A stretch of 64,000 nucleotides of DNA from an uncultured Bacteroides sp. (lineage in GTDB: Bacteria > Bacteroidota > Bacteroidia > Bacteroidales > JACABE01). A program made the position numbers and the translations under genes. The notes under the pieces were generated by a model. The model saw nothing but the letters and a program-made list of their open reading frames with translations. It did no database searches and was not told the origin of the DNA. The DNA is taken from contig CAZCBG010000008.1 in the NCBI GenBank assembly GCA_964496885.1, positions 4,354 through 68,353 on the forward strand, in the 5' to 3' direction. This document shows positions 1 through 64,000 of the stretch, in pieces (position 1 is the first letter of the stretch; the number at the start of each line of letters is the position of its first letter).

Positions 1-1
1 T

Positions 2-271
2 GCAGTTAAAAAAGATATCAACGGTATTGGTTATGGTGGCGCAGCTTACTCAGCAGGTATCGAAATCTGTAAAGTAAAAAAAGACGCCAACAGTCCTGCT
101 TACAAAGCTACTGCAGAAACAGTAAAGAATAACCAATATCCTATCACCCGTTATTTGTACATGTATTTAAGAAACAGACCTACAGGTGCTATGAAAACAT
201 ACATCGACTGGATTTTAAGTCCTGAAGGTCAAAGTCTGGTTACCGAAATGGGTTATTTCCCTGTTCGATAA
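2..271 (+). CDS. pstS: Phosphate ABC transporter substrate-binding protein PstS, 3' fragment (gene starts before the window)
   Basis: Frame from base 2 reads AVKKDINGIGYGGAAYS...YPITRYLYMYLRNRPTGAMKTYIDWILSPEGQSLVTEMGYFPVR*, with TAA at 269-271. This is a typical PstS/PBP C-terminus, and the gene lies directly upstream of pstC. Confidence 0.9.
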   Translation, partial: AVKKDINGIGYGGAAYSAGIEICKVKKDANSPAYKATAETVKNNQYPITRYLYMYLRNRPTGAMKTYIDWILSPEGQSLVTEMGYFPVR

Positions 272-287
272 AACCACTTTACTATAT

Positions 288-315
288 TGTCATATTGAGC
301 GAAGCAAAATATCTC
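288..315. repeat. Degenerate REP-like intergenic element
   Basis: tgtcatattgagcgaagcaaaatatctc resembles the widespread GTCATYCTGAGCGAAGCGAAGRATCT-type short repeat (recognised from memory). Only one copy is seen in the window. Confidence 0.4.
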
Positions 316-325
316 ATTAAAACTT

Positions 326-357
326 CAAACCTGACAGCTTAAAATCTGTCAGGTTTG
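326..357. repeat. 12-bp perfect inverted repeat (REP-like hairpin / mRNA-stabilising stem) between pstS and pstC
   Basis: caaacctgacag-cttaaaat-ctgtcaggtttg. It resembles the AAACCTGACAGG...CCTGTCAGGTTT repeats common in Bacteroidota intergenic DNA and has no long U-tract. Confidence 0.7.
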
Positions 358-413
358 CTTTATAAATGATGTAATATAAACTTAAGAAATAATCATTCAG
401 CTAGAAAAAGCTT

Positions 414-1688
414 ATGGATATAATTAATAAATTTATTAAACGAGGAATTAGAGTTTTTAAACTTAAAAAGCCAAATCCGACTGATAAAATCGATATCACC
501 CATAAACGATTCAGATGGTCTGATTTTATTGCTGAGAAAATTATCAAAGGGGTTGCTTTTCTTTCAATTACCATCATTGTATTGATCTTCTTTTTCGTAT
601 TCAGGGAATCCTTCCCCATATTTAATTTCGGGGGAAAAACCAACCCTAAAACGGAACAAATAACAACTACTCAGGACAAAAGCGGCACAGCAAAACCTGG
701 AGATCAAAAACAAGAACAATATGGTGGCGAAACAGCTGATGCTGCGAAACAGGAACAATATGGAACTGAAACTGCTCAGTCTGAAAAACAGGAACAATAT
801 GGGGCTGAAACTACATCCTCAGCTTCTCAGGAACAATACGGTGTACCTGCCAACGATACGATGACGGGAGAAAGTATCACACCCACTGAATCTTCTGCCC
901 AAATAGGAACTACAACCGATAACAACAAAAATGCATTGAAAACTTTGCCTACAAAAGTTTGGCAGCCGGTTTCTGATAATCCTCGGTATGGATTACTACC
1001 TTTGCTTTTAGGAACTTTTAAAATTACCATCATTTCCTTATTGTTTGCAGCACCTTTATCCATTTTGGCAGCCTTGTATACTTCGGTTTTTGCCAACAAA
1101 AAACTCAAAGAAATTATTAAACCAACCATCGAAATGCTGGCTGGGATTCCTTCAGTAGTCATTGGTTTTTTTGCTTTAATGGTAATGGCTAGCTTTTTAC
1201 AAAATCTGTTTGGTTATGATACACGTTTAAACTCATTTGTAGGTGGTATTGCCATGGGATTGGCAGCCATACCTATCATCTACACCATTACCGAAGATGC
1301 CTTAACCGCTGTTCCTAAAACCTATTATGAAGCCAGCCTTGCATTGGGTGCTAGTAAATGGCAAACTGCATTTTTCGTAATCCTACCTGCAGCTACTCCC
1401 GGAATTTTTGCTGCCATTTTATTAGGTATCGGCAGGGTTTTCGGCGAAACCATGATCGCTTTAATGGCCACAGGCAATGCAGCCATGATGGGGATCAATC
1501 CTTTTGAATCTGTAAGAACTTTAGCAGCAACCATAGGTGCCGAAATGGCTGAAGTAGTCTTCGGCGACACTCATTACAATGTGTTGTTTCTGATTGGTTC
1601 CATGCTGTTTATCTTCACTTTTGCATTGAATGCAATTGCTGAATTCTGGGTCAAAGGTAAATTAATGAAAAAAATTCAGGGGAAATAA
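414..1688 (+). CDS. pstC: Phosphate ABC transporter permease PstC with a repeat-containing insertion
   Basis: WQPVS..PRYGLLPLLLGT, EMLAGIPSVVIG and EAA-loop [15 protein letters not shown] motifs; operon context. Confidence 0.95.
   Translation: MDIINKFIKRGIRVFKLKKPNPTDKIDITHKRFRWSDFIAEKIIKGVAFLSITIIVLIFFFVFRESFPIFNFGGKTNPKTEQITTTQDKSGTAKPGDQKQEQYGGETADAAKQEQYGTETAQSEKQEQYGAETTSSASQEQYGVPANDTMTGESITPTESSAQIGTTTDNNKNALKTLPTKVWQPVSDNPRYGLLPLLLGTFKITIISLLFAAPLSILAALYTSVFANKKLKEIIKPTIEMLAGIPSVVIGFFALMVMASFLQNLFGYDTRLNSFVGGIAMGLAAIPIIYTITEDALTAVPKTYYEASLALGASKWQTAFFVILPAATPGIFAAILLGIGRVFGETMIALMATGNAAMMGINPFESVRTLAATIGAEMAEVVFGDTHYNVLFLIGSMLFIFTFALNAIAEFWVKGKLMKKIQGK
711..842 (+). repeat. In-frame 39-bp (13-aa) tandem repeat, 4 copies of QEQYG(x)8, inside pstC
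   Basis: CARGAACAATAYGG starts at 711, 750, 789 and 828 (exact 39-bp period). Protein: QEQYGGETADAAK QEQYGTETAQSEK QEQYGAETTSSAS QEQYG. Confidence 0.95.
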
Positions 1689-2725
1689 TGATATCAGAAA
1701 AACTAAATCACTTTTTTAGTTCTATAAAACTGAATAAAAGCAAAAATATCAGCATGGAAAATAGCGAAAACCTTACACCAACTCCTAAAAACGCATTTTT
1801 CGAGATGATCCGCATGAAAAAATCCCATTTTAAAAGAGACGCTCAAGGGTTTATTTATGAAGGATTAACACTTGCCGCTGTTTTAATTATCATTTCTATA
1901 CTAGTTGTAATGCTCGTGGTAATTATCAATGGTGGAAAGTCGATGTTTACCTGGGAATTTCTGACTTCTTTCCCTACCGAAGGGATGACCAAAGGAGGTA
2001 TCTTCCCTGCAATATTTGGGACAGCTATGCTGGTCATCATCATGTCGATTGCAGCAGTTCCCTTTGGTACTATTACAGCCATCTATTTAACTGAATATGC
2101 AAAAGAAAATTCATTCATCGCCCGTAGTATTCGATTTGCTGTAAGAACTTTAGCAGTTATTCCTTCTATCATTTACGGTTTATTTGGATTGGGCTTTTTT
2201 ATCAAATTTGTAGGTACCGAAATGGATACGATCTTTTTAGGAGGTCAACTGAAATGGGGACAACCCAATATTTTCTGGGCCAGTTTAACCATGGCTTTGC
2301 TTACCCTACCAGTTGTAATTGTATCCGTAGAAGAAGCTTTAAAAACCATTCCACGTGAATTGCGTGAAGCCAGTCTGGCGTTGGGAGCTACCAAATGGCA
2401 AACCATTCGCAAAGTTGTATTTCCGGGATCAATTTCAGGTATTATGACGGGTACTATTCTGGCAGTAAGTCGTGGAGCTGGTGAAGTAGCACCTATTTTA
2501 TTTACCGGAGCAGCCTATTATCTGGCAACATTGCCCCACTCCTTAAGCGATCAGTTTATGGTATTGGGTTATCACATTTACATTATGTCCACACAATCGG
2601 CCAACGTAGATCAAACATTACCCATACAGTTCGGGACCACCCTCGTATTGTTAATCCTTACATTTTCACTCAACTTCGTTGCCATCCTATTAAGATACAG
2701 AATCAGAAAAAGACGCATAGCCTAA
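1688..2725 (+). CDS. pstA: Phosphate ABC transporter permease PstA
   Basis: [27 protein letters not shown] and EAA loop [15 protein letters not shown] motifs; start overlaps the pstC stop. Confidence 0.95.
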
Positions 2726-2735
2726 AAAAATTATA

Positions 2736-3494
2736 ATGAAGCATTTAAAAATTCATACAGAAAACATGTATTTGCATTATGGAAGCAAAATGGCATTGAA
2801 CAATGTTTCCATCAGCATACCCGAAAACAAGGTGACCGCATTGATCGGACCCTCGGGTTGTGGAAAATCTACTTTTCTCAGAAGCCTGAACAGAATGAAC
2901 GATCTAATCGATTCTGTAAAGATTGAAGGAAGTGTTTTTATAGATGGCATCAATATCTATGATAAAAATATTGATGTGGTCAACCTACGCAAAAAAGTAG
3001 GCATGGTTTTCCAGAAATCAAACCCTTTTGCCAAATCCATTTTTGAGAATGTCGCCTACGGTCCCCGAATCAATGGCATTAACAATAAAAATGAACTCAC
3101 AGAAATTGTTGAATTATCCTTACAAAATGCAGCCATCTGGGAAGAAGTTAAAGACCGTTTACACGATTCTGCCCTTGGATTATCAGGAGGTCAGCAACAA
3201 CGATTGTGTATTGCTCGTACATTAGCAGTGAACCCTGAAGTTATTTTAATGGACGAACCGGCCAGTGCCCTCGATCCAATCTCTACTTCAAAAATAGAAG
3301 AATTAATTGTTCAATTGAAAGAAAAATACACCATTGTTATTGTAACACACAATATGCAGCAAGCTGCCAGAATCAGTGATGATACTGCATTTTTCTATCT
3401 TGGAGAGTTAATTGAATTCAATAAAACAAAAAAAATATATACCAACCCTGACAAAAAACAAACCGAAGATTATATTTCCGGAAGATTTGGTTAA
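2736..3494 (+). CDS. pstB: Phosphate ABC transporter ATPase PstB
   Basis: Walker [10 protein letters not shown], signature LSGGQQQR, Walker [14 protein letters not shown]-terminal [10 protein letters not shown]. Confidence 0.97.
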
Positions 3495-3496
3495 TT

Positions 3497-4204
3497 TTGT
3501 CGCAACATTATATTAAGATGACAGATATGGAGAAATACAGGATATTCGACAACGAACTCGAAAAACTCAGCGAAAGAGTAGTGAAAATGAGTCATTTGGT
3601 TGAAGAACAAATAAGCAATGCCGTGCTTGCTTTAAATAATTATGATATAGAACTGGCAAAACAAGTTATAGAGAATGACAATAAGGTTGATAAACTGGAT
3701 GTAAAAATTGATAAACTTTGTCAGAAAATTTTCGCCTTGCAACAACCTGTTGCTACTGATTTAAGGTATATTATTTCATCACTTAAAATCAACAATGATC
3801 TGGAACGTATTGGAGACCATGCAGTTAATATTGCCAAACGAATAGATGCATTGAGCGATTATACCAATTTTTCAAAAGAATTCGGTGTGGATGATATTGC
3901 CAACAAAACTGTTTTATTGTACAAAGATGTGGATCAATTGATTAAAACACATAATCTGATACTAGCTACCGATATTTTTCAAAATGCAATCACTATAAAA
4001 GAGCGCTGTCATCAGATTTCCGAAAAAATCATAGAAGAAATGATGCAGCAGAAAGAAGTGATAGTAGTGGCTACCAATATCATGATTATTGTAAATTTAA
4101 TTGAGCGTATAGCCTCCTACTCCACCAATGTTGCAGAATCTATAATTTTCGTTGTGGATGGAAAAATTGTAAAGCATCAGAAAAAAGATGAAGAAATCAA
4201 TTAA
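3497..4204 (+). CDS. phoU: Phosphate signalling/uptake regulator PhoU (likely start is the ATG at 3518)
   Basis: Two PhoU repeats: LQQPVATDLR and DLERIGDHAVNIAK, then LIERIASYSTNVAE. Follows pstB. Confidence 0.95.
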   Translation: MSQHYIKMTDMEKYRIFDNELEKLSERVVKMSHLVEEQISNAVLALNNYDIELAKQVIENDNKVDKLDVKIDKLCQKIFALQQPVATDLRYIISSLKINNDLERIGDHAVNIAKRIDALSDYTNFSKEFGVDDIANKTVLLYKDVDQLIKTHNLILATDIFQNAITIKERCHQISEKIIEEMMQQKEVIVVATNIMIIVNLIERIASYSTNVAESIIFVVDGKIVKHQKKDEEIN

Positions 4205-4331
4205 ATGTATTTTAATGCATTTTTTCATTTATAAAACTTAGCTTTTACTTCTTAATTTAAAAGATTTTACGAATAAATTATTAAATCTAAATAATAATCA
4301 TGCTTACTAAACATTTTAACAAGTTGATAAA

Positions 4332-4799
4332 ATGGGAATTGAAATTGAAAGAAAATTTATTGTAAATATTGATAAATGGAATGAAGTTGTTAAAACTCAA
4401 AATTTTTTTGTCAGACAAGGTTATTTAATGATAAATCATGTTATATCGATTAGAGTCAGGCAAACTGAAGCCAATGGCTATATAACGATAAAAGGTAATA
4501 AAGTCGGTATTACCAGATCTGAATTTGAGTATAGTATTCCTAAAGAAGAAGCTGAACAATTAATTGACAAGTATGCAACTTCAATATTGTCAAAATTCAG
4601 ATATATAATAGAATTTAAAAATAAATTATGGGAAGTTGATGAATTTTTAGAGGATAATTCAGGTTTAATTATTGCAGAAATTGAATTATGCAGTGAAACA
4701 GAACAATTTGAATTACCTGAATGGATTGATAAAGAGGTGACTCATGAAGAGAAGTATTATAATTCAAATCTATCAACCCACCCCTTCACAAATTGGTAA
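4332..4799 (+). CDS. CYTH-domain protein (triphosphate tunnel metalloenzyme)
   Basis: N-terminal EIERKF motif, plus RSEFEYSIP, WEVDEF and IAEIEL. Confidence 0.92.
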   Translation: MGIEIERKFIVNIDKWNEVVKTQNFFVRQGYLMINHVISIRVRQTEANGYITIKGNKVGITRSEFEYSIPKEEAEQLIDKYATSILSKFRYIIEFKNKLWEVDEFLEDNSGLIIAEIELCSETEQFELPEWIDKEVTHEEKYYNSNLSTHPFTNW

Positions 4800-4805
4800 T
4801 TTTAA

Positions 4806-4850
4806 AAAGGAAAAAGTATATTAATAAAAAATTAATATACTTTTTCCTTT
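4806..4850. terminator. 20-bp perfect inverted repeat, probable intrinsic terminator after the CYTH gene
   Basis: aaaggaaaaagtatattaat-aaaaa-attaatatactttttccttt, 7 bp after the stop codon. Confidence 0.7.
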
Positions 4851-4909
4851 ATTATGAATTAATTTTGTAATTCAATCTTTTATTTATTAATCTTTATTAT
4901 TTATTTACT

Positions 4910-5773
4910 ATGGAAGACATTAAAAATTATACCATAAAATTAGACAATAATGCTCAATTAATAGGCTTATTATCTAATAATGTTGAAATCTCAAATAAAG
5001 TAGCCCGATTTCAATCAGCAATTGAAAAATTAAAATCAAAACAAAAAAAAGCAGATGAATTACATTCTTTTTTAATTTTGGATATATCAACAATTGAAAA
5101 GGATAAGAATAAAAAAAGAATTGAATTAGAAAAAACGCTCTTGCCCTTAATAAGAATAATGCAGGTTTTTGCCTTTGATAAAAAGAAAAAAAATCTACAA
5201 AAAAAATTGGAGTATTTAACTTTAGATTATATTCAAAAATGCTCAGATATTGAATTGATAAAAATCGTAAAAAAAATCTGGCTATTAGCTGACAAAAATG
5301 CTGGATATTCACTTATATTTAATAGTAAAGGTAAATCAACCCTGAATACTGATTCGATAAAAAAAATAAACAAATTTGAAAAGGAATATGGTTTAAATCC
5401 TGCCTTGATTAAAAATATTGAAAAAACAAATTTAAAATTTATTGAATCAAAGTTTGTATATCAGAGTGAAATCAAAGAAAAAGGTAAAGCTGCCAAGAAA
5501 ATTAAAAATCTTTTAAAGCAGACAGAAGATTTATTTAAAAATACAATTGACCAGTTTGTAAAAATGTTTGAGAGTGATTATCCTGACTTTTACAAAGATT
5601 ATCATTTATTACGAGCAAATAAACCTAAAAGTAAAATAAAAGAAACCCCTGAGAAAAAACCAATTCGACAGGTAAGACCTAATAAAGAAAATAAAAATAC
5701 CCTGAAAGATATAGAACAAACGAATGAATCAACTCAAAAACCAAAAGCTACAAAAACAAATAAAGTAGTGTAA
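4910..5773 (+). CDS. Hypothetical helical protein with a Lys-rich C-terminal tail
   Basis: 287-aa ORF with a TAATTTTG -7 element at 4860-4867. The pattern (EYGL...; D.FV..F...YPDFY..Y...R) resembles an uncharacterised Bacteroidota family. Confidence 0.75.
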   Translation: MEDIKNYTIKLDNNAQLIGLLSNNVEISNKVARFQSAIEKLKSKQKKADELHSFLILDISTIEKDKNKKRIELEKTLLPLIRIMQVFAFDKKKKNLQKKLEYLTLDYIQKCSDIELIKIVKKIWLLADKNAGYSLIFNSKGKSTLNTDSIKKINKFEKEYGLNPALIKNIEKTNLKFIESKFVYQSEIKEKGKAAKKIKNLLKQTEDLFKNTIDQFVKMFESDYPDFYKDYHLLRANKPKSKIKETPEKKPIRQVRPNKENKNTLKDIEQTNESTQKPKATKTNKVV

Positions 5774-5832
5774 TATCAATATTAGATAAATTTAATCATA
5801 TCTTTTTTTACATCATTAAGTATATTATTTCA

Positions 5833-6660
5833 ATGAAAGACTGTAATGTAGTTAATATTTTTAAGCCTATTAGTTTTCTAAATTTGCTTGAAACAGATAT
5901 TGAAAACCTTTATACTTATTCTAACGATACTTCTTCTGAATTGGATAAGTCTATCCATGAAATACGAAAATCATTAAAATCTATTTCAGCTATTTTATCA
6001 ATTTATAAAGTACATTTTGAAAAAACACAATATTTAAGTTGGGTAGCTTATATTAAGGATATTTCAAAACTTTATGCTTCTTTAAGAGATCCTTATATTT
6101 ATCGTAAAACATATTATAAATTTGAAAAAGAACTAAATAAGAAATCTTTTGCACTTTCATTTGAATTAAAAAATCATCTTGAATTAAGGTATGCTCTAAC
6201 TGTTAAAGAATTAATTAATAAAAAAGATATTTTAATTCAGGGAAATTCTGCAATAATTAATATGATTGATACATTTAATAAATCTTTCATCTATTCTGAT
6301 ATTAAATTACTGAATAAGAGTGTTCTGAATACATTTAAAAAGTCAAAAAAATTATATTTAAAATTAAGTCTGTCTTCCACTTCTGAAGATTTTCATAAGT
6401 TTAGAACTTGTTGTAAAGATAATTATTTACAACAATCAGTACTTATACTTAATAAATTGAGAAATCCATCTAATCATATTAAGAGCCTTTATAAATTAAC
6501 TGAATACTTAGGGCAAGAGCATGATTTGCAACTATTTAAAGATTATTTAAAAATGCATTTTCCTGAATTGTCAAAATTATCGAATTCTTTTTTTAATTTA
6601 AGAATAAAAAAGTTAAGAATAAAAATAATGAAACTTTTTCCCAATATTAAATACAAATAA
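5833..6660 (+). CDS. CHAD-domain protein (polyphosphate-binding type)
   Basis: IHEIRKSLK, LRD and FHKFRTCCKD...LGQEHDL motifs typical of CHAD; near the CYTH and pst genes. Confidence 0.85.
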   Translation: MKDCNVVNIFKPISFLNLLETDIENLYTYSNDTSSELDKSIHEIRKSLKSISAILSIYKVHFEKTQYLSWVAYIKDISKLYASLRDPYIYRKTYYKFEKELNKKSFALSFELKNHLELRYALTVKELINKKDILIQGNSAIINMIDTFNKSFIYSDIKLLNKSVLNTFKKSKKLYLKLSLSSTSEDFHKFRTCCKDNYLQQSVLILNKLRNPSNHIKSLYKLTEYLGQEHDLQLFKDYLKMHFPELSKLSNSFFNLRIKKLRIKIMKLFPNIKYK

Positions 6661-6705
6661 TTTTAAAATATTTTAATAAAAGAACTAGTTATAAAAATTA
6701 ATTAA

Positions 6706-6761
6706 TTAATAATAACTTAATTTTAATTTAACATACCAGGCGTTATACTAACTTATATTTG
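6706..6761 (+). promoter_or_regulatory. Candidate Pho-box-like array plus Bacteroidota -7 element
   Basis: ttaataa (6706), ttaattt (6717), ttaacat (6728) at an 11-bp period; TATATTTG at 6754, 26 bp after the last repeat start. Confidence 0.55.
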
Positions 6762-6787
6762 CAGTATTATTTTAATACATATCAAAT

Positions 6788-7138
6788 ATGAAAAAATTAG
6801 TTTTATTAATCGTTATAATTACTGCTACAATCTATTTTACTCAGGCGGGTGAACCTCTAAAAACTGAAAAAATAACTGAGTCCCAGCTTGTATTAAAAGG
6901 CAAAGTAATTGACAAAAAAACCGGTGAAACTTTAGTAGGTGCTGTTGTTAATGTTGGAAATTCTGAATATAAAACATATACCGATTTAGATGGTAATTTT
7001 GAAATAAAAAATGTAAAAGAAGGAAATTATAATATTGTTGTGTCATATATTTCTTATCACTCTAGTTTGGTTGAACAGACAATCGTAAAATCTTTAAATA
7101 CTTCTTTAGAGATCGAACTGATTGAAGATAACAAATAA
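6788..7138 (+). CDS. Secreted stand-alone carboxypeptidase-regulatory-like (TBDT N-terminal extension-type) domain protein
   Basis: Signal peptide followed by LKGKVIDKKTGETLVGAVV...TDLDGNFEI...YNIVVSYISY; only 116 aa, with no barrel. Confidence 0.85.
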   Translation: MKKLVLLIVIITATIYFTQAGEPLKTEKITESQLVLKGKVIDKKTGETLVGAVVNVGNSEYKTYTDLDGNFEIKNVKEGNYNIVVSYISYHSSLVEQTIVKSLNTSLEIELIEDNK

Positions 7139-7167
7139 GCGTTTTCTCATCTATATATATCCCCCCT

Positions 7168-7210
7168 GCCGTAATAAATATATTGAAAATTATATTTTTA
7201 CGGCTTTTTT
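7168..7210 (+). terminator. Probable intrinsic terminator
   Basis: gccgtaataaatata...tatatttttacggc stem followed by tttttt. Confidence 0.6.
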
Positions 7211-7282
7211 ATGTAATTTTGTAAATGTAATACACATTGCATTTCAAAAACTAATTCTCAATAAATATTTTATTCATACATT

Positions 7283-7744
7283 ATGAAAAAGGCATTTTTA
7301 TTCATCATTAGTATTTTATTCCTTAATCTTTCATTTTTATTTTCGCAACAACTGGAAATTAAAGATGGTATTTATTATAAAGATAAAAAGCTATATACTG
7401 GAATTCATAAAGAATACTATGAAAATGGAAATTTGAAGATGGAATTAAGTATTACAAATGGTCTAAACGAAGGAATATCAACTTATTATTTTGAAAATGG
7501 CAAGAAAAAAGAACAACAGTCATATACAAAAGATGAAAAAGATGGGCTTTGGATTACATGGAATGAAGAGGGAATTAAAAACGCTGAAGCTCGTTATCTG
7601 AAAGGTAAAAAACATGGAATATGGTACATCTGGGATGAGAAAGGGAACCTCATTAGAGAAATGCTATATGAAAATGGAGAAAAAGCAGGTGTTTGGAAAA
7701 TGTGGGATTCCAATGGAAACCTAATACAGGAAAAAAAATATTAA
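7283..7744 (+). CDS. Secreted MORN-variant repeat protein (YwqK-like repeats)
   Basis: Signal peptide; repeats of YYENG.LK, YFENGKKK, WNEEG.K, WDEKGNL, WDSNGNL. Confidence 0.85.
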   Translation: MKKAFLFIISILFLNLSFLFSQQLEIKDGIYYKDKKLYTGIHKEYYENGNLKMELSITNGLNEGISTYYFENGKKKEQQSYTKDEKDGLWITWNEEGIKNAEARYLKGKKHGIWYIWDEKGNLIREMLYENGEKAGVWKMWDSNGNLIQEKKY

Positions 7745-8226
7745 AAAAAACAAATTCCCTTTAATTACAAAACCAGCTTAAGTTATTAATCCACACACAT
7801 AATTTACATTCCCATGTAAATAAGTAAGAATTACATTTATATATTTAATTTACCCTTAAAAGGCAAAACCAATCCTGCTTTTAATTTTCAAAATAATTAC
7901 CCCCGTCTTTACAAAATTTAATAGTGCTTGCAAAGAGATTTAAACCATTTAATAAGTGCTATTATAATAGCTTTGTCAGATTATCAACTGAATAAAAAGT
8001 CGTGATTCCTCATTTAAATTTCTAATTTACTTCACCCAATTTTAGTCTTACCGCAAATATAATATTTCATACTTCAATTTTGCTCCCTTTACATTTCGTT
8101 TTGCCAACAGCTTATTATTGTAGTAAAATGCAATAGAAGCATTCTAATTATCGCCACCCGTTAACTAATTTGATAGGCTGCAATATTAGGACACACAGCA
8201 TACATATTTATAATAACTTAATATAG

Positions 8227-8304
8227 TTAACATAAAATCAAACAAAAATTAAAGTAATAGTGAAATAATGTTAACACATTTTAGTTTTCTTTCAACTTAT
8301 TTTG
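8227..8304 (+). promoter_or_regulatory. Candidate Pho-box-like array plus variant -7 element upstream of the triple phosphatase
   Basis: ttaacat (8227), tcaaaca (8238), ttaaagt (8249), gtgaaat (8260), ttaacac (8271); TTATTTTG at 8297, 26 bp after the last repeat start. Confidence 0.6.
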
Positions 8305-8479
8305 CATAAAAAGTTTTAACAAATTTTATGAATATGAGAAAAAAATGAAACTAGAAAATTTAGAAATAAACAGCAAATATTTCTTAAATAAAAAAGGAAT
8401 TAAATGCAATAAAAGCAATTATTCCATGGCATATAATCCATGTTATTTAAAAAATGGTCTTTTACCATAAAATATCTAT

Positions 8480-11400
8480 TTGGATAAAAATATTGATACT
8501 TTAATAAATACTATTGAAATTATTAAAAAAATGAAAAGAAAAAAATACTTTTTAGATTATTTTCCTAAGAACTTCAGGAAAAAGTTTTTTAACACCCTGC
8601 TATTGGGGATTTGTATGCTTGGGTTTATGAGCAAAACCGAAGCTCAGATACAATTTGTTTATACATCTGACGCGCATTATGGTATTACCAGAGCCCGTTT
8701 TCAGAAAGCTGCCAATGTAAGTGCAACTGTTGTTAATGGAGCAATGATTGCTAAAATGAACAATCTTACTCAATTGACATTCCCTAATGATGGTGGAGTT
8801 AGATCAGGTTATAAAGTTGACAGTGTTGATTTTGTTGTAATGACCGGCGATATAGCCAATCGTTCTGAAACTACTATTATTCCAACCCTGAGTGCTTCTA
8901 CTTGTTGGTCGCAATTTGCCAATGATTACATTAATGGAACTACATTAAAAGATAAAACGGGTAGCAATTCAAAACTTTATTTATTACCTGGAAATCATGA
9001 TGTTTCCAATGCTATCGGGTTTTACAAAACGATGTCTCCTTTAAAGGATAGTGCTACTATGGTTAACATTTATAATATGATGATGCCAAGTCCACGGGCT
9101 GCAGGTAATTACAACTATGCTAATGAAAAAATTCATTATTCAAAAAATATTGGTGGCATTCATATGATGTTTGTTTGTATGTGGCCAGACTCTACAGAAC
9201 GTGTTTGGATGGCAAACGATTTAGCTACTGTTAGTTCTACAACTCCGGTATTTATTTTTACGCATGATCAGCCTTTAGTAGAATCAAAACATTTAAGCAA
9301 CCCAAATTCACCTTATACAATAAATAGTACTAATAAATTTGAAAATTTATTGTTAGAAAAATTTAAAGATGGAACTGCAATAACTGCTCCTTCCACTATT
9401 GAACAAAATGGCTTTGCAAGTTTTGTACAAGCACACCCTAACATTGTTGCGTATTTTCATGGTAATGATAATCAAAACAATTATTATAAATACTATGGAC
9501 CCAATAATAATATTGCTATAGATATTATTCAGGTTGATTCTCCAATGAAAGGGAATATATCTGCAACAGATGAAACCAAATTATCTTTCCAGTTAATTAC
9601 CATCGATACTTTATTAAAAGTGATGACCGTTCGCGAATGTCTTTATAATACAGATACCAATAATGTATATTCACCTATTATTTTTGGGAGTTCAAAAACC
9701 ATAAATTTTGATGTTGCTAACTATGCTCAAAATACCAGCACAGCCGGCACAAAGATATGCTCAGCAACTGATTTACATTTAATGCATCCATCATTATTAG
9801 TGAATGACGGAGTTGCTTTCCAAACTTATCTTGCAAGCGATAGAAAACTTATAAAAGAAAGTAATGCTATTATGCAGGAACTTAAAAACAGAATTTACGA
9901 AGAAAGACCTGAAATTTTCTTAGTTCCAGGAGATCTTACTAAAGATGGTGAAAAAATAAGTCACCAATTAATGGCTACTTATCTTGATTCTATTGAAATG
10001 AACGGAGTAACTAAAGTATATGTTATTCCCGGAAATCATGATGTGAATAACGTTAGTGCTTACAGTTATGATGGAAGTAATGTTACTAAAGTAGATTCAG
10101 TTTCTCCTTCTGATTTTAAAACTATATACAATAATTTTGGTTATGGCGAAGCTGTTAAAACAGATACTGTTTCTCTTTCCTATCTTGCAAAACCTAAATC
10201 TAAAACCTGGGTTTTAGGAATAGATGTTTTAGAATACGATTTAAATATGGCGGCCGGATATCCTATCACAGAAGGCAAATTTAAACCTTCTACTTATAAA
10301 TGGGTTCTCGACCGATTAAAAGAAGCAAAAGATTCAAGTGCTGTTGTTTTAGGTATGATGCATCCTGGACTTACCGAACATTATACCGGACAAAGTGTAT
10401 CTTTCCCCGAATATGTTGTTTTAGGTTGGGATACTATTTCAAAAAACTTTGCAAAAGCAGGATTAAAAATGATGTTTACAGGACATTTTCATGCAAATGA
10501 TATAACCAAAAAATCTAATCCAGGAAATTCTTCTTTTGTTTATGATATTGAAACAGGCTCAACGGTAACATGGCCTTGTCCTTACAGAGTTATGGATCTT
10601 AAAGGAGATAGTATATTAAATGTAGTTACCAACCGTATTCAGAATATTAATTACAATACCAATGGCATGACATTCCAGAATTATGCCTTGAATTATTTAA
10701 ATACTGGTATGACTGGTATTATAAATTATCAGTTAACTCATCCACCTTATTCTTTGGATGCAGGTACAGCAGCTGCTGTTACACCTCATGTTGTAAGTGC
10801 CTTTACAGCCCATTATGCGGGTGATGAAACAATACCTGCCTCTGAACAGGGATTTATCAGCTATTTAAATTCAGTTGGACAATTTTCACTTGCTTCTTCT
10901 TTAACTAATATGTGGACAGATTTAACCCCAAGTGATAATCTTGTTGCTTTGCCATTAAAGAGTTCAATTGATACTATTAATACTATTATTAATAATTTAA
11001 TTCAATCTGACTATACTGTACCAAGCTGGACTCTTTTCTTAAGAGCTAAAACAGCAATGGTTGCTAATCAGGATTCTGCAAGTATTGCTAATATGTATTC
11101 TGTGATTGCAAAAATGAAATCTTCATCTATGCCATACAATATAGTAATGAATATTAATAAAGATCCTAAAACCAAGATGGCTTTCAACTGGTTTACCAAT
11201 GCTGGTGTAACTGGCGGACAAGTTCAGATAGTAACTGGAAATACAAATGATACTTTAGCATTTAATACTCCATTAATGGTTGTAAGTGCTAGATGTGATT
11301 CAGCTAAAAATCTTAATTATAGCAATAGTGCAAATGGGTTATTACCATTAACCGGTATTGCTGATAATTCTAAAAAAACTTATATGTTTAACAAAGCTTT

Positions 11401-13942
11401 AGTAAATGGTTTAACTCCAAACACACAATACTCTTTCAGAGTTGGTAAAAACGGAGCTTGGAGTACTATTGGATCTTTCAAAACTGCAAAAACTACCAAA
11501 GATGCTTTCTCTTTTGTTTATTTTACCGATCCACAAGCAAACACTGATGCCATGTTTAATGTTTCTCAAATTACCACTCATGCTGCTCAGACCATGTATC
11601 CAAATGCTAACTTCTGGTTAAGCTGTGGTGATTTGGTGGAATCCTCAGGTTCGGCAAATTCAGAATGGGAATATGAACAATTTTTCGAGACACAACAGGA
11701 TATTTTCATGAAGAATCCTTTTGCTCCTATTGAAGGAAACCATGACATTACTACAAATAAAAACTTTACCTACCATTTTAACACTGATTCTGTTGCTTTT
11801 GATTATGCAAAAGCAACAACACCCGGTAGCGTTTATTCATATGTTTATGGTGATGCTTTATTTATGCACTTGACTTACGAAAATTACAGTACAACAGGTT
11901 ATCTTGATTCATTGGCTAACTGGATGAATACCCAGGTAAAAGCTAATCCAACTACAAAATGGAGAATAGCCGTTTATCATAAAACAATGTATACAGGAAG
12001 CCAAAGTCATCAAAGTGATTCAGATGGTAAAACAGTTCGTTTGAAAATGGGACCTGTTTTCGATAGTTTAAAAGTAGATTTAGCTTTCCAGGGACATGAT
12101 CATGTTTATGAAATAATTGGACCTGTAAAAAATGTTTCATTAATACCTAATGCTGTTTCTAATCAAACTATAGTTACTGCAACGGTACGTGATAATGTTA
12201 CCGGATTACTAGGTGGTACTTTTGATGTAAAACAAGGAACATTATTTTTCTTAAACAATTCAGCTGGAAAGAAAAAATATGAACCACGTTCTTTAGCTCA
12301 AATGAATGCAGCTTATTCTGCAACACAAGTTCCAAATTATTTTGGAATGTTTACAGGTAGATTTGGTCAAACAGGCGAACCTACTTTCAGTAATGTTACT
12401 ATTAGTACTGATTCAATCAATATTTCTACTTATACTGTTGATAGTGTAGGAAATTCAACTATTTTTGATTCGTACAAAATTGTTAAAACTGATCAAGATA
12501 ATACATGGAATGGTTCTGCTGATAACAATTGGAACAAAGCTTCAAACTGGTCAGAAGGATTAATACCTACCCAGAATCAGAATGTGATAATACCTACTAA
12601 CGTTCCTAATTTCCCGACCGTTAGTTCTCCAGCTATCATTAACAATCTGACTGTTCAATCCAATTCAACTGCAACTGCCTCATTGTTGGATAATGGCCTT
12701 TTAACTTTAAATGGTAATGCTAGCATTAAATGTTACTTAAGTGGAAACAAATGGCATATGATTTCAATTCCAGTTCAATCAGCTACTTCAAGTGTATTTA
12801 ACTTAGGAGCCGGACAAGCTGATATTTATGCTAAAGGATACAGCAATGGTAACTGGGATAGTTTGATAACAAATCCAACTACTCCGCTTGTACTTAATAA
12901 AGGTTATGCTGTTTGGGCTGATACCCTAACTAATTCTACACCAAATCCAACATTAACTTTTACCGGAACTTTCAATACAGGAATCCAAACGCTACCTACC
13001 GAAACTGGCTGGAACCTGATCGGGAATCCTTTTATTTCTGCTATTGACTGGAATACGCTGAATTTAACCAATGTCAATGGTCAGGCTGTTAGAGTTTGGA
13101 ATCATGATTTACAACTTTATTCAACTTATAGCGCAATTGGTGGAGGTGTAGATGGTGGTAATCAATATTTATCTCCAATGCAGGCTTTCTTTGTTAAAGG
13201 ATTGAATACTGATGGTATAGCAATTTCTCATCCAAACAGAATTCATAATCCTCAACCTTTAATGAAAAGTGCTAACTCAACTATCAGTAATTTATTAAAA
13301 ATAAAAGCTCAGAGAAGTACTTATACTGATGAGATTAATGTTGTCTACAATACCATTGCAACGAATGGATATGATCCATTGTATGATGCCAATAAATTAT
13401 TTGTAACGGATAATAACATTCCTCAGGTATATTCATTAGCTAATAACAATGAATTAGCTATCAATGTATTTGGAAGTTTACCTGCAGCTATTCCTATGAA
13501 CATCAAATTAGGCGTTCCAGGAATTGTTAGTTTGACAGCTTCTGAAACAAATAGTTTTGATGCAAATATTTCAATTAAATTAGAAGATATTTTAAGTGGA
13601 ACTATTCAGGATTTACGCCAAAACCCTGTTTACGCTTTTAGTGCTTCGGCAAATGAAAATGCAAATAGATTCATTTTACATTTTGCATTGGCTCCAAATA
13701 GTATAAATGAAGCACCAATCAACAATACAAGTATTTATGCTTTCGATAAAACTATTTATGTAAATTCTAATGATAAAGTTAAAGAAATCAGTATTTATAA
13801 TATGCTTGGCCAGTTAATAACTTCAAAAATATGCAATGGCAGTGCCTTTAACTCAATTTCAATAAATAAAGCTTCAGCATTTTATATGGTTAGAGTTATT
13901 ACTGACAAAACTACTTACTCTGAAAAAGTATTTATAAAATAA
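8480..13942 (+). CDS. T9SS-secreted multidomain phosphoesterase: three calcineurin-like metallophosphoesterase domains (third is purple-acid-phosphatase type with FN3), a beta-rich stalk and a T9SS CTD (likely start is the ATG at 8531)
   Basis: Three motif sets: SDAHYG/GDIAN/GNHD/THDQ/FHGND; TDLHL/GDLT/GNHD/MHPG/GHFH; TDPQ/GDLVE/GNHD/YHKT/GHDH. Signal peptide ends TEA-Q. C-terminus YNMLGQL...KVFIK. Confidence 0.9.
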   Translation: MDKNIDTLINTIEIIKKMKRKKYFLDYFPKNFRKKFFNTLLLGICMLGFMSKTEAQIQFVYTSDAHYGITRARFQKAANVSATVVNGAMIAKMNNLTQLTFPNDGGVRSGYKVDSVDFVVMTGDIANRSETTIIPTLSASTCWSQFANDYINGTTLKDKTGSNSKLYLLPGNHDVSNAIGFYKTMSPLKDSATMVNIYNMMMPSPRAAGNYNYANEKIHYSKNIGGIHMMFVCMWPDSTERVWMANDLATVSSTTPVFIFTHDQPLVESKHLSNPNSPYTINSTNKFENLLLEKFKDGTAITAPSTIEQNGFASFVQAHPNIVAYFHGNDNQNNYYKYYGPNNNIAIDIIQVDSPMKGNISATDETKLSFQLITIDTLLKVMTVRECLYNTDTNNVYSPIIFGSSKTINFDVANYAQNTSTAGTKICSATDLHLMHPSLLVNDGVAFQTYLASDRKLIKESNAIMQELKNRIYEERPEIFLVPGDLTKDGEKISHQLMATYLDSIEMNGVTKVYVIPGNHDVNNVSAYSYDGSNVTKVDSVSPSDFKTIYNNFGYGEAVKTDTVSLSYLAKPKSKTWVLGIDVLEYDLNMAAGYPITEGKFKPSTYKWVLDRLKEAKDSSAVVLGMMHPGLTEHYTGQSVSFPEYVVLGWDTISKNFAKAGLKMMFTGHFHANDITKKSNPGNSSFVYDIETGSTVTWPCPYRVMDLKGDSILNVVTNRIQNINYNTNGMTFQNYALNYLNTGMTGIINYQLTHPPYSLDAGTAAAVTPHVVSAFTAHYAGDETIPASEQGFISYLNSVGQFSLASSLTNMWTDLTPSDNLVALPLKSSIDTINTIINNLIQSDYTVPSWTLFLRAKTAMVANQDSASIANMYSVIAKMKSSSMPYNIVMNINKDPKTKMAFNWFTNAGVTGGQVQIVTGNTNDTLAFNTPLMVVSARCDSAKNLNYSNSANGLLPLTGIADNSKKTYMFNKALVNGLTPNTQYSFRVGKNGAWSTIGSFKTAKTTKDAFSFVYFTDPQANTDAMFNVSQITTHAAQTMYPNANFWLSCGDLVESSGSANSEWEYEQFFETQQDIFMKNPFAPIEGNHDITTNKNFTYHFNTDSVAFDYAKATTPGSVYSYVYGDALFMHLTYENYSTTGYLDSLANWMNTQVKANPTTKWRIAVYHKTMYTGSQSHQSDSDGKTVRLKMGPVFDSLKVDLAFQGHDHVYEIIGPVKNVSLIPNAVSNQTIVTATVRDNVTGLLGGTFDVKQGTLFFLNNSAGKKKYEPRSLAQMNAAYSATQVPNYFGMFTGRFGQTGEPTFSNVTISTDSINISTYTVDSVGNSTIFDSYKIVKTDQDNTWNGSADNNWNKASNWSEGLIPTQNQNVIIPTNVPNFPTVSSPAIINNLTVQSNSTATASLLDNGLLTLNGNASIKCYLSGNKWHMISIPVQSATSSVFNLGAGQADIYAKGYSNGNWDSLITNPTTPLVLNKGYAVWADTLTNSTPNPTLTFTGTFNTGIQTLPTETGWNLIGNPFISAIDWNTLNLTNVNGQAVRVWNHDLQLYSTYSAIGGGVDGGNQYLSPMQAFFVKGLNTDGIAISHPNRIHNPQPLMKSANSTISNLLKIKAQRSTYTDEINVVYNTIATNGYDPLYDANKLFVTDNNIPQVYSLANNNELAINVFGSLPAAIPMNIKLGVPGIVSLTASETNSFDANISIKLEDILSGTIQDLRQNPVYAFSASANENANRFILHFALAPNSINEAPINNTSIYAFDKTIYVNSNDKVKEISIYNMLGQLITSKICNGSAFNSISINKASAFYMVRVITDKTTYSEKVFIK

Positions 13943-13978
13943 ACTAAATTTTATTAATTTTAAAATATATATATTAAC

Positions 13979-14200
13979 ATGAAAAATTCAATCAAAAAAA
14001 TTATCATACTTTTTTTTCTCTTAGCTGCCCCTGTTGTTATGAGCAATGTAATTGCTGATAACCCACAAAGTCCGGGTGGAAATCCATCAGGAGGAGTTCC
14101 CATTGATGGAGGAGCAAGTATAGTAATTGCTGCCAGCGCAATATATGGTGCCAGAAAAGCCCGTAAAGCATTGAAAACTAAAAAAGATGAAATTAATTAA
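13979..14200 (+). CDS. Small signal-peptide + PIDGG-TM-basic protein (PID-CTERM-like sorting-domain protein), copy 1
   Basis: Signal peptide (..VIA), then DNPQSPGGNPSGGV, then PIDGG, a hydrophobic helix and RKARK. 69/73 aa identical to the 26715 copy, with synonymous codon differences. Confidence 0.85.
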   Translation: MKNSIKKIIILFFLLAAPVVMSNVIADNPQSPGGNPSGGVPIDGGASIVIAASAIYGARKARKALKTKKDEIN

Positions 14201-14222
14201 TTAATCATTTCTTATACAATTC

Positions 14223-14259
14223 AAAGAGGCTGAATTCTTTCATAGATTCAGCCTCTTTT
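14223..14259 (+). terminator. Intrinsic terminator
   Basis: aaagaggctgaat-tctttcatag-attcagcctcttt(t), a 13-bp stem. Confidence 0.8.
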
Positions 14260-14403
14260 AATTTTATGTAATCAAAAAAAGCATTAAAAACTTTAATAAG
14301 TAGTGTATATTCTTTCGATGATGATCCTTGTTCTTTCAAAAGCTAATAATATATAATTAAATCATTTTTAAAAATTTATTCAGTTTCTCAATATTATTTA
14401 AGC

Positions 14404-14470
14404 TTAATATTTATATAATCATATCATAACATTAAATTAATCTGTTTTTAATTTACAATAATGAAATTTG
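14404..14470 (+). promoter_or_regulatory. Candidate Pho-box-like array plus variant -7 element upstream of the TBDR operon
   Basis: ttaatat (14404), ataatca (14415), ataacat (14426), ttaatct (14437), ttaattt (14448); GAAATTTG at 14463, 26 bp after 14437. Confidence 0.55.
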
Positions 14471-14540
14471 CAAAAAATAATATAGCATTACTTTAATTTA
14501 TTTAAAATTTACCTTATCAATATTAACTAAGAAAATTCAA

Positions 14541-15323
14541 ATGAAATATAATTTCATTATTTTAATATTATTATTTATAAATTTCAATTTGTTAGCTCAG
14601 AACAAAGAAAATAATTATATAATTACGCATAATGACAGTTTAGCATTGGAAAATATTATAGTTGAAAAATATTATATTGCCGATTCAACTGACTATCTGG
14701 ATTCAACCAAAAATTCTCTTCCTCTTGGTTCTGTAACTTACAGAATCTTTGTTGATATGAAACCTGCTTATAAACTACTATCTGTATTTGGAAGTCTAAA
14801 ACATGAATTATTTTTTTATTCAACCGAAAAATTTTTTAATGATTTGGAAGCTGATGCTATTACAGGTTTTAATATTAATATAAAAAATATCAGTAAAGCA
14901 AATATTGCATTGGATTCATGGATTACATTAGGCGCAGCTGCCAGAGGATTTACAGGCATCCCAAGAAATGAAGATACTATGGGATTAAAATTAATATACA
15001 ATAGGCCTTCCTTATATAAAGCCGGAGGATTTACAAAAGCAATTTTACCTGATTTTAAGCACTTCAACCTCGATTTCAGTGTTTTTGAAAAAGACACTAA
15101 CCAAGGAAGATTTTACACAAACAATGGAGCTTGGGCTGCACCTGGTGGTGTTAAAGGTCCCACACCTGATAATAAAGTTCTGATAGCTCAGATTACTACA
15201 AATGGTAAATTGAGTTTTAAACTGAATGTTCAAATTGGAACACCAAGTGGTGGATTTGTAATTTTCGTAGCTGATAAGCCCGAAGAAAATGAAATTGAAT
15301 TCAACAAATTGATTTTAAAATAA
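14541..15323 (+). CDS. Secreted protein consisting only of the unassigned VEKYY/TYRI/DSW/AQITT domain (paralogue 1)
   Basis: Signal peptide (LLA-Q); IVEKYYI, GSVTYRIFVDMKP, LDSWITLGAA, VLIAQITTNG, LNVQIGTP; no T9SS CTD. Confidence 0.85.
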   Translation: MKYNFIILILLFINFNLLAQNKENNYIITHNDSLALENIIVEKYYIADSTDYLDSTKNSLPLGSVTYRIFVDMKPAYKLLSVFGSLKHELFFYSTEKFFNDLEADAITGFNINIKNISKANIALDSWITLGAAARGFTGIPRNEDTMGLKLIYNRPSLYKAGGFTKAILPDFKHFNLDFSVFEKDTNQGRFYTNNGAWAAPGGVKGPTPDNKVLIAQITTNGKLSFKLNVQIGTPSGGFVIFVADKPEENEIEFNKLILK

Positions 15324-15350
15324 ATATATTAACCTTTAAATTATTACATT

Positions 15351-16448
15351 GTGAACAAAATTTATACAAATTTCTTATTCATAAGTCTGACATTTTTTGT
15401 AACTTTTTATAGTTATGCTCAGCATGGTCTCGATTCAGTCATAGTTGAAAAATATTATATTTCAAATTCAGCAGATTCAATTAAAAGTATTGGAATATTA
15501 CCTGCTAAATCTGTAACCTATAGAATATTTGTTGATATGAAACCTGGTTATAAATTTCAATCATCTTATGGAAGTGTGAATCATCCTCTTTTGATAACAA
15601 CAACTACTTCTTTTTTCAACAATGAAGATTATGGTTCAATATCTCCTGTATATACAAAAACACAAGCAAAGAAAAATACTGTTATGCTTGATTCCTGGCT
15701 ATCAGTAGGATCTGCATGTGTAGGTAATTTTGGCATTCTAAAATCAAGAGATAATGGTGTTGCTAATGTTATAAACGCAGATACAATTTTACAAAACAAT
15801 GATACTGCTGCAGGTATTCCTTTAACACAACAGGATGGCTTAATTAGCGGTAGTACGGGTACTTTTGGAGCCATTGGGATTGATAATGCTATAGCAGTTT
15901 TTGATGCAAGCAGTCAATTCGGAAATTCTTTTGTAGTTACCAATGGAGCATGGTATTGTTTAGCTGGTGCTATAGGTCCTGATACGAATAATCAGGTACT
16001 CATAGCCCAAATTACTACCAATGGCAGATTAAGGTTTAAACTAAATCTTCAATTAGGCACACCTACAGGAGGTACAGAAAATTATGTAGCTGAAAATCCA
16101 ATTGATTCGACTGAACACCAACGAGGTTATTTAACCTATGTTTCAGACACGAATATTAATATTATTGTTAATACGAATGATTTCAAAGAAAAAGAAAACT
16201 ACATCTCTGTTTTCCCCAATCCATCCAATGGTATTTATACGTTGAATGTATATTCTGTTGGTTTGAATTCTGAAAATTATTATTCCATCTATTCTATAAT
16301 GGGAAATTTAATTCTCAAGAAAAAAATGAACACTTTTATAGATGCTAAATCTGAAACCATCGATATAACATCAGTTCCTAAAGGTGTCTATTTTATTGAA
16401 ATTAATTTGAATGGGGTTTCATCTACAAAAAAAATAATTAAAAATTAA
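15351..16448 (+). CDS. T9SS cargo with the unassigned domain (paralogue 2)
   Basis: Same motifs as paralogue 1. C-terminal SVFPNPSNG...YSIMGNLI...KGVYFIEI...KKIIKN is a type A CTD. Confidence 0.88.
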   Translation: MNKIYTNFLFISLTFFVTFYSYAQHGLDSVIVEKYYISNSADSIKSIGILPAKSVTYRIFVDMKPGYKFQSSYGSVNHPLLITTTTSFFNNEDYGSISPVYTKTQAKKNTVMLDSWLSVGSACVGNFGILKSRDNGVANVINADTILQNNDTAAGIPLTQQDGLISGSTGTFGAIGIDNAIAVFDASSQFGNSFVVTNGAWYCLAGAIGPDTNNQVLIAQITTNGRLRFKLNLQLGTPTGGTENYVAENPIDSTEHQRGYLTYVSDTNINIIVNTNDFKEKENYISVFPNPSNGIYTLNVYSVGLNSENYYSIYSIMGNLILKKKMNTFIDAKSETIDITSVPKGVYFIEINLNGVSSTKKIIKN

Positions 16449-16481
16449 TTTTTTTCATCATTTAGTTTAATAACATTTCTT

Positions 16482-19400
16482 TTGTCCATATTCAGAACCT
16501 CTTTAGATCATAAATTTGAATATTTTATGAAATCATTCTTATTTCTTATTTCTATTATTTTTTTAATTTCTACAAATATATTTTCACAATGTATCATCAG
16601 AGGTAAGGTAACAGACTCAAAAGGTGAAACAATAGTTGGTGCATCTGTTTATCCAAAATCAAAAATGAATTTAGGTGTAGCTACCGACTTAAACGGTGAA
16701 TTTTCAATAAATTTACCTGAATCAGAAAAAGAAATTATAATCGTAAGATATATAAGTTATCAATCCATAGAAGACACTATAAAATACAAAAAAGGTATTA
16801 TTATAAAAAATTATGTTTTGGAAACTGTAACCAAAGCATTAAATGAAGTTGTTATCACTGCTAAAGCTTATAAAAATAATGATGCTCAGCTGGAAAAATT
16901 GAAAATGATTTCAATTTCTACAATTGATTATATTTCTGCTGAAACTATTAAAAAAACCGGTGATGCCAATGTAGCTTCAGCTGTTTCGCGTATTACCGGG
17001 GTTTCAACAACTAGCAGCGGATTGATTACAGTGCGCGGTGTAGGAGACCGATATGTAAAAACAACAATAAACGGAGCCCGAATACCCACCTTAGATCCTT
17101 TTACAAATAATATTAAATTAGATTTTATTCCTTCAAGTCTTGTCGATAATATTATCTTGTCAAAAACTTCCAGGCCCGATTTACCCGGAGACTGGGCAGG
17201 TGCTTTTATTTCAATTGAAACTAAAGATTATCCTGATACCCTTTCTTTATTTACAGAAACATCTTTTGGTTACAATTCCCAATCAACATTTAAAGATGTT
17301 CTTACTTCTCAAACAAGTTCAACCGACTGGCTTGGCTTTGATAATGGATTTCGTGACTTTGATCATAGTAATTATATTCAATTTAATAATACGCCTACAA
17401 AATATCAGGAATTTGCTGCCTTAGGTTTAGGCAATTTTTTTCAGTCGCTAGGCATAAATGCTAGCACACCCTGGAATGATACTTATTTTAAATTGGGATT
17501 AATTCAATTAGGATTATTAGGCAATGCACAAATAAATGATCCTCTAGCATTTCAAAATGCTACGAATATATATAATTCATTAGCTTATAAGGGAAAAGCT
17601 TTTAATATTATTAATTCAACTGCTGTTGAATCAGAGAAAAAACTTCCAAATAACTGGAATACAACAACTAAAAAAGCACCTATAAGTTTAAGTCAGAGTT
17701 TTTCAATTGGAAATCAAACAAAATTATTTGGGAAAACACTTGGTTATATAATTGGTTTGAGGTATTCAAGTTCTGTTCAATATGATCCGAATACGATTAA
17801 AAATGATTTTTCATTTCAATTTAACAATTTTAATTTACTTGATACGAATAGAAGTACATTTTCAAAATATCAGTTCATCAGCAAAGAGACAAACAGCTGG
17901 AGTGGTTTAATAAAATTAGCTTTAAAACTAAATAATAACAATAATTTTTCTTTCCTTTTTATGCCCAACATAATAGGAACAAATAATGTAAGAGATGCTG
18001 AATATGTTGAACCGGCTTCAAATGATCCAACGAATAACCCTCCAACTATAAATTATTCCAAATATCAATTTTATGAATCAAGGAAACAATTTATTTACCA
18101 GTTAAAAACCGAGCATTTTATTCCATCTAGAAAAATAAAAATTGATTTCAATGCTTCTTACACCAATGGGAAAAGCAATGCACCTGATTCAAAAATTTAT
18201 GAAAAGAAATTTGTAGATTCAAATGTTCCGAATGATTATTCAATCTATTTTACTTTTCCTGCTGTTAATATTAGTGATAAAAATAAACCTATCCGGTATT
18301 TTCGATTACTCACCGATAATGTTTTAAATGCACAGATTTCAGCAGAAATGCCTATTGACAAAAATCCTGATTTAATTCGAAAAATTAAAATTGGCAGCGA
18401 ATTTATTTATAATTATTTAGAAAATGAAAGCAATGTATATCAGTTTGTAAATGGTAACGGTTTTATTGATCCTACAGTTCAAACTTTACAAAAACTAAAT
18501 CCAGACTCTATTTTTAATATTGTAACTATTAATAATGGAGGAAATTTGCAACGATCAGTATATGGATTTTATGAGAAATACAGTAGGCCTATCGATGATT
18601 TTTTTGGGTACAGTACTATTTTCGCCTCTTATGCAATGGCAGATTATACGATAAGTCCAAAAATGAGAGCATCTGGTGGCCTCAGAATTGAAAAAGCTAA
18701 TATATATACAGATTGTAAGTTTTTTGATGAATTAGGTATAGTTGCCAATGATAATAGAAGAAAAATTGTAGATGTAAGAGGTACACAAATGGATGTTGAA
18801 CCCGGAGTATTGGATAAAGTATCTTTTTTGCCAAGTGTGAATTTTATTTTAAAATTAAAAAACACCGAATCATCTCTAATTAATTTAAGACTAAATTACA
18901 GCCAATCCGTTGCCCGTCCTAGTATCAGAGAACTTTCTGAAACTTCATTTTATGATTTTGAAACAAATTCTTATGTAAAAGGCAATGCTCAACTTAAAAT
19001 GGTAAAAATTAATAATCTTGACGCAAGAATAGAATATTATTTTAAATCGGGTGATAATATTTCAGCCAGTTTGTTTTATAAAGGCTTTGAAAATCATATT
19101 GAATTATCGAGTTGGGGATATGTATTATCTTGGATCAATAATCCGAATTATACAAATTTATATGGATTGGAACTGGAAGGTAAGAAAAATATAACTAAAC
19201 ACCTAGAATTTAAAGCAAATCTATCTTTAATATATTCTCAATCTGTATTAAATGGTGGAATATTATATGATTTAATGGGTCATATTTTCTTTTTAAAAGG
19301 TGGAAAAAGACCTATGTTTGGACAGGCACCTTACGTTTTAAACACTATGTTAACATATAATTTCCCTAAATATGGAATATCAACAACCTTAAGTTATAAC

Positions 19401-19703
19401 GTTCAAGGCAGTAAATTAGTAATAGTTACCGATCCAACAAAACCTGATATCTACGAGTTACCTAGACATTTGGTTGATTTTAAAATATCGAAAAAAATTG
19501 GGAATCATTTTAGTTTAAGTTTAAAAGTACTTGATATTTTTAATAATCCTGTTACAAGAGCTTATGTAAATGTAAATACAGATAATTATTTCAAAAATAT
19601 TTGGGATGATATCACCAATAAAAAACCGCTTGAAAACAATTTCATCTATAATAAATACAAATATGGAACAAATTACATTCTTTCATTTTCTTATAAAATT
19701 TAA
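16482..19703 (+). CDS. TonB-dependent receptor with N-terminal carboxypeptidase-like extension (likely start is the ATG at 16527)
   Basis: NTE IRGKVTD..GETIVGA; plug ITVRGVGDRY...LDFIPSSLVDNIILSK; C-terminal beta-strand ending YILSFSYKI. Confidence 0.92.
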   Translation: MSIFRTSLDHKFEYFMKSFLFLISIIFLISTNIFSQCIIRGKVTDSKGETIVGASVYPKSKMNLGVATDLNGEFSINLPESEKEIIIVRYISYQSIEDTIKYKKGIIIKNYVLETVTKALNEVVITAKAYKNNDAQLEKLKMISISTIDYISAETIKKTGDANVASAVSRITGVSTTSSGLITVRGVGDRYVKTTINGARIPTLDPFTNNIKLDFIPSSLVDNIILSKTSRPDLPGDWAGAFISIETKDYPDTLSLFTETSFGYNSQSTFKDVLTSQTSSTDWLGFDNGFRDFDHSNYIQFNNTPTKYQEFAALGLGNFFQSLGINASTPWNDTYFKLGLIQLGLLGNAQINDPLAFQNATNIYNSLAYKGKAFNIINSTAVESEKKLPNNWNTTTKKAPISLSQSFSIGNQTKLFGKTLGYIIGLRYSSSVQYDPNTIKNDFSFQFNNFNLLDTNRSTFSKYQFISKETNSWSGLIKLALKLNNNNNFSFLFMPNIIGTNNVRDAEYVEPASNDPTNNPPTINYSKYQFYESRKQFIYQLKTEHFIPSRKIKIDFNASYTNGKSNAPDSKIYEKKFVDSNVPNDYSIYFTFPAVNISDKNKPIRYFRLLTDNVLNAQISAEMPIDKNPDLIRKIKIGSEFIYNYLENESNVYQFVNGNGFIDPTVQTLQKLNPDSIFNIVTINNGGNLQRSVYGFYEKYSRPIDDFFGYSTIFASYAMADYTISPKMRASGGLRIEKANIYTDCKFFDELGIVANDNRRKIVDVRGTQMDVEPGVLDKVSFLPSVNFILKLKNTESSLINLRLNYSQSVARPSIRELSETSFYDFETNSYVKGNAQLKMVKINNLDARIEYYFKSGDNISASLFYKGFENHIELSSWGYVLSWINNPNYTNLYGLELEGKKNITKHLEFKANLSLIYSQSVLNGGILYDLMGHIFFLKGGKRPMFGQAPYVLNTMLTYNFPKYGISTTLSYNVQGSKLVIVTDPTKPDIYELPRHLVDFKISKKIGNHFSLSLKVLDIFNNPVTRAYVNVNTDNYFKNIWDDITNKKPLENNFIYNKYKYGTNYILSFSYKI

Positions 19704-19721
19704 AAATTAATATCACTTATT

Positions 19722-21044
19722 ATGAAATGGATTGTATTATTTTTTACATTGTTTTTAACTATAACAGTAAATGCACAGGATGCTATTATAAAAACGTTTG
19801 TTGAAACTTATTATATATCTGACAATAATGATGCTACCGATACTTTAGGTGGATTTCTTCAATCTGGATCAACCACATACAGGATATATCTGCAACTAAA
19901 AAAAGCATGTAAACTTTTATCTGTTTATGGAGATGCCAATCATACAATAAAAATTAACAGTACGGATGTATTTTTTAATAACAAGGATAGAGGCAAAACT
20001 TTTGGGAAAGAAATAGTAAAAACCAATCTTTCCAATAATACTGTAGCACTCGACAGCTGGATTACAATTGGCCAAGCAACAACGACTAAAAATGGGCTCA
20101 CCTATTTTGGAATTCCAAAATCCCTTGATAAAAATGCTTCGTTTATTGGTGGCATTAATAATGATGGAGGAAGTGCAGGAATTGCAAGCGGATTACTCAA
20201 AAATAATAATAGTCTAGCAGGCATACCAATAACTGCAGCTGATGGTATGGATACCATGATGAATATTCCATCTAATTGGGTGAATTTAGGATTTCTTGAT
20301 GCAATATCCGGTGTTGACTCTAGTATTTTCGGTTCAATAAAACCTGGCAAATCTTTTATAAGTAATAGTGCAAAATTACAAAACTCTGGCGTATCAGGTG
20401 TTGATCCTGATAGCAATTATGTTTTAGTTGCCCAGTTAACCACCAAAGGAAGTCTTTCATTTGAATTGAACGTCGAAATAATGAATCCTGATGGTTCTAC
20501 TACTAAATATACTGCAACTAGAAGTATTGATTCGCTAACTGTAAAACACTCCGGATGGCTCAAATTTCCTTATGAATGTGGGTGCATAGATCCAGCTTAT
20601 TTTGAATATAATTCAGATTATATATGTTCAAACCCTAATGAATGTGTTCATCCTATTGTTTTAGGTTGTATGGATCCCAATGCCTGTAATTATGATCCAA
20701 AAGCAAATTATAATGTAGCTTCATTGTGCTGTTATCCGGGCATGTGTGAAGGACGTGATATCAGTCTGGTTTGTCCCTCACTGAAAGGGGTATTCAAAAA
20801 AATGAGCTTATATCCTATCCCTGCTATAGACGTATTAACCTTAGAAACAAATAATGAAATTACAGAAGAAATAAAATTTGCCGTGTATAATTCCTATGGA
20901 AAAATTCAATTAGAGAAAAGTCTGGGCTCAGTATCAGGGAAAATCAATGAAAACATTAATGTATCTAAACTTGAAAAAGGTATATATTTAGTTCGTTTGT
21001 CCTCGGGTAATACTATTATCAGTAGCACTTTCATAAAATTATAA
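19722..21044 (+). CDS. T9SS cargo with the unassigned domain (paralogue 3), a Cys-rich GCMDPNACNY module and a CTD
   Basis: VETYYIS, GSTTYRIY, LDSWITIG, VLVAQLTTKG; CGCIDP...GCMDPNACNYDP...CCYPGMC; LYPIPA...KGIYLVRL...FIKL. Confidence 0.88.
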   Translation: MKWIVLFFTLFLTITVNAQDAIIKTFVETYYISDNNDATDTLGGFLQSGSTTYRIYLQLKKACKLLSVYGDANHTIKINSTDVFFNNKDRGKTFGKEIVKTNLSNNTVALDSWITIGQATTTKNGLTYFGIPKSLDKNASFIGGINNDGGSAGIASGLLKNNNSLAGIPITAADGMDTMMNIPSNWVNLGFLDAISGVDSSIFGSIKPGKSFISNSAKLQNSGVSGVDPDSNYVLVAQLTTKGSLSFELNVEIMNPDGSTTKYTATRSIDSLTVKHSGWLKFPYECGCIDPAYFEYNSDYICSNPNECVHPIVLGCMDPNACNYDPKANYNVASLCCYPGMCEGRDISLVCPSLKGVFKKMSLYPIPAIDVLTLETNNEITEEIKFAVYNSYGKIQLEKSLGSVSGKINENINVSKLEKGIYLVRLSSGNTIISSTFIKL

Positions 21045-21082
21045 ACAATCATCGCTTTCTAAAAAACAAAATAAATTTTACA

Positions 21083-21889
21083 TTGATGAAAACCAAGCAT
21101 AATTTTAATAATATATTCCCTCTTTTTATATTTTTTATTTTAGTTTTAATTTTTGGTTGTAAAAAAGAAAACTCCCTTAATGCTAATGAAACAGCAAGCA
21201 TGTCAGACATTGATGGCAACGTTTATAAAACTGTAAAAATTGGGAATCAATGGTGGATGGCAGAAAATCTAAAAGTTAGAAGATACAGAAATGGAGATAC
21301 TATCGATTTTGTAGGTCTTATTGGATATAATCTGGATTCTTTAAAATGGAACAACATAAATTATGGGGCCTTTTGTATAATTGATAATCTTGATTCAACC
21401 TCAAAAAATTTTAATGGAAAAAAATTCGGATTTTTATATAATGGATTTACTATAACTGATAGCAGGATAATTGCTCCTGCGGGTTGGCATATCCCAACTG
21501 ATGCAGAATGGAAAACATTGGAAATTTATCTTGGAATGAGCGATAACGAAGTAAATAAAACAAATTGGAGAGGAAGCATTGAAGGAAATAAACTAAAACT
21601 TCAATTAGGTTGGAATGATCTTTCCGAAAATAATTCGAATTATACTTTAAGTGAACAATATTATATTTATGGAACAAATGAAAGTGGATTTTCTGCTTTA
21701 GGTGGTGGATGTTGTATGTACAATGGAAAATGGAGTGACCCCCAAACATTTGCCTCCGGTTTTTGGTGGACATCTTCTATAATTGACAATAAAATATTAT
21801 ACAGGTATCTGGATTACCATAAACCCAATGTATTCAGGTACTATGCTTCCAAAACCTATGGCTTCAATATCAGGTGTGTAAAAGACTAA
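21083..21889 (+). CDS. FISUMP (Fibrobacter succinogenes major paralogous domain) lipoprotein
   Basis: Lipobox-like IFG-C-KKE; DIDGNVYKTVKIGNQWWMAENL, GFLYN, APAGWHIPTDAEW, NESGFSALGGG, GFNIRCVKD. Confidence 0.9.
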   Translation: MMKTKHNFNNIFPLFIFFILVLIFGCKKENSLNANETASMSDIDGNVYKTVKIGNQWWMAENLKVRRYRNGDTIDFVGLIGYNLDSLKWNNINYGAFCIIDNLDSTSKNFNGKKFGFLYNGFTITDSRIIAPAGWHIPTDAEWKTLEIYLGMSDNEVNKTNWRGSIEGNKLKLQLGWNDLSENNSNYTLSEQYYIYGTNESGFSALGGGCCMYNGKWSDPQTFASGFWWTSSIIDNKILYRYLDYHKPNVFRYYASKTYGFNIRCVKD

Positions 21890-22146
21890 ACTATATTATC
21901 TCTCCTATCTTATCATTCAACTTTATTTTTTTATATACATTATTATTTTCAATTTTATACCAATTATTTTTTAATTCTAATTTCAATTACATAATTGCTT
22001 AACGATAAAAAAATCAAGCAATTTCTCCATTAAAGATTAATTTATATTGAAGGTAATGTAATATCAACAGGTACAAAAAGTATTTTGTTATAGATCAAAA
22101 TATAAAAACTGTGACTTTATAATAACTTAATATTTTCATATTTTCC

Positions 22147-22224
22147 TTAACATTATTTTAGTATTAATATAATTATTTCATAAACTTATCTTCTCTTTTA
22201 ATTAACCTAGCTACAATACATTTG
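22147..22224 (+). promoter_or_regulatory. Candidate Pho-box-like array (weaker) plus -7 element
   Basis: ttaacat (22147), ttagtat (22158), ataatta (22169), ataaact (22180), ttaacct (22202), all in 11-bp phase; TACATTTG at 22217. Confidence 0.45.
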
Positions 22225-22267
22225 CAACATTATTAATAAATGAAATCACAAACAAAAAAAAATTAAA

Positions 22268-24097
22268 ATGAAAAAGAAAATTACAAAGATGCTGATGATT
22301 GCATGTATTTTAGCAATCTCAGTTAATACTGGCTTTGCTCAGTATAATGACTTAAACAACGGAGCAGAGTGTGGATGTCCTGCAGTTGGTTCTAGAACCA
22401 TTGTAACACTTGAATCTATGGGAACAAGTATTGGTACTAATGAATATGAAATTCAGGCCAATACAACACTTACCTGCAACAATATGTACACAATTTCTCA
22501 CAAGATTTATGTTGGGTATGGTGTTACGCTTACCATTCAACCTGGAACAGTAATTAAAGGTCAATGGGTAGACCCTGTAACTGGAAATGCTTCAGTTCTT
22601 TTAGTTGAAAGAGGTGGGAAAATTATTGCTGATGGTAAAGCGAATTGTAAAATTATTTTTACAGGTATCAATGACCCATTAGATGGTACATATGCTGTAA
22701 CCAATGTAGGTGATTGGGGTGGAATAGTAATGTGCGGTTTTGCTACCAATAACTTATCAACTGCCCGTAACTTTGGAACAGGTATGAAGGGTGCAGGTTG
22801 GAATGGAGTTGGTTTTTGCGAAGGATTAGACAACACTACCAAACATTTATGGGGAGCAGGAGATACTATTACATTAGCTAACGGTCAAGCAGTATCAATT
22901 CCAACAACATTTAATGACAATGACAACTCAGGAATTTTAAGATATGTGTCTGTTCGTCACGCCGGTATGCTTGTTGGTGGAAATACAGCTGGTAACGAAT
23001 TAAACGGTATTTCATTGTATTCAGTGGGTCGTGGAACTAAAATTGAATATGTTGAAACAGTTGCTGCTGCAGATGATAATTTTGAAATGTTTGGTGGTAC
23101 TGTTGATTTAAAACACTGTTCAGTATTATATGGTGACGATGATTTTTATGATTATGATTTAGGTTGGACAGGTAGAATGCAATTTTGTTTTGGTATAGCC
23201 GGCGACAGCTTAACCGGTTTACATTCAACTGATAATGGATATGAATGTGATGCTGATGATAATGGCAGCAGTACTACTTTTGATCGTTCACATCCAGTTA
23301 TTTACAATACAACACTTATTGGCAATGGACATATTAAAGGAACTGCTGATAATACGGGCCCTGCTGCTATTATGGCAAAAGAACTTACTGAAGGAAGCTT
23401 TATCAATAATGTATTTGTTAACTTCCGTTCAGGATTACATTTAAATACAGGCAGACAAGGTACAGGTACAGGTAAAGGCGGTGATGCCTATGATAACTGG
23501 ACAGATCATGGTCCTACTACTTATATAAATCCAAGTTATCCTACTGGTTCAGGTTGGGGAGCCACACAAAATGCAAAACTTCAATCATTAATTGTTAAAA
23601 ACAATACGTTTGTTCATTGTAATTTAACCAACGAAACTGCCCCTAATGGAAATTCATACTGGATTACTAAAGGTAATAAATTAACTACAGGCTCAGGTGC
23701 TACAATTGGTATTAATACCTCTGTTATAGCAAGTGCTGCCGATACTTTACAGTTTTACAATGATGGAAATACTCATCTTTCTGTTGTTCCTGGTATTGAT
23801 TATACATGGTCATGGAATGTAGCAAAAACCGATTTTTCAGATAAATATCATGCAGTTCCTACAACAAGTTTAACTTCAAATATGACACCTCCAAATGATG
23901 GTTTCTTTGATATTGTTAGCTTTAGAGGTGCTTTTGATCCAAGCAAAAAAAGCTGGTTATCAACTGATAATGGATTTATGATTCCTGTTGCAGATAATAT
24001 GCGTTCTGATAACCCAACTGACATTAACAATGATGGAGTTACTGATGTTACTGACTTCCTTATTTTACTCGGTAAATTTGGACAATCTAATCAATAA
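22268..24097 (+). CDS. Secreted right-handed beta-helix protein of the type that accompanies SusD-less TBDRs, with a C-terminal dockerin/EF-hand-like motif
   Basis: GTVIKG, VERGGKIIADG, WGGIVMCG, DNDNSGILRYVSVRHAG, NELNGISLYSVGRGT.IEYVE, DDNFEMFGGTV, DDFYDYD.G, RGAF; tail DINNDGVTDVTDFLILLGKFG. Confidence 0.8.
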   Translation: MKKKITKMLMIACILAISVNTGFAQYNDLNNGAECGCPAVGSRTIVTLESMGTSIGTNEYEIQANTTLTCNNMYTISHKIYVGYGVTLTIQPGTVIKGQWVDPVTGNASVLLVERGGKIIADGKANCKIIFTGINDPLDGTYAVTNVGDWGGIVMCGFATNNLSTARNFGTGMKGAGWNGVGFCEGLDNTTKHLWGAGDTITLANGQAVSIPTTFNDNDNSGILRYVSVRHAGMLVGGNTAGNELNGISLYSVGRGTKIEYVETVAAADDNFEMFGGTVDLKHCSVLYGDDDFYDYDLGWTGRMQFCFGIAGDSLTGLHSTDNGYECDADDNGSSTTFDRSHPVIYNTTLIGNGHIKGTADNTGPAAIMAKELTEGSFINNVFVNFRSGLHLNTGRQGTGTGKGGDAYDNWTDHGPTTYINPSYPTGSGWGATQNAKLQSLIVKNNTFVHCNLTNETAPNGNSYWITKGNKLTTGSGATIGINTSVIASAADTLQFYNDGNTHLSVVPGIDYTWSWNVAKTDFSDKYHAVPTTSLTSNMTPPNDGFFDIVSFRGAFDPSKKSWLSTDNGFMIPVADNMRSDNPTDINNDGVTDVTDFLILLGKFGQSNQ

Positions 24098-24115
24098 TCA
24101 TTAATAAATATAAAA

Positions 24116-26683
24116 ATGAAAAAAATATTAATCGTATTAAGCCTTCTCTTTTTGGGTATTTTTACCCAGGCACAGAATGGCTTAGAAAAAATTGTTGTTG
24201 AAAAGTATTATATCACCAATACTGCAGATTCAATAGCAAATGATAATAATGGAACTAATACAACTGGTAGCCTAAATGTAGGATCTGTTACCTATAGAAT
24301 TTATGCTGATATGCTTCCCGGTTATAAATTTCAGTCTGCTTATGGTAGTACTAATCACAATCTTAAATTCACTACTTCTACATATTTTTATAATGATATA
24401 AATAATGGTACTTATTATCCAGTTTATACCAAAACAAAATTTAAACAATTTACTACAGGTATAGATTCTTGGATATCTGTTGGTGCTGCATGTGGAGGTA
24501 ATTTTGGTGTGCTTAAAACAGATGATAATGCCACATCTAATGCACTTACTATATCTAATGGATCATTAACAAATAACGATCCTAAAATGGGTATTCCATT
24601 ATACACCAGAGATGGTTTACTATTAGGCTCACCTGTTACAACTGTTTCAATAGCTGGTATGGATGCTACAATTCCTGCTGATAATGGAGTACTTGATGTT
24701 TTTGACACACAGGAAACTGCAAATTCATTTATTTTAACCGGTTCAGCATGGTCCTCACAATCTGGTTCATTGGGAGTAAATGCTGATACAAACAGGGTAT
24801 TAATTGCACAGATTACAACCAATGGCGTATTCCATTACGAATTAAATATACAGATAGGAACACCGAGTTTAGGAATAGAACAATACGTTTCAAGTAATCC
24901 AGTTTTAGTAAATCTTGGACCTTATGGAATTCAAATGGAAAGAACAATACCATCACTCACCGGAACATACAATGTTGCCCCAAGTGTAAGTATTACTTCT
25001 CCTTCAAACAATTCATATTCATATAGCGGTGTTGCTACAGCTATTACAGCTGCAGCTTCTGATTTAGATGGTACCGTAACTCAGGTTGAATTTTTTGTAG
25101 ATGGTATTTCAATTGGTGTTACTACTTCTACTTATACTGTAAATTATACAGGTGTAACAGGAACACATACTTTAACAGCCATAGCAACTGACAATGATGG
25201 TAAAACTACCACTTCAAGTCCTGTAACTTTAATTTGTGTTCCTCAAAATTCTACTTGGTCAGGTGCTATTAGTAATGCATGGTCAAATACTGCAAACTGG
25301 GATTACTTTCCTGTAGCTGTTTCTAATGTTATCATACCTGTTGTTACAACAAATTATCCTACCGTTTCTGCTGCTACAACTATTAACAACTTAACTTTAG
25401 AATCAAATACAAGCGGAACCGCTTCATTATTAGATAATAGTTTATTAACCGTTAATGGAACAGCTAATGTAAAATTATATGTAACCGGAAACAAATGGCA
25501 TATGCTTAGCATCCCTGTGCAATCAGCAACTTCAAATGTATTTCATTTAGCTGTTGGTCAAGCAGATATGTATGTTAAAGGATATGTTGCAGGAAACTGG
25601 GGTAGTTTAATTACAAATACTTCAACTCCATTAATTCCAGGTATTGGATATGCAGTTTGGGCTGACACACAAACCGGTTCAACACCTAATCCAACCATTA
25701 TTTTTAATGGCAGTCTTAATACCGGAAACCAAGCATTAACTACAGAAGTTGCTTGGACACTTGTTGGAAATCCTTATACTTCGTCTTTAGATTGGAACAC
25801 AATAAATTCTTCAAACACTGAAGGACAGGTTGTTAGAGTTTGGAGTGATGCCTTACAATTATATACTTCTTTCCAAAATGGTGGAATCAGCTTAAACGGA
25901 GGTAGTCAATACCTTTCTCCAATGCAGGCATTCTTTGTTAAAGGTTTAAATACTAACGGTATTAATTTAACTAATGCAAATAGAGTTCATAATAATCAAG
26001 CTTTTCAAAAAAGCAGCAATACTATCAATAATTTAGTTAAGATTAAAGCTCAACGGAGTACTTATTCAGATGAAATTGCTTTTGCTTACAATACGAATGC
26101 AACTAACAATTATGATAATTTGTATGATGCAAGTAAATTATTTTCAACAGAAAATAATATTCCTCAAGTATATACTTTAGCAGATAACAATGAATTATCA
26201 ATCAATGCTTTTGGTAGTTTACCTGTAGCTTTTCCGGTAAATATCAAATTAGGTGTTGCTGACAATGTTGTATTAACTGCATCTGAGTTTAATAATTTTG
26301 ATCCAAGTGTTTCAATTATATTAGAAGATATATTAAGTGGAACTTTTCATGATTTACGTCAGAACCCTGTTTACGCTTTTAGTGCATCAGCTAATGAAAA
26401 TGCAAACAGATTTGTTTTACATTTTGGAATGGCACCAAATAGTATTAACCAAGCATCAATCAACAATACAAGTATTTATGCTTACGAAAAAACTATTTAT
26501 GTTAATTCAAATGACAAAATAAAAGAAATCAGTATCTATAATATGCTTGGTCAGTTAATAACTTCAAAATTATGCAATGGTAATAGCTTAAACTTAATTT
26601 CAATAAGTAAAGCTTCAGCATTTTATATGGTTAGAGTTATCACAGACAAAACCACTTACAGTGAAAAAGTATTTATAAAATAA
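24116..26683 (+). CDS. T9SS cargo: unassigned domain (paralogue 4) + Ig-like (Big) domain + stalk shared with the triple phosphatase + CTD
   Basis: VVEKYYIT, GSVTYRIY, IDSWISVGAA, VLIAQITTNG; APSVSITSP...VEFFVDG...HTLTAIATDNDG; YNMLGQL...KVFIK. Confidence 0.9.
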   Translation: MKKILIVLSLLFLGIFTQAQNGLEKIVVEKYYITNTADSIANDNNGTNTTGSLNVGSVTYRIYADMLPGYKFQSAYGSTNHNLKFTTSTYFYNDINNGTYYPVYTKTKFKQFTTGIDSWISVGAACGGNFGVLKTDDNATSNALTISNGSLTNNDPKMGIPLYTRDGLLLGSPVTTVSIAGMDATIPADNGVLDVFDTQETANSFILTGSAWSSQSGSLGVNADTNRVLIAQITTNGVFHYELNIQIGTPSLGIEQYVSSNPVLVNLGPYGIQMERTIPSLTGTYNVAPSVSITSPSNNSYSYSGVATAITAAASDLDGTVTQVEFFVDGISIGVTTSTYTVNYTGVTGTHTLTAIATDNDGKTTTSSPVTLICVPQNSTWSGAISNAWSNTANWDYFPVAVSNVIIPVVTTNYPTVSAATTINNLTLESNTSGTASLLDNSLLTVNGTANVKLYVTGNKWHMLSIPVQSATSNVFHLAVGQADMYVKGYVAGNWGSLITNTSTPLIPGIGYAVWADTQTGSTPNPTIIFNGSLNTGNQALTTEVAWTLVGNPYTSSLDWNTINSSNTEGQVVRVWSDALQLYTSFQNGGISLNGGSQYLSPMQAFFVKGLNTNGINLTNANRVHNNQAFQKSSNTINNLVKIKAQRSTYSDEIAFAYNTNATNNYDNLYDASKLFSTENNIPQVYTLADNNELSINAFGSLPVAFPVNIKLGVADNVVLTASEFNNFDPSVSIILEDILSGTFHDLRQNPVYAFSASANENANRFVLHFGMAPNSINQASINNTSIYAYEKTIYVNSNDKIKEISIYNMLGQLITSKLCNGNSLNLISISKASAFYMVRVITDKTTYSEKVFIK

Positions 26684-26714
26684 ACAAATTTTTAAATTCT
26701 TAAAAAAAATAATC

Positions 26715-26936
26715 ATGAAAAATTCAATCAAAAAATTTATCATACTTTTTTTCCTGATGGCAGCTCCTGTTGTTATGAGCAATGTAATTGCTGATAATCC
26801 ACAAAGTCCGGGCGGAAATCCATCAGGAGGAGTTCCCATTGATGGAGGAGCAAGTATAGTAATAGCAGCCAGTGCTATATACGGTGCCAGAAAAGCTCGT
26901 AAAGCAATGAAAATTAAAAAAGATGAAATAAATTAA
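26715..26936 (+). CDS. Small PID-CTERM-like protein, copy 2
   Basis: Mature part DNPQSPGGNPSGGVPIDGG is identical to the 13979 copy. Confidence 0.85.
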   Translation: MKNSIKKFIILFFLMAAPVVMSNVIADNPQSPGGNPSGGVPIDGGASIVIAASAIYGARKARKAMKIKKDEIN

Positions 26937-26957
26937 TTAATCATTTTAATCAAAATC

Positions 26958-26993
26958 AAAGAGACTGTATCTTTTTAAAATACAGTCTCTTTT
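26958..26993 (+). terminator. Intrinsic terminator
   Basis: aaagagactgtat-ctttttaaa-atacagtctcttt(t). Confidence 0.8.
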
Positions 26994-27048
26994 CTTATTT
27001 ATTTACATTTAATCAGTGCCTTAAAACATCTTAATAATATTTCAATTT

Positions 27049-27699
27049 ATGCTTATAAATCTTCAAAATCTCAAAGCTAAGATTCAAGAAATTAAATTAT
27101 CCATCAATAAAAATTATATTTTAAAAACATTTGGGATTCGCTTACTCCTATTAATGGGAGTTGGGGCCATTGTTTTATTTATATTAAGAAATAATTCTGA
27201 ACTGAAATACATGGTCCAACACGCTCAGTTTATATATGATTTTTATAGAACTATAATGTATTCAAGCTTATACATATTAAAATTTTTAGGATTTGATGCT
27301 TATATCTATTATTCCGAAACTATTTACAAATATGGAGTGTATGCAATGGGAATCGTTGGATCAAAGTCAATTTTTATGGGTATATCATGTATTGGAATGA
27401 CTTTAATGGGTGTATTTATTGCTTTAATCATTTCATATCCAGGAAAAATAAAACATAAATTATGGCTTATACCTAGTGGTTTAATTATCATTCAAATACT
27501 CAATATCGTACGAATGTGCACACTTACGATTTTAGTTCATAATGGATTCGTACATACATTTAATGATTACAATTTTTTAGGAATATTGAAATTTAATCAT
27601 CATGATCTTTTTAATTTTTTTATTTACATCATTATTTTTGGCATGTTTGTTTTTTACATTAATACATTTGGTTTAAAAAAACTTCAGAAAATGGGATAA
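27049..27699 (+). CDS. Exosortase/archaeosortase-family membrane peptidase
   Basis: Multi-TM protein with candidate triad Cys (ISCIG), Arg (LNIVR) and His (NHHDLF). ALIISYPG...KLWLIPSGL.II..LN..R matches the XrtF-like pattern. Lies next to a PIDGG protein. Confidence 0.8.
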   Translation: MLINLQNLKAKIQEIKLSINKNYILKTFGIRLLLLMGVGAIVLFILRNNSELKYMVQHAQFIYDFYRTIMYSSLYILKFLGFDAYIYYSETIYKYGVYAMGIVGSKSIFMGISCIGMTLMGVFIALIISYPGKIKHKLWLIPSGLIIIQILNIVRMCTLTILVHNGFVHTFNDYNFLGILKFNHHDLFNFFIYIIIFGMFVFYINTFGLKKLQKMG

Positions 27700-27924
27700 T
27701 ATTATAATAGAATCGATATTTTAAGACTTTTTAGTCAAAAGTATTTATAATTATTTCAAATAAAATTAATATGTAATTAATATGTTTTCAAATTAATAGT
27801 TGTAATTTTATATATGTTAAAAGCGGAATATAAATTAAAGCAATAATTTTTAAAAAAGAAACTAAACTTAAAACAATCTTTATTGACATATATGATTGAT
27901 TAAGTCTATTTTCTTGTTTTTGTC

Positions 27925-27954
27925 AGGGAGGAAATCATTTCCTCCCTTTTTTTT
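27925..27954 (+). terminator. Strong GC-rich intrinsic terminator
   Basis: agggaggaaat-c-atttcctccct followed by a T-run; 225 bp after the exosortase stop. Confidence 0.8.
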
Positions 27955-28008
27955 AATTATTCTTTAAAATTACGATAACATTTCTTCCAATTAAATCAAT
28001 TATTTTTG
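27953..28008 (+). promoter_or_regulatory. Candidate Pho-box-like array plus -7 element for the marC-family gene
   Basis: ttaatta (27953), ttaaaat (27964), ataacat (27975); TATTTTTG at 28001, 26 bp after the last repeat start. Confidence 0.55.
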
Positions 28009-28016
28009 CAAATAAA

Positions 28017-28637
28017 ATGAATCTATTTTTCCTCGTATTTGCAGCCCTATTCTCTATCATGAATCCTTTAGGTACCGTGCCTGTTTTTGTAGGATTAACC
28101 AAAGAAAAAACCAGAAAAGAAATTATTAATATCGCATTTTATGCTTCTTTGAACGTATTTATCATTCTTTTGATATCATTCTTTTTAGGAAAGTATTTGC
28201 TGATTTTCTTTGGCATCAGCATACAATCATTGAAGATTGCAGGGGGTATGATAATTACTACTTCCGGATTTGCATTGCTTAACGGTACATTTTCAAAGCA
28301 CAAAGGGATGAAAAAAGCTGTAAATGAAGATGCTTCCCTGCGATCGGACATTACCTTAACGCCTTTGGCCATTCCTATGCTGGCTGGACCAGGATGCATT
28401 TCGTTATTGATTACATATTATCAGGAATACAACAGTATCAGTGAAATGCTCATTTTAACATCCGCAATGCTTACGATTTCTGTAGTTATATTTTTTATAC
28501 TCAGAAGCTCTAATCTAATCGTTAAATATATGGGAGCATCCGGATTGAATGCATTATCACGGATAATTGGCTTTATTGTTATAGCTATTGGAGTAGAAAA
28601 TATTTTATCGGTTATACTTCTAATATTGAAAAAATAA
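28017..28637 (+). CDS. marC: MarC-family (NAAT) integral membrane protein
   Basis: LFSIMNPLGTVPVF, SLKIAGG, TPLAIPMLAGPG, LSRIIGFIVIAIGVE. Confidence 0.93.
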   Translation: MNLFFLVFAALFSIMNPLGTVPVFVGLTKEKTRKEIINIAFYASLNVFIILLISFFLGKYLLIFFGISIQSLKIAGGMIITTSGFALLNGTFSKHKGMKKAVNEDASLRSDITLTPLAIPMLAGPGCISLLITYYQEYNSISEMLILTSAMLTISVVIFFILRSSNLIVKYMGASGLNALSRIIGFIVIAIGVENILSVILLILKK

Positions 28638-28962
28638 TTTTCAAGTCTTCAAATTCTACATCAAAATTATTTGTAAAAGATAATTCATTACGTGAAATAA
28701 TGCTATTCATCCTTTTTGATAGATTTATTCTTTTTGATAGATTCTTTGACCATTCAGAAATTTTTTCAAAGGCTTTTATTAAAATAAGTGTCGTATTAAC
28801 GAACACGAAAATAATTGGAAAAATATGAAAATACTTCATTAAAAGGATGCTTAATGAATGGATATCAATTTGATAAACAAACAATGAGGATAAAATAATC
28901 ATTATAAGTATCGCTGTATAAAAAAACAGGTTGAAAAATAAGAAAAATTTCAGGGTTTTCAT
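28612..28962 (-). CDS. Hypothetical small membrane protein
   Basis: 116-aa ORF with two hydrophobic stretches, downstream of the GH13 gene; overlaps the marC 3' end by 26 bp. Confidence 0.4.
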   Translation of the reverse strand: MKTLKFFLFFNLFFYTAILIMIILSSLFVYQIDIHSLSILLMKYFHIFPIIFVFVNTTLILIKAFEKISEWSKNLSKRINLSKRMNSIISRNELSFTNNFDVEFEDLKIIFSILEV

Positions 28963-29060
28963 GGTTTTCGTTTAAAATTTATACAAAGTAAGCATATCTA
29001 TATTAACCTAATATGTAGTAAATATTAATTTTTTATGAAATCTTCCATTGCTATTTAAAG

Positions 29061-30680
29061 CTAAGAGGCATTGAGCTTATAAATTAAAGCTTCAAATGGA
29101 GACAATATAAGTTTATTTTCAATAAAATGTTCTTTTTCTGAAGTCTGTGATGAGAATAATATTTCAAATGCTCCAATTTCTTTAAGCTGAACGATTTTTT
29201 CGTGGGAACTGAAATTCAAAAATATACAGATAATTTCATCTTGATAAATTCTGGAGAAAGCAAAAGTGTCATCTTTACCTTTTTTCAGGAAACTAATTTC
29301 ACCTTTGTGCAAAGAGGGATGCTTTTTTCTGAGTTCAATAAGTGCTTGATAAATATTGAAAAGAGAATCCGTCTCATTCTCTTGAAACTGGACATTTGTT
29401 TCTTTATAATTTCTATGCACAGGCAACCATGGTTTTACAGTTGAAAACCCTGCAAATATATTTGTATTCCATTGCATGGGCGTTCTAGCTCCATCTCTGC
29501 CATTATAAATTGGCCAGTATTTTTTCCCTAAACTATCTTTAATACTTCGGTAAGGTATTCTGGAGTTTAGCATGCCAATTTCTTCGCCATAATAAATAAA
29601 AGGACTTCCTTTTAAAGTAAGTAGTAGCACTGCTTCTATTTTTGCTTTTTCAAGCTGGAATTTCCTTAAAGGATTTCTGTTGATGCTTCTTTTTAAATCA
29701 TGATTTGAAAGCACATAACAAGGCCAACCTCCATCTGGAATACTTGCATTCCACTTTTGAATACATTTATAATAAGCATTTGCATTCCACTTTTGGAAAA
29801 GCAAGGAAAAATCAAATGCCAGATGGATTCCTTTTTTACCATCGGCCAGATAGCTGGCAGAAAGCTTGGAGTTGCCGGGTGGCATTACATATACCTCTCC
29901 TACCAATACGCTTTCATCATATTTGTCAATCAATTTCCTGAGTTTTTTTACAATCTCATATGATTTAGGTCGATTTCTTGAATATTTATGTTGCTGAAGA
30001 AACGGAATATTAAGATTTAATGGATTGTTACGATATTTTTTATCCTTAACAATCATGTTTATCACATCTAACCTAAAACCATCTACTCCCAGCTCGAGCC
30101 AATACTTAATTTCTTCAAAAAAAACAAGCTGCATTTCTTTGTTGCGCCAGTTTAAGTCGGGTTGCTCTTTAAAAAATGAATGCAAGTAATATGCATTGGT
30201 TTTATCATCCAATTGCCAGGCAGTGTTTCCGAAAGAAGATTTCCAGTTATTTGGGGATTTTCCTTTTGGGGCAGTTTTCCATATATACCAATCCCGTTTG
30301 GGATTATCTATGGACGATTTTGATTCGAGAAACCATGGATGCTGATCAGAAGTATGATTCATAATCATATCCATAATTACTTTAATATTTTTGGAATGAG
30401 CAATTTCTAAAAGATTTTTAAAATCCTCCAGCTTGCCATATTCGGGGTTGATGGATGTATAGTCTGAAACATCATAACCATAATCTTTATTGGGCGATTG
30501 ATAAATAGGAGAAAGCCAGATCGCATCTATGCCTAAATGCACTAAATAATCAAGTTTGGAAACAATACCCTTTATATCACCAATACCGTCATTGTCACTA
30601 TCATAAAAACTTCGGGGATAAATATGATAAATTACGCCATGCTTCCACCATATCCATTCATTTTCTTTTTTATTATTCAT
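29061..30680 (-). CDS. GH13 alpha-glucosidase/oligo-1,6-glucosidase family
   Basis: YHIYPRSFYDS..DGIGD, catalytic GFRLDV, GEVY and SNHD, plus RDGARTPMQW. Confidence 0.93.
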   Translation of the reverse strand: MNNKKENEWIWWKHGVIYHIYPRSFYDSDNDGIGDIKGIVSKLDYLVHLGIDAIWLSPIYQSPNKDYGYDVSDYTSINPEYGKLEDFKNLLEIAHSKNIKVIMDMIMNHTSDQHPWFLESKSSIDNPKRDWYIWKTAPKGKSPNNWKSSFGNTAWQLDDKTNAYYLHSFFKEQPDLNWRNKEMQLVFFEEIKYWLELGVDGFRLDVINMIVKDKKYRNNPLNLNIPFLQQHKYSRNRPKSYEIVKKLRKLIDKYDESVLVGEVYVMPPGNSKLSASYLADGKKGIHLAFDFSLLFQKWNANAYYKCIQKWNASIPDGGWPCYVLSNHDLKRSINRNPLRKFQLEKAKIEAVLLLTLKGSPFIYYGEEIGMLNSRIPYRSIKDSLGKKYWPIYNGRDGARTPMQWNTNIFAGFSTVKPWLPVHRNYKETNVQFQENETDSLFNIYQALIELRKKHPSLHKGEISFLKKGKDDTFAFSRIYQDEIICIFLNFSSHEKIVQLKEIGAFEILFSSQTSEKEHFIENKLILSPFEALIYKLNAS

Positions 30681-30682
30681 TA

Positions 30683-33358
30683 TTATTGAAGCTCAACATC
30701 TTTTAAAAACTGATCGAGTATGGATGATTTATTATAGTTCTTCGAACGTTCGATAGCAGCTTTTTTAAATGATTTCTGTATTGAAATATCATTAAAGTAA
30801 TAAATAATATTGGATGCCATTTCATCGGTATTAGAAACAAGAAATCCATTTTTATTATCTTCAATAATATCTTTAGGTCCCTTAGTATTGTATGCAATTA
30901 CAGGCAATCCACAACTCAATGCCTCCAATACAACACAACTGAAAGTATCAAATTTTGAGGGCAAAATCAATAAATCAGCAGACGAATAAATCCCGGGTAA
31001 TTTATCATGATCCATCCAACCTAAATAGATTGCTTCTGGTAAAGCTTTTTTTAATTCTTGTTCTGCCGGGCCATTACCTGCAATAACAATTTGCAAATCA
31101 TGAATTTCGGCTTTTGCTCTTTTGTAAATTTCAGCCAATTCCATCACGCCTTTCTCTTTACTCAATCTTCCTGCAAAAAGTAAAACAGCTTGCTGTTGAT
31201 CAATATTAAAAAGTTTCTTTTTTGCAGTTTTCTTGGGGATGAATATATCTTCAACCCAATGGGCAGTATTGAAGACTCTGCTGGATTCAAAACCCATTTT
31301 TGAACTTGTCAGCCATTTTTGTTGATCTGAATTAAGCACAAATAAATTATCAAACGCATTGTAATACATTCTCAGCAGTCGGGTGAAACGGTTTAAATTA
31401 CTTCTGTCGATATTTAATACTTTTTTTGCAAACATAATCCAATCGGTATGAATATAAAAATACGCTTTTACAGAATACGCATTTTTGAGATAAATGGCAG
31501 CCAGGCCCATTAAACCTTCGGTAGAGCATATAATTCTGTCGTATTCGTTTTCATGAAAAAGTTTATGAATTTCAAGATAATTCGGCACTCTCATAGTTTG
31601 ATCTTTGTACATTGGCAAACTAAACTCAGCCAATGGTTTTATAACAATTAAGTGATCTGTTGCTTGAATATTATTGCTACATACAAGAATATCAATGGGT
31701 AAATTTCTTAATTTTATTTCCTGAAGCATTGATTGTAATACCATAGAAACACCATTGTTGTCATCAAATGTATCTGTAAGCCATAACATCCTTTTAGGAT
31801 GCTGAAGTTTGCCGATATTTTCGGAAAATGTCTGAAGCAAAGGCCTGACATTATACAATACCTTAGAACTGGCATAATTTGCAGCCAGTATCAAAGCTGA
31901 GGCTAAAAAGGGAAATGAAAGACCATCAAATAAATCAGATAAATTTGGATTACTCATCCTCTTATTTTTATCTTTGTTAAAATACTTGGTTTCATTTTCA
32001 ATATATGCTCTGAATTCGCTGGGCAATTCAAATTTATCGATCAGCATGTTCACATCAAAGTCTTTAAATTTACCTTGTAGTTGGAATTTATCAATTTTTT
32101 TCACCAATCTTTTAAAAAGTAAAGCATTTAGTTTATCGCTGATCGAAAAAACTGATTTCTTATAAATTTCAACAACATTTTCAGGATCATTTTTAGTAGT
32201 TTCGGCAATACTCATTGCATCTTTAAAAATAGGTTTGTACACCTTAGGCACTAATATTTTTTTAGACAATGAGGGGACTTTCCCTTGAAAACAATTGTGA
32301 AACAGCTCAATAAAGTTCATGGTAACTCTATGTCTTCTCAACTCAGCAAATCCATTGGAAACCAATAAAGCTATCAGTTTATCCTGTGAAGTCCCTTTAT
32401 GTAATAGAATTCTCAGTAAACCCGGATCATTTCTATTGAGTGCTATCTGGAATACATAATCCAAAAAAGCTACGGTAAGTTTTTCACTATTATGATGGGA
32501 ACCATAAGGAGCCATATTTCCATCTTTGATTGCCTGTAATGCAAGTTCAGATGGTTTAAAATCTTTTAGTTTTACATTTAACTGAGGAACATACAACAAG
32601 GTACCTGTTAATCCCGAGAAAAAACCCATGTGACTGTCAGAACCTCCCGACATTGATTTTTTATAAGGATCTTTACAATATCGGTTGGCTGGAATTCCAA
32701 ACTCTTTAGATAATTCATCAATTTTTTCGGGTGTTATACTTTCCAACCAATTTTTAACCAGCATATTTTGCCAGCTATCTCTTTGTCCATTCAAAACTTC
32801 AAATCGTTCAAAAACCAAAGCCATTTTATTAAAAAAAGCCAAATTAGGAATGCCAGATGTGTTATAATGATACAATGGATGGGCCCAAATAGTAGGGATG
32901 TCATTTTCTAAGGCATAATCCTGAAAAGCATAGATGTTTTTTCTAAGTTTATTGAGCATTTTTTCCTGACTTGGATTAAATCCATACGTTAAAACATGAA
33001 TTCCAATATTAAAATCAGGTACTGTACAACTGAATTCTGCAGCAGTAAGTATATCAAAACCTTTATCCTGCATTTCGTAGCAAGATCTGGCATTGTTATG
33101 ATTGGTAATTGTAAAAGCTGAGCAATCGTTTTGTTTAAGTGTTTTTATCAATGTTTCCGACTTTAACCATGTTTCTGGCAAATTCAGTATTCGGCCCAAT
33201 AACTCATCAGGAACATCACTGTTGTAATCATGACAATGCAAGTCTATCCTCAACGTATCGTCAATAGGGTACTTTGCAAATTGTTGCGTTTGAAAAATAT
33301 TCAATTCATTGATTAATTCTTTTTGAAAAGAATGCTCTTTTAAAGATAATTGCTTCAT
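30683..33358 (-). CDS. PHP-phosphoesterase-GT4 glycosyltransferase fusion
   Basis: PHP motifs DLHCH, TITNHN, AAEF, WAHP, GGSDSH; GT4 motifs TDTFDDNNGV, FAGRLSKEKG, PSKFDTFSCVVLEALSCGLPVI. Confidence 0.88.
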   Translation of the reverse strand: MKQLSLKEHSFQKELINELNIFQTQQFAKYPIDDTLRIDLHCHDYNSDVPDELLGRILNLPETWLKSETLIKTLKQNDCSAFTITNHNNARSCYEMQDKGFDILTAAEFSCTVPDFNIGIHVLTYGFNPSQEKMLNKLRKNIYAFQDYALENDIPTIWAHPLYHYNTSGIPNLAFFNKMALVFERFEVLNGQRDSWQNMLVKNWLESITPEKIDELSKEFGIPANRYCKDPYKKSMSGGSDSHMGFFSGLTGTLLYVPQLNVKLKDFKPSELALQAIKDGNMAPYGSHHNSEKLTVAFLDYVFQIALNRNDPGLLRILLHKGTSQDKLIALLVSNGFAELRRHRVTMNFIELFHNCFQGKVPSLSKKILVPKVYKPIFKDAMSIAETTKNDPENVVEIYKKSVFSISDKLNALLFKRLVKKIDKFQLQGKFKDFDVNMLIDKFELPSEFRAYIENETKYFNKDKNKRMSNPNLSDLFDGLSFPFLASALILAANYASSKVLYNVRPLLQTFSENIGKLQHPKRMLWLTDTFDDNNGVSMVLQSMLQEIKLRNLPIDILVCSNNIQATDHLIVIKPLAEFSLPMYKDQTMRVPNYLEIHKLFHENEYDRIICSTEGLMGLAAIYLKNAYSVKAYFYIHTDWIMFAKKVLNIDRSNLNRFTRLLRMYYNAFDNLFVLNSDQQKWLTSSKMGFESSRVFNTAHWVEDIFIPKKTAKKKLFNIDQQQAVLLFAGRLSKEKGVMELAEIYKRAKAEIHDLQIVIAGNGPAEQELKKALPEAIYLGWMDHDKLPGIYSSADLLILPSKFDTFSCVVLEALSCGLPVIAYNTKGPKDIIEDNKNGFLVSNTDEMASNIIYYFNDISIQKSFKKAAIERSKNYNKSSILDQFLKDVELQ

Positions 33359-33387
33359 ACTATTAATATTATTTTAATAATCCTTTG

Positions 33388-33454
33388 CAAAATAATAATT
33401 TATTAAGCAAAATACAATGGTTTGAATATTAATTTATTGTGAATTTATTATTAA
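33388..33454 (-). promoter_or_regulatory. Candidate Pho-box-like array plus variant -7 element for the PHP-GT4 operon
   Basis: Minus strand: ttaataa (33454), ttcacaa (33443), ttaatat (33432); TTATTTTG starts at 33395, 37 (26+11) bp after 33432. Confidence 0.55.
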
Positions 33455-33481
33455 ATTATTATGCAAGCAATAAATATTATT

Positions 33482-33537
33482 ATAATGTTTAAATAATATT
33501 GCCTTAATGTAGGTAAGAATTATTTATATTTATTTTG
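33482..33537 (+). promoter_or_regulatory. Candidate Pho-box-like array plus variant -7 element for the third PIDGG protein
   Basis: ataatgt (33482), ataatat (33493), ttaatgt (33504); TTATTTTG at 33530, 26 bp after the last repeat start. Confidence 0.5.
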
Positions 33538-33565
33538 CAAAAGATAAAAAAAATATGATAACACA

Positions 33566-33799
33566 ATGAGAAATATAATTTTTACTTTATTAATTATAAT
33601 GGGAAGTATTGGTTTATTTGCACAACCTATACCTCCGGGTGGTGGTGTAGCTGGAGCAGGACATGGATTAAGTGGCAATCAGGGTGGCAATGGAGCTCCT
33701 ATTGATGGTGGTTTCAGTATATTAATACTCTTGGGAGCAATTTATGGAGCAAAAAACATTAAAAAAATAAATAAAAATGATGAAAATATAAATGCATAA
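33566..33799 (+). CDS. Small PID-CTERM-like protein, divergent third member
   Basis: Signal peptide (LFA-Q), then QPIPPGGGVAGAGHGLSGNQGGNGA, then PIDGG, FSILILLGAIYGA and a basic tail. Confidence 0.82.
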   Translation: MRNIIFTLLIIMGSIGLFAQPIPPGGGVAGAGHGLSGNQGGNGAPIDGGFSILILLGAIYGAKNIKKINKNDENINA

Positions 33800-34038
33800 A
33801 GCGATGAATAGTAAATAAACAATCTGAAAATCATGAGAATCAGATATATAACAAGATAATAGCCATGAGTATTTTTTATTACTATTACATCGCTTTTAAA
33901 ATTTTAAACAAATATAAATGAAATATATTTTCTTCAATTACAATTCAAATAAATTATTGTAATTATTTGACTACCTGCCCTGTTTTTTTTCAAAACAATC
34001 AATAACAAATCCTTTGTTATAATTCTCAAACGAAAGCT

Positions 34039-34064
34039 AAACTCCCTATTTAGGGAGTTTTTTA
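34039..34064 (+). terminator. Intrinsic terminator in a long intergenic region
   Basis: aaactccct-attt-agggagttt followed by ttt. Confidence 0.7.
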
Positions 34065-34165
34065 TACTTTAAAATTTACAATATTGAATAATGAAAGATT
34101 TCTCTAAGAAACAATTAATATTAAATATTAATTAAACTATTACTATTTAATAAGTTAAAACAAAA

Positions 34166-34360
34166 TTAATCTTCCCATATTGCAACTAGCAAGAATTCAT
34201 CCGGATGTTTGGAATTATTTTTATCAAAAACATAAACTAAACCTCCCCTCCTATAGAAAAAATACATATTACTTTCACTCACTAAATTGCAATGAGCATC
34301 TTGCAAAAACTTTTTACTATATTTTTGACCTTTTAAGAGCAGATTATCAATTACATTCAT
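34166..34360 (-). CDS. Possible small hypothetical protein
   Basis: 64-aa ATG-started ORF with protein-like composition; no recognisable motif. Confidence 0.25.
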   Translation of the reverse strand: MNVIDNLLLKGQKYSKKFLQDAHCNLVSESNMYFFYRRGGLVYVFDKNNSKHPDEFLLVAIWED

Positions 34361-34496
34361 ATAAAAATATTTTTACAAAAATAATATATTACAAAGTCAT
34401 CATAATTATTGTTAGAATAATAAATCATTAATTTTTAGTTTTAAATCACTGATTTTTATAAAAAATTTTTAGTCAAATATGTTTAAGACCAAAATG

Positions 34497-34552
34497 GTAA
34501 CATTAAATTAAAATAAACGAAACATTGAATAAGTTTAAGTTTCATAAATTTG
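34497..34552 (+). promoter_or_regulatory. Candidate Pho-box-like array plus -7 element for the GT4-dedA operon
   Basis: gtaacat (34497), ttaaaat (34508), gaaacat (34519); TAAATTTG at 34545, 26 bp after the last repeat start. Confidence 0.6.
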
Positions 34553-34695
34553 GAATGGTTCTAAAAATAATATTATTATAAAATTTACCCTGATATATCA
34601 GGCATTAAACAAAAGAACAATAAAATAAAATAAAATAATAGCTTGTGTATTCATTAAAAAAAATCAATCCATATTAAATTAAAATTAAATAACTT

Positions 34696-35736
34696 ATGAA
34701 AGTAAATGTTTGTTCTGAGACTAAAATACTCAACATGAAAGGCGAAGGTGTAAATACTGCATTTTTAAATTGTATAGAATTAATTAATGAAAACAAGAAT
34801 GACGAAGTGTTGATTAACAATGAAGGTGTTGGCGACATCATGCACAGTCATTCTTATGGACCCTATTATTTTTTGAGAGGTTTAAAATACAAAGGCAGAA
34901 AAGTTTTTACAGTTCATGTTATACCTGATTCGATCAAAGGTTCAATTCCGGCAGCAAATTTGCTAATGCCTTTTGTAAAGTGGTATTTTAAACAAGTTTA
35001 TTCCTATGCCGATGTTTGCATTGCTATAAGCCCTATGGTAGAAAAAGTGATTAAAGATTTGGGGGTAAAAACCAATATCGTCGTTATGAACAACCCTCTG
35101 ATGGTCAATAACTGGAAAAGAACAACTGAGCTTCGCGAAAAAGGAAGAGCAATGTTAGGACTTAAAGAATATGATTTTTGTGTACTAGGTGTTGGGCAAT
35201 TAGAAAGCAGAAAAGGTTGTGCCGATTTTATAGAAGTAGCCAGACAAATTCCTAATGCGCAGTTTCGTTGGATAGGAGGCAGACCATTCGGAAAGATGAC
35301 CGAGGGTATCAAAAGTTTAGAAAATCAAATAGCAGCTGCTTCACCCAATGTAAAATTTTCAGGATTATTTTCATTGGAAGATATGCCTAGTTTGTATGCT
35401 GCTGGTGATATGTTTCTATTTCCTTCCTACCAGGAAAATTGTCCTTTGGCTCCTTTGGAAGCAGCTGCATCAGGAATGCCTGTTGTTTATCGTAATATTA
35501 AAGAATATGATTTATTATACAATCATGAATACTTAAAAGCAGATAATAATGATGAGTTTGTAGCTGCCGTAAACAGACTAATGGTTGATGATCATGCCTA
35601 TATAAGAGGACTGGAAATTTCTTCATGCTTGATTACTCAATTTGAGAAAAACAATATTCGTCAAAAATTAATGAATGTGTATAAAGATTTACTGAATTCT
35701 CAAACAGATATTCAACTGATTGAACAGTATGCCTAA
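34696..35736 (+). CDS. GT4 glycosyltransferase, CpoA/LafB-like (diglycosyl-diacylglycerol synthase type)
   Basis: HVIPDSIKGSIPAANLLMPFVKWYFKQVYSYAD resembles the CpoA-type segment; also GVGQLESRKG and PSYQENCPLAPLEAAASGMPVV. Confidence 0.85.
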   Translation: MKVNVCSETKILNMKGEGVNTAFLNCIELINENKNDEVLINNEGVGDIMHSHSYGPYYFLRGLKYKGRKVFTVHVIPDSIKGSIPAANLLMPFVKWYFKQVYSYADVCIAISPMVEKVIKDLGVKTNIVVMNNPLMVNNWKRTTELREKGRAMLGLKEYDFCVLGVGQLESRKGCADFIEVARQIPNAQFRWIGGRPFGKMTEGIKSLENQIAAASPNVKFSGLFSLEDMPSLYAAGDMFLFPSYQENCPLAPLEAAASGMPVVYRNIKEYDLLYNHEYLKADNNDEFVAAVNRLMVDDHAYIRGLEISSCLITQFEKNNIRQKLMNVYKDLLNSQTDIQLIEQYA

Positions 35737-36334
35737 TGAACTAATCATTTTTATTGGGAATTATGGTTATATTGCCATTTTTTTGCTTGTCTTCTCTCAG
35801 GAAATAGGGATTCCAAATCCGGTACCCAACGAATTGGTTCTTATGTTTGCCGGCTTCCTTTCGATAAAAGAAATGCTATCTATACCATTTGTAATACTCA
35901 CAGTTATATTAGCTGATTTTGCAGGTACAATTATTCTTTATGCTGTATTTTATTTTTTCGGTGATTATATTGTAAATCATTTACCCCGTTGGATACCTTT
36001 ATCCAAACAAAACATTGACAAATTTTCTAAAAGAATTTCACAAGGTGGGAAATTGTATATTTATATGGGCCGTTTAACACCTTTTATCCGAGGATATACT
36101 TCAGTTGTGAGTGGTTTATTAAACATCAAACCCAGGGTATTTTTACCCATCGCACTTATTTCGGCATCTACCTGGAGTATTCTATGTGTAATGACAGGGA
36201 GATTATTTGGAAATTATTTAAACTTTTCAGTAGACAATACGGGTAATTTTAAATATATTATCATTTCAGTTATATTGATAACCTTGATGATTGTTTTGAT
36301 TTTTAAATATATCCATAAACGTACGGCCATTTAA
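35720..36334 (+). CDS. DedA-family membrane protein
   Basis: IGIPNPVPNELVLMFAGFL and GRLTPFIRG motifs; likely ATG at 35729 overlapping the GT4 stop. Confidence 0.9.
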   Translation: MNSMPNELIIFIGNYGYIAIFLLVFSQEIGIPNPVPNELVLMFAGFLSIKEMLSIPFVILTVILADFAGTIILYAVFYFFGDYIVNHLPRWIPLSKQNIDKFSKRISQGGKLYIYMGRLTPFIRGYTSVVSGLLNIKPRVFLPIALISASTWSILCVMTGRLFGNYLNFSVDNTGNFKYIIISVILITLMIVLIFKYIHKRTAI

Positions 36335-36505
36335 ACAAAATAGAACAACTAAATTCTACTCATGATTAAAAATAATTGTTAGATTTGAGTTTTTAAATAA
36401 ATCTTATGGTTTATTAACCAAATAATAAATCATATTATATTAACATATAACCGATTACAGATTATAAAATAAGATATTTCTGTGTAAATTAATTTGTTTA
36501 TCTGA

Positions 36506-36967
36506 TTATTTTTCATTAAAAATTTTAATTTTTATAATAACCTTCTTTACTAATTTACAAACTCCAGATGCCAGTCCAGAAACATAAACCTCTTTTGGAA
36601 AGAAAATAATAAAATCTCCATCTTTAATAGAAATGAATTGCCCATCACCTTTATAAAATGTAATATCCTTTTCTGGTATGTATTTACTAATTTCCTCAAG
36701 TTCTGAAACTTTTGATAATCCAAATTTTTCTTCACCTTTAAAAACAAAATGAATATATGCATATTGTTCATGAGCTTCCCATTGAATTTCATCAATTGTT
36801 TTTGGGATAAATTCGTTTACAATAGCAAACATTCTTTCTCCATCAATCTCATATTTTCCATTTTCAAAAATTGCGAAATCATTTTTCTTTAAAAATCTTA
36901 AAGCTTTTATAAATCCAGAATTTAAATATGAATAATTTTGGACGTTTGACAAATTTGATAAAATCAT
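36506..36967 (-). CDS. YhcH/YjgK/YiaL (DUF386) family protein
   Basis: GKYEIDGERMFAIV, WEAHEQYAYIH, FIIFFP.E, VKKVIIKI. Confidence 0.88.
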   Translation of the reverse strand: MILSNLSNVQNYSYLNSGFIKALRFLKKNDFAIFENGKYEIDGERMFAIVNEFIPKTIDEIQWEAHEQYAYIHFVFKGEEKFGLSKVSELEEISKYIPEKDITFYKGDGQFISIKDGDFIIFFPKEVYVSGLASGVCKLVKKVIIKIKIFNEK

Positions 36968-37298
36968 AAATTTTTATTATTCATATGTTTGTATTCTTAC
37001 AATCAAAATATAACCATCAAATGATAATTTTATGTATTTTTTTGCTATTTATATGAAGAATATGCATCGTTATATAAAATTTTTGCTTAAAAACCTTCAT
37101 CTCCCTAATAAATATTCAAATCCTGCCATCTGCTTTTATCAGAAAAGCAAAATTCATTTAATGATAAAAATTAATTGATTATTAATTTTTTACAAAAGTA
37201 AATGGACTTTCTGTATTAAATATTAATTTAATATTAAATCAATTTTAAATATTAATATTTTTTATGTAAATTTATACTTTTTAAATGCAAGCATAAAA

Positions 37299-37754
37299 AT
37301 GACAACTGAAGACATACTTTTAAAATACAAACCACAGAAAGACAATTTAATACAGATACTTCATGAGATTCAGGATGCTCAACCTCAAAATTATTTACCG
37401 GAAGAGGAGCTGATGAAAGTAGCCAAACACCTCAATATTAGCATGAGTGCAGTTTTTGGTGTTACAGGATATTATTCAATGTTTAGCACTATTCCTCGTG
37501 GTAAATACATTCTTCGTCTCTGTGAATCACCCATTTGTAATATGTTTGGCTCCAAAAATATTGCAAATAAGCTAAAAGAACTTTTACAGATCAATTTTAA
37601 CGAAACAACCCCCGATGGGATGTTTACACTCGAAATGAGCGAGTGCCTGGGTTTATGCGGTAATAAACCTTCAATGATGATTAATCAACAAACCATTACT
37701 GGATTAAACGAAGATATGATCGAATTGATAATTAATGAATTGCGTATCAAATAA
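37299..37754 (+). CDS. NuoE/HydC-like [2Fe-2S] subunit of an NAD-dependent formate dehydrogenase
   Basis: LIQILHEIQ, GVTGYYSMF, LCESPIC, ECLGLC. Confidence 0.9.
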   Translation: MTTEDILLKYKPQKDNLIQILHEIQDAQPQNYLPEEELMKVAKHLNISMSAVFGVTGYYSMFSTIPRGKYILRLCESPICNMFGSKNIANKLKELLQINFNETTPDGMFTLEMSECLGLCGNKPSMMINQQTITGLNEDMIELIINELRIK

Positions 37755-37765
37755 AAACAATAAGC

Positions 37766-39007
37766 ATGATAAGCGAAACCAGGGTAGCACTTAAAAATTT
37801 AGGAAAGATAAATCCGGAAAATATAGATGATTATATTCTCAACGGAGGCTATCTGGCATTAAGAAAAGCCATGGACATGGAGCCCTCTGCTGTTATTGAT
37901 GAAATCGAACAATCGGGTTTAAGAGGCAGAGGTGGTGCTGGTTTTCCTACCGGAATTAAAAACCGTTATACTTCTCTATCCTGCGATGAATGTGAAAGAT
38001 ATGTAATATGCAATGCCGATGAAGGAGAACCCGGCACATTCAAGGATCGTATCATTATGGAAAATGATCCTCATTTGCTGATTGAAGGTATGTTGATCAG
38101 TGCATATGCAATTGGAGCTTCTAAAGGATATATCTATATCAGGGCAGAATACTATTTATCCCTCGAAAGAATTAAAAAAGCCATAGAAACAGCATATTCC
38201 AGTGGATATTTGGGTAAAAATATTATGGAATCCTATTTTAATTTTGATCTTGAAATAAAATTGGGTGCAGGCTCCTATCTCTGTGGCGAAGAGCTTACCC
38301 TCATGGAATCATTGGAAGGTAAAAGAGGTTATCCTCGTATAAAACCACCTTTCCCTGCCGAAAAAGGATTATTTGGAAAGCCTACTTTAATAAATAATGT
38401 AGAAACGCTTTCTCATTTCCCCTCTATCCTTATCAATGGTGCTGAATGGTATAGCAGCATGGGTAATGAAAAATCAAAAGGTATCAAAATATTTACAATC
38501 AGCGGAAATGTAAACAATCTCGGTTATTTTGAAGTGGAACTAGGCGTTAGCTTAAGAGCATTAATTTTTGACCTTGCTGGTGGCATTCAATACGGTAAAA
38601 AATTTAAAGGCGCATTGTTGGGTGGAGCTGCCGGAACTTTTGTGGACGAAACCATGTTGGATGCAAACATGGGATACGATAGCCTGAAAGCAATGGGGGC
38701 AACGCTGGGTTCAGGGGCTATCATTGTGTTAGACGAAGATCAAGCGGTTTACGAGATATTACTCAGCGTGTTGAAGTTTTTTAAAAACGAATCCTGCGGA
38801 AAATGTGTTCCATGCAGAATTGGATGCCTGCAATTGTTGCTGTTGATGGACAAACTCAAAAAAGAAAAAAACAAAAAAGAAATACTTCAGGAACTATTGT
38901 CTCAAGCTGAAATGATGGCTAAATCATCCCTCTGCCCTCTCGGGCAATCACCCATATTACCAATAAGAAGTGCCATCAGGTATTTTGAAAATGAATTGAT
39001 AAACTAA
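37766..39007 (+). CDS. NuoF-like FMN/NADH-binding diaphorase subunit (short form)
   Basis: SGLRGRGGAGFPTG, CNADEGEPGTFKDR, GAGSYLCGEE, ESCGKCVPCRIG...CPLG. Confidence 0.93.
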   Translation: MISETRVALKNLGKINPENIDDYILNGGYLALRKAMDMEPSAVIDEIEQSGLRGRGGAGFPTGIKNRYTSLSCDECERYVICNADEGEPGTFKDRIIMENDPHLLIEGMLISAYAIGASKGYIYIRAEYYLSLERIKKAIETAYSSGYLGKNIMESYFNFDLEIKLGAGSYLCGEELTLMESLEGKRGYPRIKPPFPAEKGLFGKPTLINNVETLSHFPSILINGAEWYSSMGNEKSKGIKIFTISGNVNNLGYFEVELGVSLRALIFDLAGGIQYGKKFKGALLGGAAGTFVDETMLDANMGYDSLKAMGATLGSGAIIVLDEDQAVYEILLSVLKFFKNESCGKCVPCRIGCLQLLLLMDKLKKEKNKKEILQELLSQAEMMAKSSLCPLGQSPILPIRSAIRYFENELIN

Positions 39008-39065
39008 AAAGTATAAGAACAATTTTTCTGACAAGACAAATTTTACAAACTAGCAATATACAAAA

Positions 39066-41789
39066 ATGGCAGAAAGCGTAAAAATTACAATTGACGGCAG
39101 ACAGATTGAAGCTGAAAATGGAGCCAATTTACTGCAGCTTGCTAAAGACAACGGAATTCAGATTCCAAGTTTGTGTTATCACCGTAAGCTTACACCTACC
39201 GGAGCCTGTAGACTGTGTTTGGTTAAAATAAAAGGAATGAACGGTCTCATTGCATCCTGCACTGTTCAGATTAAAGAAGGTATGGAAGTCATTGCTTTTG
39301 ACCAGGAACTGGAAGCCACCCGCAGGTATTTGCTCGATTACTTAGTTGCTGAACACAACGAAGCCAATGATGATACGCATGCTGATGAGTTGATGGCATT
39401 GCTCAAAAGATATGATCTGGAAAATGTTGACAACAGAAAATATCCATCGGTTTGGAAATTAATGAATTATCCTATTGACAACAGTTCTCCGGTTTTGACC
39501 TACGATGCTTCAAAATGCATCAAATGCTTTCGTTGTATAAAAGCCTGCGACGAAGTTCAGGGAAAAAATGTACTTTCTTTTACCGACAGAGGAATAGCAT
39601 CCTTTATTATTGCCGGATTCGGAAAATGGAGTGAATCGGAATGCGACGGATGTGGCGAATGTATTCAACTATGCCCAACGGGTGCAATTGTCGAAAAGCC
39701 TCATCGTGATGAAATCAAACTTCCTAAAATTGACAGCAAGGTTAAAACTACCTGTCCTTATTGTGGTGTGGGTTGTCAGATTGAAATGTTGGTACAGGAT
39801 GGAAAAATTCTAAGATCAAACGGCATTGAACAGCAATGGCCCAATGATGGCAGGCTATGTATTAAAGGACGCTTCGGATATGATTTTATACAAAGTAAAG
39901 AAAGATTAACCCATCCACTGATTAAAAAAAATGGAAATTTTGAAAAAGCAAGCTGGGATGAAGCCCTTGATTTAATCGCGACTAAATTTAATGAAACGAT
40001 AGAAAAGTATGGAAATGAAGCATTGGCTGGTTATTCTTCAGCAAAATGCACCAACGAAGACAATTATATCTTTCAAAAATTCATCAGATGTGTTGTTGGC
40101 AACAACAATGTAGATTATTGCACACGTTTGTGTCATGCTTCAACCGTTACAGCCATGCTTCGTTCTATTGGCGATGGAGCAGGAAGCAATTCAATTGAGG
40201 ATTTCGAAACAACAGATTGCCTATTGGTATGTGGTAATAATATTATTGAAACCCATCCAATTACGGCAACCTATGTAAAACGAGGCATCAGCAAGGGAAT
40301 GCAGGTAATTATCATCGATCCGAAATGGACTCCTCTGGTTAAACATGCCAAAATTTGGCTACAGCCACGTTTAGGAACAGACGTAGCATTGTTAAACGGA
40401 ATGATTCATTCAATTATAAAGGATGATTTAATTGACGAAGAATTCATACTATCGAGACTGGACGGTGGCATGGAAGCTTTTGAAGAATTAAAAAAAATAT
40501 GTCAGAAATACACTTCCCAATATGTTGAAGCAATCACAGGAGTTCCAAAAAGCAAAATGATAGAAGCTGCAAGAATATATGCAACTTCTCCCACTGCGAT
40601 GATAGCTACCGGAATGGGAATGAGCCAACAGCTAACAGGCACCAATAATGTATTTTCATTGATTAACATGATGCTGATTTGCGGACAGATTGGCAAGGAA
40701 AGAGCCGGTATAGATCCACCACGTGGGCAGAATAATGTGCAAGGAGCCACTGATGTTGGGGCTTCACCCATTAATTATCCGGGTTATATTCCTATCGGCA
40801 ACGACGAGAACAGAAAAAAAGTAGCTGGCATCTGGGGAGTTCCATTTGAAACCTTATCTTCAAAACCTGGTTTGACTACCGTAGAGATTGTTAAGGCAGC
40901 ATATGAAGGAAAAGTAAAAGCTTTGTATATCATGGGTGAAAATCCTATGCTAACAGACCCCAATCTGAATCACGCAAAAGCAGCTTTTGAAAAACTTGAT
41001 TTTTTGGTAGTTCAGGATATTTTCCAAACAGATACAACACCTTATGCTGATGTAATATTGCCAGCTGCATCCTTTGCTGAAAAAAACGGAACTTTTGTCA
41101 ATAGCGACCGAAGGGTTTTAAGGGTAAGAAAAGTGGTTGATTCGCCAGGGGAAGCCCGTCAGGACTGGGAAATAATTCAGGAAATTGCCAAGCGAATGGG
41201 AAAACCCATGACAGCTTACAAGGATGAATCCGAAATATTTGATGAAATTACAAAGGTTACACCAATGATGGGGGGAATTAGCTACGAGCTTATCGAACAA
41301 CAGGGTATCCAATGGCCTTGTCCCGATAAAAATCATCCCGGAACTCCTACCCTTTTCCTTGAAAAATTCAATACAGCCAACGGTAAAGCCAAGCTTAACC
41401 CAGTGGATTACTTACCTCAAAATGAAAAAACTTCGTATGAATATCCTTTTCTTTTAAATTCCGGAAGAATTTTATTTCAATACCATTCATCCACCATGTC
41501 TCGTAAAAACGAGGCACTCAATGCTTTTGCCAATAAATCCTATGTGTTGATGCACTCCAATGATGCTGCTAAAAATAAACTGGAGGATGGATGCAGTGTA
41601 AAATTAACTTCAGCAAGGGGCGAATTGCAAACCACTTTAAGAATCAGTGATGAAGTGCTAGAAGGAGAATTATTTATGCCTTGGCATTTCAGCGAATCAG
41701 CTGTTAATAATCTAACCCGGGATGAACTGGATCCTCATTCTAAAATTGCAGCTTTTAAACTCAGTGCCTGCAAAGTAATATTGATTTAG
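39066..41789 (+). CDS. fdhF: Mo/W-bisPGD formate dehydrogenase alpha subunit (Cys-ligated)
   Basis: N-terminal 2Fe-2S and two 4Fe-4S motifs, TTCPYCGVGC...LCIKG, active site DYCTRLCHAST, RGQNNVQG. Confidence 0.92.
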   Translation: MAESVKITIDGRQIEAENGANLLQLAKDNGIQIPSLCYHRKLTPTGACRLCLVKIKGMNGLIASCTVQIKEGMEVIAFDQELEATRRYLLDYLVAEHNEANDDTHADELMALLKRYDLENVDNRKYPSVWKLMNYPIDNSSPVLTYDASKCIKCFRCIKACDEVQGKNVLSFTDRGIASFIIAGFGKWSESECDGCGECIQLCPTGAIVEKPHRDEIKLPKIDSKVKTTCPYCGVGCQIEMLVQDGKILRSNGIEQQWPNDGRLCIKGRFGYDFIQSKERLTHPLIKKNGNFEKASWDEALDLIATKFNETIEKYGNEALAGYSSAKCTNEDNYIFQKFIRCVVGNNNVDYCTRLCHASTVTAMLRSIGDGAGSNSIEDFETTDCLLVCGNNIIETHPITATYVKRGISKGMQVIIIDPKWTPLVKHAKIWLQPRLGTDVALLNGMIHSIIKDDLIDEEFILSRLDGGMEAFEELKKICQKYTSQYVEAITGVPKSKMIEAARIYATSPTAMIATGMGMSQQLTGTNNVFSLINMMLICGQIGKERAGIDPPRGQNNVQGATDVGASPINYPGYIPIGNDENRKKVAGIWGVPFETLSSKPGLTTVEIVKAAYEGKVKALYIMGENPMLTDPNLNHAKAAFEKLDFLVVQDIFQTDTTPYADVILPAASFAEKNGTFVNSDRRVLRVRKVVDSPGEARQDWEIIQEIAKRMGKPMTAYKDESEIFDEITKVTPMMGGISYELIEQQGIQWPCPDKNHPGTPTLFLEKFNTANGKAKLNPVDYLPQNEKTSYEYPFLLNSGRILFQYHSSTMSRKNEALNAFANKSYVLMHSNDAAKNKLEDGCSVKLTSARGELQTTLRISDEVLEGELFMPWHFSESAVNNLTRDELDPHSKIAAFKLSACKVILI

Positions 41790-41855
41790 AGCTCTATTCA
41801 AATTTTCTTATTCATTTAAGCTCAACTAGCATTTCTCCGGTCTTCCGACTTCCGA

Positions 41856-42335
41856 CTATTTCAATGGAACATAGATAAATGTTTGCAGCTTTTCAGCTTT
41901 TGTTTTTTCGGGATTGTTCATGTATTTGTCAAAACAGGGTACATCTCTGACAACATAACCCGATTCAGGCAACCATGTATTAAAAATCTGACGGTAGGCT
42001 TCACCCAAATGCGAATAAGGTCCTGTATGTTTAAAAACAGCATACTTACCCCCTGCTACTTCTTTTACTCCGATTTCATCCTCTGCCACTACCTCTTTTT
42101 TAATCGTAACACAGGCATCGTAACGGCATTCACCGACATTTGTTTGCGAGGGGTCGTCATAACTCAGACCAATGCTTTCCATTCCAAAACTATACAATTT
42201 TTTTTCTTTCACAAAAGCCCAGAGTTTTTCCCAGGCTTTGGCAGTTTTTTCGCCACCATATGTTTCAACTACCTGAATATAAATAACCTTACGGCTGCTA
42301 ATTTCTTTAATCTGAGGTTTAAGTTCCATTTTCAT
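41856..42335 (-). CDS. GyrI-like small-molecule-binding domain protein
   Basis: YDDP....CRYDAC, GGKYAVFKHTGPY, WLPESGY. Confidence 0.9.
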   Translation of the reverse strand: MKMELKPQIKEISSRKVIYIQVVETYGGEKTAKAWEKLWAFVKEKKLYSFGMESIGLSYDDPSQTNVGECRYDACVTIKKEVVAEDEIGVKEVAGGKYAVFKHTGPYSHLGEAYRQIFNTWLPESGYVVRDVPCFDKYMNNPEKTKAEKLQTFIYVPLK

Positions 42336-42392
42336 TTCAGCTCAATGTAAAATTGATGATTTTTGATGTAAAATTTTTCTGGATAAAATTTC

Positions 42393-42420
42393 AAAAAAAA
42401 AGCCACATTGCTGTGGCTTT
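42393..42420 (-). terminator. Terminator downstream of tRNA-Asn
   Basis: A-run (U-tract on the minus strand) plus aaagccaca-ttgc-tgtggcttt, abutting the tRNA CCA end. Confidence 0.75.
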
Positions 42421-42497
42421 TGGCTCCCCCTTCAGGACTTGAACCTGAGACCCTCTGATTAACAGTCAGATGCTCTAACCAACTGAGCTAAGGAGGA
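42421..42497 (-). tRNA. tRNA-Asn (GTT), CCA encoded
   Basis: Reverse complement TCCTCCTTAGCTCAGTTGGTTAGAGCATCTGACTGTTAATCAGAGGGTCTCAGGTTCAAGTCCTGAAGGGGGAGCCA folds as a cloverleaf with anticodon GTT and a GGTTCAA T-loop. Confidence 0.97.
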
Positions 42498-42602
42498 AAA
42501 TATTTTGATTAAAAAGCCTGTTTTTAAAAACCAAGCTAAGAACGTTGCTGTTTTAAAATTTGGACTGCAAAATTATATAAAGTTTTAAAATAAACAATAC
42601 CT

Positions 42603-43613
42603 TTGCACAAATTTTTTAAATATATTTATATGATCAGAGTTTTAGGAATGGGTAACGCATTGGTAGACATCATGACACGTCTTGAAAGCGACTCATTATT
42701 AAATGATTTTAAGCTTCCGAAGGGAAGTATGCAATTGGTAGACAAAGATGCTGCCCAAATCGTTTCAAAAGGAACACATCATCTTGACAAACAACAATCT
42801 TCGGGTGGTTCAGCTGCCAATACCATACATGGTTTGGCCAGTTTAAACATTGAAACAGGTTTTATCGGAACCATTGGTGAAGATGAATTTGGTGTATTTT
42901 TTCATGAAGATTTGAAAAAAAACAATATTCAACCTCGACTTTTTAAAGGTAAATACGAGTCAGGAAGAGCCATCGCTTTGATAAGCCCTGACTCAGAACG
43001 GACTTTCGCAACTTTTTTAGGTGCCGCCATCGAATTATCAGTAGATCATCTTTCGCCTGAATTATTTGAAGGATATGATTATTTCCATATCGAAGGTTAT
43101 TTGGTTCAGAACCATGACTTAATCAGGAAAGCTGTTGAATTAGCCAAACTAAAAGGTTTAAAAGTATCCCTTGATCTGGCAAGTTTCAATGTTGTGGAAG
43201 CAAATATTGATTTTCTGAAAGAAATTATCAAAGAATATGTGGATATTGTTTTTGCCAATGAAGAAGAAGCAAAATCTTTTACAGGCTTACAACCCGAAGA
43301 AGCATTGTCCGAGATTGCCAAAGATTGCGAAATTGCTGTAGTAAAAATCGGCAAAAAAGGTTCACTGGTTATGAAAGATGACAAAATGTACGTTATCGAT
43401 GTAATCAAAGCAACCAGTCGTGATACCACAGGAGCAGGAGATGTGTATGCAGCAGGTTTCATTTATGGTCTTGTAAAGGGTTTATCGATGCAAAAATGTG
43501 GTGAAATCGGAGCGGTTCTGTCAGGGAAAGTCATAGAAGTAATCGGAGCCAAAATGGATAGCCCAACCTGGGATCATATCCGCAAAATGGTTGCTGAAAT
43601 TGAACTATCTTAG
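42603..43613 (+). CDS. PfkB-family carbohydrate/adenosine kinase (likely start is the ATG at 42630)
   Basis: GMGNALVD, GGSAANT, DTTGAGD.YAAGF. Confidence 0.92.
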   Translation: MHKFFKYIYMIRVLGMGNALVDIMTRLESDSLLNDFKLPKGSMQLVDKDAAQIVSKGTHHLDKQQSSGGSAANTIHGLASLNIETGFIGTIGEDEFGVFFHEDLKKNNIQPRLFKGKYESGRAIALISPDSERTFATFLGAAIELSVDHLSPELFEGYDYFHIEGYLVQNHDLIRKAVELAKLKGLKVSLDLASFNVVEANIDFLKEIIKEYVDIVFANEEEAKSFTGLQPEEALSEIAKDCEIAVVKIGKKGSLVMKDDKMYVIDVIKATSRDTTGAGDVYAAGFIYGLVKGLSMQKCGEIGAVLSGKVIEVIGAKMDSPTWDHIRKMVAEIELS

Positions 43614-43756
43614 TATAAAAACTAAGCTTCAACTTATCATTTGATGAATATTTGATTTTTTCTAAAAATAAATATATTACACCTATATTTATTAAGCAGA
43701 TTTTTATATATTTGCCAACCAATTTGGAATTTAATCATTAAATCAAATTATATAAC

Positions 43757-45892
43757 ATGAAGGTTTACCAGACAAACGAGATCAAAAATATTGCCCTGGT
43801 TGGCGGTGCTAAATCAGGGAAAACCACGATTGCAGAAGCAATGTTGTTCGAGGGTGGTTTAATTAAAAGACGAGGAAGTATTGACGATAAAAATACGGTT
43901 TCCGATTACCGGGCCATAGAACTTGAACGTCAAAACTCTATTTCTTCCACCTTATTGTATATTGAACACAATGGCTTTAAAATAAATATCATTGACGCCC
44001 CTGGTTTCGACGATTTTATTGGAGAAGTTGCAGCAGCTGTTAAAGTTGCAGATACCGCCATAATGGTTATTAATGCCCAAACAGGTATTGATGTTGGAAC
44101 CGATTTAGCATGGCGTTATGCCGGGAAAAATGAAACCTCGGTTATATTTGCCATTAATCATTTGGAACACGAAAATTCCAATTTTGATGAAATTCTACTC
44201 CAATTAAAACAAACTTATGGGAAAAATGTAACGATATGCCAATATCCGCTCAATCCTGGATTAGGTTTTAATGCGATTATTGACTTGGTGAAAATGAAAA
44301 TGTTAAAATTTCCCGAAAACGGTGGAACACCAGAAGTTTTGGATATTCCTGCAAGTGAATTGGAGAAAGCAGAAAAATTACACACCATTTTAATTGAAAA
44401 TGCAGCTGAAGCTGATGAATCATTAATGGAAATTTTCTTTGAAAAAGAAACATTGACAATCGAACAGTTAAGACAAGGTATAAAAGCTGGTGTTATCAAC
44501 AGAGGTTTATTTCCAGTTATGTGTGTTGCAGGTAAGCACAATATGGGTGTTCAACGATTACTGGAATTTATTACTTATAATGCACCTTCACCCAACGATA
44601 TGAATAATGCTAAAACGGTTTCAGGAAAATCCTTAGCATATAAAAATACAGATCCTGCTAGTTTATTTATTTTCAAAACAGGTATTGAAGAACATTTGGG
44701 TGAGATTTCATTTATAAAAATTTATTCAGGAGAAGTTACAGAAGGCTTGGATGTTGTAAATATTTCCAATGGTTCAAAAGAAAGAATTACTCAAATATTT
44801 TCAATCGCAGGAAAAAACCGTGAGAAATTACCAAAAGCAGTAGCTGGTGATATTATTGCAACGATTAAATTAAAAAGTTGCTTTACCAACAACACTTTAA
44901 ATGCAGATAAAAACTCAGAAGAAGCTATAACGCCTATTATTTTCCCTGAACCTAAATTCAGAACTGCGATTAAAGCTAAAAATCAGGCTGATGATGAAAA
45001 GCTTGGTGCTGTTTTAAACGAAATGCACAAAGTAGATCAAACGATATTGATTGAATATTCAAAAGAGCTAAAACAGATTATTTTAAGCGGACAAGGTGAA
45101 TTGCACCTAAACATTGCAAAATGGATGCTCGAAACCCTGCATAAAATTGAAATCGAATTTATTGCACCTAAAATACCTTATCGTGAAACCATCACCAAAG
45201 CTGCAAAAACTACCTATCGCCATAAGAAACAATCAGGTGGTGCAGGTCAATTTGGAGAAGTACATATTATGATTCAGCCTTATACCGAAGGTATGGCTAA
45301 CCAAACTGAATTTCCAATACGTGCAACTACTGAAGAAAAATTAAATTGGGGAGGTAAATTGATATTTAACAACTGTATTGTTGGTGGAGCCATTGATGCT
45401 CGCTTTTTACCAGCCATCCTGAAAGGTATTATGGAAAAAATGGAAGAAGGTCCATTAACCGGATCTTATGCCCGTGATATCGTTGTAAATGTGTATGACG
45501 GCAAAATGCATCCTGTTGATTCAAACGAACTTTCGTTCAAATTGGCAGGTCGTCAAGCCTTCAGAGAAGCTTTTAAATTAGCAGGTCCAAAAATCCTGGA
45601 ACCAATTTACGACGTTGATGTTATTGTTCCTTCTGATAGAATGGGAGATGTAATGACAGACTTACAAGGCAGAAGAGCAGTTGTAATGGGTATGGACAGT
45701 GAAGGAAATTACCAGATTATCAAAGCGAAAGTTCCTTTGGCTGAAATGAATAAATACTCAACTACATTGAGCTCATTAACCAGTGGAAGAGCAACCTACT
45801 CATTGAAATATGCAGATTACCAACAAGTTCCATCTGACGTTCAGACGACTTTACTCAAAGCATACGAAGAACAGGAAAAAGACGACGAATAG
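43757..45892 (+). CDS. fusA2: Elongation factor G paralogue (EF-G2 type)
   Basis: Divergent G1 motif GGAKSGKTT, DAPG, YRETI, KKQSGGAGQFG, LEPIY..; not next to rpsL/rpsG. Confidence 0.9.
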   Translation: MKVYQTNEIKNIALVGGAKSGKTTIAEAMLFEGGLIKRRGSIDDKNTVSDYRAIELERQNSISSTLLYIEHNGFKINIIDAPGFDDFIGEVAAAVKVADTAIMVINAQTGIDVGTDLAWRYAGKNETSVIFAINHLEHENSNFDEILLQLKQTYGKNVTICQYPLNPGLGFNAIIDLVKMKMLKFPENGGTPEVLDIPASELEKAEKLHTILIENAAEADESLMEIFFEKETLTIEQLRQGIKAGVINRGLFPVMCVAGKHNMGVQRLLEFITYNAPSPNDMNNAKTVSGKSLAYKNTDPASLFIFKTGIEEHLGEISFIKIYSGEVTEGLDVVNISNGSKERITQIFSIAGKNREKLPKAVAGDIIATIKLKSCFTNNTLNADKNSEEAITPIIFPEPKFRTAIKAKNQADDEKLGAVLNEMHKVDQTILIEYSKELKQIILSGQGELHLNIAKWMLETLHKIEIEFIAPKIPYRETITKAAKTTYRHKKQSGGAGQFGEVHIMIQPYTEGMANQTEFPIRATTEEKLNWGGKLIFNNCIVGGAIDARFLPAILKGIMEKMEEGPLTGSYARDIVVNVYDGKMHPVDSNELSFKLAGRQAFREAFKLAGPKILEPIYDVDVIVPSDRMGDVMTDLQGRRAVVMGMDSEGNYQIIKAKVPLAEMNKYSTTLSSLTSGRATYSLKYADYQQVPSDVQTTLLKAYEEQEKDDE

Positions 45893-45897
45893 TTCTC

Positions 45898-45935
45898 ATA
45901 AAAAAAACGCTGGAAATTTCCAGCGTTTTTTTTAT
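45898..45935. terminator. Perfect 38-bp palindrome, bidirectional terminator between convergent fusA2 and engB
   Basis: Core aaaaaaacgctggaaa|tttccagcgttttttt. Confidence 0.85.
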
Positions 45936-45978
45936 AATATAAGCGAAAGCAAAATTCAAATTTCAAATCACACTAGTT

Positions 45979-46581
45979 CTATATATTAAAAAGCAAATTA
46001 GTTTTTTCAATATAATTTAGAATTTCGTCTTTTCCAAGCGTTGATTTTGATGAACTAAAAATCATTTCGGGCAATTCTTCCCATTGTTTTAATAATTCAT
46101 TTTTATAAACACTCACACCATGTCCCAATTGATTGGGCGTTATTTTATCAGTTTTGGTAAACACTATTACAAATGGCAATTGCATAGTTCCCATCCATTC
46201 AATAAATGCAATATCTTTTTTCTGAGGTTCTATTCGGGAATCAACAAGTACAAAAGTAGTCATAAGATTCTCTCTGGTTTCAATATAATCTTCTATCATT
46301 CTCTGCCATTTCGATCTTTCTTTTTTAGATGATCTTGCATAGCCATATCCGGGTAAATCGACAATATACCAGGTTTTATTAATTAAAAAATGATTGATTA
46401 GTTTAGTTTTCCCAGGTGTTGAAGAAGTTTTTGCCAGATTATTATTACCGGTTAACATATTGATTAATGATGATTTACCAACATTTGAACGTCCTATAAA
46501 GGCATATTCAGCTAAATCGGGTTTTGGACATTTATTGATATTCTCATTGCTAATTACAAAGAGCGCTTCTTTTATGAGCAT
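45979..46581 (-). CDS. engB: Ribosome biogenesis GTPase EngB/YihA/YsxC
   Basis: GRSNVGKSS, STPGKT, DLPGYG, TKTD. Confidence 0.95.
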   Translation of the reverse strand: MLIKEALFVISNENINKCPKPDLAEYAFIGRSNVGKSSLINMLTGNNNLAKTSSTPGKTKLINHFLINKTWYIVDLPGYGYARSSKKERSKWQRMIEDYIETRENLMTTFVLVDSRIEPQKKDIAFIEWMGTMQLPFVIVFTKTDKITPNQLGHGVSVYKNELLKQWEELPEMIFSSSKSTLGKDEILNYIEKTNLLFNI

Positions 46582-46651
46582 TTTTTAAAGTTAATGTAAA
46601 TATTAATTGAGTTAATTTAGCAAATTCTGTATTGATAAGTATATTTATTTC

Positions 46652-46679
46652 AAAAGCTTACATTAAGAAGTAAGCTTTT
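46652..46679. terminator. Hairpin, probable terminator of the acyltransferase pair
   Basis: aaaagcttac-attaagaa-gtaagctttt. Confidence 0.55.
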
Positions 46680-46697
46680 TTAGATAATTCTGCTTTT

Positions 46698-47630
46698 TTA
46701 AAGCGTTTTTTTATAAGTAGCAATATGACGGTGCTTTTTAATATCATAAATATCGTTGATAGTCACCAAAATACCTGTTTCCTCTACTTCGCCAAAATGG
46801 TGATTAATGGCCGTACCAAATGTTTTCATCGTTGATGATAAATTCATATACGCATTCACGAGTGGAGGAATGGATTCATTAAATCTTCTAACATTTTTCA
46901 TTAAAATCCTGTAATCCTCATCGTAATTATTTTCATGAAAAGTATTAGTAAGCTCCTCGATATCTGTAACTAAATTTAATGCCCGGTGAGGATATACCAG
47001 ATTTTCATGATCGGGAAAATATTTTTTCAAGAAGAAAAGGATCATGTCTCTTGCTGTTATATTAAAACGAGGATACATGGTTATTTTTCCAAAAAAATAT
47101 TTCATTTCAGGATATTCTAAGGTAATTGCACCCAGACCATCCCATAAATTATCCAGAGAAAAAATTCCTTTGCGAATATTATAAGTTGGTTGATAATTAG
47201 GTTGTACCCACGATCTTCCCAATTCGATGGTATAAGGTAAATAATCACGGTTAAAATGCTCAGAAAAATGAAATAGTTCAGCAGTAGCACTAAAAGGTGC
47301 ACCATTATTATCAAATTTGATTTTATCACCATTTATAAAACGGTAGCCACCGATAATTTCCTGTTCTTCGGGATTCCAAACCAATAATTGTTGGTAAGGA
47401 ACTTCTGAAGTATCATATTCATCAATATCTACTTCCTTGCCAGTACCACCCCCTGCATCTCTAAAACTCATTTCACGTAAACGGCCTATTTCGAGCATAA
47501 TATTGGGAGAATTATGGTAGGTTATGATATAAATTTCCTTGTTGCCATTATTGGTTTTTCTTAAAAATTTATCTTCAGTCAATTCATTTTTAATCAATCG
47601 CTTATCAATAGGTGAGATTATGTTTTTCAT
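46698..47630 (-). CDS. glsB: GNAT N-acyltransferase, OlsB/GlsB-like amino-lipid synthase
   Basis: EIGRLREMSFRDAGGGTG..DIDEYD, IIGGYR, IELGRSWV, LDNLWDGL; paired with a PlsC-type gene upstream of mraZ. Confidence 0.75.
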   Translation of the reverse strand: MKNIISPIDKRLIKNELTEDKFLRKTNNGNKEIYIITYHNSPNIMLEIGRLREMSFRDAGGGTGKEVDIDEYDTSEVPYQQLLVWNPEEQEIIGGYRFINGDKIKFDNNGAPFSATAELFHFSEHFNRDYLPYTIELGRSWVQPNYQPTYNIRKGIFSLDNLWDGLGAITLEYPEMKYFFGKITMYPRFNITARDMILFFLKKYFPDHENLVYPHRALNLVTDIEELTNTFHENNYDEDYRILMKNVRRFNESIPPLVNAYMNLSSTMKTFGTAINHHFGEVEETGILVTINDIYDIKKHRHIATYKKTL

Positions 47631-47662
47631 AATAATTATTTTTCTTGTTAAGTAATTTGATT

Positions 47663-48520
47663 CTATTTAAAAAAACTTGTATCGGATTTATTTTCAAGTG
47701 AATATACATGATTCTTTAACTTTTCAGCCCATTGTTGATCTGTAAATTCTTTGTCAAAGATAAGGTATGAAATTGGTTTCCCCAAAATAATTTTAATTGT
47801 TTTATTTTTCTGCTTATACATTTCATCAACCAGATAAAGCATTTCGAAATTAACTTTTAAACCGATCTTTTCACGTATCATGGCCAGGTTATAAAAAAAA
47901 TTGGAATTCATACCATCAATAAATACAGGAATGATATCTCTCTGGTACTGTTTGGCCTTGGTTATAAATGTTTTTTTCCATTCAAGGTCTTTGATAATAC
48001 CTCCTTTTTGTTTACGGGAAACCAATCCAGCCGGAAAATACAACATCATTGAATTTGACCTAAAAGCCTGCTCCAGCATCTGAATATTTTCTGTATTTTT
48101 ACCATGTTTATTAATAGGTACAAAAATTGGTTTAAGCTGTTGAAGGTTCATCAACAGATCATTAACAGGGAAAAGAAAATCTTTTCTACAGTTTCCAATT
48201 CTAGAGATCAATGCCAGACCATCCATTCCCCCTAAAGGATGATTGGAAGCAATGATATACCTTCCATCTTTCGTAATATTTTCTAAGCCAACTACTTGTA
48301 TATTTACACCAAAATCCTCTAAAATTGCTGTTGCAAAATCAGCACCAATTTTGTCACGATTTTTGAAAATGGCTGCATTTAATTCATCCATATGAATCAC
48401 CTTTTTTAAGTAATTCATTACAAATCGGGGAATAAATTTTAAGATTTTAGGGTTTTTACCGCCTATAATCCGCTCTAAATCAAGGAATTTTTCCGATATT
48501 TCGGACTGATGATTTTCCAA
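47663..48520 (-). CDS. glsA: PlsC-family O-acyltransferase, OlsA/GlsA-like
   Basis: HX4D motif NHPLGGMDG; FPAGLVSR. Confidence 0.72.
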   Translation of the reverse strand: MENHQSEISEKFLDLERIIGGKNPKILKFIPRFVMNYLKKVIHMDELNAAIFKNRDKIGADFATAILEDFGVNIQVVGLENITKDGRYIIASNHPLGGMDGLALISRIGNCRKDFLFPVNDLLMNLQQLKPIFVPINKHGKNTENIQMLEQAFRSNSMMLYFPAGLVSRKQKGGIIKDLEWKKTFITKAKQYQRDIIPVFIDGMNSNFFYNLAMIREKIGLKVNFEMLYLVDEMYKQKNKTIKIILGKPISYLIFDKEFTDQQWAEKLKNHVYSLENKSDTSFFK

Positions 48521-49103
48521 TGCTAATGTTCTTTTTCGTTAAATTAGCTACAAAGTTACGATAAACAGACAAAAAAAACCATTATTTATATTAAATCATT
48601 ATTAATTTTAAGTATTACCGTCAAATTTATTTGCAATTAATTGCTTCAATTAATGAAATTATACAATTCCAATATTAAGGTTTAGGCTAATAAATTACTA
48701 ACAATAGGCTTTAGCCGAAGAAATAAGAAATGATTTTCAATTTTGAAAATGATTATTTCGAAATATGAAATTGAAAGTCTAATAATAAATTAAGCCTCGC
48801 ATTCTATTTTAAATCCAAGTATAAAAAATTCTAAAAAACATATTAGAAGCATTAGAAATCTTTCATTCCAAAAAATCAAATCATACTTTCTAAATATTGC
48901 AAATTTTAGTTTTAAATCCAAAAGTTATGAACAATTTTAATTTTTGAGATTTTTAAATTTCCCAAAGAAAAAATAAGGAAAATACCTCTTTCCATAGAAA
49001 TATCACATCAAAAAAATATTCTAATTATTTCATATACTGTTTATTATATCAGCTCAAAATTAAACGAAACCTTTTAATTGAAACAACGTATAAAAAATTA
49101 CAA

Positions 49104-49151
49104 ATGGGATTATTTGGATTTTTATGGAAAATTTATTAACAAAATGGGATT
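49104..49151 (+). promoter_or_regulatory. MraZ-binding direct repeats in the dcw promoter
   Basis: atgggat (49104), ttggatt (49114), atggaaa (49124), atgggat (49144): 10-bp period, like the TGGGN repeats bound by MraZ. Confidence 0.65.
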
Positions 49152-49199
49152 ATATCATTTTTTGATGTACATTTACATCCTCAAATATTAAAGTAGAAA

Positions 49200-49655
49200 A
49201 TGCTGAAAGTCATAGGTAAAGATTATTGCACAGTGGACTCAAATGGAAGGTTTAAATTTCCTTCCAGTTTGAAAAAACAACTTATCAGTGTGATTGATAG
49301 TGGTTTCGTGATGCGTGAAAGCATCTACGGTGACTATCTTGAGCTTTATCCTATGGATGTTTGGGGTGATGAAATTGAAAAAATCAGAAAAAAACTTAAT
49401 CCATATAATCCTAAAGATATCATTCTTATCCGCAAACTATCGGAAGGGAACAAAGTAGAACTTGACAACAACGACAGACTGCTTATTCCCGGAGATCAGA
49501 AGAAAGCCAAGAGTATCAACAAAGACATTATTCTGGTATCCAGGATAAACATCTTTGAAATTTGGGATGTTGAAAAATACAATGAAGTAAATAACTCAAC
49601 AATGGATTATGTTGCATATGCTAATGAAAGAATAGGACAGTTCGATAACGAATAA
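49200..49655 (+). CDS. mraZ: Division/cell-wall cluster transcriptional repressor MraZ
   Basis: VDSNGRFKFP and LDNNDRLLIP SpoVT/AbrB repeats. Confidence 0.92.
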   Translation: MLKVIGKDYCTVDSNGRFKFPSSLKKQLISVIDSGFVMRESIYGDYLELYPMDVWGDEIEKIRKKLNPYNPKDIILIRKLSEGNKVELDNNDRLLIPGDQKKAKSINKDIILVSRINIFEIWDVEKYNEVNNSTMDYVAYANERIGQFDNE

Positions 49656-49664
49656 TAGCACACA

Positions 49665-50561
49665 ATGTATCATAACCCGGTTTTGTTAATTGAAAGCATC
49701 GAAGGCTTATCAATCAAACCCAATGGAACTTACGTAGATGTTACCTTTGGTGGCGGTGGTCATTCAAGAGAAATACTGAAACACCTGGACGAAAACGGAA
49801 AACTTTATGCTTTCGATCAGGATGATGATGCATTGGCCAATACGATTGATGACGAAAGATTCATTCTCATCAACAACAATTTTAAATTCCTGAAGAACTT
49901 CCTGAAATTATATGCGGTCACTCCGGTAGATGGCATATTGGCTGATTTAGGCATTTCATCCCATCAGATTGACATTCCAGAGAGAGGTTTTTCAACCCGA
50001 CACAAAGGAGAGCTTGATTTAAGAATGAACCGCAATCAAATTAAATCGGCAAAAGATGTCATTAATAATTACACCGAAGAAGAACTGAAAATGGTTTTTC
50101 AGGAATATGGAGAAATCCCGAATTCATGGAAATTGGCAAGAACCATCGTTGAATATCGCAAAACACGAGAAATTACAGATACTGAACAATTTATTGAAGC
50201 TATTCAAAGCTGTGTACCTAAGAAAATAGAAAACAAATACCTGGCTATGCTTTTTCAGGCTATCCGGATTGAAGTAAACGAAGAACTGGATGTACTCAAG
50301 GAATTATTAATTCAGAGTACCGATTGTCTAAAAGCCGGGGGAAGACTGGTTGTAATTTCATATCATTCACTCGAGGATCGTTTGGTTAAAAACTATATGA
50401 AATCAGGAAATTTTAAAGGTGAACTTGAAAAGGATTTTTATGGCAATACGTTTCCTCCTTATAAATTAATCAGCCGCAAACCAATTACACCAGAAGAAAA
50501 TGAGGTTGTAAGAAACAACCGTTCGAGAAGTGCAAAATTAAGAATCGCTGAAAAAATCTGA
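49665..50561 (+). CDS. rsmH: 16S rRNA m4C1402 methyltransferase RsmH
   Basis: HNPVLL, DVTFGGGGHS, DLGISSHQID, SYHSLEDR, NNRSRSAKLR. Confidence 0.97.
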   Translation: MYHNPVLLIESIEGLSIKPNGTYVDVTFGGGGHSREILKHLDENGKLYAFDQDDDALANTIDDERFILINNNFKFLKNFLKLYAVTPVDGILADLGISSHQIDIPERGFSTRHKGELDLRMNRNQIKSAKDVINNYTEEELKMVFQEYGEIPNSWKLARTIVEYRKTREITDTEQFIEAIQSCVPKKIENKYLAMLFQAIRIEVNEELDVLKELLIQSTDCLKAGGRLVVISYHSLEDRLVKNYMKSGNFKGELEKDFYGNTFPPYKLISRKPITPEENEVVRNNRSRSAKLRIAEKI

Positions 50562-50562
50562 T

Positions 50563-50976
50563 ATGAGTAAAAACGTAATCAAAGAACCCATAGTAGAAAA
50601 CAAAAAGCCTAAGAAAAAATTTAAGCTGAAGATGAAATTACCTTCAGCTAAAAATACGACGATTGGAAGTGCATTCAACGAAATGCTAGAAGGCACCTTT
50701 CTTACAAGGAAAAGTGTCATCAAACTGCTTCCGTTGGGGGTTTTTATTAGTTTATTAATGGTGGTTTATATTGCAAATAACTATTGGTCGATCAAGAGTT
50801 TCAGGGAAATGTACAAGTTAAAAAAAGAATTGAAAGAATTGCGTTTCGAGCATATTACAACAAAATCGGATTTTATGTATATCAGCAAACAATCTGAAGT
50901 TGCAAAAAAACTTGATACGATGGGTATCAAAGAATCAACCGTTCCTCCTCAAAAGTTTTTTTATAAAACCAATTAA
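50563..50976 (+). CDS. ftsL: FtsL-like cell division protein
   Basis: Single TM helix followed by coiled coil LKKELKELRFE; lies between rsmH and ftsI. Confidence 0.85.
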   Translation: MSKNVIKEPIVENKKPKKKFKLKMKLPSAKNTTIGSAFNEMLEGTFLTRKSVIKLLPLGVFISLLMVVYIANNYWSIKSFREMYKLKKELKELRFEHITTKSDFMYISKQSEVAKKLDTMGIKESTVPPQKFFYKTN

Positions 50977-50991
50977 ATAACATTTTTTCAA

Positions 50992-53673
50992 ATGAAAGAT
51001 GAAAATAAAGACATAGTGTGGAGGATTAAGCTCATTTATTTAGGTGTGCTTCTTTTTGCGCTTGTTATCATCTATAGAGTAATTACCATTCAATTTATAG
51101 AGGGTGATATTTGGCGTAAACGTGCTGAAAATCTGACCTTACGTTATGAAAGTGTTGAAGCGATCAGAGGTAATATCATTTCTTCCGATTCCAACTTATT
51201 AGCTACTTCTATCCCAATATTTGATGTAAAATTAGATTTGGATAATACAGTTATTCCAGGAGATACTTTCAAATTTTATTTAAATGCTTTATCTGATAGT
51301 TTGTCGAGAATTTTTCCTGAAAAAAGCAAAGAAGATTTTAAAAATCTATTAATAATTGGCAGACAAAAAGAAGAGAGAGATTTCCTGTTACGAAGAGATA
51401 TTGATTATACTCAACTTAAACGAATGAGAGGTTTCCCTATACTTAAAAGAGGGAAATACAAAGGAGGCTTTATTGTTGAAGAAAAAGATTATCGCAAAAT
51501 GCCTTTCAAAGAATTAGGCAGCAGAACGATAGGATATAAAAATATAAAAGAAAACTTATACGTTGGACTCGAAGGAGCTTACAGCAAAGAATTAGAAGGC
51601 ATCAGTGGGAAAAGACTGATTCGGAAAATTGCCAATGGAATATGGCGCCCTGTTGAACGCGATAATCAGATAGAACCTGAGAATGGCAAAGACATCGTTA
51701 CTACCATTGATATTAACATTCAGGATGTAGCTGAACATGCATTAAGGAAATGCCTCGATTCGAATGAAGCCGACCATGGTTGTGCTGTTTTGATGGAAGT
51801 AGAGACAGGCTATATTAAAGCAATTGCTAATTTAAAGCGACACAAAGACGGCAGTTATGGAGAAGACATAAATTATGCAATCTGGGAAAGTGCAGAACCT
51901 GGTTCCACTTTTAAGTTGGCATCCTTGATCTCTGTTTTAGAAGATGGTAAATTCGATACCAATGAATTGGTAAATACAGGAAAATGTACTTACGCTGACA
52001 GAACCATGGAAGATTCACATGAACAAGGTTATGGAAGAATATCTCTAGCAAGGGCTTTTGAAGTTTCTTCTAATGTTGGAATCTCAGAAATTGTGTACCG
52101 AACATTTAAAGATAAACCTCAAAAATATATTGATTTTCTTTACGATATGTCACTCAACAAGCCCCTTGGCTTAGATATTAAAGGTGAAGGACTTCCATTT
52201 ATAAAGAATACCAAAAATTCAACATGGTCAAGAACATCATTACCCTGGATGGCTATTGGTTACGAATTGCAATTAACCCCTTTACAAACACTAACTTTAT
52301 ACAATGCCATTGCCAATAAAGGTAAAATGGTAAAACCGCTGTTTGTAAAGGAAATTCTTCAAACAGGCAAATTGGTTGAGAAAAAAGATGCAATAATTAT
52401 CAATAAATCAATCTGTTCTGAAAAAACACTTAATAAAGTTCAGGCAATACTTGAAGGAGTTGTGGAACACGGCACAGCAAAACATTTAATGAACACTGTT
52501 TATAAAATTGCAGGAAAAACAGGAACAGCAAAGATAGACTATGGAAAAAACAAAGACAGCAAGGTGTACAGAGCTTCTTTTGTGGGATATTTTCCTGCTG
52601 ATAAGCCCAAGTATTCTTGCATTGTAATTGTAAACAATCCAACTAAAGGACAATATTACGGAGGAGCTATTGCCGCACCGGTATTTAAGGAAATAGCTGA
52701 CAAAGTATACGCAACACAACTCGACATCCATCAGGCAAATAAAAACATGAATGCAAAGATTGCCATTCCATATGTTACCGCTGGAAATCAACAGGAACTA
52801 TTTACAATCTACACTACTTTAAACCTCCCCTTTCTAACAAATAACTCAAATGCACAATATATAGCAAGCCAAAAAATTGATAGCCTACAGAAATATATTC
52901 CAAAAAATTTCAACCCAAAACTAGTCCCTGATGTAAATGGAATGGGAGTAAAAGAAGCTGTTTATTTACTTGAAAAATCTGGCCTAAAAGTCAATATCAG
53001 CGGTAAAGGAAAAGTTATTGGGCAATCTATTCCTGCTGAAACTCCAATCCTGAAAGGTTCCATTATTTTCTTAACCTTAAGCAATCCAGCTTTTGATTTT
53101 AAGAATAAGATCGTCGCAAAACCAATACTTGCAGCAAATACCTTGAATAAAGATAGTCTGGCAAAGGAAGTTGTACTTTCTGACAACAAAAACATTAAAA
53201 CGCTTAAAGTAAAAAAAGATGAAAGCACTGAAAAAAACAAAGCCGTCGAAATGCTAAAAATAATACCAAAAGATAACGGGAAAATCAAGGGAAAAGACAA
53301 ACTAACGGAGAATGCAAAAGATAAAACAAAAGCCAAAGGAAAAGAAAATTCAAAAGAAAAGCTAACAGAAAAACCAAAAGATAAAGCAAAAGCTTTGGAA
53401 AAAGAGAATCCTAAAGTAAAAGATAAAGCAAAAGTTAAGGAAAAAGAGAAACCTAATAAAGCAAAAGTAAAAGATAAACCCAAAGAAAAAGTAAAAGATA
53501 AAGCAAAATCAAAAGAGCTGAACAAAAAGACAAAAAAAACAGAAGTTAAAATCAAGAAAAAAGTTGACCCGAAAAAAGCAGTTAAAAAAACAGAAAAGAG
53601 TAAAATAACAGAGAAAAAACTGATCAAACAAATCGATAAGAAATCAACAAAGAAATCAACAAATAATAACTAA
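50992..53673 (+). CDS. ftsI: Penicillin-binding protein 3 (FtsI) with PASTA domain and a long Lys-rich C-terminal tail
   Basis: EPGSTFK (SxxK), SSN, KTGT; PASTA VPDVNGMGVKEAVYLLE. Confidence 0.95.
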   Translation: MKDENKDIVWRIKLIYLGVLLFALVIIYRVITIQFIEGDIWRKRAENLTLRYESVEAIRGNIISSDSNLLATSIPIFDVKLDLDNTVIPGDTFKFYLNALSDSLSRIFPEKSKEDFKNLLIIGRQKEERDFLLRRDIDYTQLKRMRGFPILKRGKYKGGFIVEEKDYRKMPFKELGSRTIGYKNIKENLYVGLEGAYSKELEGISGKRLIRKIANGIWRPVERDNQIEPENGKDIVTTIDINIQDVAEHALRKCLDSNEADHGCAVLMEVETGYIKAIANLKRHKDGSYGEDINYAIWESAEPGSTFKLASLISVLEDGKFDTNELVNTGKCTYADRTMEDSHEQGYGRISLARAFEVSSNVGISEIVYRTFKDKPQKYIDFLYDMSLNKPLGLDIKGEGLPFIKNTKNSTWSRTSLPWMAIGYELQLTPLQTLTLYNAIANKGKMVKPLFVKEILQTGKLVEKKDAIIINKSICSEKTLNKVQAILEGVVEHGTAKHLMNTVYKIAGKTGTAKIDYGKNKDSKVYRASFVGYFPADKPKYSCIVIVNNPTKGQYYGGAIAAPVFKEIADKVYATQLDIHQANKNMNAKIAIPYVTAGNQQELFTIYTTLNLPFLTNNSNAQYIASQKIDSLQKYIPKNFNPKLVPDVNGMGVKEAVYLLEKSGLKVNISGKGKVIGQSIPAETPILKGSIIFLTLSNPAFDFKNKIVAKPILAANTLNKDSLAKEVVLSDNKNIKTLKVKKDESTEKNKAVEMLKIIPKDNGKIKGKDKLTENAKDKTKAKGKENSKEKLTEKPKDKAKALEKENPKVKDKAKVKEKEKPNKAKVKDKPKEKVKDKAKSKELNKKTKKTEVKIKKKVDPKKAVKKTEKSKITEKKLIKQIDKKSTKKSTNNN

Positions 53674-53677
53674 TCAA

Positions 53678-55126
53678 TTGAAAAAGCTAACAGATTTATT
53701 AAATAATTCAGGTGTCGTTCAAATTATTGGCGATACTCAACTTATTATTAGTAATCTAAGTTTTGATTCTCGCAACATTGAAAGTAATTCCGTTTTTATT
53801 GCAGTTAAAGGAAGTCAATCTGATGGCCATCAATACATTGCACAAACTATTGAAAAAGGAGCGATTGCTGTTGTATGTGAGGATTTGCCTGAAAAACTAA
53901 ACAAAGATGTTTGTTATATTAAAGTAGAAAACAGCAGTTTTGCCTTGGGAGAAATTGCATCTAACTTCTTCGACAGGCCTTCAGAAATGTTAAAATTAGT
54001 TGGAATTACTGGAACCAACGGTAAAACAACAAGCGTTACTTTGCTTTTTAATTTATTCAGGGGCTTAGGTTATCATGTCGGACTTCTTTCGACGATTAGT
54101 AATCGTATCAACGAAAATGAAATTGCTTCAACTCACACAACCCCTGATGCCATTCAATTGAATGCTTTACTCAAACAAATGGTTGATAGTGGATGTAGCC
54201 ATTGCTTTATGGAAGTAAGTTCGCATGCCATTGTTCAAAACCGGATTGCTGGACTTAAATTTTCTGGAGCAATCTTTAGTAATATAACCCATGATCATCT
54301 TGACTTCCATAAAACTTTCGCAGCTTATATCAAAGCTAAAAAATTGTTTTTCGACCATTTGAGTGAAGATGCTTTTGCATTGACAAATGCGGATGATAAG
54401 AATGGTAAAGTAATGATTCAGAATACAAAAGCTTCTAAATACTCTTACAGTTTGCTAACAATTGCTGATTTTAAATGTCGTATCATCGAAAATGAACTTC
54501 ATGGTTTATTTTTGAATATTGATGGCATTGAAACATCCACAAAATTGGTCGGTAAATTTAATGCTTATAATATACTAGCAGTATATGCTGCTTCCATTTT
54601 ATTAGGGGAAGACAAAATTGAGATTTTAAAACAACTGAGTATACTAGATGCTGCTGAAGGCCGCTTTGAATATATAAAATCCAAAAACAATATAACTGCA
54701 ATTGTTGATTATGCTCATACTCCGGATGCATTATTAAATGTACTGAAAACAATAGAAACCATACGAACGAAGACAGAACAATTGATTACGGTAGTAGGTG
54801 CAGGAGGAAACCGCGATGCACTTAAACGACCTGTTATGGCTAAAATTGCCAGTGAAATGAGTGATATGCTGATACTTACTTCCGATAATCCCCGTGACGA
54901 AAACCCTGAAGATATTCTTCATCAAATGGAAGAAGGAGTTGATATTTTATATAAACGTAAAATCTTAACAATCATTAATCGTAGAGAAGCTATTAAAACA
55001 GCCTGCGCAATGGCAAAATCGGGTGATATTATTTTAGTTGCCGGAAAAGGTCACGAAAAATATCAGGAAATTAAAGGAATAAAACATCATTTTGACGACA
55101 AGGAAATATTAACAGAATTTTTATAA
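53678..55126 (+). CDS. murE: UDP-MurNAc-tripeptide ligase MurE
   Basis: GITGTNGKTT, HTTPD, MEVSSH, DYAHTPDAL, DNPR. Confidence 0.97.
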   Translation: MKKLTDLLNNSGVVQIIGDTQLIISNLSFDSRNIESNSVFIAVKGSQSDGHQYIAQTIEKGAIAVVCEDLPEKLNKDVCYIKVENSSFALGEIASNFFDRPSEMLKLVGITGTNGKTTSVTLLFNLFRGLGYHVGLLSTISNRINENEIASTHTTPDAIQLNALLKQMVDSGCSHCFMEVSSHAIVQNRIAGLKFSGAIFSNITHDHLDFHKTFAAYIKAKKLFFDHLSEDAFALTNADDKNGKVMIQNTKASKYSYSLLTIADFKCRIIENELHGLFLNIDGIETSTKLVGKFNAYNILAVYAASILLGEDKIEILKQLSILDAAEGRFEYIKSKNNITAIVDYAHTPDALLNVLKTIETIRTKTEQLITVVGAGGNRDALKRPVMAKIASEMSDMLILTSDNPRDENPEDILHQMEEGVDILYKRKILTIINRREAIKTACAMAKSGDIILVAGKGHEKYQEIKGIKHHFDDKEILTEFL

Positions 55127-55135
55127 ACAATTGAT

Positions 55136-56389
55136 ATGCTGTACTATTTATTCGATTATTTACGCAATACTTTTGATTTCCCTGGAGCTGGTGTATTCCA
55201 GTACATCTCATTCAGGGCAGCAATGGCAGTGATTACATCATTATGTATTTCATTGCTATTTGGAAAAAGTTTAATAAACTATCTTACAAAGAAGCAGGTT
55301 GGTGAAACTGTTAGAGATTTAGGACTCGAGGGCCAAAAAGAGAAACAAGGTACTCCGACTATGGGTGGTCTAATTATTTTAGGTTCGATTTTAGTTCCAA
55401 CTTTATTGTTTTCAAAGATTAACAACATTTATGTGATCTTAATGATTGTTACTACGATATGGCTTGGAGTTATTGGTTTTTTGGATGATTACATTAAAGT
55501 TTTCAAAAAAGATAAGAAAGGGCTGGCCGGTAAGTTTAAAATTTTAGGTCAAGTGACACTTGGGCTGATAATTGGATTAACCATGTATTTTCATGAAGGA
55601 ATTGTAATCCGTGAAAAAGTTCAGGAAAGTCAGTTTGTTAAATCACATAATATTTTAAATGCTGCCAATTACGAAAAAGCAAAAGAAGTTTTTGCCAAAG
55701 AATCTGTAAAATCAACCAAAACAACGATTCCCTTTTTTAAAAATAATGAATTGGATTATTCCCTTTTAATTTCATGGACAGGAAAAGACTATCGAAACTG
55801 GGCATGGTTAATTTTTATTCCTATTATAATTCTGATTATAACCGCCGTTTCAAATGGCGCCAACCTTACCGATGGAATTGATGGTTTGGCGACAAGTACA
55901 TCTGCAATTATAGGTGCAACACTTGGCATATTGGCCTGGATTTCGGGTAATATCATATTTGCCAACTATCTCAATATTATGTATATTCCTAATATCGGAG
56001 AGTTGACAATATTTATAAGTGCATTTGTTGGAGCTACTATTGGGTTTTTATGGTACAATACTTATCCAGCCCAAGTATTTATGGGAGATACAGGAAGTTT
56101 GGCAATTGGTGGCATCATTGCAGTTTTAGCTATTTTAATTCGCAAAGAGTTGCTAATACCAATTTTATGTGGAATATTCCTGGTAGAGAACTTATCAGTG
56201 GTAATGCAGGTGAGTTATTTTAAATATACAAGAAGAAGATATGGTGAAGGAAAAAGAATTTTCAGAATGTCGCCCTTGCATCATCATTTTCAAAAACTTG
56301 GATATTCAGAACCTAAGATAGTTGTACGATTTGTAATTGTTGGATTAATGTTGGCTGTATTCACGATTGTAACATTAAAATTAAGATAA
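55136..56389 (+). CDS. mraY: Phospho-MurNAc-pentapeptide transferase MraY
   Basis: [38 protein letters not shown]. Confidence 0.97.
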
Positions 56390-56390
56390 A

Positions 56391-57734
56391 ATGCCTACAA
56401 AAAATATCGTAGTTCTTGGAGCTGGTGAAAGCGGAGTAGGCGCTGCGATACTTGCAAAAAAAAAAGGCTATGATATTTTTGTTTCTGACGTTGGAAAAAT
56501 TAAAGAAAAATACAAGAATGTTCTTTTACAATATGAAATAAATTTTGAGGAAGGGAAACATACAACATCGCTTATTTTACAAGCAGATGAAGTGATAAAA
56601 AGCCCAGGTATCCCTGATAAAGTAGCAATTATTAGCGCAATTGAAAACAAGGGAATCCCTGTGATTGACGAACTTGAATTTGCTGCCCGTTTTACAAATG
56701 CTATAAAAATCTGTGTAACTGGCAGTAATGGAAAAACTACTACTACATTATTAATCTATCACATTTTAAAGAATGCAGGTTTCAATGTAGGTTTAGGTGG
56801 AAATATCGGTCAGAGTTTTGCACTAAAAGTTGCAGAAAACGATTTTGATTATTATGTATTAGAAGTAAGTAGTTTTCAATTGGATCACATGTATGATTTT
56901 AAGGCTGAAATTGCCATACTAACAAATATTACACCTGATCATTTAGATAGATATCATGATCAATTTGAGAATTATATAAAATCTAAATTCAGAATAATAA
57001 AAAATCAAACTTCAAATGATGCATTTATTTATTGTGCAGATGACCAGACAACAATCAAGCATCTGGATAACTATAAAATTGCAGCCAAAAAGTATTCTTT
57101 TTCCAACCTCAAAACTATTTCGGGAGAAGGTGCATATTTAAAAGATAAAGAAATAATACTCACTATAAATACAAAAAAAATTACTATGGAAATTGAAACA
57201 TTGGCATTGCAGGGACGTCATAATATATACAACTCAATGGCGGCAGGAGTGGCTTCAAAAATCTTGAATGTCCGCAAGAGTATTATTAAAAACAGCCTAG
57301 CAAACATGGAAAATATTGAGCACAGGCTTGAGTTTATTGCTAAGGTTCATGGCATAGAATTTATCAATGATTCTAAAGCAACCAATGTCAATTCCACCTG
57401 GTATGCATTGGAATGTATGACAAAACCAACCGTCTGGATAGTGGGTGGTGAAGATAATGGCAACGATTACAGTAGCCTCAGACAATTGGTTAAGTCAAAG
57501 GTAAAAGCCATTGTTTGTCTGGGTATTGATAATTCAAAAATTATTCAGGCCTTTTCTGATATTGTTCCAATCATTGTTGAAACAACAACAGCAAAAGCTG
57601 CCGTTGATAATGCCTATCATTTGTCCGAATCAGAAGATGTTGTTTTATTATCTCCTTGTTGTAAAAGTTTTGATTTATTTGAAAATTATGAAGACAGAGG
57701 TCTACAATTTAAAAATGCAGTCAACGAATTATAA
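56391..57734 (+). CDS. murD: UDP-MurNAc-L-Ala-D-Glu ligase MurD
   Basis: GAGESG, TGSNGKTT, EVSSFQL, NDSKATN. Confidence 0.97.
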   Translation: MPTKNIVVLGAGESGVGAAILAKKKGYDIFVSDVGKIKEKYKNVLLQYEINFEEGKHTTSLILQADEVIKSPGIPDKVAIISAIENKGIPVIDELEFAARFTNAIKICVTGSNGKTTTTLLIYHILKNAGFNVGLGGNIGQSFALKVAENDFDYYVLEVSSFQLDHMYDFKAEIAILTNITPDHLDRYHDQFENYIKSKFRIIKNQTSNDAFIYCADDQTTIKHLDNYKIAAKKYSFSNLKTISGEGAYLKDKEIILTINTKKITMEIETLALQGRHNIYNSMAAGVASKILNVRKSIIKNSLANMENIEHRLEFIAKVHGIEFINDSKATNVNSTWYALECMTKPTVWIVGGEDNGNDYSSLRQLVKSKVKAIVCLGIDNSKIIQAFSDIVPIIVETTTAKAAVDNAYHLSESEDVVLLSPCCKSFDLFENYEDRGLQFKNAVNEL

Positions 57735-57756
57735 TTCTTTATGATAGTTATATAAC

Positions 57757-58950
57757 ATGGGAAACATATTAAAAAATATAAGAGGGGATAAAGTAATCTG
57801 GATAGTAGTCATTCTGCTTTCGATATTCTCATTGTTATCGGTATACAGCTCAACGGGAACCCTTGCATATAAATATCAGGGTGGAAATACAGAATATTAT
57901 ATGTTTAAACATTTTGGTATTTTAGTGTTCGGGTTTTTTCTTATGTACTTGACTCATATGATTAAATACACCTATTATTCTAGAATATCACAAATAGCGA
58001 TTGTTGTTGCAATACTTTTACTTCTTTTTACAATGGCTACAGGGACCAATATTAACGAAGCCAACCGATGGCTTACACTACCCATCGTAAATCTAACTTT
58101 TCAAACTTCAGACTTTGCCAAATTAGCTTTAATTATGTTTGTTGCTCGTTTATTGGCCTTGAAACAAGATTATATTAAAGATTTAAAAACTGCTTTTCTT
58201 CCTATCATCGGAATAATAACTCTGATTTGCGGACTGATATTACCTGCCAACTTTTCTACAGCTGCCATTTTATTTGCCACTTCTGTTATTTTGATGTTTA
58301 TTGGCAGGGTAAATCTAAAATATATCTTTTCATTAATAGGAATAGGGATTGTTGGTGCAGCTTTATTTCTGATGCTTATTTTCAATTATCCCCAGATAGG
58401 ACGTTTTGGTACCTGGAAAAATCGTATTGAAAATTTCAGAAATGGAGAAGGTGATGTCAACTATCAGGCCGATCAGGCAAAAATTGCCATTGCTGGTGGC
58501 GAAATTATTGGAAAATTTCCAGGAAATAGCACACAACGTAATTTTTTGCCTCACCCCTATTCCGACTTTATTTATGCCATCATTATCGAAGAATATGGAA
58601 TTATAGGAGGTGTATTTATTTTACTACTCTATCTTATATTACTTTATAGAGGAATGCGGATCGCAGCCCGAAGTCCTGGTAGTTTTGCCGCCTTTTTAAC
58701 CATTGGCGTCTGCCTGAATTTGGTTTTTCAGGCTGTTATCAATATGGCTGTTGCTGTTGGGATTTTCCCAGTTACCGGGCAACCACTACCTTTGGTGAGT
58801 ATGGGGGGAACATCTATATGGTTTACCAGTATTGCAATTGGCATCATGTTAAGTGTAAGTGCAGAAACAGAACCTGAAGAAACAGAAAAAATAAAAATGG
58901 GTAATACTATTACAAATGAAATTCAACCATTAACAAATACGAATATTTAG
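57757..58950 (+). CDS. ftsW: SEDS peptidoglycan polymerase FtsW
   Basis: [38 protein letters not shown]. Confidence 0.95.
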
Positions 58951-58952
58951 TT

Positions 58953-60047
58953 ATGAAGGTAATTATCAGCGGAGGAGGCACCGGCGGTCATATTTATCCT
59001 GCAATAGCCATCGCCAATACTTTGAGAGAAAAAGTCAAGGATATTGATATTTTATTTATTGGAGCCAAAGACAGAATGGAAATGGAAAAAGTCCCTATTG
59101 CCGGTTACCCTATAAAAGGATTGTGGATTAGTGGACTACAAAGAAAATTTACATTCAAAAATTTATTATTTCCTATTAAAATTATATCAAGCTTATTGCA
59201 AGCAAGAAAAATAATAGATGAATTTAAACCAGATGTTGTTATTGGAGTTGGGGGATATGCTAGCGGACCGACACTTAGAGCAGCCACTTTTAAAGGCATA
59301 CCTACTTTAATTCAGGAACAAAATTCCTTTCCGGGAATAACCAATAAACTCCTTGCAGCAAAAGTTAATAAAATTTGTGTAGCTTATGAAGGTATGGAAA
59401 AGTTTTTTCCTAAAAGGAAAATCATACTTACCGGAAATCCGGTCCGTCAGAACATTTTAGATTTAAATATTGAGAGAAAGCAAGCTGAAGATTTTTTTGG
59501 ATTAGATGCTAATAAAAAAACGGTGTTAGTCATCGGAGGAAGTTTAGGTGCAAAAACAATCAATGAAAGCATTAGGCCTTTGATTCAAAATTTTGTTGAT
59601 GCCGATATACAGTTAATCTGGCAAACTGGAAAATATTATTTCCCAATAGCCAGAGTAGCTACATACAAATTTGAAACAAAAGGAATTAAATCTTATGGAT
59701 TTATTGATGAAATGGATTATGCTTATGCAGCAGCTGATGTAATTGTTTCTCGAGCTGGAGCCATTGCTATTTCGGAGCTATGTATTGTTGGCAAACCTGT
59801 AATATTAATCCCTTCTCCTAATGTAGCTGAAGATCATCAAACTAAAAATGCAATAGCTTTGGTTCATAAAAATGCAGCTATTCTAGTTAAAGATATAGAT
59901 GCAATGGATCAGTTAAAAGAGAATATATTTGGTCTTTTGTTAAACAATGATTTACAACATGACTTATCTTTAAATATAAAAAAAATGGCATTTTTAGATG
60001 CAGCCGAAAAAATTGCAGAAGAGGTTATTTTGTTAGCTGGAAATTAA
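58953..60047 (+). CDS. murG: Undecaprenyl-PP-MurNAc-pentapeptide GlcNAc transferase MurG
   Basis: [26 protein letters not shown]. Confidence 0.97.
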
Positions 60048-60187
60048 TTGCAAGCAACATTATAAGTTTATTAAGTTATTTGGAAGAAGGATTTAGAAAA
60101 TGAGAAAATTAGTTAGCTTATATAAATGAATTCTTACTAATTTACAATAAGCACTTTAATAAAACGAAAGAACAGAAATACAAAAAT

Positions 60188-61540
60188 ATGAAGATTGAGA
60201 AATTAAATAGTATTTACTTCTTAGGAATTGGTGGCATAGGAATGAGCGCTCTGGCTAGGTATTACCATGCCCAAGGTGTCGAAATTCATGGTTACGACAA
60301 AACCCAAACGCCATTAACTACACAGTTGATGGCTGAAGGTATGCATATTCATTTTGAAGAAGATATAAGTTTGATTCCTCAATACATTGATTTCGTAGTT
60401 TACACCCCTGCTATTCCGTCAGAAAATATGGAACTTATTTTTTTCAGACAAAATAAGTCAACCATCTACAAACGTTCAGAGGTATTAGGTTTAATTACCC
60501 GAAATACAAAAGGAATAGGAATTGCCGGGACACATGGAAAAACAACAATTTCAACAATGTGTGCACATTTATTAAAACAATCCACTGTTGATTGCAGTGC
60601 ATTTTTAGGGGGTATTTCCAAGAACTACAGCAGTAATCTATTAATTTCAGAAAAGAGTGATTTTGTAGTAATAGAAGCCGATGAATTTGACCGTTCTTTT
60701 CTTCAGTTACATCCTTATATTGCAGTAGTAAGTTCTATAGATGCTGACCATCTTGATATTTATGGAAGCAAAGAGGAGCTAAAATTATCATTTGAAGCTT
60801 ACATTTCTCAAATCCAAAAAGGAGGAAAACTTATTGTAAAACAAGGTCTTAATCTAAAACATACAGAATGTATTGACAGCTGGACGTATTCTTTAGATGG
60901 AAATTCCGATTTTCGAGCCAACAATATCATTATCAATGAAGGATCTTATTTTTTCGATTTCGTTTATCCTAACGGTTGTTATAAAGCTATTAAAATGGGA
61001 TACCCGGGATTACATAATATTGAGAATGCTATTGCAGCAATATCCGTTGCATTTTTAACAGGGGTTAGCCAAGATGAAATCCGAAATGCTATGGCCACTT
61101 TCACGGGAGTAAAGCGAAGGTTCGATATTAGGATTAAAAATGAAAACTTGGTTTATATCGACGATTATGCACATCATCCGGCTGAATTAAAAGCATGTAT
61201 TCATTCCGTGAGGAATTTATATAAAGGTAAAAAAATAAGTGGAATTTTCCAACCTCATTTATTCAGTCGCACCAGAGATTTTGCTGATGAATTTGCTAGA
61301 AGCCTTGAATTATTGGATGAAGTGATCTTACTTGATATTTATCCGGCCCGTGAAAACCCCATAAAAGGAGTAACTTCACAAATGTTGCTGGATAAAATTA
61401 ATATAAAAGATAAATTTTTAGTTCAAAAATCAGAATTACTCGGGTTTTTGAAATCAAGAAAACTGGACGTACTTTTAACACTGGGTGCCGGAGACATTGA
61501 CCAATTTGTTGAACCCATTGAAAATATATTATTAAAATGA
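60188..61540 (+). CDS. murC: UDP-MurNAc-L-Ala ligase MurC
   Basis: GIGGIGMSALA, AGTHGKTT, EADE, DDYAHHP. Confidence 0.97.
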   Translation: MKIEKLNSIYFLGIGGIGMSALARYYHAQGVEIHGYDKTQTPLTTQLMAEGMHIHFEEDISLIPQYIDFVVYTPAIPSENMELIFFRQNKSTIYKRSEVLGLITRNTKGIGIAGTHGKTTISTMCAHLLKQSTVDCSAFLGGISKNYSSNLLISEKSDFVVIEADEFDRSFLQLHPYIAVVSSIDADHLDIYGSKEELKLSFEAYISQIQKGGKLIVKQGLNLKHTECIDSWTYSLDGNSDFRANNIIINEGSYFFDFVYPNGCYKAIKMGYPGLHNIENAIAAISVAFLTGVSQDEIRNAMATFTGVKRRFDIRIKNENLVYIDDYAHHPAELKACIHSVRNLYKGKKISGIFQPHLFSRTRDFADEFARSLELLDEVILLDIYPARENPIKGVTSQMLLDKINIKDKFLVQKSELLGFLKSRKLDVLLTLGAGDIDQFVEPIENILLK

Positions 61541-62331
61541 AGAAAATCATCATCATTTCAATCTGGGTTCTACTTGCATCAGGTTTAGTGGCAGGTTTAA
61601 TTTTCTCTGGATTATTTCATCAGCAAAGAATTTGCAAAGCCGTTGATATTCAGGTAAATTATGCTGGGGCAGATCCATTTTTTACTGTGAATGATATCAA
61701 TTCTTTCCTCATTCAGAAAAATGATTCCATCAAAGGTAAAAAAATGTCGGAAATAAACGAAAATTTAATAGAAAACAATATAAAAGAGAACCCTTATATC
61801 TTAGATGCTGATGTATTTACATCTATGGAAGGTATTTTAAAGATAAATATAACGCAACGAAAACCTATTGTTAGGATTATTAATTCAGCTAACCAACATT
61901 ATTATCTGGACAATTTAGGCGTAAAAATGCCAATTAATACAAACTATCCAGTAAATGTGGTTGTTGCATCAGGAAATATAAATTCATCTTATAACTTTTT
62001 TTCTCCAGAAAACGAACATCAAAGAAATGACACAATGAACCTGAAAAAAGATTCCATTCTATTCAGCGTTTTTAAAGTTGCAAACTATATCTCAAACAAT
62101 AACTTCTTGAAAGCTCAAATTGAGCAAATATATGTTAATGAAGATGCGGAAATTGAGTTAATACCTAAATTAGGTGAACAAACTATTATTTTTGGAAATG
62201 CAGAAAATATGGAAGTAAAATTTAATAAGTTATTGATTATCTACAAAGAGGCATTTAATAAATCAGGATGGGATCAATATAAAAAAATTAATCTCACCTT
62301 CGAGAATCAGGTAGTGTGTACAAAAAAATAA
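61537..62331 (+). CDS. ftsQ: Cell division protein FtsQ/DivIB
   Basis: N-terminal TM helix, POTRA-like region, Y..INL.FENQVVC; lies between murC and ftsA. Confidence 0.88.
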   Translation: MKKIIIISIWVLLASGLVAGLIFSGLFHQQRICKAVDIQVNYAGADPFFTVNDINSFLIQKNDSIKGKKMSEINENLIENNIKENPYILDADVFTSMEGILKINITQRKPIVRIINSANQHYYLDNLGVKMPINTNYPVNVVVASGNINSSYNFFSPENEHQRNDTMNLKKDSILFSVFKVANYISNNNFLKAQIEQIYVNEDAEIELIPKLGEQTIIFGNAENMEVKFNKLLIIYKEAFNKSGWDQYKKINLTFENQVVCTKK

Positions 62332-62370
62332 AAAATCTAGAAATTTTAATCTATTATAAATATTTAATCT

Positions 62371-63639
62371 ATGAATCAAAGTGAAATTATTGTCGGTTTA
62401 GACATTGGAACAACCAAAATAGCTGTAATTATTGGCAGAAAAGACAGCAATGGTAAAATAGAAATATTGGGTTCGGGAAAAACCGATTCAATAGGAGTAA
62501 TGAGAGGTTCTGTCATTAATATTGAGAAAACAGCTGAATCTATTTTATCAGCAGTGCAGGAAGCAAGTACAGCATCGGGTGTTGAAGTAGGTGAAGTTTA
62601 TGTAGGTATTGCAGGTCAACACATTAAGAGCCTTCAACAAAGAGGAAATATCATGCGAAATACAATAGAAGAAGAAGTTTCGCAAAAAGACCTTGATTTG
62701 CTGATAGAAAATATGCACAAATTAGTAATGAAACCAGGCGAAGAAATAATTGACGTAATTCCTCAGGAATTTATTATTGACAACGAACCCGGTATCAGAC
62801 AACCTATTGGGATGTCAGGAATTTGCCTTGAAGCCAATTTTCATATTATCACTGGACAGATTGCTTCAATTAAAAATATTATCAGAAGTGTAAAAAAAGC
62901 CAATTTAGAAGTTAAAGATTTAATATTGGAACCTTTAGCATCTGCTGAAGCTGTATTGGATGAGAGAGAAAAAGAAGCCGGTGTAGCATTGGTTGACATT
63001 GGAGGTGGAACAACTGATGTTGCAATTTTTCAGGATGGTATTATTAGACACACAGCAGTTATTCCATTAGGTGGCAATATCATAACTGAGGATGTAAAAG
63101 AAGGTTGTTCAATTATTAAAAGTCAGGCAGAAGCCTTAAAAGCTAAATTCGGTTCAGCTTTGGCAAGCGAAAACAAAGAAGAGGAAATTGTTGCCATACC
63201 AGGACTAAGAGGTCGACAACCCAAAGAAATTTCGCTTAAAAACCTTGCCAATATTATTCAAGCCCGAATGGAAGAAATCCTTGAACATGTAATGTATGAA
63301 ATTAAAAGTTCAGGTTACGAAAAGAAGCTGATTGGCGGTATCGTACTAACAGGAGGTGGTGCCATGCTTAAACATATTGCCCAGCTTTCGGAGTTTATGA
63401 CAGGAATGGATACCCGTATAGGTTATCCGAACGAACACTTATCGAGCAATTCTCCTGAAGAACTGGCCCATCCTATCTATTCAACAGGTGTTGGATTGGT
63501 GATAAAAGGGCTTGAAAGAGCTGAAAAAGAAACCGTTAAAGAAGTTAAAAATAAAAAAACGCCTAAGAAGCAAAAAACAGAATCGAATGTAAAATTTTTA
63601 GATAAATTTAAAAAATTCTTTGACGAGGAAGTAAAGTAA
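62371..63639 (+). CDS. ftsA: Cell division protein FtsA
   Basis: GLDIGTTKI, VDIGGGTTD, LTGGG. Confidence 0.97.
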   Translation: MNQSEIIVGLDIGTTKIAVIIGRKDSNGKIEILGSGKTDSIGVMRGSVINIEKTAESILSAVQEASTASGVEVGEVYVGIAGQHIKSLQQRGNIMRNTIEEEVSQKDLDLLIENMHKLVMKPGEEIIDVIPQEFIIDNEPGIRQPIGMSGICLEANFHIITGQIASIKNIIRSVKKANLEVKDLILEPLASAEAVLDEREKEAGVALVDIGGGTTDVAIFQDGIIRHTAVIPLGGNIITEDVKEGCSIIKSQAEALKAKFGSALASENKEEEIVAIPGLRGRQPKEISLKNLANIIQARMEEILEHVMYEIKSSGYEKKLIGGIVLTGGGAMLKHIAQLSEFMTGMDTRIGYPNEHLSSNSPEELAHPIYSTGVGLVIKGLERAEKETVKEVKNKKTPKKQKTESNVKFLDKFKKFFDEEVK

Positions 63640-63832
63640 TTAACAATGCATTGTTGAATAATAATTCAAATTCTTCAACATTAGATTGAATTTTATCCAT
63701 AAATTTATCGATGCTAAAAATAGTTTTCTTTTTATGTTGGTTTTACTATAAACCAATGAAATTTAAGCAAATAATAAATACTGCGATTTCTTAAAAAAAT
63801 CTCAAACATACAATATAGTAATAATAAATTTA

Positions 63833-64000
63833 ATGAGCATGCTAAAAGTTGATTTACCAAAAAATCAGTCGTCCATCATCAAAGTGATTGGAGTTGGAGG
63901 TGGCGGAAGTAACGCCGTAAACTATATGTACAATCAAGGTATTAATGGTGTTGATTTTATTATCTGCAACACCGATGCCCAGGCATTGGACGCCAGCCCT
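63833..64000 (+). CDS. ftsZ: Cell division protein FtsZ, 5' fragment (runs off the window)
   Basis: [30 protein letters not shown]...NTDAQAL. Confidence 0.95.

Follow-up and report, generated by a model that had tools for sequence, protein, structure and literature searches.

Secreted domain X marks a conserved, probably phosphate-regulated TonB-dependent transporter cassette in uncultured Bacteroidota

Genes at the locus

We analyzed a 64,000-nucleotide stretch of DNA (the window) from an uncultured Bacteroides sp., in which four open reading frames beginning at 14541, 15351, 19722, and 24116 each encode a Sec signal with A|Q at its end and, behind it, one shared ~230-aa domain, labeled X here. 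These genes belong to a ~12-kb cassette with the order X (no CTD), X-CTD, TonB-dependent transporter (TBDR), X-Cys-rich-CTD, FISUMP lipoprotein, beta-helix protein, and X-stalk-CTD. The first gene, X1 (14541..15323, +), encodes X alone behind a Sec/SPI signal (LLA|Q); no T9SS CTD is present, nor is a lipobox. In X2 (15351..16448, +), the canonical ~360-aa form of the X family, X is joined to a T9SS type A CTD (PF18962, 46 bits; TIGR04183, 44 bits). The TBDR (16482..19703, +) consists of CarbopepD_reg_2 (PF13715), Plug (PF07715), and a barrel and is followed by X3 (19722..21044, +), where a Cys-rich spacer (GCMDPNACNYDP...) separates X from its T9SS CTD (Por_Secre_tail, 44.8 bits), and by a FISUMP (Fib_succ_major) lipoprotein (21083..21889, +; PF09603, 138 bits; TIGR02145, 99.6 bits; lipobox LIFG|C). 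The beta-helix protein (22268..24097, +), assigned to PF28492 (Beta_helix_4) through the precomputed Pfam annotation of its homologues, has an SPI signal and a dockerin/EF-hand-like tail, and the motif NNGAECGCP is conserved at its N terminus. Finally, X4 (24116..26683, +) combines X with a Big_7 Ig domain, a ~400-aa stalk, and a T9SS CTD (TIGR04183, 34 bits; cutoff 23).

Upstream of the cassette, the window contains the high-affinity phosphate transporter genes pstC-pstA-pstB-phoU (414..4204, +; Pfam BPD_transp_1 twice, ABC_tran, and PhoU), whose promoter lies outside the window, together with CYTH and CHAD genes. A 1820-aa secreted phosphoesterase (8480..13942, +; PF00149 in three stretches, PF16656, TIGR04183, and a purple-acid-phosphatase N domain) bears its three metallophosphoesterase stretches on the same stalk and CTD module as X4, the C-terminal 500 aa of X4 being 66% identical to its C terminus.

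We then examined the transporter type. TBDR residues 431-1066 matched TIGR01782 (TonB-Xanth-Caul) at 168 bits, which is below the cutoff; characterized TonB-Xanth-Caul members import carbohydrates. There was no match to the SusC/RagA model TIGR04056, and by this comparison the TBDR is not of the SusC/RagA type. Nor did Pfam and NCBIfam scans find a SusD family gene anywhere in the cassette, here or at the other loci and contigs, in agreement with a preliminary description of the locus that had proposed a transporter working without SusD.

Sequence family and predicted fold of domain X

When the four copies were aligned with MAFFT, X showed 39-42% identity (first copy as reference), 47 invariant columns, and a mean column identity of 53%. 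The motifs VE[KT]YYI, S[VT]TYRI[FY], K..S.[YF]G...H, F[FY]N, [LI]DSW[IL][ST].G, and V[LI][IV]AQ[IL]TT[NK]G were all present in the alignment. A profile of the four copies, run against 1.84 billion sequences, retrieved 1304 representative proteins (clusters at 50% identity), 557 of them at E<=1e-30, so that the likeness is far above chance. Almost all homologues came from Bacteroidota MAGs; no cultured organism was among the best matches, the homologues seen being from uncultured organisms. Domain scans of the four ORFs gave no Pfam or NCBIfam match in the X region, precomputed Pfam annotation new enough to include PF28492 contained no family for it, and a search of PDB sequences matched the CTD alone. 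The X part of X2 was predicted by AF2 with a pLDDT of 94.5 and a pTM of 0.93, and Foldseek of this model against the PDB returned nothing significant (best E 0.09, TMq <=0.31). Its top non-significant matches were Ig-like adhesin or metal-binding sandwiches, the Gram-positive and fungal adhesins UafA, SdrD, and Als being among the nearest folds, and there was a weak resemblance to the copper-binding protein YcnI. Thus, the single shared domain of the preliminary description, its four architectures (alone, with a CTD, with a Cys-rich module and CTD, and with an Ig domain, stalk, and CTD), and its statement that X fits no named family were all borne out, the last by the profile search and structure prediction it had suggested, which led to no characterized family in Pfam, NCBIfam, PDB sequences, or PDB structures.

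We also analyzed the architecture of 45 long X homologues, 37 of which carried Por_Secre_tail. The other partners were Big_7, PKD, Ig_7, TSP3, and EF-hand, and no enzyme domain was fused to X among these 45; an X-metallophosphoesterase fusion is present at locus L072, and some family members have up to four tandem X copies. In the CTD-bearing proteins, X is the N-terminal head, and the T9SS-anchored spacers below it come in three lengths.

Across the wider family, ~20 polar positions (E, Y, D, T, R, H, N, Q, W) are invariant and ~30 more are near-invariant. Since Glu, Asp, His, Arg, Asn, Thr, and Tyr abound among these positions, X might be a catalytic domain of new fold, e.g., a phosphoesterase, nuclease, or depolymerase that acts on a phosphorus-containing polymer at the surface while the TBDR imports the products, the regulation and layout of the cassette being unchanged in this reading. 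The loops N-N-x-D-x-G and Q-D-G are conserved and could serve as metal-binding sites, the core cassette has no other dedicated hydrolase, and Pi-starved Flavobacterium shows many uncharacterized proteins along with strong phosphatase activity (PMC8115612). However, X bears no sequence or fold likeness to any enzyme in Pfam, NCBIfam, or the PDB, or by Foldseek, the folds closest to it, none of them significant, are Ig sandwiches of the adhesin type, and three to four paralogous heads with graded spacers and a CTD-less copy suit capture and hand-over better. Moreover, genomes add an enzyme on the same stalk, or fused to X, when one is required. We consider a catalytic X unlikely.

Conservation of the cassette and its promoter repeats

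Synteny was compared across 78 species-level loci of Bacteroidales, Flavobacteriales, Chitinophagales, and Sphingobacteriales; by their record titles, most came from MAGs of lakes, ponds, and rivers or of activated sludge. The cassette order recurred in essentially all loci with enough sequence. A long TBDR was found in 65 of the 78 (contig-truncated orthologues in more), the FISUMP gene in 59, the beta-helix gene in 48, and at least three X genes in 55; nearly all absences coincided with contig ends, and only at L027 was the TBDR missing despite available sequence. The X2 class lay immediately 5' of the TBDR in 61/62 loci, while X3 was the best-scoring class for the gene immediately 3' of it in 59/59 (median 445 aa), and on these scores X3 is a separate, ancient orthologous class. 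The X4 class was invariably 3' of the beta-helix gene in the loci compared. The CTD-less first X gene was likewise conserved, with only a 5-32-aa tail after X in ~29/45 loci, and the dockerin-like tail motif occurred in at least 71 of 119 beta-helix homologues. Independent metagenome contigs carried the same cassette between unrelated flanks, which were mostly housekeeping genes and varied widely by species; pst genes adjoined it in only 5/78 loci, limited to the closest relatives, and Ppx-GppA, PhoU, or pstB flanked it in other species. Because the same gene order is kept in essentially all of these loci, the proposed functional tie between X and this TBDR is supported; the neighborhood co-occurrence suggested earlier held for the TBDR and the beta-helix gene but not for pst.

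We next turned to the promoters, which carry phased 11-bp direct repeats of the TTAAC type, using a PWM built from 55 orthologous cassette promoters. In the window, the cassette promoter element (14391..14440, +) comprises three overlapping 11-bp-phased matches to the Pho-box-like motif AnTTAACaTAAAcaTAATATTaanTTAA, scoring 9.8 (14391), 13.1 (14402), and 15.5 (14413). By chance, 2.1 matches >12 bits are expected per 64 kb on both strands. The forward-strand matches above this score fell at 6704, 14402/14413, and 22114, all within the phosphate region. The copy at 6704..6731 (+; PWM 14.5) lies upstream of genes for a stand-alone CarbopepD_reg protein (6788-7138) and a MORN-repeat protein (7283-7744), and its orthologous sites scored 17.8-23.5 in L001 and 19.5 in L032. 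Inside the cassette, the promoter region that separates the FISUMP gene from the beta-helix gene (22114..22169, no strand assigned) scored 12.3 at 22114 (+) and 12.5 at 22142 (-). At the orthologous loci, the region 5' of the beta-helix gene had a median of 7.4, compared with -0.6 for shuffles and 5.0 for the reverse strand, and six loci exceeded 14 bits. Both the motif, which is in part a palindrome, and the genomes are rich in AT.

The same motif was found at phosphate genes elsewhere. In L001, the strongest untrained matches (20.5/21.2) lay ~100 bp 5' of a Porin_O_P-PstS-pstCAB-phoU operon, L047 had a cluster of matches 5' of PstS, and L038 had matches 5' of a 449-aa gene-PstS-pstC operon; the motif was thus directly 5' of oprP/pstS-pstCAB-phoU-type operons in 3/3 loci with a visible pst promoter. 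It also preceded PlcP-like Metallophos genes in L056 and L053, and an OmpR-type regulator gene lies downstream of one of these. Of 100 matches >14 bits in 1.14 Mb, 98 were intergenic, and the shuffle-derived chance rate was ~0.0025 per 150-bp promoter. Because cassette, pst operon, and PlcP-like gene promoters have this motif in common, the cassette is a probable Pho-regulon member. The phosphorus link drawn in the preliminary description is therefore supported by the promoter motif, but not by pst adjacency.

Could the cassette import a non-phosphorus nutrient (a glycan, metal chelate, or cofactor), the motif belonging to another or broader regulator and the phosphate context being a lineage-specific coincidence? 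The variable flanks, the confinement of pst adjacency to close relatives, the resemblance of the TBDR to TIGR01782, and the weak likeness of X to YcnI would fit, and glycan binding is typical of beta-helix modules and of C-type-lectin-like FISUMP modules. We judge this improbable given the motif 5' of all three visible pst operons and two PlcP-like genes, its low chance rate, the X-phosphoesterase fusion and shared stalk, and the lack of a glycoside hydrolase, SusD, or siderophore gene in or beside the cassette. Still less probable, in our view, is that X proteins are adhesins or surface structural proteins for particle attachment or gliding, linked to the TBDR merely by shared export or anchoring. 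An N-terminal head, Ig-like stalk, and T9SS CTD are the usual adhesin layout, adhesins are the nearest folds, and tandem X copies occur; yet strict TBDR synteny across orders would be unexpected for a plain adhesin, CTD-less X copies are conserved, and the promoter motif points to co-regulation with pst.

A model for capture and uptake, and its precedents

Together, these results lead us to lean towards the cassette being an apparatus for capture and uptake at the outer membrane that is induced by phosphate starvation, works independently of SusD, and has its X heads displayed by T9SS. At low phosphate, a putative PhoB-type regulator would switch the cassette on, possibly with a second promoter ahead of the beta-helix and X-stalk-CTD genes. 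T9SS would present the X heads at differing heights over the outer membrane, where their ligand may be a phosphorus-containing compound or polymer, the organophosphorus or polyphosphate substrate of the preliminary description being a candidate; the beta-helix protein and the C-type-lectin-like FISUMP lipoprotein may aid in holding or processing this ligand, the TBDR would import it, and the CTD-less X paralogue, periplasmic by its signals, may receive it. In this genome, the stalk-mounted triple metallophosphoesterase could free, at the surface, phosphate or fragments fit for transport. X would then correspond to SusD and the surface glycan-binding proteins (SGBPs) in function and not by descent. 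The surface location originally given to X is predicted for X2, X3, and X4, which have a T9SS CTD, but X1, because it lacks both a CTD and a lipobox, is probably not a surface protein and is predicted to be periplasmic. Neither X1 nor the beta-helix protein has a recognizable surface-export signal, which makes the topology of the model uncertain. Several observations weigh against the model: the ~20 invariant polar residues of X would also suit a catalytic site, the motif is AT-rich in AT-rich genomes and in part a palindrome, its scores upstream of the beta-helix gene are barely higher on the forward than on the reverse strand (7.4 vs 5.0), and pst adjacency is rare (5/78), with flanks mostly housekeeping. 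X marks a TBDR-centered cassette conserved in dozens of uncultured Bacteroidota species, and because this cassette is apparently switched on with phosphate-uptake genes, we regard it as a good candidate for a phosphorus-scavenging route not described before.

Parts of this apparatus resemble known systems. As in T9SS type A cargo (PF18962/TIGR04183), the CTDs of X2, X3, and X4 score above curated cutoffs, and the modeled CTD superposes on the solved T9SS CTDs 8glk_D and 8qb1_A; such a CTD, absent from X1, informs on export and anchoring only and not on cargo function. HasA-HasR, HmuY-HmuR, and BtuG-BtuB likewise encode beside the transporter a dedicated non-enzymatic binder that passes on a scarce nutrient, and the conserved Tyr/His of X recall the ligand-coordinating residues of such hemophore- or shuttle-type proteins. 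However, X has no sequence or fold likeness to them, is present as three to four paralogues in each cassette, and is accompanied by a regulatory signal pointing to phosphate, not iron or cobalamin. SusCD/PusCD systems with SGBPs also combine an operon-encoded TBDR with several non-catalytic surface accessory proteins, presumed to capture substrate. Theirs are alpha-helical SusD lipoproteins or lipidated SGBPs, whereas the cassette heads are predicted beta-sandwiches anchored by T9SS CTDs, and unlike SusCD, the cassette has neither a TIGR04056 nor a SusD family match.

The nearest precedent, likened by description only, is PUSIII (Fjoh_3853-3859), one of the Pi-depletion-induced "phosphate utilization system" clusters of Flavobacterium johnsoniae (Lidbury et al. 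2020, PMC8115612). PUSIII is strongly induced by Pi depletion and contains a TBDT, the beta-helix lipoprotein FI, and a pair of T9SS proteins whose domain is unknown. Both have a TBDR with only Plug and CarbopepD_reg_2 Pfam matches, a beta-helix protein beside it, two T9SS-sorted proteins without a known domain, and no SusD; Fjoh_3854/3855 and X, and FI and PF28492, are set side by side here by description only. An S41 peptidase and a FecR/ECF-sigma pair are found in PUSIII only and the FISUMP gene in the cassette only, and the description of FI as a lipoprotein contrasts with the SPI signal of the cassette beta-helix protein. Control by phosphate starvation, measured for PUSIII, is predicted for the cassette from its promoter motif.

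A shared head domain in four secreted proteins

Seven closely packed forward-strand genes lie between 14.5 and 26.7 kb of the window, and four of them, ORFs 14541 (260 aa), 15351 (365 aa), 19722 (440 aa), and 24116 (855 aa), named by start coordinate and here also called X1 to X4, encode a signal peptide ending at A|Q followed by a domain of ~230 residues, which we call X. The alignment of the four copies gives 39–42% identity to the first and 47 invariant columns, which bears out the proposal of the preliminary description that one domain is common to these ORFs, and all of the motifs listed there are found in the alignment. It had also read the architectures correctly: X alone in 14541; X plus a T9SS type A C-terminal sorting domain (CTD) in 15351; X, a Cys-rich spacer, and a CTD in 19722; and X, a Big_7 domain, a long stalk, and a CTD in 24116. 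Its further claim that X has no named family held as well. Neither Pfam-A (2025 copy) nor NCBIfam (June 2026) gave a match on the X region, and PDB sequences searched with X profiles of 4 and of 121 sequences matched the C-terminal sorting domain only, with nothing on X. Among the matches listed, the precomputed Pfam labels on X proteins, which are recent enough to include PF28492, comprised the sorting domain only.

A first structural model, covering the whole of ORF 15351, had a pLDDT of 79, and its Foldseek matches came solely via the CTD. The AlphaFold2 model of X alone, based on 121 aligned homologues, reached a pLDDT of 94.5 and a pTM of 0.93, and by DSSP it is a beta-sandwich with a loop-rich insertion of ~100 residues. 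Foldseek searches with this model returned nothing below E 0.09 in PDB (TM ≤0.31) and nothing below 0.04 in BFVD. The best, nonsignificant PDB matches were generic Ig-like sandwiches of adhesins, YcnI (copper), and DsbD-alpha, and we rejected all three likenesses as signifying more than such a core.

A profile search with the four sequences recovered 1304 X representatives (clustered at 50%), of which 557 reached E ≤1e-30; these proteins are up to 2182 aa long, have up to four tandem X copies, and in most cases carry X at the N-terminus. By word-indexed search there are at least 2140 X proteins, and among the best 120 of these every source-named match is a Bacteroidota MAG protein labeled either "T9SS type A sorting domain-containing protein" or "hypothetical protein." No cultured carrier occurred among the matches listed, and a search seeded from a Flavobacteriaceae MAG gave proteins from MAGs and metagenomes and no others. 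Across 45 long members, the Pfam partners of X were the sorting domain (37/45), Ig-like spacers (Big_7, Ig_7, PKD, and Big_2), TSP3, and EF-hand repeats, and none besides; no enzyme domain was fused to X in the 45 architectures scanned, and matches to NOC3p, DCD_N, and mCpol were dismissed as low-complexity noise. Judged from these architectures, X acts as the head domain in a large modular family.

An ordered cassette around a TonB-dependent transporter

A scan of one genome per GTDB species yielded 467 relatives, of which the best 78 loci (L-numbered below) were analyzed. All are MAGs, labeled Bacteroidales, Lentimicrobiaceae, Paludibacter, Flavobacteriales, Flavobacteriaceae, Chitinophaga, Sphingobacteriales, or Bacteroidia. 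ORF searches with the window proteins revealed a common gene order in nearly all of them: an optional short X gene, X-CTD, the TonB-dependent transporter (TBDT), X-Cys-CTD, FISUMP, beta-helix, and X-long. FISUMP was present in 59 loci, the beta-helix gene in 48, and three or more X genes in 55. The preliminary description had tied X to this type of transporter, and in the loci examined the tie stands: a long TBDT gene occurs in 65 of the 78, with shortened ones at contig ends, and L027 is the sole locus with downstream sequence yet no TBDT. Moreover, the gene 3' of the TBDT scored best against X3 in 59/59 loci and the gene 5' of it best against X2 in 61/62, a constancy of position from which the X paralogues would predate the divergence of these orders. 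Metagenome contigs reached via X or beta-helix homologues kept the cassette amid unrelated flanking genes. On one such contig (L081), a block of the beta-helix and X-long genes precedes the remainder of the cassette, consistent with a two-unit organization. On another (L082), a Kelch-repeat protein replaces the X genes upstream of the TBDT (500–3340); this contig otherwise keeps the cassette, along with the promoter motif described below.

The transporter itself, ORF 16482, contains CarbopepD_reg_2 and Plug domains (PF07715, 40.6 bits), with a TonB-box-like sequence, NEVVITA, after the CarbopepD_reg domain. Its barrel region (residues 431–1066) aligns to TIGR01782 at 168 bits, below the subfamily cutoff of 310. 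With a Plug domain and a barrel alignment under that cutoff, the ORF is, by its sequence, a TBDT outside the curated TonB-Xanth-Caul subfamily; it had no SusC/RagA match (TIGR04056).

The three X proteins with a CTD scored above the 23-bit cutoff of TIGR04183 (X2, 44.4; X3, 39.7; X4, 34.0 bits). Cargo with a type A CTD is exported by the T9SS and attached to the cell surface, so X2, X3, and X4 should follow this route. They would sit at differing distances from the membrane, X being placed directly on the CTD in X2, on a Cys-rich spacer of ~70 residues in X3, and on Big_7 plus a stalk of ~400 residues in X4. Within X3 (19722–21044, forward strand), residues ~285–350 contain repeated C-x-D-P-x-A-C/x-N-Y-D/N motifs (GCIDPAYFEYN, GCMDPNACNYDP); the spacer is conserved in the X3 class of ~445 aa and has no Pfam family. 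X1 has an SPI signal only: it gave no TIGR04183 match, ends about 10 residues past the X domain, and lacks both CTD and lipobox, from which it is predicted to remain in the periplasm. In about 29 of 45 loci, the first X gene likewise stops 5–32 residues past the domain, and most of the remaining ones have a tail of ~105 residues that, judged by eye, looks Ig-like rather than CTD-like.

Two further partners complete the cassette. ORF 21083 encodes a lipoprotein that Pfam and NCBIfam assign to FISUMP. ORF 22268 (609 aa) is a beta-helix protein, PF28492.1 (Beta_helix_4) being assigned to every one of the 120 homologues listed and to the cluster of the protein itself (P0264, 100% identity), a call that rests on precomputed Pfam labels, the model being absent from the Pfam-A 2025 copy. 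It has an SPI signal, no CTD, and no lipobox. The family (P0264 to P0383) has an invariant-looking NNGAECGCP right behind the signal peptide, and at least 71 of 119 homologues end in a dockerin/EF-hand-like tail, NPTDLNNDGxTDINDFSIFIGKFGQ; the beta-helix protein may dock onto the ever-adjacent X-long. Among solved structures, the TBDT had relatives for its N-terminal CarbopepD_reg domain alone, and the beta-helix protein no more than a weak dockerin match.

Several features flank the cassette. Just 5' of it lies a gene for a 73-aa PID-CTERM protein (13979–14197, forward strand; NF046080, 34.9 bits, cutoff 26) with a hairpin and T-run behind it, and just 3' of it a gene for an exosortase-family membrane protein (27049–27696, forward strand; TIGR04178, 37.6 bits, cutoff 23) that is closest to XrtX/XrtY, under their cutoffs; the two look like a minimal pair bracketing the cassette. 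Farther downstream (29061–33358, reverse strand), and unrelated to the cassette, an alpha-amylase-family protein adjoins an 891-aa protein with a C-terminal GT4 glycosyltransferase domain, which suggests a glucan or trehalose-type pathway. About 15 loci (L025, L033, L049, L051, L060, L066, L077, and others) share, 5 kb upstream of the cassette, a divergent operon with genes for several sulfotransferases and a flippase of the Wzx type (Polysacc_synt/MatE). This operon, found in one clade of 15 related species, dominates the flanking-gene enrichment; we rejected it as a functional partner, and the linkage is probably lineage synteny. Rfam gave a single tRNA in the window, far from the cassette region, and no riboswitch.

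Phosphorus genes and a shared promoter motif

In the window, pstCAB-phoU lies upstream of the cassette, as do genes for CYTH, CHAD, and MORN proteins and for a secreted triple metallophosphoesterase of 1820 aa. The last 500 residues of this phosphoesterase (8480–13942), comprising stalk and sorting domain, are 66% identical to those of X4 (24116–26683), so that one surface chassis would bear either an X head or three phosphoesterase domains; this identity also implies, at the sequence level, a recent exchange of the stalk-CTD module between the two. Set against L001 and L032, the phosphoesterase and PID-CTERM genes appear to have been inserted between the cassette and the MORN gene. The only fusion of X to an enzyme that was seen is in L072, where one ORF of 1700 aa (6900–12002) carries both X and a stretch homologous to the metallophosphoesterase of the window.

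The link to phosphorus made in the preliminary description fared unevenly. The argument from pst adjacency proved weak, since pst adjoins the cassette in only 5 of 78 loci, all of them close relatives or isolated cases, and nearest-neighbor Pfam counts over the 78 loci were heterogeneous (Ppx-GppA, 3; PhoU, 3; OmpR-type regulators, 3–4; the Wzx/sulfotransferase operon in its one clade of 15). Adjacency was therefore dropped as a test of the phosphorus idea and the promoters were examined instead, where the link gained support from a motif shared with pst operons and PlcP-like genes.

A Gibbs sampler run on 55 regions upstream of the first cassette gene returned AnTTAACaTAAAcaTAATATTaanTTAA, i.e., three direct repeats (TTAAC/nTAAT/TTAA) at 11-bp spacing, starting 30–170 bp 5' of the start codon in most loci. 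Direct repeats spaced by 11 bp are the geometry of OmpR/PhoB-type regulators. This arrangement has been reported for that regulator class (PMC9306846). In the 64-kb window, the position weight matrix (PWM) gave five matches above 12 bits against 2.1 expected from shuffles, for a motif that is AT-rich within AT-rich genomes. Forward-strand matches lie in three places: at 6704, ahead of the genes for a small CarbopepD_reg protein and the MORN protein; in the cassette promoter at 14402/14413, where 14391 also matches in phase; and at 22114, in the gap from the FISUMP gene to the beta-helix gene. In regions preceding the latter gene, the forward-strand median was 7.4, above the −0.6 of shuffles but only a little above the 5.0 of the reverse strand. 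On the independent metagenome contig L082, the motif stands 78 bp upstream of the TBDT gene and 116 bp upstream of the beta-helix gene.

Decisive were the sites on which the PWM had not been trained. In L001, the best matches (20.5 and 21.2 bits) are about 100 bp upstream of a Porin_O_P gene heading a PstS-pstCAB-phoU operon; in L047, a cluster of four matches is directly 5' of PstS; and in L038, two matches precede a 449-aa gene followed by PstS and pstC. The motif is thus present at 3/3 visible pst promoters (scores 12–21), with a chance rate of ~0.0025 per 150-bp promoter. Across the 78 loci (1.14 Mb), 98 of 100 matches above 14 bits are intergenic. Outside cassette promoters, they stand in front of the beta-helix gene (6), the gene for the small CarbopepD_reg protein (5), pst operons, and, in L053 and L056, two metallophosphoesterase genes that are PlcP-like; the one in L056 is followed by an OmpR-type response regulator. 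The PWM is not a generic promoter signal. PlcP is a Pho-regulated lipid-remodeling enzyme (PMC4796936; PMC8115612). Since the same direct repeat precedes the cassette, the pst operons of L001, L047, and L038, and the PlcP-like genes of L053 and L056, the cassette is a predicted member of the Pho regulon and the motif a candidate Bacteroidota Pho box; we found no published Pho-box consensus for this phylum in the literature.

Two smaller gene groups lie near the match at 6704. One is a small unit (window 6704–7744; L001 7949–8988; L032 7894–8933) that encodes a MORN-repeat protein and a stand-alone CarbopepD_reg protein of 116–127 aa with a signal peptide; it is probably coregulated, because the strongest motif copies precede it (up to 23.5 bits in L001). 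Between phoU and the 6704 match (4332–6660), genes for the CYTH protein (triphosphate tunnel metalloenzyme), an unassigned 287-aa ORF, and the CHAD protein form a trio that is likewise found in L032 and hints at polyphosphate or triphosphate metabolism.

A proposed capture route and its relation to known systems

The domain family, its architectures, the synteny, and the common promoter motif were all directly observed; from them we infer that PhoB activates the cassette, that X binds rather than catalyzes, that there is a hand-over to the periplasm, and what kind of substrate is involved. In the route proposed, an activator of the PhoB type would act on the phased repeats at the two cassette promoters when phosphate is scarce, and the T9SS would put the X heads on display. 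These heads, the C-type-lectin-like FISUMP lipoprotein, and the beta-helix protein would capture a phosphorus-containing compound or polymer; the TBDT would bring in this compound or its fragments; and periplasmic X1 would take it over, the released phosphate being taken up by pstSCAB. Candidate substrates include nucleic acids, phytate, teichoic-acid-like phosphoglycans, and polyphosphate; the CYTH, CHAD, and Ppx neighbors are a hint, and no more, of polyphosphate, as are the lectin-like and beta-helix partners of a polymer that contains glycan. In its fullest form, this reading makes X a new-fold binder of phosphorus ligands on either side of the outer membrane, with T9SS-displayed copies at three heights on the surface and a CTD-less paralogue free in the periplasm, together forming a relay that feeds a non-SusC TBDT; such capture would be SusD-independent, T9SS-dependent, widespread in uncultured freshwater Bacteroidota, and governed by an undescribed Bacteroidota Pho box (TTAAC-type, 11-bp). 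We put this fullest form forward tentatively, as a proposal with rather more chance of failing than of holding.

In lakes, soils, and wastewater, where growth is often limited by phosphorus, Bacteroidota have a major part in recycling organic matter, yet their phosphorus uptake at the outer membrane is known in outline only. The cassette would add a widespread conserved apparatus, with hundreds of species and 1304 clusters of its signature domain, that joins type IX secretion to TonB-dependent import without SusD. A large family that is at present labeled by its sorting domain alone would gain from it a name and a role open to testing, together with a confident structural model of X that has no PDB counterpart, and the candidate phylum Pho-box consensus would allow prediction of Pho regulons in uncultured genomes. 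The family is large, conserved, and unannotated; its genomic logic is clear, its regulatory element can be tested, and it bears directly on ecology.

The nearest precedents are the Pi-depletion-induced clusters of Flavobacterium johnsoniae, especially PUSIII (Fjoh_3853-3859), which contains a TBDT with Plug and CarbopepD_reg_2 matches only, a beta-helix lipoprotein termed FI, and two T9SS-sorted proteins without an assigned domain; FI is the most abundant exoprotein of F. johnsoniae under Pi depletion (PMC8115612). By published gene content, its parts list resembles that of the cassette, although PUSIII has an S41 peptidase and FecR/sigma genes and has no FISUMP. A literature search on locus tags Fjoh_3854-3857 found no follow-up, and the FISUMP literature that we found concerns only diversity-generating retroelement targets and Fibrobacter surface proteins.

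Membership of X in the SusD family was also weighed. SusD has an all-alpha, TPR-like fold and is a lipoprotein encoded directly downstream of a SusC-type transporter, whereas X is modeled as a beta-sandwich and has an SPI signal and no lipobox. The cassette proteins gave no Pfam or NCBIfam match to SusD/RagB (PF07980 and PF14322), nor was one present in the precomputed Pfam labels of related loci. We therefore rejected this assignment, which fails on fold, lipidation, family models, and a SusC-type partner. In its mode of working, the cassette can be likened to SusCD/SGBP systems and to hemophore-transporter pairs, and it is best filed among the systems that combine a transporter with surface binders, here built on an unnamed domain family.

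Follow-up and report, generated by a model that had tools for sequence, protein, structure and literature searches.

The closest described counterparts of the locus analysed here are the PlcP and Agt pairs of SAR11, Agrobacterium and Pseudomonas, which remodel lipids under phosphate starvation as predicted members of the Pho regulon and combine a metal-dependent phosphoesterase, the calcineurin-like (Metallophos_2) PlcP, with a retaining nucleotide-sugar glycosyltransferase. PlcP and a glycosyltransferase are also listed under "lipid remodelling" in the Pho regulon of Flavobacterium johnsoniae (PMC8115612), a precedent which favours a similar function here and makes the statement of a first-pass annotation of this DNA, that Bacteroidota are better known for amino-lipids and sphingolipids than for glycosyl-DAG, appear dated.

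In a stretch of 64,000 nucleotides (the window) we found a gene whose product, of predicted Pho regulon membership, would unite both activities in one polypeptide, joined by a basic helical region of 230 residues. It differs from the PlcP and Agt pair in that its phosphoesterase is a PHP (βα)7-barrel, its GT4 acceptor domain gives no match to Agt or MGS models and a GH13 α-glucosidase is co-transcribed with it. The source is, in agreement with the Bacteroidota origin proposed at first pass, a Bacteroidales genome (best match 97% identical), and the runs are freshwater or lake metagenomes, a habitat that speaks for lipid remodelling. The features discussed below are:

28612–28962, minus strand: small hydrophobic ORF of 116 aa, 3' of the GH13 gene (homologues at the equivalent position in 5 close relatives)
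29061–30680, minus strand: cytoplasmic GH13 α-glucosidase of the oligo-1,6-glucosidase/GH13_23 type (Pfam, PDB matches, synteny)
30683–33358, minus strand: PHP/helical/GT4 fusion gene, 891 aa (ORF call, Pfam, homologue alignment, AlphaFold)
30686–31798, minus strand: GT4 (GT-B, retaining) glycosyltransferase domain, residues 521–891 (Pfam, Foldseek)
31799–32488, minus strand: basic all-α region, residues 291–520 (secondary structure, charge, hydropathy)
32489–33256, minus strand: PHP phosphoesterase domain, residues ~35–290 (conserved ligands, PDB profile search, AlphaFold/Foldseek)
33382–33395, minus strand: promoter-like TTATTTTGCAAAGG box, ~30 nt upstream of the PHP-GT4 ATG (conservation)
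33427–33454, minus strand: Pho-box-like element, TTAATA-N5-TTCACA-N5-TTAATA (period-11 tandem repeat, conservation, enrichment)
34696–35736, plus strand: CpoA/BgsA/IagA-like GT4, 346 aa (NCBIfam full-length alignment)
35720–36334, plus strand: DedA/VTT-domain membrane protein (Pfam VTT_dom 55.5 bits, cut-off 33.9)

The ORFs named in the first-pass annotation are all real, including that of 891 aa; the GH13 gene, which is part of the same operon, had been omitted. The PHP-GT4 fusion is an uncharacterised yet widespread enzyme: it is kept across its full length at 57–66% identity in 413 GTDB species, and a second, remote clade of ~800-aa proteins has the identical architecture. The full-length AlphaFold model of the window protein reached a pLDDT of 82 and a pTM of 0.81. 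Metatranscriptomes from the same sample gave no coverage of the locus.

A Pfam search of the PHP region returned no match even at E=10, and a PDB profile search returned PHP proteins only, with weak matches (E 0.08–0.85). Nevertheless, as judged from the modelled fold and nine metal ligands, the N-terminal domain is an intact PHP phosphoesterase, as had been claimed: H41, H43, H87, E108, H121, H160, D241 and H243 are invariant in the homologue alignment and D48 nearly so, and the best seven Foldseek matches of the AlphaFold model are all PHP domains, with RNase AM (7ug9, E=1e-5) at the top, followed by 9etk, PolC (3f2b/3f2c), 3o0f/3e0f and 2yb1. The best fold matches are thus RNase AM/YciV (TrpH) and Cv1693-type phosphoesterases (COG0613), with which the domain has the complete His/Asp/Glu metal ligand set in common, although identity is 11–15% and the target-normalised TM-score at most 0.6, and the domain is unscored by the Pfam PHP model. 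Those enzymes stand alone and have nucleotide or RNA substrates, whereas the PHP domain here shares its polypeptide with a glycosyltransferase. Most of the PHP enzymes characterised so far are phosphomonoesterases or nucleases and we know of no PHP enzyme that acts on lipids, which, like the nucleotide substrates of the nearest folds, counts against lipid remodelling. The earlier proposal of a PlcP-like phospholipase found no support, the nearest folds being RNase AM and pAp phosphatases.

The C-terminal GT4 domain is likewise intact, with Pfam matches above cut-off to Glycos_transf_1 (112 bits) and Glyco_transf_4 (33 bits), in line with the fusion described at first pass. That annotation had also assigned it to the style of monoglycosyl-DAG synthases by a TDT...NGV signature; the motif is present as LWLTDTFDDNNGVS, with D529, T530, N535, G536 and V537 invariant in 23 homologues, but the glycolipid-synthase identity did not extend to the acceptor half, which matched no NCBIfam or glycolipid-synthase model, while the MGS model covered the donor half only (53 bits). 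Both results weigh against a lipid acceptor. Foldseek placed the domain at TM-scores of 0.75–0.82 to BshA, MshA, GlgM, PimA and SPS, the soluble-acceptor enzymes BshA, MshA, GlgM and SPS being as close as the lipid-acceptor PimA; their soluble acceptors are mostly anionic or phosphorylated, a further point against lipid remodelling.

The helical region between the two domains (pLDDT 42–86) has a median pI of 9.5 and a net charge of +9 and contains a conserved hydrophobic helix, DGLSFPFLASxLILAAN, at residues ~478–503. Its basic character and this helix argue for an enzyme acting on membrane lipids, whereas the hydropathy profile, with a 19-residue maximum of 1.5 and no clear transmembrane segment, argues against it. 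A fold search with this region gave no significant match.

The most conserved partner of the PHP-GT4 gene is the GH13 gene, which had been missed at first pass and which the model put forward there leaves unexplained. Since it starts 2 nt past the stop codon of the fusion, the two genes form one operon, and it is found directly 3' of PHP-GT4 on the same strand in 50 of the 69 related loci with enough sequence to judge the pairing. The Pfam Alpha-amylase model matched with 462 bits, and the best PDB matches and best solved relatives are the Halomonas α-glucosidase HaG (3wy1, E=2e-133) and Xanthomonas XgtA (6aav, E=9e-126), both of GH13_23. In common with these, the translation shows the catalytic D/E/D regions and the QPDLN motif (GFRLDV, GEVY, NHD and QPDLN were read directly); translational coupling to a PHP-GT4 gene, for which the gene is placed here, is not described for either of them. 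An α-glucosidase would fit an α-glucosyl product, but as a soluble-sugar hydrolase it also counts against lipid remodelling; to express the two enzymes together would serve no purpose if the hydrolase degraded what the synthase makes. The small ORF that follows has no Pfam match and carries its own Pho-box-like dimer at 29023–29039 on the minus strand.

Upstream of the operon, 69–96 nt before the PHP-GT4 ATG, lies an element of three TTNAYA half-sites in 11-bp phasing, which is conserved in the homologous loci L007–L011 and whose 26-nt core has no second copy in the window. The dimer pattern is present upstream of 17 of 72 distant orthologues, against 0.53 expected from shuffles and 9 of 286 other intergenic regions (Fisher p=1.9e-7), and upstream of the first genes of pst or porin O/P (phosphate-porin) operons in 5 of 12 cases (p=7e-5); a purple-acid-phosphatase-like gene in the window is also preceded by such a repeat. 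We read this repeat as a probable Pho box and infer from it that PHP-GT4 is regulated by phosphate. Closer to the ATG, the TTATTTTGCAAAGG box is probably the -7 element: it resembles the Bacteroidetes consensus, TAnnTTTG, and ATTATTTTGCAA is kept in the window and in L007–L009 and L011, with a one-base variant in L010. The PID-CTERM gene is preceded by the same box (inverted repeat I3).

Gene neighbourhoods were compared in ~160 loci of the two clades. Phosphate-starvation genes recur in them (pst, PhoU, PhoH, porin O/P, alkaline phosphatase): pst or porin O/P genes adjoin PHP-GT4 in 7 of 80 loci, which represent different lineages, one more locus (L004) has a gene for a PstS-like binding protein upstream in divergent orientation, and PstB, PhoU and PhoH occur beside members of the remote clade. 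In L091, which belongs to that clade, a gene for UDP-glucose dehydrogenase, the enzyme that makes the donor for glucuronosyl-DAG, lies directly upstream, with an alkaline phosphatase nearby; this and the neighbouring pst genes recall the PlcP and Agt systems. Genes of membrane lipid metabolism recur as well: MGS- or CpoA-like GT4s (the MGS-like copy in L020 with its own Pho-box-like site), DedA, DAG kinase and PlsC; the remote clade adds PS decarboxylase, whose gene directly precedes that of the fusion in 9 loci, an OlsF-like gene and Lnt. Each of the two groups is found in a minority of loci, which counts against lipid remodelling. Nevertheless the links to phosphate limitation, seen in both the neighbours and the repeat common to pst and porin O/P promoters, and to membrane lipids together mean that phosphoesterase plus glycosyltransferase remains the best logic for this enzyme. 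From the original proposal of phosphate-free glycolipid remodelling these two links are supported, whereas a PHP phospholipase C has no support and co-regulation of the two GT4 units by a shared repeat does not hold.

We therefore put forward, tentatively but as the likeliest reading, that PHP-GT4 might be a Pho-regulated phosphoesterase-glycosyltransferase that converts phosphorus-containing lipids into α-glucosyl lipids. Phosphate starvation would switch on the PHP-GT4 and GH13 operon through an OmpR/PhoB-type activator binding to the phased repeats, and the product would be a peripheral-membrane bifunctional enzyme kept on the anionic inner membrane by its basic middle region. The trinuclear-metal PHP domain would act on a glycerolipid or sphingolipid, for which phosphatidic acid, phospholipids and ceramide-phosphate lipids are candidates, and strip it of its phosphate or phospho-head group. 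With a nucleotide sugar as donor, the retaining GT4 would α-glucosylate the freed diacylglycerol or ceramide, so that a phosphorus-free glycolipid would replace a phosphorus-containing one. The co-translated α-glucosidase may serve turnover of head-group α-glucosyl(-glycerol), or supply glucose hydrolytically without use of Pi.

The same domains could instead form a soluble α-glucoside synthase/phosphatase resembling SPS with SPP or MshA with its phosphatase, in which the GT4 glucosylates a small phosphorylated acceptor (a sugar phosphate, glycerol-3-phosphate or inositol phosphate), PHP dephosphorylates it and GH13 hydrolyses or transglucosylates the free α-glucoside. The prevailing phosphomonoesterase activity of PHP enzymes would suit it, as would the conserved cytoplasmic α-glucosidase, the glgA and glgC genes adjoining a remote homologue in L090, and the nearest GT4s, of which MshA, GlgM and SPS use phosphorylated acceptors and BshA L-malate. 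SPS/phosphatase fusions and MshA systems join a GT4 to a phosphatase in a similar way and are close in fold (6kih, TM 0.77; 3c4q, TM 0.79), but there the phosphatase is of the HAD type and C-terminal or a separate protein, whereas PHP is N-terminal here, and the SPS, MshA and GlgM models all score below cut-off. Moreover, the Pho-box and pst association, the lipid genes in the neighbourhoods (psd, OlsF-like, Lnt, DagK, MGS/CpoA-like GT4, DedA) and the basic region with its hydrophobic helix are left unexplained, and a freshwater habitat speaks against an osmolyte, so that we regard this explanation as unlikely, if well worth considering.

It is improbable that another envelope glycoconjugate, such as lipid A/LPS core or an undecaprenyl-phosphate-linked intermediate, is remodelled at the cytoplasmic face, with PHP removing phosphate, GT4 adding sugar and phosphorus being saved. 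Many GT4s do have LPS or Und-PP intermediates as substrates, an LPS that saves phosphorus would agree with Pho regulation, and the DedA family includes the undecaprenyl-phosphate transporter UptA, whose models match the window DedA weakly (69 bits). The weak matches of the fusion to PglH, PglJ and LPS GlcNAc-transferase models, however, are far below cut-off and mostly confined to the donor half, LPS, O-antigen, Wzx or Wzy genes do not recur next to the fusion gene, and GH13 has no part in such a scheme. Quite improbable, too, is a PHP domain that acts on nucleotides (the NDP by-product or a pAp-like compound) and thereby recycles Pi and keeps the transferase free of product inhibition, with the GT4 working independently: Pi recycling would suit a member of the Pho regulon and the closest PHP structures, RNase AM/YciV and the 3',5'-bisphosphate nucleotidase Cv1693 (2yb1), are both nucleotide-directed, but the distance to these is large, the lipid neighbourhoods are not accounted for and no bacterial GT-NDPase fusion is known to us. 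We consider it very improbable that PHP is a CpsB-like protein-tyrosine phosphatase fused to an EPS glycosyltransferase and perhaps tied to the exosortase/PID-CTERM system nearby. CpsB-type tyrosine phosphatases are PHP proteins (PMC2777267), genes for an XrtX/Y-like exosortase and a PID-CTERM protein are present in the window, and PEP-CTERM- and XrtY-associated GT models give weak matches. The fold, however, is of the RNase AM/COG0613 type, with no CpsB structure among the significant matches, the exosortase-associated GT models score 44–76 bits against cut-offs of at least 400, and the 160 loci show no recurrent gene for a Wzc-type kinase, Wzx/Wzy or an exosortase next to the fusion.

As claimed at first pass, a CpoA-like GT4 is coupled to dedA, and the pair is a genuine but separate unit. 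Divergent operons acting as a pair with the fusion did not hold: the units lie 1.3 kb apart, with the PID-CTERM gene and a terminator-like hairpin between them, and are neighbours in 7 of 80 loci. The phased repeat reported for both promoters is present and conserved at that of PHP-GT4, whereas the region upstream of the CpoA-like gene contains nothing but low-complexity (AAATA)n sequence, which recurs in similar form ~1/kb across the window, and no Pho-box-like dimer was found there or in five homologous loci. The 346-aa GT4 resembles CpoA, BgsA, IagA and alDGS in size and architecture and aligns over its whole length with the NCBIfam IagA/BgsA (148 bits) and Dgs (122 bits) models, but far below their equivalog cut-offs (460 and 500); its more than 1100 homologues carry the JGI name cpoA-type. 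A Bacteroides GT4 which clusters with MGS enzymes has ceramide as acceptor, not DAG (PMC9692976). If PHP-GT4 makes α-glucosyl lipids, the CpoA-like GT4 and DedA may form a separate glycolipid synthase/flippase module that extends or flips them. Firmicute CpoA-type systems are not coupled to DedA; here the dedA gene overlaps the 3' end of the GT4 gene by 8–17 nt, depending on the choice of start codon, and the overlap is arranged likewise in L089.

The genes considered here form two units on opposite strands, which the first-pass annotation had described as divergent operons. The opposite orientation was borne out, but 1.3 kb lies between the units and other features occupy this gap:

28612-28962, minus strand: 116-aa very hydrophobic ORF, no family match, with its own Pho-box-like dimer at 29023-29039 (minus strand)
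29061-30680, minus strand: 539-aa ORF, GH13, following the 891-aa ORF after a 2-nt gap
30683-33358, minus strand: 891-aa ORF, the PHP-GT4 fusion
33566-33799, plus strand: 77-aa Gly-rich secreted protein with a C-terminal PID-CTERM sorting signal, between the two GT units
34039-34060: hairpin with a 9-bp stem and T-run, terminator-like on the plus strand, in the 900-bp gap 5' of the CpoA-like gene
34166-34360, minus strand: 64-aa ORF, function unassigned, in the same 900-bp gap
34696-35736, plus strand: 346-aa ORF, CpoA-like GT4
35720-36334, plus strand: 204-aa ORF, VTT/DedA, overlapping the end of the 346-aa ORF

The closest homologues are 97% identical and belong to Bacteroidales MAGs, and the sequence is present in freshwater and lake metagenomes. 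Rfam gave no credible match between 28.5 and 37.4 kb, and metatranscriptomes from the same sample contained zero reads over the locus.

The PHP phosphoesterase domain proposed for the N-terminus of the fusion (residues ~35-290) is supported by its fold and by nine metal ligands. Pfam returned no match for this region even at E=10 and the gathering threshold of PF02811 was not reached; remote relatives scored 20-24 bits against the Pfam PHP model (cut-off 26.4), with PHP_C also sub-threshold, and one of them carries the NCBI name “PHP domain-containing protein.” Since neither the N-terminal 522 residues nor the acceptor half of the GT4 domain (residues 520-705, no NCBIfam model at E=10) matched a Pfam or NCBIfam family, HMM-based family assignment was impossible. 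A PDB search with a profile including the remote relatives recovered three proteins only, all of them PHP (2yb1, 3e0f, 1m65). These matches were weak, and structure prediction was required to settle the fold. The AlphaFold model of residues 1-522 (pLDDT mostly >90 over about residues 35/70-290) has the distorted (βα)7-barrel, and its top seven Foldseek matches in the PDB are all PHP domains (E 1e-5 to 8e-3), led by RNase AM (7ug9, E=1e-5, target TM 0.60) and including 9etk, PolC, BAD_1165 and Cv1693. The ligands H41-x-H43, H87, E108, H121, H160 and D241-x-H243 are invariant among 23 homologues of 57-88% identity, D48 is kept in at least 90% of these, and the ligand columns are likewise conserved across a remote clade of ~800-aa fusions. 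The domain thus belongs to the PHP superfamily, COG0613 branch (Pfam PF02811). Identity with the calcineurin-like PlcP (Metallophos_2) was rejected, as the fold is that of PHP and no Metallophos match was obtained, and the domain is at most a functional analogue of PlcP. Known PHP enzymes are mainly phosphomonoesterases or nucleases, so that a phosphatidic-acid phosphatase activity would be at least as plausible as that of a phospholipase C.

In contrast to the acidic PHP domain, the following residues 291-520 are basic (net charge +9, median pI 9.5). They are all-helical, are modelled with lower confidence and contain a conserved hydrophobic helix (DGLSFPFLASxLILAAN); Foldseek returned only insignificant matches for them, to helical bundles and F-BAR-like folds. 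The C-terminal 370 residues are a GT4 domain, as initially annotated, with Glycos_transf_1 at 112 bits and Glyco_transf_4 at 33 bits, both above the Pfam cut-offs, and the model of the full-length protein (pTM 0.81, pLDDT 82) shows a standard GT-B fold at 521-891. The α-monoglucosyl-DAG synthase model NF049988 scored 53 bits against a cut-off of 400, over the donor half only. At the EX7E donor-site position the protein reads D804-x7-E812 (FDTFSCVVLE), with Asp instead of Glu as first residue, and both D804 and E812 are invariant among the homologues aligned (n=23). The nearest structures, at TM 0.75-0.82 and 15-18% identity in Foldseek, are BshA, MshA, GlgM, PimA/PimB' and SPS, which cover soluble as well as lipid acceptors, so that this comparison cannot discriminate the type of acceptor.

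The dominant partner of the fusion gene, overlooked in the first-pass annotation, is the GH13 gene. Its 539-aa product carries the Pfam α-amylase catalytic domain (462 bits), its translation contains the catalytic Asp/Glu/Asp regions GFRLDV, GEVY and NHD together with a QPDLN motif, and the α-glucosidases HaG (3wy1, E=2e-133) and XgtA (6aav), both GH13_23, are its best matches among solved structures. No signal peptide was seen by eye at its N-terminus. At 54 of the 80 best loci, the gene directly follows the fusion gene in the same orientation; counting only the 69 loci with enough downstream sequence, the figure is 50. In 42 of the 54, the two genes overlap or are no more than 33 nt apart. 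Five close relatives also have the 116-aa hydrophobic ORF just after GH13.

The architecture of the fusion is strongly conserved among its homologues (>1300 matches, nearly all 880-900 aa, every one annotated plain “glycosyltransferase”), and 413 GTDB species contain relatives. Environmental genomes of Bacteroidales, Cyclobacteriaceae, Flavobacteriales and Leptospirales/Spirochaetota account for the 80 best loci, together with single Desulfobacteraceae and Chitinophaga-labelled MAGs. With the N-terminal 520 residues as query, an exhaustive HMMER search retrieved 670 cluster representatives, including the second, ~800-aa clade of PHP-GT4 fusions, which consists of metagenome contigs with Desulfamplus (Desulfobacterota) and a Planctomycetota fragment as sole named records. 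The carriers span freshwater and marine Bacteroidota and Leptospirales, plus other lineages through the second clade; Reichenbachiella sp. MALMAid0571 and Dysgonomonas sp. HGC4 are cultivable examples.

Upstream of the fusion gene, TRF detected an array of period 11 (33427-33463). With roughly one low-score AT-rich array per kb throughout the window, this match carries no weight by itself; the evidential weight lies with the conserved, motif-defined repeat. An alignment of the upstream regions of close relatives revealed a conserved block, AAATTCACAWTAAWTTAATATTCAAA, which occurs once in the window and is followed by a conserved promoter-like box, TTATTTTGCAA; a sigma-70 promoter scan stayed at shuffle level (47 found vs 49.6 expected). 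Within the block, at 33427-33454, the half-sites TTAATA-N5-TTCACA-N5-TTAATA form direct repeats with 11-bp phasing, a geometry shared by sites of the OmpR/PhoB family, and resemble the PhoP box of Bacillus, TT(A/T/C)ACA. Using the dimer pattern TT[ACT]A[CT]A-N5-TT[ACT]A[CT]A and leaving out the window's close relatives (loci L007-L013), we found sites, clustered at -58 to -132, upstream of 17 of 72 orthologues, compared with 0.53±0.74 (max 3) in 300 dinucleotide shuffles. The control, other genes with real intergenic upstream regions, yielded 9 of 286 (Fisher p=1.9e-7). Among pst or porin O/P operons, the first gene was preceded by a dimer in 5 of 12 cases (p=7e-5), and porin O/P at L017 and pstC at L053 have arrays of four repeats upstream. 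The element of the fusion gene has the features looked for in a Pho box: at least two direct-repeat half-sites with ~11-bp phasing, a position upstream of the promoter and a pattern in common with pst genes. The repeat had been reported at both promoters, but it is confined to that of the fusion: no dimer precedes the CpoA-like GT4 in the window or at five homologous loci. Given the enrichment upstream of orthologues and pst/porin genes and this absence, we consider it a candidate Pho box controlling the PHP-GT4/GH13 operon and not the GT4-dedA unit. In its own right, TTNAYA-N5-TTNAYA is a candidate Pho box that can be tested in these lineages.

Gene neighbourhoods were compared by clustering adjoining ORFs from the 80 genome loci of the main clade and from 80 metagenome loci of the remote clade. 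PstS, PstCA, PstB and/or porin O/P lie beside the fusion gene at seven main-clade loci (L012, L015, L017, L053, L055, L079, L084), both divergent and co-directional, and at L004 a PstS-like binding protein is encoded divergently upstream. Lipid genes recur as well: a GT4 aligned over its full length to α-monoglucosyl-DAG synthase, or a CpoA-like GT4, is found near the fusion gene at 7 of the 80 loci (with one dimer site upstream of the MGS-like GT4 at L020), DedA at 4-5 and DAG-kinase-family lipid kinases at 3, and PlsC-type acyltransferases are also among the neighbours. A distant full-length homologue (L091) follows directly behind UDP-glucose 6-dehydrogenase, with an alkaline phosphatase close by. 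Around the remote clade the following families were counted:

Gene families near the fusion gene at the 80 remote-clade loci
DUF2334: 18 loci, immediately upstream in 16
Methyltransf_24: 11 loci, upstream
Phosphatidylserine decarboxylase: 9 loci, immediately upstream in 8
Radical SAM: 9 loci
PhoH-like: 6 loci
PstB: 6 loci
PhoU: 4 loci
Lnt: 4 loci, assigned by eye
OlsF-like aminolipid synthase: 3 loci

The remote clade has a conserved operon of its own, and the combination there of DUF2334 (a deacetylase-like fold), Methyltransf_24, phosphatidylserine decarboxylase and radical SAM suggests a lipid head group that is modified, perhaps with an amino sugar.

The GT4-DedA pair is a genuine, widely conserved Bacteroidota module; because it adjoins the fusion in few lineages only and lacks the repeat, we treat it as a separate unit. 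Pfam identifies GT4 domains (Glycos_transf_1, Glyco_transf_4) in the 346-aa protein, which has >1100 homologues. Its likeness to CpoA holds for the end-to-end alignment to NF053513 and NF049987 but not for the scores (148 and 122 bits vs cut-offs of 460 and 500), and within the CpoA/BgsA/IagA group it is a distant relative, not an equivalog. The DedA identity of the 204-aa protein was confirmed (VTT domain 55.5 bits, Pfam cut-off 33.9), and the pair is a candidate glycolipid synthase/flippase. At L089, in another genome, GT4 and dedA overlap as in the window and are neighboured by PPK2, Ppx-GppA, patatin and an OmpR-type regulator, which hints that the module may there be linked to phosphate or polyphosphate; no Pho-box-like dimer was found upstream of the pair there.

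For the fusion itself, it had been proposed that a phosphoesterase feeds the fused GT to form a phosphorus-free lipid at low phosphate. Links to phosphate limitation and to membrane lipids were indeed found, indirectly, through the repeat and the neighbouring genes, and we give slightly less than even chances to a conversion of phosphorus-containing lipid into phosphorus-free glycolipid by the fusion. In Bacteroides, the GT4 grouping with the MGS enzymes acts on ceramide (PMC9692976), so that ceramide instead of DAG may be the acceptor here. The fuller version, in which a first lipid-active PHP domain strips the phosphate or head group within one Pho-regulated protein, the fused GT4 glycosylates the product and PlcP/Agt are replaced, is more doubtful and put forward tentatively. 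A soluble α-glucoside as product of the fusion, of which the GH13 partner is a possible signal, seems rather unlikely to us. Alternatively, GH13 may recycle an α-glucosyl(-glycerol) head group or open a hydrolytic route to glucose that does not depend on Pi.

If the lipid-active reading is true, a trinuclear-metal PHP domain joined to a GT4 would represent a non-homologous, channelled substitute for PlcP/Agt, the obligate α-glucosidase partner would be a sign of some unknown cycle of glycolipid head groups, and PHP chemistry would be extended to lipids, with a natural case of channelled two-step head-group exchange. One of the main ways in which microbes survive phosphorus scarcity in lakes and oceans is to replace phospholipids by phosphorus-free lipids; at present this is followed in metagenomes through plcP and agt. 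Should the fusion do the job of PlcP/Agt, such surveys would have overlooked a large group of Bacteroidota and Leptospirales that are abundant in fresh and marine waters, since the gene bears only the label “glycosyltransferase” in databases and its phosphoesterase half escapes Pfam. A Pho-regulated PlcP with a glycosyltransferase is already known, including from Flavobacterium (PMC8115612; PMC4796936). No description of a PHP-GT4 fusion was found in the literature searched, and the PHP half is missing from database annotation.

Several further features were identified in the window:

414-4204: pstC, pstA, pstB, phoU
706-812: 39-nt repeat, 2.7 copies, inside pstC
4332-4799: CYTH protein
5833-6660: CHAD protein
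27049-27699, plus strand: exosortase-family protein, 3.5 kb beyond GH13, best matches XrtX and XrtY, below cut-offs
37299-41789, plus strand: three consecutive ORFs, by eye NuoE-like, NuoF-like and a 907-aa molybdopterin oxidoreductase/formate-dehydrogenase-type subunit
46698-48520, minus strand: adjoining genes for Acetyltransf_5 (N-acyl amino-acid synthase type) and Acyltransf_2
53292-53516: Lys/Glu-rich coding tandem repeat inside the ORF 50992-53673, periods 6-60, up to 33 copies

A phosphate-acquisition block extends over 414-6660 and 8480-13942 and includes a 1820-aa purple-acid-phosphatase-like/Metallophos protein; a dimer at 8207-8223 (plus strand) lies ~260 nt upstream of the latter when its ORF is taken to begin at the first start codon, and a Pho-box-like dimer at 4821-4837 precedes an unannotated 287-aa ORF. 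The PID-CTERM and exosortase genes did not recur beside the PHP-GT4 gene at other loci. In Bacteroidota, pairs of Acetyltransf_5 and Acyltransf_2 typically serve the synthesis of glycine or ornithine aminolipids, and the pair at 46698-48520 would provide a further phosphorus-free lipid route within the window.
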